A stretch of DNA of 38,207 bases from Flavobacteriales bacterium (GCA_035628535.1 DASPJQ010000071.1:1-38207), one strand, 5' to 3'; shown: positions 1 to 38,207, counted from the first letter of the stretch. Notes: generated by a model not told the origin, from the letters alone. Program-made: numbers and translations.

Positions 1-2
1 GG

Positions 3-878
3 TTGCTGCACAAAATTTCTTTTTCCTCGTTGCGCAATAATAACGGAGAGTATATTGCCAACCGGTATCAATTGCATGCACTCACTACAACAGCTTCTCT
101 TTTATCGCCTGCGCCCACGTTCTTTGATCCGTCCAAATCAATCATGGCTCTGTTTGGTGGCGTAAAGTACACTACCGATGAAACTAAAAATGAGGTATGG
201 AAATATTTACCAGGGACTATGAGCGAGGCCAATAACATTAAAAAAACCATTGATAAAAGCGGTTTGACTGCCAGCGCCTATACCGGTATTGATGCTTCTG
301 AAAAAAACATAAAATCACTTGACGGAAAAAAATCGCCAGACGTGTTGCATGTAGCAACGCACGGGTTCTTTTTTGGTGACCCCGAAGAAACCAAAAAACA
401 GGTACATGTTGAAACGGCCGATGTGGACTTCAGGGGCGGATCACGCGGTACAAAAACCCTGGTTGAAAACAGCAACCCGTTAATGCGTAGCGGTATTGTT
501 ATGGCAGGCGCAAACGATATCTGGAATGAAAACAATACCGGGGAAGAAGATGGGGTGCTTACCGCGTATGAAGTTTCCCTTATGAATTTGCAAAATACAA
601 AATTGACCGTACTCTCGGCCTGCGAAACAGGTTTGGGCGATATTAAGGGCAGTGAAGGGGTTTATGGTTTACAACGCGCTTTTCGCATAGCAGGTGTAAA
701 GCAACTCATCATGAGTTTGTGGCAAGTGCCCGATAAAGAAACCGAGGAGTTTATGGTGACTTTTTATACCAACCTGGTTAAGGTTAAAAATACCGGCCAG
801 GCTTTTGAAATGACCCAAAAAACCATGCGCGCCAAATACGAACCGTACTATTGGGGAGCTTTTGTGCTGGTGGAATGA
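3..878 (+). CDS. CHAT domain-containing protein, C-terminal part (the 5' end lies outside the window)
   Basis: The ORF is open from the window edge. It has caspase-like His and Cys motifs (HVATHGFF, LSACETG) followed by LQRAF..AG and SLWQVPD, which is the usual CHAT domain layout. Confidence 0.8.
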   Translation: MLHKISFSSLRNNNGEYIANRYQLHALTTTASLLSPAPTFFDPSKSIMALFGGVKYTTDETKNEVWKYLPGTMSEANNIKKTIDKSGLTASAYTGIDASEKNIKSLDGKKSPDVLHVATHGFFFGDPEETKKQVHVETADVDFRGGSRGTKTLVENSNPLMRSGIVMAGANDIWNENNTGEEDGVLTAYEVSLMNLQNTKLTVLSACETGLGDIKGSEGVYGLQRAFRIAGVKQLIMSLWQVPDKETEEFMVTFYTNLVKVKNTGQAFEMTQKTMRAKYEPYYWGAFVLVE

Positions 879-995
879 TTGCTGATTACTTTTTGTTTAC
901 AGTATGAAAATCGCTAGCAGATTTTTAAACATCAGCCCCCTGTGCAACCTGCATGATCAGCGCGAGAAAAATACTTCCCTGAGCGGTTGAGTTTT

Positions 996-2090
996 TTAAT
1001 TTGGAAGCGAAAAATAAAACGTTGCGCCCTTATCCACTTCGCCTTCGGCCCAAACCTGCCCGCCATGGCGTGTAATAACGCGTTGTACAATAGCCAGGCC
1101 TATGCCGATGCCTTGAAATTCATTTGTTGAATGCAGCCGCTGGAAAACACCAAACAATTTGTTTTTGTATTCCATGTTGAAGCCAACCCCGTTGTCCTTC
1201 ACAAAATAAATATTCTCGCTTTGACCATTTCGGGCTCCTATTTCAATTCTTGCGTTTTCTTTTTTTGAGGAATATTTTACTGCATTGGAAATAAGGTTTA
1301 CAAAAACCTGGTTCAGCAATGCACCATCGCCTTTTGCGGCCGGTAGTTCAGCAATGCTCCAATCCAGGTTATCAATGGCGGGTTGGTTTTTAAATTCATC
1401 CACCACGTGCGTTAACAATTGGTTCATGTCAACCGTTGTTTTTTTTATTTCCTTTCGTCCCATTAATGAAAATTCAAGTAAGCTGTCAATAAGCTTGTTC
1501 ATTTTTAATGCGTTTTCAATGACTGAATTTAATATCCTGTTACCCTCAGCGTCCAAAACCTCGCTGTAATCTTCACGCAATATGGCCGAATAACTGTTTA
1601 TACTCCGTAAAGGAGCTTTCAAATCATGCGAAACCGAATAGGAAAAAGCTTCAAGTTCTTCGTTTTTGCTTTTAAGGTCACTGTTCAGCTGGACCAGGGC
1701 CAGCTCCTGTTGATGCTTGTCAATAAAAAATTTCACTTTATTAATGAGTATTTCCGGTTGAAAGGGTTTAGTGATAAAACTAAAAGCTCCCTTTTCATAG
1801 CCTTTAAATACATTCAGGTTATCAGTATACACGGCCGAAATAAATATGAAAGGCATATTCATTGTTTTTTCTTCCTCGCGTAAAATACCGGCCAGCTCAT
1901 AACCGTCCATTTCGGGCATTTGTATATCAAGCAATGCCAAAGCAAAATTATGGTGAAGCGTGGCTTTTAAAGCCTCATTGCCACTGGTGGTCTCAACAAG
2001 TTCAATGTCCAGGTCCTTCAACACGGTGCGCAAAGCCACCAGGTTTTCGGGACGATCATCAACAATAAGGATTTTAGGTCTTGTATTCAT
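996..2090 (-). CDS. Response regulator-histidine kinase fusion (REC-HisKA-HATPase_c)
   Basis: N-terminal REC (ILIVDDRPEN, LALLDIQMPEMDG, KP). H-box SHDLKAPLRS, N-box NLISNAVKYS, G1 DNGVGF, G2 GIGIGLAIV. The start lies 18 nt after the stop of the upstream hybrid kinase. Confidence 0.9.
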   Translation of the reverse strand: MNTRPKILIVDDRPENLVALRTVLKDLDIELVETTSGNEALKATLHHNFALALLDIQMPEMDGYELAGILREEEKTMNMPFIFISAVYTDNLNVFKGYEKGAFSFITKPFQPEILINKVKFFIDKHQQELALVQLNSDLKSKNEELEAFSYSVSHDLKAPLRSINSYSAILREDYSEVLDAEGNRILNSVIENALKMNKLIDSLLEFSLMGRKEIKKTTVDMNQLLTHVVDEFKNQPAIDNLDWSIAELPAAKGDGALLNQVFVNLISNAVKYSSKKENARIEIGARNGQSENIYFVKDNGVGFNMEYKNKLFGVFQRLHSTNEFQGIGIGLAIVQRVITRHGGQVWAEGEVDKGATFYFSLPN

Positions 2091-2108
2091 CTTGAATTCT
2101 TTATTTTT

Positions 2109-5100
2109 TTATTTACTTAACCATATACGCATTAATGACAAAAGTCTTTCCACATCAACCGGCTTCGATATATAGTCATTTGCACCTGCATCAATGCATT
2201 TTTGCCTGTCTTCTTTCATGGCCTTGGCGGTTAAGGCTATAATGGGAAGTTTTTTAAATTCTTCACGCATCCGAATACGTTTCATGGCTTCATACCCGTC
2301 CATTTCGGGCATCATTATGTCCATCAATACCATATCAATGTCTTTGTGCATTTCCAGCATATCAATTGCGTTTTTTCCATTGTCGGCTTTAATGACATGC
2401 ATATGGCGTTCGCGCAATATTTTTGATAAGGCAAATACATTTCGCATATCATCGTCAACCACCAGTATTTTCCTGTCTTGAAAAACGGCTTCTTTATCGT
2501 AAAGGCTATTGATGATGGCTTGCTTTGACGGGGGCAGGTTGGTGATGGTACGGTGCAAAAACAAAGCTGTTTCGTCCAGGAGGCGGTCTTCTGATTTTAC
2601 GCCTTTAATAATAATTGTTTCAGCATATTTTTGCAATTCATCGTTTTCTTCACGCGTTAGATCTTTGCCTGTGTAAATAATTATAGGCGGGATACTTTTT
2701 TCTTTGAACGCCTCCAGTTTATAAATAAGTTCAAAGCCGGTCATATCGGGCAAACCAATGTCCAAAACAATGCAATCAATGTGGTTTTGCTTGTACAGGT
2801 CCAACGCTTCGGAAGCTGTTGCTGCTTCCAGGCATTTTACATCACCGTTTCCAATCAGTTTACGTGTGGCCTTTCGCGAATTTTCGTCATCTTCCACGAT
2901 CAACAGGTTTTTCATTTTGCGGCTTACAAAATTTTCTATCCTGTTAAAAGCATCTTCAAGGTCTTTTTTATTGACTGGTTTCATAAGGTATTCAATGGCC
3001 CCGTTTTTTATAGGTTCCAGCGAGCGTTCGTTCACTGAAATAATGTGTACCGGTATGTGCCGTGTTTGCGGGTTGGCTTTAAGTTCATTTAAAACCTGCT
3101 GTCCATGTATGCCTGGTAAATCCAAATCAAGTATAATGGCGTTGGGTTTATACCTGGCGGCAAGTTTCAGGCCATCTTCACCGGTTGCTGCCGATAAAAA
3201 CTTAAACCCTTTTTTCCCGGCTTGTTTGGCAAGGATTGCTGCAAATTTTAAATCATCCTCAATAATCAACAGCACGGTGTCTTTATCTGATATGCGCATG
3301 CGATCATCTTCCAGGGCAGGGTATTCCAGGTATTTTGATGTTTTTGGCTGGTTATAATTATCGCCCATAAGTTTTTGAACCGGCTCTTTTTCAAAACCAC
3401 CGGAAAACGTTGTGTTGAACGGAAGGATTACTGAAAAAACCGAACCTTTATTTACCTGGCTTTCCAGTTTAATTTCGGCACTGAGTAATTTTGCGAGTTC
3501 GCGCGAAATGGAAAGTCCCAGGCCGGTACCGCCATACTTACGGGAAGTGCCTCCGTCAGCCTGCTGAAATGCTTCAAAAATCACCTGACGTTTTTCTTCA
3601 GGAATGCCAATGCCGGTATCGGCAACCGAAATAATAAGAGCATTATGCGTGTAAAGGCGCGCCTGTATGGTTACACTTCCGCGATCAGTAAATTTAATGG
3701 CGTTTGAAACCAGGTTTTTTAATACCTGGTTAAGTCGTTGCGCATCGGTTTTAATGGTTTCAGGTATTCCGTGATCAAGCATCAGTTTCAATTCAATTCC
3801 TTTTTGTTCGGCATGGTGTTTAAAATAGCGCACAAGTTCATTCATTAAGTTGCTCACCGCAACATTTTCAATGTTCAACGACATTTTACCCGCCTCAATT
3901 TTTGATAAATCCAGCACTTCGTTGATCAATGTCAACAGATCAGTACCGCTTTTATAGATTATTTCAGCACTTTCAACCTGCTCGTTATCCAGGTTTTTTT
4001 TCTTGTTTTCCGAAAGGTCTTTTGACAAAATAAGCAAACTGTTCAATGGCGTTCGCAATTCGTGGCTCATGTTTGCGAGAAACTCCGATTTATATTTGCT
4101 GCTTATTTCAAGTTGTTTTGTTTTTTGTTCAATGTCGTATTTGGCGTCTTCAATTTCTTTATTTTTCATTTCAAGAGCCTGTGTCTGTTCTTCCAATTCC
4201 TCATTGGTTATTTGCAGTTCTTCCTGCTGCTGTTTTAAGCTTTGGGCCTGTTCCTCCAGTTCTTCGTTCACCTGCCTTAGTTCTTCCTGCTGGCTTTGCA
4301 GTTCTTCGCTTTGCACCTGGGTTTCTTCCAGAAGTTGCTGAATGCGCTTGCGGGCAATGGCTGAATTTATGCTTATGGCAATGCTTTCCATGCAATTGTC
4401 AAGGAATTCCAGTTCGGTTTCTGAAAATTCATTTAAGCTGCCTATTTCAATTACACCAAGTGTTTTCCCCTCAAACAAAAAAGGTTTAACCAGTAATTGC
4501 CTGGGTTTTGCATTCAATACACCTGATACAATGCGCAGTTCTTCTTCTTTCACATCATTTATTACCAATTGGTTTTGTTTCCTTGCTGCCTGGCCTACCA
4601 GTCCTTCATTTAACGAAAATTCTTTTTTGGCCTTATCAACGCCCTGAAAAGCGTATTGTCCTTCAAGTGTCAGCAACGCGCTTTTATCATCAACCAGGTA
4701 AACGGCCCCAATACCTGCATTGAGGTACGAACACAAAAATTCAATTGTATTGCCGGCCAGCTCCTGGATTGTTTGATCGCCACGCAACTTTTCATTTAAC
4801 TGGTTTTGGCCTGTAGTAAGCCAATTATGTTTTTCATTGGCGGCAGTTGTTTCACGCAACGAAAAGGTCATTTTCTTCAATGCCTGGCCCAATATGTCCT
4901 TATCCGATAAAGGTGAAAAATCGGTTGAATAATTACCCTGCGCAACCTGGTTGGCATTTTGGGTAACCTCCCTGAAGCTGTCATTTATGCGTGCAAGCGA
5001 GTCAACAATGGGTTTTAATTCATCGCTTATATCATTCTGCAGCGTTTCAAAGCCATGCGACCTTGACGCTATTTTTTGCGCTTCGGCTGAAATGCCGGCA

Positions 5101-5741
5101 ATGCGTTTAACAACACTTTTAATAATCCAATATGATATTAGTACTGCAATTATAGCCCCAACAACAATAAGTATGACTACGAGCACTAAAGCATTATTAT
5201 AAGCCCTGCTGTTTTCTTCCTTATCATTCAGCATGGCTTTTGTATTCTTGTCAATGAGCCGCTGCAATTGAGCAATGGCCATATCACGCACCTTTAAACC
5301 GCGGTCAACCGAAATTTTAAAAGCTTTATCATCTTCGCTTTTTACAGCCAGTGAAATAATTTCTTTTAAATCGTCTTTGTAACCATACCATGTCTCTTTA
5401 AATTCTTTTAAAATTTTTCCTCCTCCGGCATCAACAAGGTCCTCCAGTTCATTCATTTTTTTGTCAATTTCAGCAAGGGCTGCATAAATGCGCATGCGGT
5501 AATATTCTTTTTGTGACGGGTCTTTTTCCAGTATAATGTTTTTTTCATGTCTTCCGGCATCCAGCAGGGCAATCATTATTTCATCGGACAGGATGATTTT
5601 TTTAGCCGATTGGTCGGCAATATTCGTGAGCCGCTGGTTAGACTCTGAAATTTTTCCTGACATAAAAAATGCCGTTCCAATAAGCAGTGCCACCAAAAGC
5701 GTAAATCCTGCAAGTAATCGTGTGCGTATTGTAAAATTCAT
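2109..5741 (-). CDS. Hybrid sensor histidine kinase: TM, four-helix-bundle sensor, TM, HAMP, GAF, coiled coil, HisKA, HATPase_c, then three REC domains
   Basis: 1210 aa. Two TM segments flank about 160 aa of helical sensor, as in 4HB_MCP-type receptors. A GAF-like region is present (GIGAVYLVDD...GLVGQAA). H-box MSHELRTPLNS, N-box NLVSNAIKFT, G1 DTGIGI, G2 GGTGLGLSI. The three REC domains have acceptor Asp contexts ILDLDLPG, VLDIGLPDMTG and LMDIMMPEMDG. Confidence 0.9.
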   Translation of the reverse strand: MNFTIRTRLLAGFTLLVALLIGTAFFMSGKISESNQRLTNIADQSAKKIILSDEIMIALLDAGRHEKNIILEKDPSQKEYYRMRIYAALAEIDKKMNELEDLVDAGGGKILKEFKETWYGYKDDLKEIISLAVKSEDDKAFKISVDRGLKVRDMAIAQLQRLIDKNTKAMLNDKEENSRAYNNALVLVVILIVVGAIIAVLISYWIIKSVVKRIAGISAEAQKIASRSHGFETLQNDISDELKPIVDSLARINDSFREVTQNANQVAQGNYSTDFSPLSDKDILGQALKKMTFSLRETTAANEKHNWLTTGQNQLNEKLRGDQTIQELAGNTIEFLCSYLNAGIGAVYLVDDKSALLTLEGQYAFQGVDKAKKEFSLNEGLVGQAARKQNQLVINDVKEEELRIVSGVLNAKPRQLLVKPFLFEGKTLGVIEIGSLNEFSETELEFLDNCMESIAISINSAIARKRIQQLLEETQVQSEELQSQQEELRQVNEELEEQAQSLKQQQEELQITNEELEEQTQALEMKNKEIEDAKYDIEQKTKQLEISSKYKSEFLANMSHELRTPLNSLLILSKDLSENKKKNLDNEQVESAEIIYKSGTDLLTLINEVLDLSKIEAGKMSLNIENVAVSNLMNELVRYFKHHAEQKGIELKLMLDHGIPETIKTDAQRLNQVLKNLVSNAIKFTDRGSVTIQARLYTHNALIISVADTGIGIPEEKRQVIFEAFQQADGGTSRKYGGTGLGLSISRELAKLLSAEIKLESQVNKGSVFSVILPFNTTFSGGFEKEPVQKLMGDNYNQPKTSKYLEYPALEDDRMRISDKDTVLLIIEDDLKFAAILAKQAGKKGFKFLSAATGEDGLKLAARYKPNAIILDLDLPGIHGQQVLNELKANPQTRHIPVHIISVNERSLEPIKNGAIEYLMKPVNKKDLEDAFNRIENFVSRKMKNLLIVEDDENSRKATRKLIGNGDVKCLEAATASEALDLYKQNHIDCIVLDIGLPDMTGFELIYKLEAFKEKSIPPIIIYTGKDLTREENDELQKYAETIIIKGVKSEDRLLDETALFLHRTITNLPPSKQAIINSLYDKEAVFQDRKILVVDDDMRNVFALSKILRERHMHVIKADNGKNAIDMLEMHKDIDMVLMDIMMPEMDGYEAMKRIRMREEFKKLPIIALTAKAMKEDRQKCIDAGANDYISKPVDVERLLSLMRIWLSK
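4140..4345 (-). repeat. Degenerate in-frame repeat encoding a heptad-spaced EEL array inside the hybrid kinase
   Basis: Hand translation gives SEELQSQQEELRQVNEELEEQAQSLKQQQEELQITNEELEEQTQALEMKN. At DNA level, cagttcttc-type units recur. The low complexity produces spurious ORFs on both strands (4003..4489 +, 4201..4395 -). Confidence 0.6.
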
Positions 5742-6325
5742 AATTTTTTAAGCTGGTTGTGTTTGTCAATTCTTATAAGCAAGGCCACTATTTCCCCGAG
5801 TGATAAAACATAATCAGGTTTGACCGCGGCAAGTGCGGCCTCAGGCATTGCGGGCGATTCAGCCGTTTGCGGGTCCTGTACAATTACAAGCCCTCCGTTT
5901 TCTTTCACTTTTAACAGGCCGTTTGCTCCATCATTATTGGATCCGGTAAGCGTTATACCAATCAAACTGGCTGAATAGGCGATTGCTGCCGACTCAAACA
6001 GCACATCAATACTGGGCCGTGAGAAATTTACGCGTTCATCAACAGTCAACGAAAGTGTACGGTCCTTTTCAATCAGCAAATGGTAATTAGGAGGGGCAAT
6101 ATATGCTGTGCCCGGTTTTATTTTTTCTTTTTCATCGGCTTCCTTGATATGTATCTCGCTTTGACTGTCCAGGATTTCAATCCATTTTCCATCGGAGCGG
6201 GCTCCTATGTGTTGTACAACTACAAAAGGTAGGGCGAAACCGGCTGGCAGTGCGCAAAAGATATTCCGCATGGCGTTCATGCCGCCTGCTGAAACCCCCA
6301 TTACAATAGCTTCATACCGTTTCAT
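5738..6325 (-). CDS. cheB: Protein-glutamate methylesterase, CheB catalytic domain only (no receiver domain)
   Basis: 195 aa. Motifs MGVSAGG, VVVQHI and TGSNNDGANGL match the CheB Ser/His/Asp esterase domain. A 4-nt ATGA overlap joins it to the kinase start. Confidence 0.85.
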   Translation of the reverse strand: MKRYEAIVMGVSAGGMNAMRNIFCALPAGFALPFVVVQHIGARSDGKWIEILDSQSEIHIKEADEKEKIKPGTAYIAPPNYHLLIEKDRTLSLTVDERVNFSRPSIDVLFESAAIAYSASLIGITLTGSNNDGANGLLKVKENGGLVIVQDPQTAESPAMPEAALAAVKPDYVLSLGEIVALLIRIDKHNQLKKL

Positions 6326-6328
6326 GCG

Positions 6329-7152
6329 TCAATACTTTTTCTTAAATATGCGTTGCTTCTTGTCAAACACCGTATAGGCCTCATGCAAATCGGTAAAGCG
6401 CAACCCTTCTTTTGATCCTAGGCATAAAATGCCTCCGTGGGCAAGGCTGTCGTGAAATAATTTCTGTACCTTGTTTTGCAGTTCTTTTTCAAAATAAATA
6501 AGTACGTTACGGCAAAGTATAAGGTTTACCTCTGCAAATACGCTATCGGTAACCAGGTTATGGTTTGCCCATACAATATTTTTTTTAGTGCCTGGTTCAT
6601 GATCACGTTATCGTAACTTGAAATATAATAATCGCTGAAACATTCTTTCCCGCCCGCCAGCAGGTAATTGGTAGTATATTCTTTCATCGATGCGTTTGAA
6701 AAGATCCCTTCGCGCGCCTGGTCAAGCGCAAGCTGGTTGAAATCGGTGGCGTATAAAACAGTGCGTTCATAAAGCCCCTCTTCGTGCAATAGAACAGCCA
6801 TTGAATAGGCTTCTTCACCGGTGGAACACCCGGCATGCCATATTTTCAAAAAAGGATATGTTTTTAACAGTGGAACCACGTTATTTCGCAGGGACCGGTA
6901 AAACTCCGGGTCGCGGAACATTTCGGTGACCGTGATGGAAAGGTCCTGTAAAAATTGTGCGGCAAACGATTTTTCCTCCAGTATTTTTGTTTGCATTTGT
7001 GCAATGCCGCTTAAGCCTGAAAGGGTCATGCGGTTTAAAATGCGCCTTCTCACGTGCGCTCTGGAATATTGCCTGAAATCATATCCATATTTCTGGTATA
7101 CATTTTCAAGCAAGCTGTTTATTTCAGCATCAACCAGCATATGGGGTTTCAT
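6329..7152 (-). pseudogene. cheR: CheR-type protein-glutamate O-methyltransferase, interrupted by a 1-nt frameshift in an A8 tract (T8 on the + strand, 6579..6586)
   Basis: The N-terminal 200+ aa (ORF 6526..7182) carry CheR motifs (TEMFRDPEFY, IWHAGCSTGEEAYS). The next frame from 6578 to the TGA at 6329..6331 hand-translates to NIVWANHNLVTDSVFAEVNLILCRNVLIYFEKELQ...DKKQRIFKKKY, a canonical CheR C-terminus. One extra A would fuse the two parts. The likely start is MKPHML at 7152. Confidence 0.8.
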
Positions 7153-7249
7153 GATCCGCAAAACTATAAGGCGTATAAACATTACGCGTTTTTTCCTGAC
7201 AACCAGGGGGCATTTGAAAAAATTGTATAGACAGGTATTCGCGTGTTTT

Positions 7250-7257
7250 CAAATATA
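7250..7257 (-). promoter_or_regulatory. Candidate Bacteroidota sigma-A -7 box (TATATTTG) upstream of the cheR operon
   Basis: Exact match to TAnnTTTG on the minus strand, about 70-100 nt upstream of the candidate cheR starts. This rests on motif match and position only. Confidence 0.3.
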
Positions 7258-7279
7258 TAAAAACCAACCTACAAAATCA

Positions 7280-7301
7280 ACCGTAAAAATACGGTGTTTT
7301 T
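7280..7301. terminator. Short hairpin between the Na/Pi transporter gene and the cheR operon
   Basis: ACCGTA-AAAA-TACGGT, followed by GTTTTTT on the + strand and TGATTTTG on the minus strand. The stem is only 6 bp. Confidence 0.3.
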
Positions 7302-7382
7302 TGCGTAGAAATACGGGGTTTTTGTAAACTAAAACAATTCATTATTGTCTTCATGCGACCAATTCATGGCACAGGGAGCTGC

Positions 7383-9068
7383 TTATACTGCTACCGGCAA
7401 CTCTTCAAATGCCCTGGCATCCTCTGCATCAAGCAGGTAATCCTTCATGGCAAACAGCATGGCTTTGCATGATGAGTACATTTCGCGGTTCACATTCAAG
7501 AGGCTTGAAATCTCGGCTTCAGTCAGGGTGTTCCTGGTTGCAAGCTGGTATATTTTTTCCATCCGGTGATTGTAGTCGGTGCGCAGGAACTGCAACAACT
7601 CTATAAACGCTTTGCTGCATTGTTTTGAATTTTGTTGCAATGAAATGATTTGTTCAAGTTTTTCATAAAACGTAAGCAGCTGGCCTTTTAAGTGTGTATA
7701 TTCAGCATACTTCTTGTCATCGGCCGAGTCACGTAATTCATTGCGGTTATGGCGTATATCCTTGATCTCCTTGAGCGAATACATAGCATTGCGTACAGCT
7801 GCCATGAGCACCTGTATACGGTCATGTTCCCGGTCACTGCTTTTTTTGTCGCGCAACTTCATATACGAAAGCAAAATCTCGCCTTCGGCCTTTTTAATCA
7901 AATCATATTTGTCATTAAACGAACCAAGCTTTCCTTCATTTGATTCAATCAACTTTATAAATTCGTCTTTCACGTTAAAGAACTTATCACTTAAATGGAA
8001 TGAATTTCCTGTCAGGTAAATTACGCGGTTTATGAAAAACCATGTTTCTTTCTCCATTGCTTTTGCAGCTTCTTCAGGAATTTTTGCATTGGTGTCAGTG
8101 ATAAAAGCCGTTGACCTTTTTTCGCTTTTGGAAAAACGTTTCTCCAAAAACCGGCTTAACGGATCAAGCAAGGGAAGGAACACGATAAGCCCTGCAAAGT
8201 TTATGCAGGTTTGAAACAACACCAGGCCTATAAGAGGTTCATCTTTTCCAACAATGAACTGTATCAATGCAATAAACTGGTATATAAAAAAGTAGCCAGT
8301 AAGCGTGGTGGTCACGTTAAATAAAATATTGCCCACGGCAACCCGTCTTTTTGCAGCCTGACCTGTAAACGATACGTATAAAAGCTTAACGGCCGATCCC
8401 AATTCGGATCCTGCCACAATGGCCGCCCCTGATTCGAAAGGGATTATTTTTGCATGAAGTGCAGTGAGGGTAATAACAACCGTTGCCGAGCTTGCCTGTA
8501 TAACGGCTGTAAGCACAAAGCCCACAAGCACAAAGCTCAGTATGCTAAAATGTGCATACTGGCGCATGTCAAAATCTTTTACAATGATTTCGGTGCTTTC
8601 TTTCAGGTACGAGAGAGCAAAAAACAAAAGGCCTGTTCCCATAATGAACCGCGACCATTGCAATAAAATGGGCCGGTTTTGAAAAGCAATAAACCCGGCT
8701 GCCGCTGTGGTAATTAATGGGAGCGAAAAACTTTCAATATCAAGTTTAAATCCAAGCAGGGCAACCATCCAACCGGTAAGGGTTGTACCCAGGTTTGCGC
8801 CAAATACAACGGCCAGGGCATTACGCATGGTGAGCACACCAGCTCCTACAAATCCAAGCACCATAAATGAAACTACCGAGCTGCTTTGCAACACAGCGGT
8901 AACAATGGTGCCGCTTAATACGGCCTCAAAACGGTTCTCGGTATTTTTGCGCAGGAAAACTTTAAACGTACGGCCCGCCAATAGTTTCAGGGCATCTTCG
9001 AGCAATGACATGCCAAAAATGAATATGCCCAGTCCCGCCAGTAGTTTCCACAAGTCATTCATTTCCAT
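7383..9068 (-). CDS. Na/Pi cotransporter family protein with a C-terminal PhoU-like helical region
   Basis: 561 aa. The N-terminal half is polytopic, with duplicated motifs typical of Na/Pi-cotransporter II-related proteins (GIFIFGMSLLEDALK, LQSSSVV, IQASSATV). The C-terminal roughly 230 aa are a soluble helical domain. Confidence 0.85.
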   Translation of the reverse strand: MEMNDLWKLLAGLGIFIFGMSLLEDALKLLAGRTFKVFLRKNTENRFEAVLSGTIVTAVLQSSSVVSFMVLGFVGAGVLTMRNALAVVFGANLGTTLTGWMVALLGFKLDIESFSLPLITTAAAGFIAFQNRPILLQWSRFIMGTGLLFFALSYLKESTEIIVKDFDMRQYAHFSILSFVLVGFVLTAVIQASSATVVITLTALHAKIIPFESGAAIVAGSELGSAVKLLYVSFTGQAAKRRVAVGNILFNVTTTLTGYFFIYQFIALIQFIVGKDEPLIGLVLFQTCINFAGLIVFLPLLDPLSRFLEKRFSKSEKRSTAFITDTNAKIPEEAAKAMEKETWFFINRVIYLTGNSFHLSDKFFNVKDEFIKLIESNEGKLGSFNDKYDLIKKAEGEILLSYMKLRDKKSSDREHDRIQVLMAAVRNAMYSLKEIKDIRHNRNELRDSADDKKYAEYTHLKGQLLTFYEKLEQIISLQQNSKQCSKAFIELLQFLRTDYNHRMEKIYQLATRNTLTEAEISSLLNVNREMYSSCKAMLFAMKDYLLDAEDARAFEELPVAV

Positions 9069-9155
9069 GAAAAGAAATATAAATGAAAAACCGGATAAAC
9101 CAATTACATTTCGGTGAAAGCGGGAAAAGGTGATTTAAAACTTATTGAGTCTGGT

Positions 9156-9542
9156 TCAGCTTTTATATTTCCTTTCACCTTGAAAATTTTCAGCGTAATA
9201 TCCATGCGTAACGATAATGTCTCCAACAATGTGATCATTGAATGTTTCCAGGTCTTCTGCAGGTACCCACAATTCATTGTGAATTGGACCGCCAACATTT
9301 TCAACCTTGAACTTGCTAACATAGTCCTCCAGCACTTCAAACCGCGTAACATAACCTGAGCCGGAGGCATTCACGTTCCAGTCGCGGGCAATTTGAACGG
9401 CATATTCCTCATTCAATACCGGGTAAAAAATGGGCTGTTGTGCCAACCGTTTGGGAAAACGTTTCCACCCTGACTCTTCAATGAGTTTTAATTCATTGGG
9501 ACCAACCGGCCGCCACAATGTTATAGTATTTTTATTATTCAT
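9156..9542 (-). CDS. Conserved hypothetical protein, 128 aa, co-transcribed with the macro-domain gene
   Basis: Clean ORF whose start overlaps the macro gene stop by 8 nt. No TM segment or signal peptide. The motif [41 protein letters not shown] feels familiar, but I cannot name the family. Confidence 0.6.
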
Positions 9543-10053
9543 TTAATAATGTTTCATATAATTTATAATTCTCCGCATCAAAACACACCAACAAAACCAA
9601 TTCAATGGCCGAATTCGTTTCCATAAATTCCTGCATTGTTTTCACTGTAATTTCGGCAGCCAGTTGTTTTGGGAAACCATAAACACCTGTGCTGATATTT
9701 GGAAAAGCAATTGTTTTGCAGCCATTTTCAACAGCTAACCGCAATGAATTCCTGTAGCAATTCGCCAATTTTTCAGGTTCGCCTTTATGGCCACCGTTCC
9801 ATACAGGACCAACTGTATGGATCACGTATTTTGCCGGTAATTTTCCTGCTGTTGTAATTACCGCCTCACCGGTTTTGCATCCGCCTTGTTTTGCAACAAT
9901 TTTCCGGCAATCGTCCAATATGGACGGTCCACCCGCACGGTGAATGGCCCCGTCAACACCACCACCGCCCATGAGCGAAGTATTGGCTGCGTTGACAATG
10001 GCATCAACGGTTTGTTTGGTAATGTCACCCCGGATGAGTTTTATTTTGTTCAC
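9535..10053 (-). CDS. Macro domain protein (O-acetyl-ADP-ribose deacetylase / ADP-ribose-binding, YmdB-like)
   Basis: 172 aa. [34 protein letters not shown] and [14 protein letters not shown] are hallmark macro-domain motifs. Confidence 0.9.
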
Positions 10054-10089
10054 AATTGTTTTCCGACAGGCTAATTTATTAATTTTTTT

Positions 10090-10359
10090 ATGCTTGCGTT
10101 AACTGCATTTTTATTAATTTTCACTATGATCGGCAAATCGCTAAAAATATTCCTGCTTTTTTTATCAAGCACCATTTTAACCTTAGTGCTTATTGCCTTT
10201 ATACATCGCTATACCCTGCCTTATAGTGAAGAAGGAAAATACCTGAATGAAATTAACAGCGTTGTACGCAAAGAACAAGCCATGGCGGTTTACGGAACAA
10301 TGGCTGGCGTTTTTTTTCTGTTATCATCCCTGTTGTGGTGGTGGGTGAAGCGGAAATGA
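10090..10359 (+). CDS. Small hypothetical membrane protein (about 3 TM)
   Basis: 89 aa with three hydrophobic stretches. No recognisable family. It is the only + strand ORF in this interval. Confidence 0.4.
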
Positions 10360-10524
10360 GTTTTTTTGAAACATGCTGGCGAGGCTACCCCAGTTAGCTT
10401 ATGACAAGCGTTGCTTCGTTATGCCTTAAGAGCACTTAAGTACACGTTAGAAGACCAGAAGCGATTTTTTTGAAACAAGCAAGTTTTGGAACACTTAAAG
10501 GAAATTCGTGTCTATGTGCCTGGA

Positions 10525-11127
10525 TTATTTATTGTGAATATACCCCATTTCCTTATTTTTCAAATGGTAAATGTATTTTAAGGCATCTTTCCTGCCCGGT
10601 TCGGGGTTAAACATATCGGGTTGTATTTTTTTGCGGTATTTTTTTAAAAGCTCTTCTTCCAGTTCGCGGTGGGGTGCATAGGTTTTGTCTTTAAGAATGT
10701 GTTTTACCTGGAATCCCAACTCAACCAGTGCAACCGACACCATGAAAAACCGGTGGCAGCTCAGGGGATCGGCCTCGGCACACATAAGGGCCAGGTTATG
10801 GTTTTGGTTATACATTTCAAGCAATATTTTAATCCCCTTTTTAAAAGGTGCCCACTGCCGCATTTTTTCAAAATCAACCTGGCGGTTTTCATCCAGTATT
10901 AACGGATTGGTTTGCCTTGCGCCAAAAGCATCGGGTAAATGAATGTATTCAAGGTGGTGCTGGTTTAAATATTCCTTAAGTGATTTGCCGTTGTATTGCG
11001 GATTATACCGGCTGGCGGCAATGCTGCGCACATCAACCACGCATGAAATGTTGTAACATTGCAAGAGTTCCAGGAAATATTCCTTTGAATGATTGGAATG
11101 GCCTATGGTATAAACTGGACTGGTCAC
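10525..11127 (-). CDS. DUF488 family protein
   Basis: VYTIGHSNHS...VVDVRS......YNPQ near the N-terminus and the CAEADPLSCHR motif are typical of DUF488. I place the start at GTG 11125..11127, which overlaps the upstream TAG stop (TAGTG). The ORF-track start at 11175 would overlap the upstream gene by 49 nt. Confidence 0.75.
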   Translation of the reverse strand: MTSPVYTIGHSNHSKEYFLELLQCYNISCVVDVRSIAASRYNPQYNGKSLKEYLNQHHLEYIHLPDAFGARQTNPLILDENRQVDFEKMRQWAPFKKGIKILLEMYNQNHNLALMCAEADPLSCHRFFMVSVALVELGFQVKHILKDKTYAPHRELEEELLKKYRKKIQPDMFNPEPGRKDALKYIYHLKNKEMGYIHNK

Positions 11128-11369
11128 TATTCCACTACGCGTATGCCCACCCTGCGCGCTTCGCAGGCGTTGCAATAAGTTTTGCCGTCACAACCCTCAA
11201 CCCCGGGACAGTCGGCCGGGCAATAGTCATGCAAATGCTGGTAATATAATTCCCTGTCAAAACACGATGCTTTTTTCTTACAGGAGGTTGGGAACGAGAT
11301 CATGAGCAATACAATTATGAAAAGTAACGGTTTTGGAACCATCCCTGCTATTTTTCCCTGTGTTTCCAT
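11127..11369 (-). CDS. Small lipoprotein with a Kazal-like Cys-rich motif
   Basis: Hydrophobic signal ending ...SFPTSC (Cys followed by KKK). The C-terminal CPADCPGVEGCDGKTYCNACEARRVG resembles the bacterial Kazal-type PVCGCDGKTY.NAC.A..G pattern. An alternative start is at M10 (11342). Confidence 0.55.
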   Translation of the reverse strand: METQGKIAGMVPKPLLFIIVLLMISFPTSCKKKASCFDRELYYQHLHDYCPADCPGVEGCDGKTYCNACEARRVGIRVVE

Positions 11370-11507
11370 ACTGCACGGTTCGTTTTGTATTAAACGTGGC
11401 AGGGTTGGTTTTTGTTGTGTGAAAAAGGGCTTTAATGCATTTACTTCATATTTAAAAAAGTGTAAATTAATGTTAATGCCTTGACAGTTGTACCCGAAAG
11501 GTCAGGG

Positions 11508-12122
11508 TTAAAGGGAAGCGCGTTCCTTTTTCAAATTTTCCCTTGCCTGTTTTTCATATTTTTCAAAAAAGTGATTGGTTTTAAAAATACGCGGCATGCT
11601 TAAAAAATGGTCCAGTACTTTTTTGCGGCCAGGGTTGTATACAAAATCAGGATATAGGGAATACTCCCCGCGGATTTGCTGCGCATAGGTGTGGTACGCA
11701 TTCCAGTCAGTACCTAATATGGACAAATCGGCATCGGTAAACAGGTTTATGTCATTGTTTTCACGTATGGTATGCCCCTTGGTGGCCATAATGAGATCAA
11801 ATACCTGCCGCACCGTTTGTTCGGGCACGTTTAATTCATGCAAACGGTTTTCAGCCAGCCGGGCGCTTTGTAATTCATTGTCGGTGCGCATAGCCCTGTA
11901 AACAGCGTCATGGTAAAAGACTGCAAACAAGATGGCGTCCCAATTGCTGGTTTGACTTTTTACCGGTTCAAGTTGCACCAGTAAATTTTCAAGGTGCGAT
12001 AAATTGTGGTAATGGCGTTTTTTGTGGGAATAACTGGTTTCAAGCTCATGCCATAAGGCGTCAATTATTTTTTCCTGTAACGTATAATGGTTTGCAAGAC
12101 TGTAAAATTGTTGTTTGAGCAT
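11508..12122 (-). CDS. HD-superfamily metal-dependent phosphohydrolase (COG4339-like)
   Basis: 204 aa with HYHNLSHLENLL and AVFYHDAVY (H...HD metal-binding signature) in an all-helical context. Confidence 0.7.
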   Translation of the reverse strand: MLKQQFYSLANHYTLQEKIIDALWHELETSYSHKKRHYHNLSHLENLLVQLEPVKSQTSNWDAILFAVFYHDAVYRAMRTDNELQSARLAENRLHELNVPEQTVRQVFDLIMATKGHTIRENNDINLFTDADLSILGTDWNAYHTYAQQIRGEYSLYPDFVYNPGRKKVLDHFLSMPRIFKTNHFFEKYEKQARENLKKERASL

Positions 12123-12465
12123 GCATGCGAATGTAGGATTTTAGAAAATTAACCCGCAATGGCCCGATAAAAAAATTCAATTTTTGTCCCGCCTGGGCTG
12201 GGGAAACATGCAAAATTTAAAAATTGAAGGCTCCTCCCAGAGCTCACGGGGAATCCTTTGATCAAAAGGAATAAGCATTTTCAGCAACGCTTGTCCCGAA
12301 GCATAGCTTTCAGGCAATGCGCGTGCGGTGAGTCAAAGAGTTAAACAGTGTAGTTTTACTTCTTTAAATTTTGAATACCCGAAGACCGCCAAATAATTGT
12401 TAACCCCTTAAAAAAACTACATTTTGTAGCCAGACCCGCGGCTCAATTGCCGTTAATTTTGCAAC

Positions 12466-12864
12466 ATGGACGAAGAGGTTGAACTGGTGTTGAAATGGAC
12501 CAAAGGCAAACCGCCTTATGTAGGGGTTCTGTTCAAAAGCGCTTATGTAGCGGGCAAGTTGAACCAGGAATGGGTGCACGCCCATGGTAACGGCCTGTAT
12601 AAAATAGACCTTGAGCCGCGCAGCAGGAATTTGTTGTTGTTAACTATAAAGGAGCCCGAACTGGGATTAAAACATACCTATAAAGTAAAATGGTACAACC
12701 CTGAAAAGTTAAAAGGTTTTTTATACGCCACGCGTGACATTGAACGCATGAATTTTGGGCATGTGCTCATTGAGGAAAATAATTACAAGCCGGTTATTAC
12801 AACCTATGCGCGCAAATTATGGGTGTTGCCGGTAAGTAAACTGGAGCTGGTAGAGGTGTATTAG
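12466..12864 (+). CDS. Hypothetical protein, 132 aa
   Basis: Clean ORF with no signal peptide and no recognisable motif. A TAATTTTG box (12454..12461) lies only 4 nt upstream, so the start or leader is uncertain. Confidence 0.45.
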   Translation: MDEEVELVLKWTKGKPPYVGVLFKSAYVAGKLNQEWVHAHGNGLYKIDLEPRSRNLLLLTIKEPELGLKHTYKVKWYNPEKLKGFLYATRDIERMNFGHVLIEENNYKPVITTYARKLWVLPVSKLELVEVY

Positions 12865-13070
12865 GAATTTATGATTTTCGATTTAAGAAGTTTGATGGAA
12901 TTTGAGATGCGTACAAAGAACAGCTTGCAAAGTATGGTGTGGCGTGAAGGCAGAAATTCCCCTTAAAATCAGGCGGGTAATAAATTTTTTAGCCGAAAGG
13001 CAACCCTTACAAAAAAGTATGCGTACATACATTAATTGTTATCCGGTAAAAACTTAAACCTTTTCGGCCC

Positions 13071-13541
13071 ATGAAAACAGGATTTTTACTTTTGCTGCTT
13101 TTTATGCCTGTATTTATACAGGCCAACACCAATGTTGATTCGCTTAAGCGTGCAGCCCTTCAACCTGTAATAAACGATTATGTGTCACAAGCCGTTATGC
13201 TTGCCTATGAGATAAAAACCGGCCAGGATGTTGAACTCATTAAGGAATATGCCCGCCAATTGGCCAGTTTAAGTGATGAATTGAAAAAAACCATTAAAGC
13301 TTTTTACCCGCACAGCGGTGGCGACCTTATTTCCACCACTACGGTAAGTGTTACCGGTGAAGTGGGCCTGGGTTATGCAACAGCACCTTATGTAGGCACT
13401 AAACATCCATGGGAAAGTTATGCCGATTCAATAAGCGAAAAAGCCAACGCCATACACCGTTTGTGCGACCGAAGTCCTGTTAAAATGCAAAAGAAACTGG
13501 AAGCCATTGTGGAAGAGTTGAGGGAGATGGAAGGAATTTGA
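13071..13541 (+). CDS. Secreted hypothetical helical protein, 156 aa
   Basis: N-terminal signal peptide (MKTGFLLLLLFMPVFIQANT), then predicted helical sequence. No family recognised. Confidence 0.55.
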   Translation: MKTGFLLLLLFMPVFIQANTNVDSLKRAALQPVINDYVSQAVMLAYEIKTGQDVELIKEYARQLASLSDELKKTIKAFYPHSGGDLISTTTVSVTGEVGLGYATAPYVGTKHPWESYADSISEKANAIHRLCDRSPVKMQKKLEAIVEELREMEGI

Positions 13542-13705
13542 TGGTTTAACCGTTGTTCGTTCTTTGTTGTTTGTTGCCGGGGGAGTCCTGACGGAGCATA
13601 GCTTATCAGCATACTGACACCAATGCGGAAGAATAACCTGCTGTTTCTATACCGGAAGGAAGAACGATAATACGTCATGTTAGTCACGGAGAACGATCCT
13701 AATGG

Positions 13706-15688
13706 TCAATTGACCACCGGACTCATTTTTACAAAGCCTATAAACGGGTATTTATTTACATTGAACCGCGGGGCAGGCTCGGCTCCTTCAACAAGGAGTA
13801 CATGCACATACACGTTGAAGTCATAAAAATTTGCACCTTCTTCCTTAAACCTGATCAAGGCCTGCGGCAATTTTTGACTGGTTGTGGTTACCAGGTACCA
13901 GTTTTCGCCCCCGGCCGATTTTACCTTTTTTACCACGGTAAGTGTAAACGTTTCACCTGAAGCGAACAGTTTATTGGTTGCAGTATTTAAACATACCATT
14001 TGCCTGCCGGTAAACGGTCCGAACAACGAAAGGCTTTTGATGCCGGCAACATCAATAAAATCCCATTTGCCTTTTTCAAGTTCCATGCGTTTGAAGGAAA
14101 TGCCAATGACCAGTATTAACCATACATTGCGCAGCAACGATTTACTGTAGGTATATTCACCCGCTTCAAGCCCGTAACTGTAAGCGGTAAGCACAAATTC
14201 AATTACAATAATGGTCGAGAGGCCTGCAATAATCCATAGGCTCTTATTGTACAATTCCGGGTTTTTGTTTTCGTTAAAACGGGTGCTGTTGTTAAGGCAA
14301 TTGTTTACAAGTGATCCCCATGCAAAGATACAGCAAACCGTTAGCACCACCGCCACCCAGCCCAAACCAACGGTGAGTAAAAAATTATACAACCCGTGTA
14401 TGCACATGGCTATAATGAAACAAAGCGGCACCCAATACCATTTTTTTCTTGCATATTTTACCAGTGCGATTCCATAAGTAGTCAATGAGCCGGTGAACAA
14501 ATGCATGGCCACTGACAGTACTGCGCGTCTGCTGCTTATGCTCACGTCATAATAATGACCAAAGTACAATATGTTTTCTTCGAAAGCAAAAACCAGGGCG
14601 CTTGTACCACCCATGAGCAAAAGGGTAAGCGGTGAAGCAATGCCGCGCGAAGCAATTGTCAATACCAGTAAAACGGGTAATAGTTTCACGGTTTCCTCGA
14701 TGAGCCCGGTAATCAGTATATCGCTTTGTAGGGAGTGAATGGGTGGAAATATTTCAAGAGAAATAAGCGCATAAGAAACATAATCATATGCCACCATAAC
14801 AAACGGATGAAGCAATAGCGCCAGTACCAATACCAGGCCGGGTGCAAACCACTTTACGTCCTTAAAAATATTAAGGGTAAAAATAAAAGCAAGCCATACC
14901 AAGAAAATTAATGCCGCAATGATGATCTCGGTTATACTATGGGTATAAAAAAGAGGTTCGTACAGGCTCATGACATAACGTTTTGGTGAAATGTTCCAGG
15001 CAAGCCACCGTTTTTGTTCCGATTCAATGACAACACCCAGCGATTCGGCCTTGTCAAGGTATTTTTCCAATTCGGGCCTGGTATCACTGTCATAACTTAA
15101 TTTATACAGTAATTTGGTCCAGGCGTATTGATTGCGGGAATTGATGCTGATTTCGCGCTCCAGGTACATGCGGCAACTGTCGGGCGAATAATCAATTTTG
15201 CATACATCAAAACACAACTCGTTTACATAAGGTAATTTTTTGTTGTTTAGGGAGTCAAGCCTTGCCAGCAGGCGGTTTTTTCGTTTGCTTTTCTCAATGT
15301 AAAAATCAATCAGAGTTGAACCGTACAGGCCAATGTTTTTTGTGTTGGCATTGGTCGATTTTAAACAGTTTTTATAAAAGGCTTGTAAATCGCCAAGCGT
15401 TTTTTGTATGTGCAGGGTTATGAGCGTACGTTCACGTAATTCAAGCGAAGCATACAGGCGCAAAAAAACAGCATGTGCCGCGAATTCACTTTTGTTTTTG
15501 TTTACTTCGCGCAGGGCCGCATCGGTTGCTTTGTAATAGTTGCCACGGTGCTCCCAATAAGCAATTTCATGGTTTGTGCCGGCAAAATGCGGCTGGGGAT
15601 TTATTGCGCGCAGGCAAACCCAGGCCAGCACCCATACCGGCACAATCACAAAGAAAAATATGCGAAATACAAACGGTAATTTTACCAC
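13706..15688 (-). CDS. PrsW-family intramembrane protease with large N-terminal and C-terminal extra domains
   Basis: 660 aa. The central polytopic region carries GLIEETVKLLPVL (EExxK) and later MHLF...IHGLYNF His motifs, as in PrsW/PF13367. About 250 aa of helical domain precede it and about 120 aa of soluble C-terminal domain follow. Confidence 0.65.
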   Translation of the reverse strand: MVKLPFVFRIFFFVIVPVWVLAWVCLRAINPQPHFAGTNHEIAYWEHRGNYYKATDAALREVNKNKSEFAAHAVFLRLYASLELRERTLITLHIQKTLGDLQAFYKNCLKSTNANTKNIGLYGSTLIDFYIEKSKRKNRLLARLDSLNNKKLPYVNELCFDVCKIDYSPDSCRMYLEREISINSRNQYAWTKLLYKLSYDSDTRPELEKYLDKAESLGVVIESEQKRWLAWNISPKRYVMSLYEPLFYTHSITEIIIAALIFLVWLAFIFTLNIFKDVKWFAPGLVLVLALLLHPFVMVAYDYVSYALISLEIFPPIHSLQSDILITGLIEETVKLLPVLLVLTIASRGIASPLTLLLMGGTSALVFAFEENILYFGHYYDVSISSRRAVLSVAMHLFTGSLTTYGIALVKYARKKWYWVPLCFIIAMCIHGLYNFLLTVGLGWVAVVLTVCCIFAWGSLVNNCLNNSTRFNENKNPELYNKSLWIIAGLSTIIVIEFVLTAYSYGLEAGEYTYSKSLLRNVWLILVIGISFKRMELEKGKWDFIDVAGIKSLSLFGPFTGRQMVCLNTATNKLFASGETFTLTVVKKVKSAGGENWYLVTTTSQKLPQALIRFKEEGANFYDFNVYVHVLLVEGAEPAPRFNVNKYPFIGFVKMSPVVN

Positions 15689-15692
15689 AGCA

Positions 15693-15944
15693 TTATTCTA
15701 TTACAGCAGTGGTATCGGTGTGAGTTGTATCCGTTTCTTCAGGCAGCGGTGTTTCTTCCACTTCCTCTTTTTCGGGTACATAGTTTGGGTCAGGGCTCAT
15801 GCGCTTGCCATAAAAAACATTTATGCCCAATAAACCTTTGTGGTAAACAATGTCCAAAAACGGCAATGCCTTTTTTTTGATGGCCTCCAGGTAAGGCATG
15901 CTGCGCATACTGGGGCTATATTGGTAGGCATCGTTCTCAAGCAA
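15693..15944 (-). CDS. Hypothetical acidic protein (uncertain start; same frame as the upstream ORF across a TGA)
   Basis: The 83-aa ORF starts at TTG. Its stop is 4 nt from the prsW-like start. The reading frame stays open and plausible for 32 codons upstream, back to the TGA at 16038..16040. Confidence 0.4.
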   Translation of the reverse strand: MLENDAYQYSPSMRSMPYLEAIKKKALPFLDIVYHKGLLGINVFYGKRMSPDPNYVPEKEEVEETPLPEETDTTHTDTTAVIE

Positions 15945-16037
15945 AAAAACCGCCTCGGCATTGGAATCAAGTATATAATCGCGGTCAAAACCGGCTATGC
16001 GGTGGCGTTCTATTTCTTCGGAGCTGCTGGCCCCAAG

Positions 16038-16391
16038 TCAGTTTAGCGTTAGTAGCAAGGCCGTTAGGCTAAGAGCAATACCGCCAAAATTGTACAAGGC
16101 GTAAATGCCCAAAGGCATTCTGAAATGTTGCTGGATGAATTTCTGGCTGTAAAACAACTTCCACTGCGCCACAAAACCCAGTAGGGCAATACCCAACACA
16201 CCAAGGAATAAATAGGTGTAGCTTATGAGCGTAAAGCTTGCCACAACCAGGGTAAGTATGCCACCGGCAATAATACCAATAATGGTAACGGTAAACGACC
16301 AGTGCCACTCTTGTTTTTTAGGCTTGTTTTTTTTGAGCTGAGCCAAAAGCTCATGGCTGATTTGCCCGGGCTTGCGGTAATTGTTTGTCAT
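16038..16391 (-). CDS. Hypothetical membrane protein (3 TM), 117 aa
   Basis: A basic N-terminus is followed by three hydrophobic helices. It ends at a TGA that is in frame with the next ORF. Confidence 0.5.
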   Translation of the reverse strand: MTNNYRKPGQISHELLAQLKKNKPKKQEWHWSFTVTIIGIIAGGILTLVVASFTLISYTYLFLGVLGIALLGFVAQWKLFYSQKFIQQHFRMPLGIYALYNFGGIALSLTALLLTLN

Positions 16392-16564
16392 TTAGTTTGG
16401 GTTTTTGATAAGAAATGCTATAACGCAGGTTTTATAAAATGGTTTCAGTTTAGTGTGCCAGATTGTGTGTGAGGCGGATATACGTGTTAAAAAGAACGAT
16501 TGTTGGTGAAAGTGGAAGATAGTGTGCCTTTGCAGCAAATGAACTTTTTTTAATTTTTCGTGTA

Positions 16565-16918
16565 TTGTTTTGCATGAAGTACAGTGTTCTGTTAATCCTG
16601 GTTTTCATTTCAATGGTGTTACAAGCCCAGGAAAAACGTGCCACATATGCCACCAAATTTATTCCGTACCACATTACGTACAATGGATCAGATGACCCGA
16701 ACGAATGCTGGGAATCGGTGGCCTATGGCATTGTTGTGAACAGGGAATATTTCAGCCTGCCTTTTAACGCATTGGAAGAACTGAAAACGAAAATGGGGGA
16801 CGCGGAGATAACGGTTGAGGTGGTTTATTACGAGGAACCCTATGAGAATAGCGGTGAAGTGGGTAGTGTATTGAAAATAACTCTTGATAAACAAGTACTT
16901 TGGGTGTATAAACAATAA
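16565..16918 (+). CDS. Small secreted hypothetical protein
   Basis: Signal peptide (MKYSVLLILVFISMVLQAQE). The likely start is the second Met at 16574. No family recognised. Confidence 0.5.
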   Translation: MFCMKYSVLLILVFISMVLQAQEKRATYATKFIPYHITYNGSDDPNECWESVAYGIVVNREYFSLPFNALEELKTKMGDAEITVEVVYYEEPYENSGEVGSVLKITLDKQVLWVYKQ

Positions 16919-17027
16919 CGTATTTCAAAGCAATTGATATAAAGGTAACAGTGCCTTAAAGAAAAAGTTGAACAAGGCGTGTACATTTGTGCCGTAGCTT
17001 TTTTTTCATCATTCAACCTTTAATGAG

Positions 17028-17053
17028 AAACCGTGGGAGACTGCGGTTTTTTA
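17028..17053 (+). terminator. Candidate rho-independent terminator downstream of 16565..16918
   Basis: AAACCG-N10-CGGTTT followed by TTTATT. It lies in the convergent gap before the priA stop. Confidence 0.45.
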
Positions 17054-17064
17054 TTACCGGGCCT

Positions 17065-19542
17065 TTAAAGGGGATCAACGTCAACAATCACCCGTGTATT
17101 TTTATAATCTGAAAAAGCCCTGAATTCGTCAATGGTATGGGCAATGAATTTTTTAAACTCACCGAACTCTTCGGTTTTTTCAATTTTAATGATAATGGTT
17201 TCAAGATACATGTTCATGACCCGGTTTACAATGGGCTTTTCAGGTCCAAGCAATCGTTTGCCCAATTTTTCGCGTAACACCGCGGCCAGGTATTTGGCGG
17301 CCTTGCCCGCATGCTCTTCGTCTTTGTGACTTAATTCAATTTCTATTATACGGGAGTAAGGTGGATAAAAATACTTTTTGCGTTCGGGTAATTCATCCTC
17401 ATAAAACGTGCTGAAATCGTGTTTTTTTACCAGTTCAAGAACAGGATGTTGCGGATCGTTGGTTTGTATAAGCACTTTACCTTTGGCACCCTTGCGCCCT
17501 GCACGTCCTGCCACCTGGGTAAACAACTGGAACGCTTTTTCGAAAGCGCGGAACTCAGGAAAGCGTAAAATGGCATCGGCATAAGGTATGGCTACCAGGC
17601 TTACATTTGAAAAATCAAGGCCTTTAGTAATCATTTGGGTTCCCACCAGTATATCCATACGGCCCTGTTCAAATTCATCAATAATTTGCCGGTAACTTTC
17701 TTTGTTTCGGGTGGTATCCAGGTCCATGCGGCCAACTTTGGCATCGGGGAAAAAAAGTTTGAGGGTCTCTTCAATTTTTTCGGTGCCAAGGCCTATCATG
17801 CGCAGTTTATTGCTTCCGCATGAATTGCAACGGGCATTGGGCGCATATTTGGTATTGCAGTAATGGCAAATTAACTGGTGGCTGAATTTATGATAAGTAA
17901 GGCTTACATTGCAATTGGTGCACTCGGGCACCCAACCGCAATCATCGCAAATCCACAAAGGCGTATAACCCCTGCGGTTTTGAAAAACAATTACCTGCTG
18001 GCGGTCAGCCAGCGTTTTGGCAATGGCATCAATGAGCTGGGGAGAAAAATCTTCGTGAAGGGTTTTCTTTTTGCGTTCTTCTTTCAGGTCGATGGTTTGT
18101 ATGACTGGTAAATCGCCATGGGCAAACCGTTGTTTCATGACAACATAGCCGTATTTTCCATTTGTGGCATTTGAAAAGGTTTCAACCGAAGGGGTTGCCG
18201 AGCCCAAAACCACTTTTGCATTGAACTGCCGCGCAAGAACAATGGCCACATCGCGTGCGTTATAACGGGGCGAGGGCTGCTGCTGCTTAAAGCTTTGCTC
18301 ATGTTCTTCGTCAACAATGACCAGGCCCAGGTTTACAAAGGGTAAAAAAACAGCCGAACGCGCCCCAATAATGATTTTGTACCCGTTGTGCGGCCCCGCC
18401 AGTGTTTTCATCCACACCTCCACCCGTTCATTGGGATTGAACCGCGAATGATAAACACCCACTACGTTTCCAAAAACCCGGTTAAGCCGGTCAACCATTT
18501 GAGCTGTAATAGCAATTTCGGGAAGAAGGAATAAGACCTGCTGGCCAGTATCAATCATTTCTTTGATGAGGCGAAAATACACTTCGGTTTTTCCCGAGGC
18601 TGTTACACCGTGCAATAAGGTAATGCTGCTTTTGTCAAACGAAGTTTTAATTTCCTGCAGGGCTGCTTCCTGTTCCGGGTTAAGTGCATTGAATTCATTT
18701 ATTGAGCCGGCAAAGCCGCGGTTGCGTTCAACGCGCACTTTTTCCACCAGTAAAATTTCTTTTTTTACAAGCGCATTTATGCCGCTTTCGTTTTCGCCCA
18801 ATAAATGGGTCACATTGTCTTTTTTAACAGTAAGAAACTTGCCTTTTTCGGCCTGGCATGTTTTTAAATAGGCCATGAGCGCGTCAACCTGTTTAGGTGC
18901 CCGTTTTTCAAGTACAGTCAACAGGTTGTTGAGTTTTTCATCGGTGGCGTACACCGGGTTCAATTGAAGGTAATGCTCAATTTTTGGTTTGTAACGCGAC
19001 TTTATTTCCTCTTCGCTGGTGATGAGTTTTTTTTCAATGAGCTTTTTGAGAAAAGGCTGAACGTTTTTAATTTTCAATAAGTCGGAAATTTCAACCACGC
19101 TTATTCCGGGCCTGGCATCAAGTGCATCAAGCAGCAATTGCTCGTTTTCATTGAGCGCTATTTCGCTCAATTCAACTTCAGGGTCAATGAAAAATTTAGT
19201 TTCGGAATTTAGTTTTAAATTACCGGGAAGCGCTACATTGAATACTTCGCCAGGGTAACACATGTAATAGCTGACCACCCAATCCCACAATTCAAGTTGG
19301 TGTGCAGTAACAATGGGTTTTTCATCCAGTATATTTTCAAGGTATTTGGCCTGGTAATGCCGGGGAGGCACTGCATGCACCGTTTTGAGAATACCTGTAT
19401 AGAGCTTTGTTTTACCAAACTGAACCACAACCCGTTGACCAGGCTTTACGTATTCCTCCCACCCTGCAGGAACGCGGTACGTATATGTTTTTGGTACGTA
19501 CAGGGGTAAAATAACATCGGCAAAAAGGGTTTGTTCACTCAT
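17065..19542 (-). CDS. priA: Primosomal protein N' (replication restart helicase PriA)
   Basis: 825 aa. Walker A GVTASGKTEVY, DEEH box VIVDEEHE, the Cys-rich zinc-binding insert (CDDCGWVPECTNCNVSLTYH...CHYCN...CNSCGS), and the GTQMITKGLDF motif. Confidence 0.95.
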   Translation of the reverse strand: MSEQTLFADVILPLYVPKTYTYRVPAGWEEYVKPGQRVVVQFGKTKLYTGILKTVHAVPPRHYQAKYLENILDEKPIVTAHQLELWDWVVSYYMCYPGEVFNVALPGNLKLNSETKFFIDPEVELSEIALNENEQLLLDALDARPGISVVEISDLLKIKNVQPFLKKLIEKKLITSEEEIKSRYKPKIEHYLQLNPVYATDEKLNNLLTVLEKRAPKQVDALMAYLKTCQAEKGKFLTVKKDNVTHLLGENESGINALVKKEILLVEKVRVERNRGFAGSINEFNALNPEQEAALQEIKTSFDKSSITLLHGVTASGKTEVYFRLIKEMIDTGQQVLFLLPEIAITAQMVDRLNRVFGNVVGVYHSRFNPNERVEVWMKTLAGPHNGYKIIIGARSAVFLPFVNLGLVIVDEEHEQSFKQQQPSPRYNARDVAIVLARQFNAKVVLGSATPSVETFSNATNGKYGYVVMKQRFAHGDLPVIQTIDLKEERKKKTLHEDFSPQLIDAIAKTLADRQQVIVFQNRRGYTPLWICDDCGWVPECTNCNVSLTYHKFSHQLICHYCNTKYAPNARCNSCGSNKLRMIGLGTEKIEETLKLFFPDAKVGRMDLDTTRNKESYRQIIDEFEQGRMDILVGTQMITKGLDFSNVSLVAIPYADAILRFPEFRAFEKAFQLFTQVAGRAGRKGAKGKVLIQTNDPQHPVLELVKKHDFSTFYEDELPERKKYFYPPYSRIIEIELSHKDEEHAGKAAKYLAAVLREKLGKRLLGPEKPIVNRVMNMYLETIIIKIEKTEEFGEFKKFIAHTIDEFRAFSDYKNTRVIVDVDPL

Positions 19543-19613
19543 TCCTCAGGCAAAGATCCGCGCTTTTTTATAATTTGGTACAATCATTGTTTAACAGGAC
19601 AAAAAATTAAATT

Positions 19614-20843
19614 ATGAATAAATCGTTATACACCTTTTTATTTTTATTACCAACAACCGGCATTTGCCAGGTTATGCAAGATCATAAGGCAATTGTGAAA
19701 TATACCCAGTTGCCGGCAGTCAGCATTAACGATGGTTCCAACATGTTTTCGGTGGTGGTTGAAACGCCTTTCCTGCAAAAAAACCAGGACAGCATGGCAT
19801 TATATGAAATTACCAAGCAAAACTACATGAAGGAGGTTGAAACCGCATTGGACAACTGGCGTTTGCAAAACAGCGGAGCAGGTGACCGCAACTATTGGGC
19901 ACAGATGGCGGTTTATGAGAATAAGGTAAACGCAGGTGATGCAACCGCGCAAATGCCACAACAAAGCCCTCCGGCCCCTTTTGTATTTAACAAACCTTAT
20001 CCTAAAAAACCGTTTTTGTTAAAGGAAGTAAACGGCCCATCGGTAATTTCAGGCATTAAAATAGAAGGCTTTACCCAGCAACAGGATGCCCCTGTAAAAA
20101 TAACATTGATATGGAACGGTTTTGAGCGCGGCCCCATCAAGGAAAATAAAAGCGGTGCAGGTGCACTTACCAAATACAAATACGAGGTCCAGTACAGGCA
20201 CCGTGTAACCCTGAAAATTGATGTCCCCGGAAAAGGCCTGGTGGTAAATGAGAACATTGCCGAAACGGAAGGATACCGCACCTACAATACCAGTGAATAC
20301 AAAACAAGAGGCGATTTTAAATTGTGGTGGATTGATAACGAAGCAACTTTTTGGGAGCAGCGCCAGGCTGAAATAGTGATGCAACACGTTGCTACCATTA
20401 ATAGCTACTTAAATGAAAAGGTCGGGTATCCCAAAAAAAGTTATGCCGTTGAAATGCACAGCGTGAAAAAAAGCAAGGATTTTGATTACAGCGATTATAC
20501 CACCGCATGGAACGCTGCGCAGGACGGATTATTGAAGGTTGAATACAAGGACAAAAAAGCTGAAGTATCTCAAAAATTGCAACAGGCTATTGATATATGG
20601 AACAAAGCGTTGACCGAATCAGATTTAAACAGTAAAAAGGCGCGCATTAACAGGGAGGTAACGTCAGCAACATATGTAAACCTTGCCATTGCCTATTTAT
20701 GGCAGGGTAATTATGTAGATGCCGAACTAAGCTGTAACAAAGGATTAGCGGTTGATTTTAACCGTTACAACCGTGAATTGCGTCCTATACTGGATTTTGT
20801 AAAATTCCAGAAAGCAAGGGCAGAGGCAAACCCGGGACAGTAA
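19614..20843 (+). CDS. Secreted hypothetical protein, 409 aa, TPR-like C-terminus
   Basis: N-terminal signal peptide. C-terminal LAIAYLWQGNYVDAELSCNKGLAVD resembles a TPR unit. Followed by a strong terminator. Confidence 0.6.
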   Translation: MNKSLYTFLFLLPTTGICQVMQDHKAIVKYTQLPAVSINDGSNMFSVVVETPFLQKNQDSMALYEITKQNYMKEVETALDNWRLQNSGAGDRNYWAQMAVYENKVNAGDATAQMPQQSPPAPFVFNKPYPKKPFLLKEVNGPSVISGIKIEGFTQQQDAPVKITLIWNGFERGPIKENKSGAGALTKYKYEVQYRHRVTLKIDVPGKGLVVNENIAETEGYRTYNTSEYKTRGDFKLWWIDNEATFWEQRQAEIVMQHVATINSYLNEKVGYPKKSYAVEMHSVKKSKDFDYSDYTTAWNAAQDGLLKVEYKDKKAEVSQKLQQAIDIWNKALTESDLNSKKARINREVTSATYVNLAIAYLWQGNYVDAELSCNKGLAVDFNRYNRELRPILDFVKFQKARAEANPGQ

Positions 20844-20902
20844 GCTAATTCAGTGATAAGCTGAATCGGTAGACGACACAGCTTTGACCTACTAAAAACA
20901 TA

Positions 20903-20941
20903 ATGCACAAATGATGGAACAGTTGTTTGTGCATTTTTTTT
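20903..20941 (+). terminator. Rho-independent terminator
   Basis: Perfect 9-bp stem ATGCACAAA / TTTGTGCAT with a 14-nt loop, followed directly by a T-run (8 consecutive T counting the last stem base). Confidence 0.75.
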
Positions 20942-21133
20942 ATCCTGAAAGTCCTGGTTTTTTCATTGAAAACTTCTTAAACTCATAATTGTTTTGAACG
21001 AATTGAGAGTTAAACTGTATTCTCTTTTAACCTTGTAGGACGAACATGCAATATAAGTGGCGTTAACATCGTTTAACAGGCTGTTAAGCAACCGGCTTAA
21101 ACCATATTTGTCTTACACCAAAACCCAGGTATT

Positions 21134-23101
21134 ATGAAAAAACTATGGCTGGTGCCGTTGTTGCTGGCATTTAATGCCCATGCAAAAGACCTTGAATTAA
21201 AAACCAAAATTACCAATGTAACCGTTTTCCAGAGCGGGGCGCAGGTTACCCGAACGGGCTCATTAACGTTGCCCTCAGGTGAACACGAAGTGGTCATTCA
21301 TGATGCGACTTCGCTGTTGAAAAAAGAGAGCATCCAGGTAAAAGGCGAGGGCAACTTTACCATTCTTTCGGTCAACCACCAGGTTGATTTACGCGAACAG
21401 AACATGGACAAAAGCAAAACAGCCGAATTGGAGGCCAAACAAAAAAACCTGATGCGCCAAATGGAAGACCTTTCGGTAAAAATTGAAGTGCTGCGCAACG
21501 AGGAAGGAGTGATCAATAACATGCAGCAAGTTACCCCGGCCACTGAGGGCATAACGGTTGAGCAGGTGGGTAAGGCCCAGGAACTGGTGCGCGTCAAACT
21601 CTCCTCAATAAAAAACGATAAACTTTTACTGAGCCGGCAAATGGAAGAGTTGTATGAACAATACCAGAAGGTAACGCAACAGTTAACGGCCATACGCACG
21701 CCTAAACAAAATGTACGTTATGAAATTGTGGTCAGGGTACTGGTAAAGACCGAGACCAAAGGCGACTTTTCATTGACCTATATTGTTCCCAATGCACGCT
21801 GGTACCCCAGTTATGATTTGCGCGTGAAAAACATTGCAGAGCCTATGGTTATTGATTATAAAGCAAATGTTACCCAACAAACAGGTGAAGACTGGACCGA
21901 TGTAAAACTGAAATTATCAACGGGTGACCCGAGTGAATCATCGCAAAAACCAATTGTGTCGCCCTGGCTGTTGTATTTGAACCAGCATTATGTGCAACCC
22001 CGCCAGCAAAGTAATTTTTACCGGTATACCGATGCGAAATTTACAAAGGTGAATGGAACTGTACTGGACAGGCAAACAGGCGAACCGTTACCGTTTTGCC
22101 CGGTTATGGTATATGGAACAAACATTGGCGCCACAACTGATGCCGATGGAAATTTCAATTTGATTTTGCCTGAAAATGCCAGTTATTTAAACCTGAAATA
22201 CCTTGGTTATACCGAAAAAAATGTTCCCATCAAAGCATCGCCCATGAAAATTTATTTGCAGCCATCAAATACAAAGTTGGCTGAAGTTTCAATTATCAAC
22301 GAACAGGAAGCGGGTGAGGTTTCGGCTGAAGACCCACAATTCAGCCAGTTTACCCCTAAAGTAAATGAACGGGAAAAATTGTATTTCAGCAATGGACGCA
22401 AGTATGGTGAAAATGACATAACAACAACTATAAACGGCAACGTTGAAAAAATAGAAGCCGGTAATGTAAGTGTGGCGCCAAGCATGAACATTGTAAGCAC
22501 CGAATTTGTAATTGAAGAGAAATACACCATTCTTTCGGACCCAAAAAACATCATTGTCTCCATTCAGTCCATACAGGCCAACGCAGGATACCAATACTAT
22601 TGTGCCCCCCGTCTGGAAAAAGACGTTTTCCTGACCGCGCAAATGATAGATTGGGAACAATACAATTTACTGGAAGGCCAGGCCAACGTGTTTTTTGAAG
22701 GTACCTTTATTGGCAGCACGGTTTTAGACACGCGGTTTTTGACCGATACACTTGAGATTTCGCTAGGGCGCGATAAAAGTGTAAAGGTGGAACGAAAAAA
22801 ATCAAAAGAGTTCAACAAACGCCAGGCGCTGGGCAGCAATAACATTGCTTACCGTTACTGGGACATAGCCGTTCGTAACGGCAAACAGCAACCTGTCAAT
22901 ATCATGATTGAAGACCAGTTTCCCCTCTCGGCCGACAGTAAAATTGAAGTGAAACGTGAAAGCAAAGGCGATGGCAAACTGGATGATAAAACTGGCATTG
23001 TTACCTGGACGTATGACAAACTTATACCCAGTGAAACAAAAAACACCGAATTGAAATACAGCGTGAAGTATCCGAAGGGAACATTTATTGGGTTAGACTA
23101 A
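21134..23101 (+). CDS. DUF4140/DUF4139 (MuiA-like) family secreted protein with an inserted CarboxypepD_reg-like domain, paralog A
   Basis: Signal peptide. N-terminal VTVFQSGAQVTR motif, coiled coil, NARWYPSYDLRV, GEDWTDVKLKLSTGDP, and C-terminal LLEGQANVFFEGTFIG...LEISLGRDKSVKVERK. The insert GTVLDRQTGEPLPFCPVMVYGTNIGATTDADGNFNL matches carboxypeptidase-regulatory-like domains. Confidence 0.75.
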   Translation: MKKLWLVPLLLAFNAHAKDLELKTKITNVTVFQSGAQVTRTGSLTLPSGEHEVVIHDATSLLKKESIQVKGEGNFTILSVNHQVDLREQNMDKSKTAELEAKQKNLMRQMEDLSVKIEVLRNEEGVINNMQQVTPATEGITVEQVGKAQELVRVKLSSIKNDKLLLSRQMEELYEQYQKVTQQLTAIRTPKQNVRYEIVVRVLVKTETKGDFSLTYIVPNARWYPSYDLRVKNIAEPMVIDYKANVTQQTGEDWTDVKLKLSTGDPSESSQKPIVSPWLLYLNQHYVQPRQQSNFYRYTDAKFTKVNGTVLDRQTGEPLPFCPVMVYGTNIGATTDADGNFNLILPENASYLNLKYLGYTEKNVPIKASPMKIYLQPSNTKLAEVSIINEQEAGEVSAEDPQFSQFTPKVNEREKLYFSNGRKYGENDITTTINGNVEKIEAGNVSVAPSMNIVSTEFVIEEKYTILSDPKNIIVSIQSIQANAGYQYYCAPRLEKDVFLTAQMIDWEQYNLLEGQANVFFEGTFIGSTVLDTRFLTDTLEISLGRDKSVKVERKKSKEFNKRQALGSNNIAYRYWDIAVRNGKQQPVNIMIEDQFPLSADSKIEVKRESKGDGKLDDKTGIVTWTYDKLIPSETKNTELKYSVKYPKGTFIGLD

Positions 23102-23146
23102 TAAGCTAATGTGCAAATAAGCTAAGCTAATGAAGAAGTTAAAAAA

Positions 23147-25255
23147 ATGAAAACTATGAAAAAATTAAACATAAGACTATATTTCTTTTTTGTATCTCAG
23201 CGCCTTTGTGTGACACTATGTCTTGCATTTGTTTGCGTGAACCTTACCGCGAAGGACCATGAAATGAAAACCGCATTGACCGAAGTAACCGTTTTCCAGA
23301 GCGGAGCGCAGGTTAAACGCATTGGTTCAACAACCATACCTGCCGGTGAAACCGAAATAAAAATTAAGGACGCCACGGCCCTGCTGCTGGAAGAAAGTAT
23401 ACAGGTGAAAGGCGAAGGAAATTTCACCATCTTGTCAGTCAACCACCAGGTAGACCTGCAGGAAATGGATAACCAAAAGTCAAAATGGGACGCCCTTGAG
23501 GCCAAACAAAAAAACCTGATGCGACAAATGGAAGAGTTGAGTGTAAAAATACAGGTGCTGAATGCCGAAGAGAACACCATCATGAACCTGAAACAAACCA
23601 CAACGCAAACCAAAGGTGTTACGGTTGAACAAATGGCCAAAGCCCAGGAAATGATCAGGTTGAAATTAACGGAAATTAAAAATGAAAAGTTGAAGCATTC
23701 CAGGGCGGTGCTTGATTTGTTTGATGAACACAAAAAAGTATTCCAGCAATTGGTTGCGCTAAAAACGCCCAAACAAAGCCTGAGCTATGAAATCGTGATC
23801 AAGGTGTTTGCCAAAGCTGAAACAAAAGGGAGTTTTGAGATAACTTACGTTACTCCCAATGCGCGCTGGTATCCCACTTACGATTTGAGGGTAAAAGACG
23901 TTGCATCACCCATGGTGATTGAATACAAAGCCAATGTCACGCAGGAAAGCGGTGAAGACTGGAACAATGTAAAACTTAAATTGTCAACCGGTGATCCGTC
24001 ACGTTCATCCAAAAAACCCGCGGTAGAGCCCTGGCTGATTTATTTGAACCAAAATTACATACAGCCACGTGCCGCAAACAGTTTTTTCCAATACACCGAT
24101 GCGCGTTTTACACACATGACCGGTACCGTTTTAAATTCAGAAACCGGTGAGCCTGTATCGTGGTGCGGCATTCATGTGCCCGGCACCAACATTGGCACTA
24201 CAGCCGATGTTGATGGTAAGTTTTCGTTGGTATTGCCGGTGAACATACGCAGCATTTACGTTTATGCTATCGGATACAACGCACAAACTGTGAGCGTAAC
24301 CGAAAAAGACATGAAAATAAAATTGGTTAAGAAATATATGCCCTTAAACGAAACCGTAAAAACCGATTACGAAAGGCAATTGGCCACGGTGCGGTCGCCA
24401 ACATTCAAAACCGACTACGATGGAGATTTATATTCGGTTGATATTCCTGTTGAACCTATTTACGAGGAAACAAAAAAGATGGAAGAACACTTGATGGAAT
24501 TGCACAATGAATACAGCTGGAGCGGTGCAGATGCTTCGGTTAACTTATCGAGCAGCTCGCCTAAGACCTACGGTGCCTATAACATTACAGTAACCGATTC
24601 AAACGGAGCCATTGCCTGGAACCCAACGGCCGCTAAAACCCTGAACATAGTAAGCACCGAGTTTAACATTGAAGAAAAATACACAATCCCGTCAGACCCC
24701 AAAAACATTACCGTCATGATTGAAAGCATTACGGTACCGGCTACATACCAATATTACTGTGCCCCGCGTTTGGACAAAGATGTTTTCATTACCGCACAGG
24801 TGATGAACTGGGAGCAATACAACTTGTTGGAAGGGCAGGCCAATGTGTTTTTTGAAGGGACATTTACCGGTCAAACGTTTTTTGATACGCGGTATTTGGT
24901 GGATACGCTTGAAATCTCGCTGGGCCGTGACAAATCCATCAAGGTGGAACGAAAAAAAGCTAAGGAATACAACAAAAAACAAGTCCTTGGAAGCGATAAC
25001 ATTGCTTACCGCCATTGGGACATTGGTGTGCGCAATGCCAAGAAGCAGGCCATTGATATTATTGTTGAAGACCAGTTCCCGCTCTCAGCCGACAGCAAGA
25101 TTGAGGTAACACAGGAGGAACGCAGCGGAGGCGAACTGAATGAAAAAACAGGGAGTGTAAAATGGACTTTTAAGCTGGAACCATCAACCACCAGAAATCT
25201 GGCGTTGCGGTATAAGGTCAAGTTCCCGAAAGGGAATTTTGTTGGGCTTGATTGA
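23147..25255 (+). CDS. DUF4140/DUF4139 (MuiA-like) family secreted protein with an inserted CarboxypepD_reg-like domain, paralog B
   Basis: Collinear with paralog A and carries the same motifs. It starts 45 nt after A. It is 702 aa because the non-alignable segment after the inserted domain is longer. The start may be an internal Met. Confidence 0.75.
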   Translation: MKTMKKLNIRLYFFFVSQRLCVTLCLAFVCVNLTAKDHEMKTALTEVTVFQSGAQVKRIGSTTIPAGETEIKIKDATALLLEESIQVKGEGNFTILSVNHQVDLQEMDNQKSKWDALEAKQKNLMRQMEELSVKIQVLNAEENTIMNLKQTTTQTKGVTVEQMAKAQEMIRLKLTEIKNEKLKHSRAVLDLFDEHKKVFQQLVALKTPKQSLSYEIVIKVFAKAETKGSFEITYVTPNARWYPTYDLRVKDVASPMVIEYKANVTQESGEDWNNVKLKLSTGDPSRSSKKPAVEPWLIYLNQNYIQPRAANSFFQYTDARFTHMTGTVLNSETGEPVSWCGIHVPGTNIGTTADVDGKFSLVLPVNIRSIYVYAIGYNAQTVSVTEKDMKIKLVKKYMPLNETVKTDYERQLATVRSPTFKTDYDGDLYSVDIPVEPIYEETKKMEEHLMELHNEYSWSGADASVNLSSSSPKTYGAYNITVTDSNGAIAWNPTAAKTLNIVSTEFNIEEKYTIPSDPKNITVMIESITVPATYQYYCAPRLDKDVFITAQVMNWEQYNLLEGQANVFFEGTFTGQTFFDTRYLVDTLEISLGRDKSIKVERKKAKEYNKKQVLGSDNIAYRHWDIGVRNAKKQAIDIIVEDQFPLSADSKIEVTQEERSGGELNEKTGSVKWTFKLEPSTTRNLALRYKVKFPKGNFVGLD

Positions 25256-25475
25256 TGAGCTTATGAGATAAATAAAGCCAATGAGCCGATAGAGGCAGTT
25301 CTGTAAAGGCGTAAATGCATCCTTTTTTGCGGAGACCTGTAACAGATGACAGTGTGCCCTCCTCTCAGGCAAAACCCTTTGTATACCCCAATGATGTGTT
25401 TTGTTTGAAAGACAGGCGCCCCCCTTAAGGAATTTAAAAATTGAATAGTAGATTGTAAATTTCTAAATTTTTAAA

Positions 25476-26543
25476 TCACTTACTCTTCACTTCAGGAATA
25501 TCTTCGATTTTTATAGGCGCTTCGTTTATTTCTCTGGGAATGAAACTACGCTCAAGCAACTCGTCAAGGGGTACATCTTTTTCAATAATTTTTAGTTTTT
25601 TTGACATGCGGGCAATTTCTTCGAATTCTTCGGTGGTTGGTGTGAGTTGTACATAGCTTACGCGGTGCGGGGTTGAGGTGAGCACATAGTTGAGCACTTT
25701 TTGGTCCTGCCGGTAATAGGGTACAACAAGTTTTGCAGCATCGGCACGGTGTGTTTCGGCCCACTGCCCGCTTTCGGCAATACCGCGCACCAGATCTTTA
25801 ACTACTTCGGGTTTTTCTTTGATCAGGTCTTCGTGCACAACAAGTGCGCAGGAAACAAAATTAGGCCATATGTCACGTGACAGGTACAAAACCCTGCCAG
25901 TGCCGTCCAATTCAGCCTTGGCGCAAAACGGTTCGCCCACGAAATACCCATCAATGGCCCCTGCCGCCAACGAGGTTGGCATATCGGGCGGAGGCAGTAC
26001 AATGAATTCAATGTCTTTTTCACCTAAACCTTGTTGCTCCATGAGTTTATGTAACACCAGGTATTGGTTGCTGTAAAAACTTGGTATGGCAATTTTTTTA
26101 CCTTTCATGTCACGAAGGGTTTTTGCTTTGCTGTTTTTGGCAACAATGATTTCGGACCCATCGCGATGGCCCAGGTAACAGATTTTTACAGGGACACCGT
26201 CAGCCCGCAATTTCATGGCCAAGGGGGCAATCATGAACGTGGCCTGGATTTGTTTTGCCTGCAATGCGCTTACCACGGTTGGAAAATCCATGTAGCGGTG
26301 CGAATTGAAATTGGTATTGGATTGGGTTGTTTTGGAGGCAAAATCGGTAACGGGACAGGTCAAATGGCAGGTAACAGGCAAATAGCCTACGGTAAGCTCA
26401 CGTTTGGCTTTCATGTTAGGCCCGTTGTGAATGGGGTCTTTTTTCGCTTCGTTTTTTGCTTGCCAGGGTTTGAACCGTAATAAACCCAGCGCCCCAACGG
26501 CCGCCACAACAAGAAAAATGACAACAATACGTTTGCGTTTCAT
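25476..26543 (-). CDS. NMT1/SsuA/NrtA-like periplasmic substrate-binding protein with an N-terminal membrane anchor
   Basis: 355 aa with an N-terminal TM helix. VGYLPVTCHL..., GKKIAIPS..., AAGAIDGYFVGEPF resemble the NitT/TauT-family binding-protein fold. No permease or ATPase gene is adjacent. Confidence 0.65.
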   Translation of the reverse strand: MKRKRIVVIFLVVAAVGALGLLRFKPWQAKNEAKKDPIHNGPNMKAKRELTVGYLPVTCHLTCPVTDFASKTTQSNTNFNSHRYMDFPTVVSALQAKQIQATFMIAPLAMKLRADGVPVKICYLGHRDGSEIIVAKNSKAKTLRDMKGKKIAIPSFYSNQYLVLHKLMEQQGLGEKDIEFIVLPPPDMPTSLAAGAIDGYFVGEPFCAKAELDGTGRVLYLSRDIWPNFVSCALVVHEDLIKEKPEVVKDLVRGIAESGQWAETHRADAAKLVVPYYRQDQKVLNYVLTSTPHRVSYVQLTPTTEEFEEIARMSKKLKIIEKDVPLDELLERSFIPREINEAPIKIEDIPEVKSK

Positions 26544-26639
26544 GCGTTGAAAAAAGTGTTTAAAGATACTTCTTTTTAAGACATAAACCGCACGCTGAAA
26601 CAGAGCAAAGGGTTTTTAGTATTTTTTGCAAAGGAACAG

Positions 26640-27368
26640 TTATAGCAATGAAGCAACTTCGGTCCAGTTAACCAGGTTATACCAATTGGTGATATAGTCC
26701 TTACGCAGGTTCTGGTATTTTAAATAATAAGCATGTTCCCAAACGTCAATACCCAATAGGGGTTTGCCTTTTACATCGGCCACGTCCATAAGCGGGTTGT
26801 CCTGATTGGGTGTGCTTACGATTTCAAGTTTACCGTCCTTTTGAATGAGCCACGCCCAGCCTGAGCCGAAACGTTTCATGGCGGCATCGGTAAACGATTC
26901 CTTGAATTTATCAAGCGACCCGAACTGCCCGTTAATAGCATCGGCCACTTTACCTGCGTAAGTTCCTGATGCGTTAGGTCGCATCCATTTCCAGAACTGC
27001 GTATGGTTCCAATGGCCGCCCGCATTGTTGCGGGTTGCCGTTGTGTATTTTGAAATGTTGGCAATTATTTTTTCAAGCGATCCTTCGGTCACCTTTTGTT
27101 CGGCAAGGGCCTTGTTGAGGTTGTTGATGTAGGCGGTGTGGTGCTTGCTGTAATGGATTTCCATAGTCATTTTATCAATGTGTGGTTCAAGCGCATTAAA
27201 ATCGTATGGCAGGGGAAGCTGCTTGAATTCGATGGGCCCCTGGAAATTATCAGGATGTGGCGGATCGTTATTCAGGACTGTAGCGCCTGTTTTACATCCA
27301 ACCAGCACGGCCCCGGTAACAATGGCCGTATTTTTAATGAATTTCCTGCGTGATTTGTCTTCTTCCAT
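26640..27368 (-). CDS. Fe/Mn-family superoxide dismutase with a twin-arginine signal and lipobox-like Cys
   Basis: LPYDFNALEPHIDKMTMEIHYSKHH, WNHTQFW and GIDVWEHAYYLKYQN are Fe/Mn SOD hallmarks. The N-terminus SRRKFIKNTAIVTGAVLVGC matches the Tat consensus (S/T-R-R-x-F-L-K) followed by L-V-G-C. Confidence 0.9.
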   Translation of the reverse strand: MEEDKSRRKFIKNTAIVTGAVLVGCKTGATVLNNDPPHPDNFQGPIEFKQLPLPYDFNALEPHIDKMTMEIHYSKHHTAYINNLNKALAEQKVTEGSLEKIIANISKYTTATRNNAGGHWNHTQFWKWMRPNASGTYAGKVADAINGQFGSLDKFKESFTDAAMKRFGSGWAWLIQKDGKLEIVSTPNQDNPLMDVADVKGKPLLGIDVWEHAYYLKYQNLRKDYITNWYNLVNWTEVASLL

Positions 27369-27374
27369 ACGCCT

Positions 27375-27896
27375 TTAATTAAATTTAATTAAAACCTGGT
27401 TTTTTTCAACGGCCTGACCCTTGTTTACTTCTATTGATTGCACTACGCCATCGGCCGCGGCTTTGAGCACATTTTCCATTTTCATGGCTTCAAGAATAAC
27501 AATGGCCTGGTCTTTTTTAACCTGTTCGCCAGCTGAAACTTCCACTTTTACCACGAGGCCGGGCATTGGTGCTTTGAGTTCCTTCATTTTTTTAACGGTA
27601 CCGGTGTCCATGCCCAGTTTTTTTAGCAATAACTGCATTTCATCGTGGGCCGAAACCGAACACTTTTTGCCATTTACGATCAGAACGGCCTTTTTGGATT
27701 CGCGCTCGAATCGCAATACGTACACATCAACGCTTTTATTGTCAAGAAGCACGGTAAAATGCTTGTTTCCTTTCTCAACCTGTTCGAAAATGTGGGTGCG
27801 GCCGTCAATGACAATGGTCCCATTTTGGAAAGCGGTTTCAACTATTTTGGCAGGTTGATTATTCAGGCTTACCTCTAACTTCATATCAGCAATCAT
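27375..27896 (-). CDS. Biotin carboxyl carrier protein-like (biotinyl domain) protein
   Basis: The C-terminal biotinyl domain has the EAMKMEN attachment motif and APMPGLVVKV. The N-terminal roughly 90 aa are unassigned. Confidence 0.8.
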   Translation of the reverse strand: MIADMKLEVSLNNQPAKIVETAFQNGTIVIDGRTHIFEQVEKGNKHFTVLLDNKSVDVYVLRFERESKKAVLIVNGKKCSVSAHDEMQLLLKKLGMDTGTVKKMKELKAPMPGLVVKVEVSAGEQVKKDQAIVILEAMKMENVLKAAADGVVQSIEVNKGQAVEKNQVLIKFN

Positions 27897-27988
27897 TTAA
27901 TGGCTATAAAATTATCATTTTTTATGGGTCCACCTATTTGATATTAGCTATAAAATCCTCATTTTAGCTGAATATTTATCCCTGATCG

Positions 27989-30691
27989 ATGAAAAAAGCT
28001 ACAATTTTTGTTTGCGCGGGCCTGTCAATTATGGCTACGTGCAAACAATCAAAAGAGGTAACCAGCACCAATACAACGAACCACACCGAGGTTGTTAGTG
28101 AAAACTCTGAACTTTACGATCCCAATTATACAGCAGAAGACAACGCTAAAAAAAATGTAAGGCCCGTTTACCAGGCCACTGAAACACGTGTAAATAACCT
28201 GTTGCATACCAAACTGGAAGTAAGTTTTGACTTTAAAAAACGTTACCTGAACGGCAAGGCCACCATTGACCTTACACCGCATTTTTATCCCACCAACAAG
28301 CTCAGCCTTGACGCCAAGGGCATGGACATTCACAAAGTACAGTTGCTTGAGGGGAATACCAAAACCGACCTTGCTTATACATACGATACGCTTGACCTTT
28401 CCATCACGCTGCCTAAAACGTATAAGAAGGGCGATAAATATACGGTGTACATTGAGTACACGGCTAAACCTGATGAACTGGAGGCCGGGGGAAGCGCGGC
28501 CATTACCAGCGACAAAGGCTTGTATTTTATTGACCCGGATGAAAATATAGATGGAAAACCCACGCAAATATGGACACAGGGTGAAACGGAGGCAAGTTCA
28601 TGCTGGTTTCCCACCATTGACCGCAGTAACCAACGTCAGACGGAAGAAATTCTCATTACCGTTCCGAATAAATTCAAAACCCTTTCAAACGGGTTGATGG
28701 TTGCCAGCAAAACAAACCCTGATGGTACACGTACTGACCACTGGAAAATGAACCAGCCCCATGCACCTTACCTGGTTATGATGGCCATTGGTGAATACAG
28801 TGTAGTGACGGATAAATGGAAAAAGAAAAACGGAAAAGAAATAGAAGTTTCCTATTACGTTGACCCCGAATACGAGGCATACGCACGCGATATTTTTGGA
28901 GAGACCCCCCGCATGCTGCAGTTTTTTTCAGACCGTTTGGGTGTGGAATACGCATGGGACAAATATTCGCAGGTGGTGGTGCGCGATTATGTTTCGGGCG
29001 CTATGGAAAACACAACAGCTACCATTCACGGTGAATTTTTGCACCGTACCAAGCGCGAATTACTTGACGGGAACAATGAATCCATTATAGCCCATGAATT
29101 GTTTCACCATTGGTTTGGCGACCTGGTAACGTGCGAAAGCTGGTCAAATTTACCGCTTAACGAATCATTTGCCAACTACAGCCAGTTTTTATGGGATGAA
29201 TACAAATACGGGCGCGATGAGGCCGATTACCAGGCCCTGAAAGAAGCGCAGGGTTATTTTGCATCGGCCAAGCAACAAGGTTATGTTGACATGATACGTT
29301 TTGATTATGGCGATAAGGAAGAGATGTTTGATGCGCATTCGTACAATAAAGGCGGGCGTATTTTAAACATGTTGCGCAATTATGTAGGCGATGATGCTTT
29401 TTTTGAATCACTACGCGTGTACCTGACTGAAAACATGTTCCAGCCTGCCGAGATCCACAATTTGCGCCTGGCATTTGAAAAAGTAACCGGTGAGGACCTT
29501 AACTGGTTTTTTAATGAATGGTTCCTTGCCAAGGGTCATCCTGAATTAAAAATAACGCAGGAATATGACAGTATTTTAAATAAAGTGTACGTAAAAGTAG
29601 TACAGCAACAGGATTTAAACCACGTACCTTTATACCAATTACCGGTAAAGATTGATGTGTACTCACCCGCTAATCCTGAAGGAAAAACACACGAGGTAGT
29701 GATCAATGAGCGTGAGCAGTTATTTACACTGGAATGTGAAGGCGGAAAGCCGTTGCTTGTGAATTTTGATGCTGATAAAGTATTGCTGTGTGAGAAGGAC
29801 GATGACAAACCGGTTGAACAGTTTATTGTGCAATATTACAAGGGAAAAAATTTCCTGGACCGGTATGAGGCCATAAAGGAATGTTCAAATTCATCAAAAG
29901 AAGCGGCCAAAAAAGTCGTACTTGATGCGTTGGATGACAAATTCTGGTATTTGCGTGAAATGGCCGCTAAAAGTTTAAAGCGCCAGGTTGCTGCCAATGG
30001 CGAAATGATCAAAAATAAATTGTCAACCATGGCCAGGACGGCAAAAGAAGCCTCCTTGCGTTCAACATCAATCAGGCAACTGGCAAAATATTTTGAAGGG
30101 GATAAAAGTTTATTGCCTTTGTACGAAGAAGCCACCAACGACCAGTCCTACGATGTAATGGCCGAAGGTTTTGCCGCTATTTCAAAACTGGACCCGGATG
30201 CAGGTGTAAAACTGGCACGCAAAAATACCAACGAAAAAAATTCGACCATACGTTCGGTGGTTGCCGAAATACTTGCGGAGTATGGTGATGTAAGCGACCA
30301 TCAGTTTTTCCTGGATGCCATGAAAAAATCAACCGGGTTTGAAAAATACGGCATGATGAGTTTGTATAACGGTTATTTAAAACACCAACCCGATTCGGAA
30401 GTGGATAAAGGCATAGCGGTGTTTGAAGACGTGGCACGCAATGGAAACACATGGTGGATAAAACTGGGCGGCTACCAAATGCTGAACGGTTTGCAGGCGC
30501 ATTTTTCAAAACGTGAAATGGAACATAATGCCTTGGCCGAAAGCCTGAAAAAAGACGGAAAAACCATGGAGGCCACCCAAGAGGAGGGAGAAGCTGTAAA
30601 ATGCAAAAACCAGCAGGAACGTATCAATGCATTGCTTGTTGAATTAAAAAGTAAAGAGACGGACAAGAATTTATTGCAATATTTGAAGTAA
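27989..30691 (+). CDS. M1-family zinc aminopeptidase (aminopeptidase N-like) with a C-terminal HEAT/ARM-like region
   Basis: GAMEN exopeptidase motif, HELFHHWFGD (HEXXH) and the downstream NESFANY Glu ligand. N-terminal signal or lipoprotein-like sequence. Confidence 0.9.
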   Translation: MKKATIFVCAGLSIMATCKQSKEVTSTNTTNHTEVVSENSELYDPNYTAEDNAKKNVRPVYQATETRVNNLLHTKLEVSFDFKKRYLNGKATIDLTPHFYPTNKLSLDAKGMDIHKVQLLEGNTKTDLAYTYDTLDLSITLPKTYKKGDKYTVYIEYTAKPDELEAGGSAAITSDKGLYFIDPDENIDGKPTQIWTQGETEASSCWFPTIDRSNQRQTEEILITVPNKFKTLSNGLMVASKTNPDGTRTDHWKMNQPHAPYLVMMAIGEYSVVTDKWKKKNGKEIEVSYYVDPEYEAYARDIFGETPRMLQFFSDRLGVEYAWDKYSQVVVRDYVSGAMENTTATIHGEFLHRTKRELLDGNNESIIAHELFHHWFGDLVTCESWSNLPLNESFANYSQFLWDEYKYGRDEADYQALKEAQGYFASAKQQGYVDMIRFDYGDKEEMFDAHSYNKGGRILNMLRNYVGDDAFFESLRVYLTENMFQPAEIHNLRLAFEKVTGEDLNWFFNEWFLAKGHPELKITQEYDSILNKVYVKVVQQQDLNHVPLYQLPVKIDVYSPANPEGKTHEVVINEREQLFTLECEGGKPLLVNFDADKVLLCEKDDDKPVEQFIVQYYKGKNFLDRYEAIKECSNSSKEAAKKVVLDALDDKFWYLREMAAKSLKRQVAANGEMIKNKLSTMARTAKEASLRSTSIRQLAKYFEGDKSLLPLYEEATNDQSYDVMAEGFAAISKLDPDAGVKLARKNTNEKNSTIRSVVAEILAEYGDVSDHQFFLDAMKKSTGFEKYGMMSLYNGYLKHQPDSEVDKGIAVFEDVARNGNTWWIKLGGYQMLNGLQAHFSKREMEHNALAESLKKDGKTMEATQEEGEAVKCKNQQERINALLVELKSKETDKNLLQYLK

Positions 30692-30792
30692 AATAATCCA
30701 CGATAAGCTTAAATTTTTCTTGACTGTGGCTGGACTTGATAACCGTAATTACGAAGTCTCACAAGGATGATCTCTTAACCATGTTATGAAAG

Positions 30793-30811
30793 AAAGCCCC
30801 GCCAGGGCTTT
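30793..30811 (-). terminator. GC-rich hairpin in the convergent gap, candidate terminator for the T9SS cargo gene
   Basis: AAAGCCC-CGCCA-GGGCTTT, a perfect 7-bp stem. On the minus strand it is followed by CTTTCATAAC (moderately T-rich). On the + strand it has no T tract. Confidence 0.4.
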
Positions 30812-30940
30812 GCATCGGTAAGGTGTTCATGAGTAATATGCCGCCCCAAACGGGTTTACCCAGTTTAAAGACATAAATATCTAAAATTGGGGATAGAAAA
30901 CCTGCCAAATTTATTAAGAAAATTAATCCAACAGGTGGTC

Positions 30941-33900
30941 CTACTGCTTCATCACTTTTCGCGTTACAACGGTCTTGTCAGTACGCAATGTAATAAAATA
31001 AGTACCATTGTTATAATTTGATAAATCAACATCCACGGCTTCGGCAGTCAGACCGTTGAATTTATGTGCAAAAACTTTTTGCCCAAGCACATCGCAAACT
31101 TCAATAAAACCATTGGTTGCCTCGGTAAAATTGGCATCAACATAAATGTGACCATTTGTGGGATTTGGGTAAACGTTTAATTCCAAAAAACTGTTTAAAA
31201 CAATATCATCTACATTGTTTGTTAAACCAATGGTGAATTGATAATAAATTTGCCCGCCAAAGTCGGCATTGAAACTTTTTAGGATTGAGCCGGTGGTTTT
31301 GCGTAAGCGCGCCAGTCCCACACCTTGCGCTGTATTGGCCCAGAATGATAACCCGTCTTCACCGGTATCAATCAATTCAAATTCATAACATCCATCCGGC
31401 AAATGAAGGGTGTCTTTATAATTGGTATTCGCGGTTAATCCACTTGTACGGTCCAGTATCACGGTTCCTGTATAAGCGTCTTTGAGCGTATATGAAGTTT
31501 CCCACGGATAATTATTGGTTTTTACTTCAACAAAAAAATCGGCAGGGAGTACAGGCGGATACGTGTACGGGGTGGTTATTGAATTGTTGTAGGAATATTG
31601 GTCAGGCAAGCCATTTGGATTACTTACAGTCACATTGAAAGTGCTTGCACCTGTAGCCCAGGCAAAGGTTCCCAATATCACTTCTTCGGTTTCCATGAAT
31701 GCAAGGTTCCCGGTCCAGTTATAAACACTTGGGGTTGCACCATTCATGCCATAGGTAATGGTTAGCGATGTAAGATTGTTTGAACCCGTATTCTGAATTT
31801 TTATAACGGGGTGAGAACACACGGGATTCATGCGCGTCCACATTTGGTTTTGGCTCGGGCTCAACACATCAACCAGGGCCGCATCGTTTGTGAAATTTGG
31901 CGCCCCATAGTGAACAAGCTGGTCTTCTATTTGATAATAGTCCCAGCCTCCTGTATGCGAATACGCCTGTGCATCGTGATCAAGCACAGCTGTTGTTCCT
32001 GCAGTAACATACGGTGTCAATTCAAAATCATAGGTCCATACCTCGGCACCGGGACACCAATTGGCACGGTCGTATACCCAGGTGCCGCCTTGCGGATACA
32101 ACGGGTTGCGGTCACAGTTGTCGCGCCATACGTTTTTTACAAATTGCTGGACCCCGTCAACTTTATAATAATGGTCCTTGGCGCAAAATTCTGCGCAGTT
32201 TTCAGGGGTATCCATGCCGTGACCCGTAACACGCGATTTCCACCGTGAATTAACGGCACCGGCCGGTATATTCACCGTAATTGGTGTCAGGTAATTGTCA
32301 ATGGGATCGCTTGGGTTGCCGTAGTTGAACCCGCCATTCCATAAATTTTCAATGCTTATGATATCGCGCGGAGGAATTCCTTTGATCATTAAAAATTCCA
32401 TTTCCAGCAATTCCTGCCAGTTGCCCGCTTCCAAATGCACACTGTCGTGCAACAAGGTGCGGTAATCGCTCACATCAAATGTCCAGGTCCAGCCTGTTCC
32501 CAGCGATAACCCTATTCCATACGGTGTAATGTAACGTGCCAACTCGTAACGTATGACCTGTGGATATAAATTGTAATAGTCATACGAACCGGCCAGCAAC
32601 GTACTGTCAGGCGTCACGTAAACGGAATCAATGGCATTGCCCATGGCATCGTACAAATACTGGTTGTAATAATCGGGCCAAACAAGCAACGTATCGGTTG
32701 CAATGCCAGGGTTTGTGACCGAATCACCATAAATAAAAACGGTGAGTGGTGCGTTCATGGTTGAATCAATCACAAGCACGCTGTCAATGGCTGTTGTAAA
32801 CACACCTTGTTCAAATATGATGTTCGGGCGATTAACCGTTTCGAAAAAGCCATATTGGAGATCGGCAGCGTTCTTAAGCGGATTACCTGTGCCAATAAAG
32901 GTCGCATCAGGATGAGCGCCCGGGGCCGCATCGCTTGCTGTGGTGAAATTACCCTCGTCAAAATGATAGTACGCAACAAGGTTTGAATAATAAGGATGTG
33001 TTGCGTCAATTGTTTTACGCATGTAGTTTTGAATGGTGGCAGCATCCAATTCAGTATTGAACACAGTAAATTCATCCATGTTCCCTTCATAACTGAGTGA
33101 ACCACTCCACAATCCTTTTCCCAGGCGGAATTTTTTGATTTTTGGAATGTCCTTTACTTTACCGGTACCGCTGTGCCACAATACACCGTTCAGGTAAATT
33201 TTCATGGAACCCGTGGCAACATTTTTTGTAAAGGTCCAGTAATTCCATTGCCCTTCAATTTCGCTTGTTGTAGCGGCCTTGTTGATGCGGTCATAACTTG
33301 TACCGCTAAAACCGGCATCCCAGTATACATTGCTATCGCTCCAGGGCATGTGGGCATTCAATACGCGGTTGCTCAATGTATCAAACGCCTCGAAACAGGT
33401 ACCGTCCATGGGTTGCATGGCAGGATCGCCATAGGCCCAGTAACTGATTGTTACAGCCGAGTCAATGCTGTATAGGTCATTGTTCACGGCCAGTTCAATG
33501 TATGACGCAGCGCCAAAATCGGCACAGCGGTCTTCGCCTGACCGCGTTATGCCTGAAACAAATGGCGTTGCAGAAGCGCTCACTACGTTATCAATTCCAT
33601 TAGCCGTATTATCATAGGTAATTTCTATAAGCAGGTTAGAGGTACCGTCCCAGTTAAAAGCGTTGGTCAACGAAATGGCATTCCACCCGGGACTTAAAAA
33701 CGTTGTGTTTTTCAGGTACACGGTAATGAAACCTGAATTGTCAAGTGTTTCCTGCGTAAGCGTGTCAGCCGTTGTTGATTTAATGCGAATGGTAAGGTTG
33801 CGCATGGTTGAACCGAGTGATTGCAGGTAAAACTGTAGCGCAGTAATGTCACCGGCAACCATTCCTGCTGCGGTCATTTCACTGGCGCGCCATAAATACT

Positions 33901-34375
33901 GGCTGCGCGAAATTACCGAAGCAGTTCCAAAAGGATTGGAGGATGGAACAGTACCTGTTCCAATGGTGTCACGTGTTAACGAAGCAGTGTCGGTATGCGT
34001 GGCAAAATACTGCCAGGTAGGATAAAACGTATAGGACGGTGTATTCATGTATGGAGTACTGGCCGGCATTGAACCGTTAACGGTGTACACGGGCTGGTTG
34101 ATTAACGATGAATCCATCAATCCCGTATGTTGATATAAATAGGTATAGGTCAAATAATCCCATTCGCCACAGGCAGGACTCATGGATGGGTTGCACTTTA
34201 ATTTGTAACGCATCAGGATTTTTTCAAAACGGATGGTATCATCGGGAAAAACAAACCACGCATTTTGCGGTGAGCCAAATGTGAAAGTAGGTACATGAAT
34301 GGTATCACCGTGCTGTGCATTGGCCTTAAACGTAAAAGACAGTAAAAGTGTAATTGCAAAAAGGAATTTTTTCAT
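30941..34375 (-). CDS. T9SS-secreted multidomain protein: PNGase F-like core interrupted by a large insertion containing a LamG-like domain, with a C-terminal type-A sorting domain
   Basis: Signal peptide. Motifs CGEWDY (aa 69-74), RYITPYG (about aa 610), CAEFCAKDH and NWCPGAEV parallel the CDEWD / ITPY / CAEWC / WCPG motifs of PNGase F as I remember them. GNMDEFTVFNTELDAATIQNYM is a Laminin_G_3-type motif. The C-terminal LNVYPNPTNGHIYV...TYFITLRT matches the T9SS C-terminal domain. Confidence 0.8.
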   Translation of the reverse strand: MKKFLFAITLLLSFTFKANAQHGDTIHVPTFTFGSPQNAWFVFPDDTIRFEKILMRYKLKCNPSMSPACGEWDYLTYTYLYQHTGLMDSSLINQPVYTVNGSMPASTPYMNTPSYTFYPTWQYFATHTDTASLTRDTIGTGTVPSSNPFGTASVISRSQYLWRASEMTAAGMVAGDITALQFYLQSLGSTMRNLTIRIKSTTADTLTQETLDNSGFITVYLKNTTFLSPGWNAISLTNAFNWDGTSNLLIEITYDNTANGIDNVVSASATPFVSGITRSGEDRCADFGAASYIELAVNNDLYSIDSAVTISYWAYGDPAMQPMDGTCFEAFDTLSNRVLNAHMPWSDSNVYWDAGFSGTSYDRINKAATTSEIEGQWNYWTFTKNVATGSMKIYLNGVLWHSGTGKVKDIPKIKKFRLGKGLWSGSLSYEGNMDEFTVFNTELDAATIQNYMRKTIDATHPYYSNLVAYYHFDEGNFTTASDAAPGAHPDATFIGTGNPLKNAADLQYGFFETVNRPNIIFEQGVFTTAIDSVLVIDSTMNAPLTVFIYGDSVTNPGIATDTLLVWPDYYNQYLYDAMGNAIDSVYVTPDSTLLAGSYDYYNLYPQVIRYELARYITPYGIGLSLGTGWTWTFDVSDYRTLLHDSVHLEAGNWQELLEMEFLMIKGIPPRDIISIENLWNGGFNYGNPSDPIDNYLTPITVNIPAGAVNSRWKSRVTGHGMDTPENCAEFCAKDHYYKVDGVQQFVKNVWRDNCDRNPLYPQGGTWVYDRANWCPGAEVWTYDFELTPYVTAGTTAVLDHDAQAYSHTGGWDYYQIEDQLVHYGAPNFTNDAALVDVLSPSQNQMWTRMNPVCSHPVIKIQNTGSNNLTSLTITYGMNGATPSVYNWTGNLAFMETEEVILGTFAWATGASTFNVTVSNPNGLPDQYSYNNSITTPYTYPPVLPADFFVEVKTNNYPWETSYTLKDAYTGTVILDRTSGLTANTNYKDTLHLPDGCYEFELIDTGEDGLSFWANTAQGVGLARLRKTTGSILKSFNADFGGQIYYQFTIGLTNNVDDIVLNSFLELNVYPNPTNGHIYVDANFTEATNGFIEVCDVLGQKVFAHKFNGLTAEAVDVDLSNYNNGTYFITLRTDKTVVTRKVMKQ

Positions 34376-34401
34376 GGTAAGAATATGTTCTGGTTCCGGT
34401 G

Positions 34402-34409
34402 CAAAGGTA
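34402..34409 (-). promoter_or_regulatory. Candidate -7 box (TACCTTTG) for the T9SS cargo gene
   Basis: Exact TAnnTTTG match on the minus strand, 27 nt upstream of the ATG at 34375. Confidence 0.35.
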
Positions 34410-34574
34410 CGTCAAGGATATAAAAATGCCATGTAGTTGATGCTGAAATCTGCTTACCCATAAATTTCCCTAAAAGGTTTTATAGTATTGATAAACAGAT
34501 GATTATTTTTATTGTGATAACAATTAAAGCAATGCAAATGCGGTTTAATTCTTGGAAAGCTATTCAACCAGTAA

Positions 34575-35780
34575 TTAACCGCCCTGGCCCGCAATGAACC
34601 CGGTGGTCCATGCAGCCTGGAAATTAAAGCCTCCTGTTACGGCATCAATGTTCAAACACTCACCGGCAAAATACAAGCCAGGTATTTTTTTGCATTCCAT
34701 GGTTTTCATGTTGACTTCTTTTAAATCAACTCCGCCACAGGTCACAAATTCTTCTTTAAACGTACTTTTGCCGTTTATTTGCGCCCGGAACGCAGCCAGT
34801 TTTTTTATGAATGAATTTATTTCATCACGTGTTAAATCAGCCAACCTTTTTTCGCTGATATGCGCATCAATGCAAAGCGCCTCCCATAAACGTGAGGGGA
34901 TATAGGGTAAGCGCACATTCTTGCAGGTTTTGGATGCGTTGTGCGTACGCAACACCATAAAATCATGTGTAATTTGTTCAGGGTCCTGTATACCTGTAAA
35001 GTCGATTTCAATTTCGAACATGTAATTTTTTTCAGCCAGTTCTTTGGCCGCCCAGGCTGATAAGCGAAGTATGGCCGGTCCGCTGAATCCCCAATGCGTA
35101 AACAATAAAGGGCCATACGCCTCGAAACCGGTGCCGCATATTTTTATGTGCGCATTTGGCAGTGAAAGGCCCATGAGGCCGTTGAACAACTTATTTTTAT
35201 AATTGAATGTAAAGAGCGAGGGTACCGGGTCAACAACGTCAATGTTTTTTTTCCGAAGGAGTTCCCACATGCGCTCATTGCTGCCCGTGCATACAATAAC
35301 TTTGTTTGCTTTTACAACCAATCCGTCAGAAAAGGCGAGTAAGATTCCGTCCCGGTCCGGATTTAAATCCACAAGGCCTTTGTTCAGCTCAACCTGTATG
35401 CCGTATTTTTTTATCTCGCGTTCAAAACAATCAATAATGGTTTGGCTGCTGTCGGTAACGGGAAACATGCGCCCATCCTCCTCGGTTTTTAATTGTACAC
35501 CATGTTCTTCAAACCAGGTAATGGTGTCAAAGGTCATAAATGTGTGAAAGGGACCCAGCAGTTCTTTTTCACCGCGCGGGTAATTTTTAACAAGTTCTTT
35601 TTGTTCAAAGCATGCGTGGGTCACGTTGCAGCGTCCGCCTCCTGAAACTTTTACTTTTTGAAGGACCTTGTTGCTTTTTTCATAGATAACAATTTTACCG
35701 TTCGCGTGATTTGAAGCAGTTATTGCTGAAAAATAACCTGCAGCGCCACCGCCAATTATTGCCACGTCAATTTGAGCCAT
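34575..35780 (-). CDS. BaiN/RdsA (HI0933-like) family NAD(P)/FAD-dependent oxidoreductase
   Basis: N-terminal Rossmann motif DVAIIGGGAAGYF, the GGGRCNVTH motif, and C-terminal GLYFAGECLNIDAVTGGFNFQAAW. The ORF track extends to 35789 (MWSM...). MAQIDV at 35780 is the more typical start. Confidence 0.85.
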   Translation of the reverse strand: MAQIDVAIIGGGAAGYFSAITASNHANGKIVIYEKSNKVLQKVKVSGGGRCNVTHACFEQKELVKNYPRGEKELLGPFHTFMTFDTITWFEEHGVQLKTEEDGRMFPVTDSSQTIIDCFEREIKKYGIQVELNKGLVDLNPDRDGILLAFSDGLVVKANKVIVCTGSNERMWELLRKKNIDVVDPVPSLFTFNYKNKLFNGLMGLSLPNAHIKICGTGFEAYGPLLFTHWGFSGPAILRLSAWAAKELAEKNYMFEIEIDFTGIQDPEQITHDFMVLRTHNASKTCKNVRLPYIPSRLWEALCIDAHISEKRLADLTRDEINSFIKKLAAFRAQINGKSTFKEEFVTCGGVDLKEVNMKTMECKKIPGLYFAGECLNIDAVTGGFNFQAAWTTGFIAGQGG

Positions 35781-36188
35781 TGACCACATTTAAAAACTCG
35801 ATCCCCATCACTGTTATATCATCGGTTTGGGTATACTTTCTACGCCAGTTTTCAAGTTCCATGCGCAATAAACGTTGTTGTTCACGCATGGGGTTTGCTG
35901 CTACATTCATCAACAGTTCTCTGAATTTTTTGTACATGAACTTTCTGCCTTTATCGCCTCCGAATCGTTTAATTTTTTGAGTGAGTCAATTGTATATTTT
36001 GCTGACCTTTCAATTGAATAAAGCCACAACTGAGTAAAAGAATTGTAATAAGGCGCAAAAACATATGGCCTTAAGATAACTGTTTTTTCAATACGATTAT
36101 TTACCGCGATAGAGCCGAACGCCTGGTAAATGTACAATGCAATGACCTTTAGCAGCTGTTTACTTGCCCAATGGCACCTGTACACCAA
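35767..36188 (-). pseudogene. Decayed C-terminal remnant of a PP2C/SpoIIE-type phosphatase, frameshifted in an A6 tract
   Basis: The frame ending at TGA 35767..35769 hand-translates to IKRFGGDKGRKFMYKKFRELLMNVAANPMREQQRLLRMELENWRRKYTQTDDITVMGIEF. This matches the QFGG..G.KF....F.ELL......Q.DDI.V.G tail of SpoIIE-like phosphatases. Upstream it continues in another frame (ORF 35910..36188) across T6 35973..35978. The N-terminal catalytic half is absent, because the OMP gene occupies that space. Confidence 0.4.
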
Positions 36189-37005
36189 GGGTTATACCTA
36201 CCGAACTCATTGGCAATAAAAAACGCAGTTCCTTGCTGGGTTCCGATTCGTTTGGCGGGTTTGTGTAATTGTAAGAATATTCATTAACGTAATCAATTTC
36301 TTTTTCAGAAGTTGTCATGACTGCAAGCGCATTGATACCGTTTTCGGTGTACTCAGTAATTTCCGAATGCTTGGGAGCCCAATTTTGCAGGTAGGCTGTG
36401 GCCTCAAAGAACAACGTACATTTACCTAACGCATAAGTAAGCCCTACGCCCGAATGAAAACCAATGCTTAAACCACCGGTAAATTTCTGTACGTAGTGTG
36501 ATTCCTGTGAATCGCCCATGGAATGCTCATGGTAATCTACATTAAGCGTACCCTCTGTAAAAGCATTTAACACGATCCCTGTTTTTATATACGTTCTCAA
36601 TTTTTTTTCGCCAAAATTTACACGAACGGCCGGCACACACCGCAATGCATTTGCCTTAATCCTGAATTCTTCCAGGTAATGGTATTCCATGGCGGTTGCC
36701 GCATCAGAATATACAGTGCCGTAAAAACCCCGAAAATAATTTATGCCGAGTTCCAATCCGACATTGCTCCGGATCATATAGCCCACATAAGCACCTGAAG
36801 AAAGCCCTTTTCCCAATGAAAAAGCAGTGCTTTTATACGTGTCAACATTATTCTCCAGGTTGGCCGAATAAAGTACGCCTTCCATGCGGCAAATGCCCAT
36901 GCCGTATGTTAAGTTCAAACCTGCGTACATTTTTTGTGCATCGGCTTTGTTAATTGTTGTGACAAATGCCGTTAAGATTATTATAAAAATAAAAATTGTT
37001 TTCAT
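36160..37005 (-). CDS. Outer-membrane beta-barrel protein (OMP_b-brl-like), paralog 1
   Basis: Signal peptide (MKTIFIFIIILTAFVTTINKADA). Alternating hydrophobic beta-strand pattern with aromatic girdles (GLNLTYGMG, VGLELGINYF, VGLTYALG). Collinear similarity to the adjacent gene. Confidence 0.65.
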   Translation of the reverse strand: MKTIFIFIIILTAFVTTINKADAQKMYAGLNLTYGMGICRMEGVLYSANLENNVDTYKSTAFSLGKGLSSGAYVGYMIRSNVGLELGINYFRGFYGTVYSDAATAMEYHYLEEFRIKANALRCVPAVRVNFGEKKLRTYIKTGIVLNAFTEGTLNVDYHEHSMGDSQESHYVQKFTGGLSIGFHSGVGLTYALGKCTLFFEATAYLQNWAPKHSEITEYTENGINALAVMTTSEKEIDYVNEYSYNYTNPPNESEPSKELRFLLPMSSVGITLGVQVPLGK

Positions 37006-37014
37006 GGGTTAAGG

Positions 37015-37866
37015 TTATTCAGTTTTGCCAAATGAAAAATGGATGCCGATGTTAATGTTTATTGAACTAAATGGAAAATAAACCTTTGTTTGTTTGTCAG
37101 GCTCATTGGTATTGGTTGAGCCATCATCCGTATATTCGTCCACGTATTCCGTTTCTTTTTGATAGGTAGTGAGTGAACCCAGTTCATTCTGGCCATCAAT
37201 GGTGTATTTAATCAATTCACTTCTTTTGGGAGCCCATTCCTGGTAAAATCCTCCAACCTCGGCAAATATACCTAAGGTATTTGTGAACATATATGTTACA
37301 CCTAACGATCCATGCACACCAAATGCCATCCCGCCTGTGTATTCTGTTATCCTGTAGTCGGTTTGCGTTACACCAAACGCTGAAAAAGAATCTTCGTTTT
37401 CATCGGTCAGTTTGTTCCCAATACCCAACACGATTCCTGCTTTTGCATAACCGGTCAATTTCTTTTCGCCAAAGCTCAGGCGCACGGCTGGCATGAGCCG
37501 CATGGTTTTTCCATATGAACGGTTAAGGTATTTCGTGTTGAAATTAAAAAAGCTGTTTCGGTTTTCGGATATAAATTCAAACGTACTCCCTTTAACATAC
37601 GAATAACCCAGTTCAACACCGAAACCGTTTTTAATCATATACCCGGCATACAAACCAGCACTTGTTCCTTGCCCGTACGAATAATGTTTAGCGGTGTAGG
37701 TGTTGTTTACATTGGTGCCATCATCAACCGAGACATAATCCTGGCTGGTGTTGCGTGCAGCCCCCAGGCCATAGCCGCCACCCACCCCGGTATAAAAACC
37801 CTGGCTGTTTACCAGCATGGGCAAGGCAATTAGCCATAATATCCAAAAGATTTTCGCGTGTTTCAT
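37015..37866 (-). CDS. Outer-membrane beta-barrel protein (OMP_b-brl-like), paralog 2
   Basis: Signal peptide (MKHAKIFWILWLIALPMLVNS). Motifs shared with paralog 1: PAVR..FGEKKL..Y.K.GIVL and WAPK.SE...YT..G.N.L...TT..KE..YV.EY. The stop lies 9 nt upstream of the paralog 1 start. Confidence 0.65.
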   Translation of the reverse strand: MKHAKIFWILWLIALPMLVNSQGFYTGVGGGYGLGAARNTSQDYVSVDDGTNVNNTYTAKHYSYGQGTSAGLYAGYMIKNGFGVELGYSYVKGSTFEFISENRNSFFNFNTKYLNRSYGKTMRLMPAVRLSFGEKKLTGYAKAGIVLGIGNKLTDENEDSFSAFGVTQTDYRITEYTGGMAFGVHGSLGVTYMFTNTLGIFAEVGGFYQEWAPKRSELIKYTIDGQNELGSLTTYQKETEYVDEYTDDGSTNTNEPDKQTKVYFPFSSININIGIHFSFGKTE

Positions 37867-38207
37867 ACATAGGTTTTTATGAAAATAGGTCTTTTTAGTT
37901 TGGACCTTAACGCAAGAAACGGGTAGTTATTGTACATGGAGCTGTTTATGCCGTTTAAACACGGTGCGTTCATAAGATTATAATTACATGCAACTCATGG
38001 CAGCCAGGTAAATGCTGTACAATTGTTTATTCAGGGTAAGACACTGTATATAAAATTTTGTAATTTGGAAAACCAAAGCAGCCAAATTTAAATTCCTTTC
38101 GAAAATTGAATTTATGTTGCTAAAGCGTTACTGCGCAAATACCCTTGTATACATAATGGGATAAAAAACGGCTATTGGTGCCTGCTGAAAGCATTGTACA
38201 ATTAATT

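Follow-up and report, generated by a model that had tools for sequence, protein, structure and literature searches.

A conserved Bacteroidota cassette of CheR, receiver-less CheB and an RsbK/CfcA-class hybrid histidine kinase with a predicted methyl-accepting signalling helix

The stretch of DNA analysed here, referred to as the window (38,207 nucleotides, 38 kb, from a Flavobacteriales bacterium), carries a four-gene cassette that probably encodes a Bacteroidota membrane hybrid histidine kinase of the RsbK/CfcA class, whose output would be tuned by methylation of the kinase itself. The cassette is real and widely conserved, and it is not new, as this type of module is already described. The first-pass annotation had proposed a histidine kinase, and not an MCP, as the direct target of glutamate methylation, a proposal that gains support from homology to RsbK/RsbM and from the association of the genes across nine phyla and within the Bacteroidota. 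Its statement that substrate and role of the class had not been worked out is superseded by the literature, in which RsbK/RsbM controls sigma-B in B. cereus and the Pseudomonas cfcABCDE/BmsA cluster governs c-di-GMP, biofilm and salt responses (PMC4951495, PMC8175716, PMC10950880). The features of the locus are as follows.

7183..7382, minus strand: intergenic region upstream of cheR, a gap of 200 nt
6526..7182, minus strand: 5' part of cheR (CheR_N and the first two thirds of the SAM-binding domain), 218 aa, with premature stop
6579..6586, minus strand: A8 homopolymer, reading CTAAAAAAAAT on the minus strand, where 1 nt is deleted in comparison with CTA AAA AAA AAT (L-K-K-N)
6329..6578, minus strand: 3' part of cheR, which continues in the other frame (NIVWANHNLVTDSVFAEVNLILCRNVLIYF...KKKY) to the stop at 6329..6331
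5738..6325, minus strand: cheB, stand-alone methylesterase/deamidase domain without receiver, 195 aa, Pfam domain at residues 7-182
2109..5741, minus strand: hybrid sensor kinase of RsbK/CfcA type, 1210 aa
5121..5738, minus strand: sensor module of the kinase with TM1 (aa 9-27), extracytoplasmic four-helix bundle 4HB_MCP_1 (aa 2-178) and TM2 (aa 184-207), from Pfam and hydrophobicity
4842..5120, minus strand: HAMP-like linker (aa 208-300), with a weak Pfam HAMP match at aa 251-281, aligned to the HAMP region of RsbK
4368..4775, minus strand: GAF domain (aa 323-458), Pfam
4098..4349, minus strand: signalling helix, predicted methyl-accepting coiled coil (aa 465-548)
3414..4091, minus strand: kinase core with HisKA (aa 551-618), phospho-His H560 (nt 4062..4064) and HATPase_c (aa 666-776)
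2133..3275, minus strand: three receivers (Pfam Response_reg) with acceptors Asp872, Asp994 and Asp1141
996..2090, minus strand: REC-HisKA-HATPase kinase (Asp55, His155), conserved fourth gene of the cassette, 364 aa, Pfam

The genes are closely packed in the order cheR-cheB-hybrid kinase-REC-kinase, in the operon-like manner previously annotated, and every junction coordinate was confirmed: the cheR TGA ends at 6329 and is followed by 3 nt (CGC) and the cheB ATG at 6325, cheB and the kinase overlap in the ATGA at 5738..5741, and 18 nt separate the kinase stop from the start of the REC-kinase. On sequence grounds, cheR and cheB are co-transcribed with the hybrid kinase. The promoter of the cassette probably lies within 7183..7382, past a small hairpin (7295..7280) that comes after the Na/Pi-cotransporter gene, to judge from two slight signals: a TTGATT-17-TATATT element at 7280..7252, whose promoter scan score was not above that of the shuffle control, and a Bacteroidetes-type TAtaTTTG at 7257..7250 spotted by eye. 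As annotated before, no output domain is encoded in the operon, the last gene of which is the REC-HisKA-HATPase kinase according to Pfam, and none was present in the 20 other large ORFs of the window that were scanned (the ORF at 37015..37866 was left out). The same 20 ORFs contained no CheA, CheW or MCPsignal domain, and the claimed absence of these proteins applies to the 38-kb window only.

At the N-terminus of the kinase, the four-helix bundle lies between two hydrophobic TM segments, which bears out the chemoreceptor-like TM/4HB_MCP_1/TM arrangement noted earlier; the HAMP domain included in that description is only a sub-threshold Pfam match in this protein (17.7 bits), although it is called in several orthologues, and the linker contains a 46-aa insertion relative to RsbK. 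The GAF domain, HisKA/HATPase and three receivers were recovered by Pfam. The kinase thus displays the RsbK/CfcA architecture of TM helical-bundle sensor, HAMP (sub-threshold), GAF, S-helix, HisKA, HATPase and C-terminal REC. It aligns end to end with Bacillus RsbK, from residue 3 onward, with 30% identity over 953 aa (E 1e-122), and its third receiver (REC3) shares 54% identity with the inhibitory REC of RsbK. With the CfcA orthologue of the P. putida group, the identity is 42% over 587 aa comprising GAF, helix, kinase and REC1 (E 1e-137).

The coil of about 85 residues is highly acidic (16 acidic and 2 basic residues in the helix) and continuous with the DHp helix bearing His560; AF2 predicts a single unbroken helix from aa 441 to 578, with pLDDT values of 84-90 across the Glu-Glu array. 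Six Glu-Glu pairs start at aa 472, 479, 486, 493, 507 and 514 (nt 4185..4328), spaced by 7 or multiples of 7 residues, and fall on positions b and c of the heptad, next to a stripe of Leu at d and polar Asn/Gln at a. The distance from the second Glu to the His leaves a remainder of 3 when divided by 7, a phase that is common to 36 of 37 relatives and to positions 439/446 of RsbK. Chen et al. 2012 reportedly placed the methylation sites of RsbK at these residues, Glu439 and Glu446. The 37 relatives are kinases adjacent to CheR/CheB and have on average 6.2 Glu-Glu pairs over the 80 residues that precede the His, with the same dominant phase in all but one, as opposed to 0.64 pairs without phase preference in 50 other kinases from the same loci. 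Five Glu-Glu pairs of the coil are invariant in 26 Bacteroidota orthologues, and four of these five lie within the heptad series.

The classical methylation-site consensus of MCPs is Glx-Glx-x-x-Ala-Ser/Thr. The residues that follow the pairs here are L-Q-S-Q, L-R-Q-V, L-E-E-Q, L-Q-I-T and L-E-E-Q, and because such N/Q-E-E-L-x-x-x motifs do not match this consensus, the methyl sites are assigned by homology to RsbK only. This homology makes the coiled coil between the GAF domain and the phospho-His of the DHp the probable methyl acceptor, in place of the chemoreceptor-like TM/4HB/HAMP region implied by the first-pass annotation.

The gene neighbourhood is conserved well beyond this contig. In 36 of 72 CheB-anchored loci from nine phyla, a kinase bearing the Glu-Glu helix occurs together with CheR and a CheB that lacks a receiver. 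Within the Bacteroidota, where conservation of the cassette had been proposed as a check, every kinase-anchored locus whose flanks extend far enough contains cheR, in most cases along with cheB, directly upstream (4 kb upstream in L098), and the REC-kinase is adjacent in all of them, downstream except in L093, where it is upstream. In two Bacteroidota MAGs (L105 and L110), cheB is reduced to remnants next to an intact kinase. In another MAG (L111), the kinase itself is split.

The methyltransferase gene is adjacent to and co-oriented with the kinase, but it is not intact in this contig, contrary to the CheR/CheB pair annotated earlier. A 1-nt frameshift at the A8 run ends the 5' ORF at a premature stop, and the last 66 codons, including the CRNVLIYF of the SAM fold, run in another frame to 6329. 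Addition of one A restores a CheR of 284 aa that aligns without gaps to its orthologues, which read NQSLKKNIVWANHNL in a single frame at this position; its true start is probably the ATG at 7152 (M11). The repaired protein is an orthologue of RsbM, with 50% identity over 266 aa (E 4e-103). A genuine deletion, as opposed to an assembly error, would leave the kinase without methylation; B. cereus that has lost RsbM shows constitutively high signalling.

It is conceivable, with a probability well short of even, that the cassette is decaying in this organism, with no CheR made, the kinase free of methylation control and CheB idle or acting as a deamidase only. The frameshift costs the SAM fold its C-terminal third, the cheB remnants of L105 and L110 indicate that loss of a modifying enzyme recurs, and the A tract lacks conservation as a slippery site, since it is interrupted (AAGAAAAAC) in L002 and L010. 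However, a single-base indel in a 9-A homopolymer of a short-read metagenome assembly (the contig name is MEGAHIT-style) is a typical assembly or population artefact, and the split kinase of L111 suggests that frameshifts are common in such assemblies. Furthermore, no additional lesions are present, the shifted 3' part of cheR is 100% open and highly conserved, and the gene is intact in 17 of 17 Bacteroidota orthologues examined. Decay would concern the state of the system here and not its kind, and is compatible with a kinase of the RsbK/CfcA class.

That CheR and CheB are ordinary adaptation enzymes for MCPs encoded elsewhere, with an incidental position beside the kinase, is very improbable. 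Pfam and NCBIfam do assign both proteins to the CheR/CheB families, chemoreceptors are present in some Bacteroidetes (PMC7390727), and the view is confined to the 38-kb window. However, the equivalog cut-offs of NCBIfam are missed by a wide margin (82.6 vs. 435 bits), the E-values of the repaired CheR against chemotaxis CheRs of known structure reach only 1e-31 and 3e-17, far from its match to RsbM, and the adjacency to a kinase with the Glu-Glu helix is kept in nine phyla and throughout the Bacteroidota. CheB was correctly annotated as a bare esterase: its catalytic triad (Ser12/His39/Asp132) is complete, and the 195 aa comprise the catalytic domain only, without the canonical N-terminal receiver that is phosphorylated by CheA. 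In addition, paralogues from a homologous P. putida cluster have been excluded from chemotaxis (Garcia-Fontana 2013, as cited in PMC4951495). There is just as little to recommend the downstream REC-kinase or a response regulator as the substrate, in the manner of the reported action of CheR on PhoP in Salmonella: non-MCP substrates of CheR exist (PMC8546571), and the REC-kinase is also conserved in the cassette, but it has just 2 Glu-Glu pairs upstream of its His, without phase, whereas the heptad array co-varies with the CheR/CheB clade in trans or fused in cis, and the substrate of RsbM is RsbK.

For the hybrid kinase as substrate, we propose that CheR, with SAM as methyl donor, would modify the second Glu in the heptad-phased pairs. 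This would neutralise an acidic helix that, with its polar a layers, is probably only marginally stable, and would alter the coiled-coil packing and the helix register at the DHp. By analogy with RsbK, docking of the inhibitory REC3 may then be favoured and the kinase output lowered. CheB would remove the methyl groups and perhaps deamidate neighbouring Gln residues; lacking a receiver, CheB should be active constitutively, and feedback would therefore have to come from the conformation of the helix and not from phosphorylation of CheB. The phosphoryl signal would pass to the adjacent REC-kinase and to unlinked regulators; no output domain or Hpt is encoded locally.

A broader reading, which we advance tentatively and consider rather unlikely, is that the EEL-heptad signalling helix, as opposed to the MCP signalling domain, is a methyl-accepting module of its own, general and portable, and serviced by a dedicated lineage of CheR and receiver-less CheB, in trans (RsbK/CfcA-type) or in cis (CheB-CheR-PAS kinases). 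If true, a two-component phosphorelay of non-flagellated Bacteroidota would gain reversible sensory adaptation in the form of a methylation memory, the feedback being encoded in helix conformation and not in CheB phosphorylation, and the repeated inactivation of cheR (in this window) or of cheB (in L105 and L110) would represent an evolutionary locking of the kinase set-point.

The closest precedent is RsbK-RsbM of B. cereus, the only case for which SAM-dependent methylation of a kinase by its partner enzyme is shown (PMC4574943). In vitro and genetic evidence shows that RsbM methylates the signalling helix of RsbK (PMC4574943, which cites Chen et al. 2012), and this represses signalling (PMC4574943, PMC12848376). 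In both systems, a CheR-type methyltransferase gene, frameshifted here, adjoins that of a kinase built from helical-bundle sensor, HAMP (sub-threshold here), GAF, EEL-heptad S-helix, HisKA/HATPase and C-terminal REC. In contrast to the kinase described here, RsbK has one REC instead of three and a CHASE3 sensor, whereas the sensor here scores as 4HB_MCP_1 and not as CHASE3 in Pfam; the gene order is rsbK-rsbM, and RsbM is an orphan, so there is no precedent for the job of CheB. The output in B. cereus runs through the PP2C regulator RsbY and sigma-B. A module of this type (RsbK-RsbM-RsbY) was rejected for the window, as no PP2C, sigma or anti-sigma genes, including RsbY-like PP2C and sigB/rsbV/rsbW, were found among the 20 other ORFs scanned.

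The cfc/BmsA clusters (P. putida CfcA, P. alkylphenolica BmsA, P. brassicacearum 3082-3079) unite the same four components as the cassette, namely a hybrid kinase with GAF and three receivers, CheR, a non-chemotaxis CheB and a REC-containing kinase (PMC8175716, PMC4951495), and for them, as described, no CheA, CheW or MCP genes are reported. They differ in the order kinase-cheR-cheB-REC-kinase, in the CHASE3 sensor of CfcA and in a known output, the unlinked REC-GGDEF-EAL protein CfcR. According to an unpublished remark of the authors, mutants of the other cfc genes, including cheR/cheB, kept the CfcA-dependent crinkly phenotype (PMC4951495), and a role of methylation outside Bacillus is therefore unproven.

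The chemotaxis pathway uses the same enzyme families on an adjacent Glu pair in an acidic coiled coil downstream of TM-sensor-HAMP, where charge neutralisation is likewise presumed to change helix packing. However, the protein predicted to be modified here is the kinase itself, at N/Q-E-E-L sites, and a canonical chemosensory pathway was rejected for this locus on the basis of this motif mismatch, the receiver-less CheB and the lack of an MCP signalling hairpin, CheA and CheW in the 38-kb window. The fused CheB-CheR-(PAS)-histidine kinases, already mentioned in the first-pass annotation and indeed found, differ in that enzymes and acceptor helix form one polypeptide with neither TM sensor nor GAF. 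Together with actinobacterial pairs of CheB and CheR-coiled-coil proteins, they belong to the same CheB/CheR lineage (28-39% identity) and carry the same heptad array, NEELQSxNEELExxKEELQSLNEEL; in the fused proteins, the NEELxxxNEEL array lies in cis.

The four genes of the cassette are co-oriented on the minus strand within 996..7182 of the window, itself taken from a 68-kb contig in the ENA metagenome assembly ERZ27257313. Open reading frames and Pfam matches define them as follows:

996..2090, minus strand: REC-HisKA-HATPase kinase (REC-kinase), 364 aa (ORF and Pfam)
2109..5741, minus strand: hybrid kinase (window kinase), 1210 aa (ORF and Pfam)
5738..6325, minus strand: cheB, 195 aa (ORF and Pfam)
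7182 to 6329, minus strand: cheR, split by a frameshift (ORFs and Pfam)

The gene junctions claimed in the first-pass annotation proved exact: the TGA of cheR ends at 6329, 3 bases ahead of the cheB ATG, an ATGA is common to cheB and the kinase gene, and the next ATG follows the kinase stop after a gap of 18 bases. CheR consists of the domains CheR_N and CheR, while CheB, as had been claimed, has no receiver, with CheB_methylest as its sole Pfam domain and the catalytic triad Ser12/His39/Asp132 present. The domains assigned to the window kinase were recovered by Pfam (4HB_MCP_1 2-178, GAF 323-458, HisKA 551-618, HATPase_c 666-776 and three receivers), except that HAMP is weak here (17.7 bits), though it is called in several orthologues. 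The phospho-accepting His (560 in the window kinase, 155 in the REC-kinase) and the receiver Asp residues (872, 994 and 1141; 55 in the REC-kinase) are present. The REC-kinase, whose Pfam architecture is REC-HisKA-HATPase, also matches the NCBIfam model of LvrA, a Leptospira virulence regulator kinase, over positions 466-817, the C-terminal half, with 328 bits; this unit is thus a module recurring in other hybrid kinases. Neither CheA, CheW or an MCP signalling domain nor a two-component output domain was found in the 20 other large ORFs of the window that were scanned, a set leaving out 37015..37866.

The cheR gene of the presumed CheR/CheB pair is not intact in the contig. The ORF starting at 7182 halts at 6526 after 218 codons, and the last 66 codons continue in another frame down to 6329, the break being a 1-nt frameshift located in a run of eight A (6579..6586). 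Adding one A restores a CheR of 284 aa (repaired CheR), which aligns to its orthologues without gaps through NQ(A/S)LKKNIVWANHNLVTDSVFAEV. The 218-aa product should be inactive, because the lost residues include the SAM-fold segment CRNVLIYF. All 17 distinct Bacteroidota orthologues of the gene that were examined are intact, and the one-base deletion may be genuine or may stem from the assembly. Frameshifts are not uncommon in MAG assemblies of this kind, be they artefacts or true pseudogenes: at L111:6992-10633, a locus retrieved for comparison, a frameshift likewise divides the orthologous kinase into two ORFs. Low-level transcriptional slippage at the A run may also occur. Programmed frameshifting or slippage as a designed feature was rejected: the equivalent codons of relatives read in frame (CTG AAA AAA AAT or CTG AAG AAA AAC), so the tract is not a conserved slippery site; it is interrupted by G or C in the loci L002 and L010, and the orthologues are encoded in a single frame. 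By the B. cereus precedent, the broken cheR predicts an unmethylated kinase, which would have a high output.

The probable acceptor site of the window kinase is an acidic helix between GAF and the H-box (aa 465-548), which leads into the DHp, the part bearing the phospho-accepting His560. Pairs of adjacent glutamates (EE pairs) start at aa 472, 479, 486, 493, 507 and 514, with spacings that are exact multiples of seven, and occupy the heptad positions b/c, next to a Leu/Ile stripe that runs without a break along d and to polar residues (Asn/Gln/Ser) at a; residues 472-520 comprise 16 acidic and 2 basic residues. AlphaFold2, run on an alignment of 25 orthologues, predicts aa 441-578 as a single continuous helix into DHp helix 1, with a pLDDT of 84-90 across the EE array; being a monomer model with a pTM of 0.46, it was used for secondary structure only. 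In 26 Bacteroidota orthologues with a mean identity of 69%, the pairs 486/7, 493/4, 496/7, 507/8 and 514/5 are invariant.

An ungapped alignment of 37 CheR/CheB-adjacent kinases, anchored on the invariant YKSEFLANMSHELRTPL box, shows QQEELxxxNEELEE modules whose spacing to the His is constant; the 80 residues preceding the His hold 6.2 EE pairs on average. The dominant phase, calculated as His minus second Glu modulo 7, is 3 in 36 of the 37. In 50 further kinases encoded at the same loci the mean is 0.64 EE pairs, with no phase; since the 37 were chosen by helix similarity, this control shows no more than that kinases in general do not have the feature. RsbK, a hybrid kinase of B. cereus, was reportedly found by Chen et al. 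in 2012 to carry methylation at Glu439 and Glu446. Each of these residues is, in the RsbK orthologue, the second Glu of a heptad (SEEL and AEEL), in phase with all six pairs of the window. The classical MCP methylation consensus is Glx-Glx-x-x-Ala-Ser/Thr, which the EE motifs of the window do not match. The chemoreceptor-like N-terminal region, the acceptor implied by the first-pass annotation, was rejected on the homology to RsbK and the statistics of the EE phase, which favour the GAF-DHp helix.

In the mechanism we propose, CheR would methylate the c-position Glu of the heptad EE pairs, and neutralisation of this coiled coil, which is highly charged and probably packs weakly, would alter its stability or register at the entry to the DHp. 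As in RsbK, methylation would help the inhibitory receiver at the C-terminus to dock and would lower the kinase output, and CheB would reverse it. Isolated CheB catalytic domains are active, and since this CheB has no receiver, any feedback would have to act through a helix whose accessibility varies with its state. Neither an Hpt nor an output domain is encoded locally, and the signal may exit via the adjacent REC-kinase and unlinked regulators.

The best 120 of 1279 matches to the window kinase (E <= 1e-20) are orthologues with 63-74% identity. Few signalling proteins of Bacteroidota are conserved as well as this methylation-modulated kinase of the RsbK/CfcA type. The kinase-anchored loci are exclusively Bacteroidota (Chitinophagaceae, Flavobacteriaceae, Pedobacter, Ohtaekwangia, Algoriphagus, Paludibacter), and wherever flank is available cheR accompanies the kinase, and usually cheB as well. 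The cassette is conserved across this phylum as cheR-cheB-kinase with a REC-(PAS)-kinase downstream (upstream in L093) wherever flank exists, with the exceptions L098, in which cheRB lies 4 kb from the kinase, L105 and L110. In the last two, both Bacteroidota MAGs, tblastn detected only cheB remnants (L105:3183-3641, 18 aa; L110:6563-6893, 56 and 12 aa) with cheR on one side and the kinase on the other, both intact. Together with the window cheR frameshift, these remnants suggest that the modifying enzymes are recurrently lost while the kinase is retained. A stand-alone receiver gene of ~146 aa is conserved after the REC-(PAS)-kinase in L094, L095, L097, L098, L102, L105, L107 and L112; the window does not contain it, the next gene there encoding a CHAT-domain protein on the opposite strand (3..878).

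A second set of 72 loci was retrieved with the CheB sequence. Half of them (36) encode CheR, a CheB lacking the receiver, and a hybrid kinase that has the EE helix, usually in the order kinase-cheR-cheB-(REC-kinase), and belong to Bacteroidota, Thermodesulfobacteriota, Bacillota, Acidobacteriota, Pseudomonadota, Bdellovibrionota, Myxococcota, Verrucomicrobiota and Actinomycetota. A further 12 encode fused CheB-CheR-(PAS)-kinase proteins and 3 actinobacterial pairs of CheB and CheR-coiled-coil; NEELQSxNEELExxKEELQSLNEEL arrays directly follow the CheR domain in all 15. At L029, L034 and L043 (Streptomyces, Nocardia) there is no kinase; the gene after that of the receiver-less CheB encodes a CheR of ~620 aa bearing nine NEELxxx heptads in a row, possibly a self-contained methyl-accepting protein.

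Upstream of the cassette, after a Na/Pi-cotransporter gene, the minus strand of 7250..7295 contains a small hairpin (ACCGTATTTTTACGGT with a T-rich tail) and, downstream of it, TTGATT-17-TATATT together with a Bacteroidetes-type TAtaTTTG. These elements are possibly the terminator/promoter boundary of the cassette; a sigma-70 promoter/terminator scan, with a tool that does not model Bacteroidota promoters, gave counts no higher than in shuffles. Elsewhere in the window, a Macro-domain protein gene (9535..10053, minus strand) overlaps a 128-aa ORF without Pfam match (9156..9542) and lies near a DUF488 protein (10525..11175, minus strand), and the region 9156..11175 is possibly ADP-ribose-related. 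Two tandem paralogous genes (21134..25255, plus strand) each encode DUF4140, a CarboxypepD_reg-like domain and DUF4139. A 1144-aa protein (30941..34375, minus strand) carries LamG-like, PNGase-F C-terminal-like and T9SS C-terminal sorting domains; this protein fits a Bacteroidota origin and serves well as a taxonomic marker of that phylum.

Annotators should not take 'CheR/CheB' genes in genomes with the cassette as a sign of chemotaxis. Both proteins score far under the chemotaxis equivalog cut-offs of NCBIfam, and the repaired CheR matches chemotaxis CheRs of known structure only at 1e-31 (B. subtilis) and 3e-17 (Salmonella). A cultivable cassette-bearing Bacteroidota species, if it has no chemotaxis pathway, would be a clean system for reversible kinase methylation.

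The gene combination of the cassette is already described in literature. RsbK of B. cereus is a CHASE3-HAMP-GAF-S-helix-HK-REC hybrid kinase whose signalling helix is methylated by RsbM, a CheR-type enzyme encoded beside rsbK; signalling to RsbY and sigma-B is repressed by the methylation, an inhibitory role falls to the C-terminal REC, and the same work reported 127 RsbK-like kinases in 10 phyla (PMC4574943, PMC12848376). In the Pseudomonas cluster cfcABCDE, cheR, cheB and the gene of another REC-containing kinase come after that of a CHASE3/GAF hybrid kinase with three receivers, which is named CfcA in P. putida, BmsA in P. alkylphenolica and 3082 in P. brassicacearum (PMC4951495, PMC8175716). 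CfcA, linked to salt sensing, is required for activation of the diguanylate cyclase CfcR (PMC10950880), and the passage of PMC4951495 citing Garcia-Fontana 2013 on CheR3 of P. putida has a chemotaxis role of the cluster's CheR/CheB ruled out. A literature search on fused CheB-CheR proteins gave nothing relevant, and Anantharaman et al. 2006, writing on the S-helix, do not mention CheR/CheB.

Primer sequences given in these papers served as queries against genome collections and led to two reference loci, L074 with a cfcA orthologue and L078 with the rsbK-rsbM genes of a B. cereus-group species. Between the window kinase and the CfcA orthologue, identity is 42% over a span of 587 residues that reaches from GAF to REC1 (E 1e-137); the window kinase is also 30% identical to RsbK over 953 aa, from residue 3 to the C-terminal receiver (E 1e-122), its REC3 being 54% identical to the RsbK REC; repaired CheR and RsbM share 50% identity over 266 residues (E 4e-103). 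Contrary to the first-pass annotation, the class is a known one, RsbK/RsbM and cfcABCDE/BmsA being on record; the central idea of that annotation, CheR/CheB methylation acting directly on the kinase, is right in kind by homology to RsbK/RsbM.
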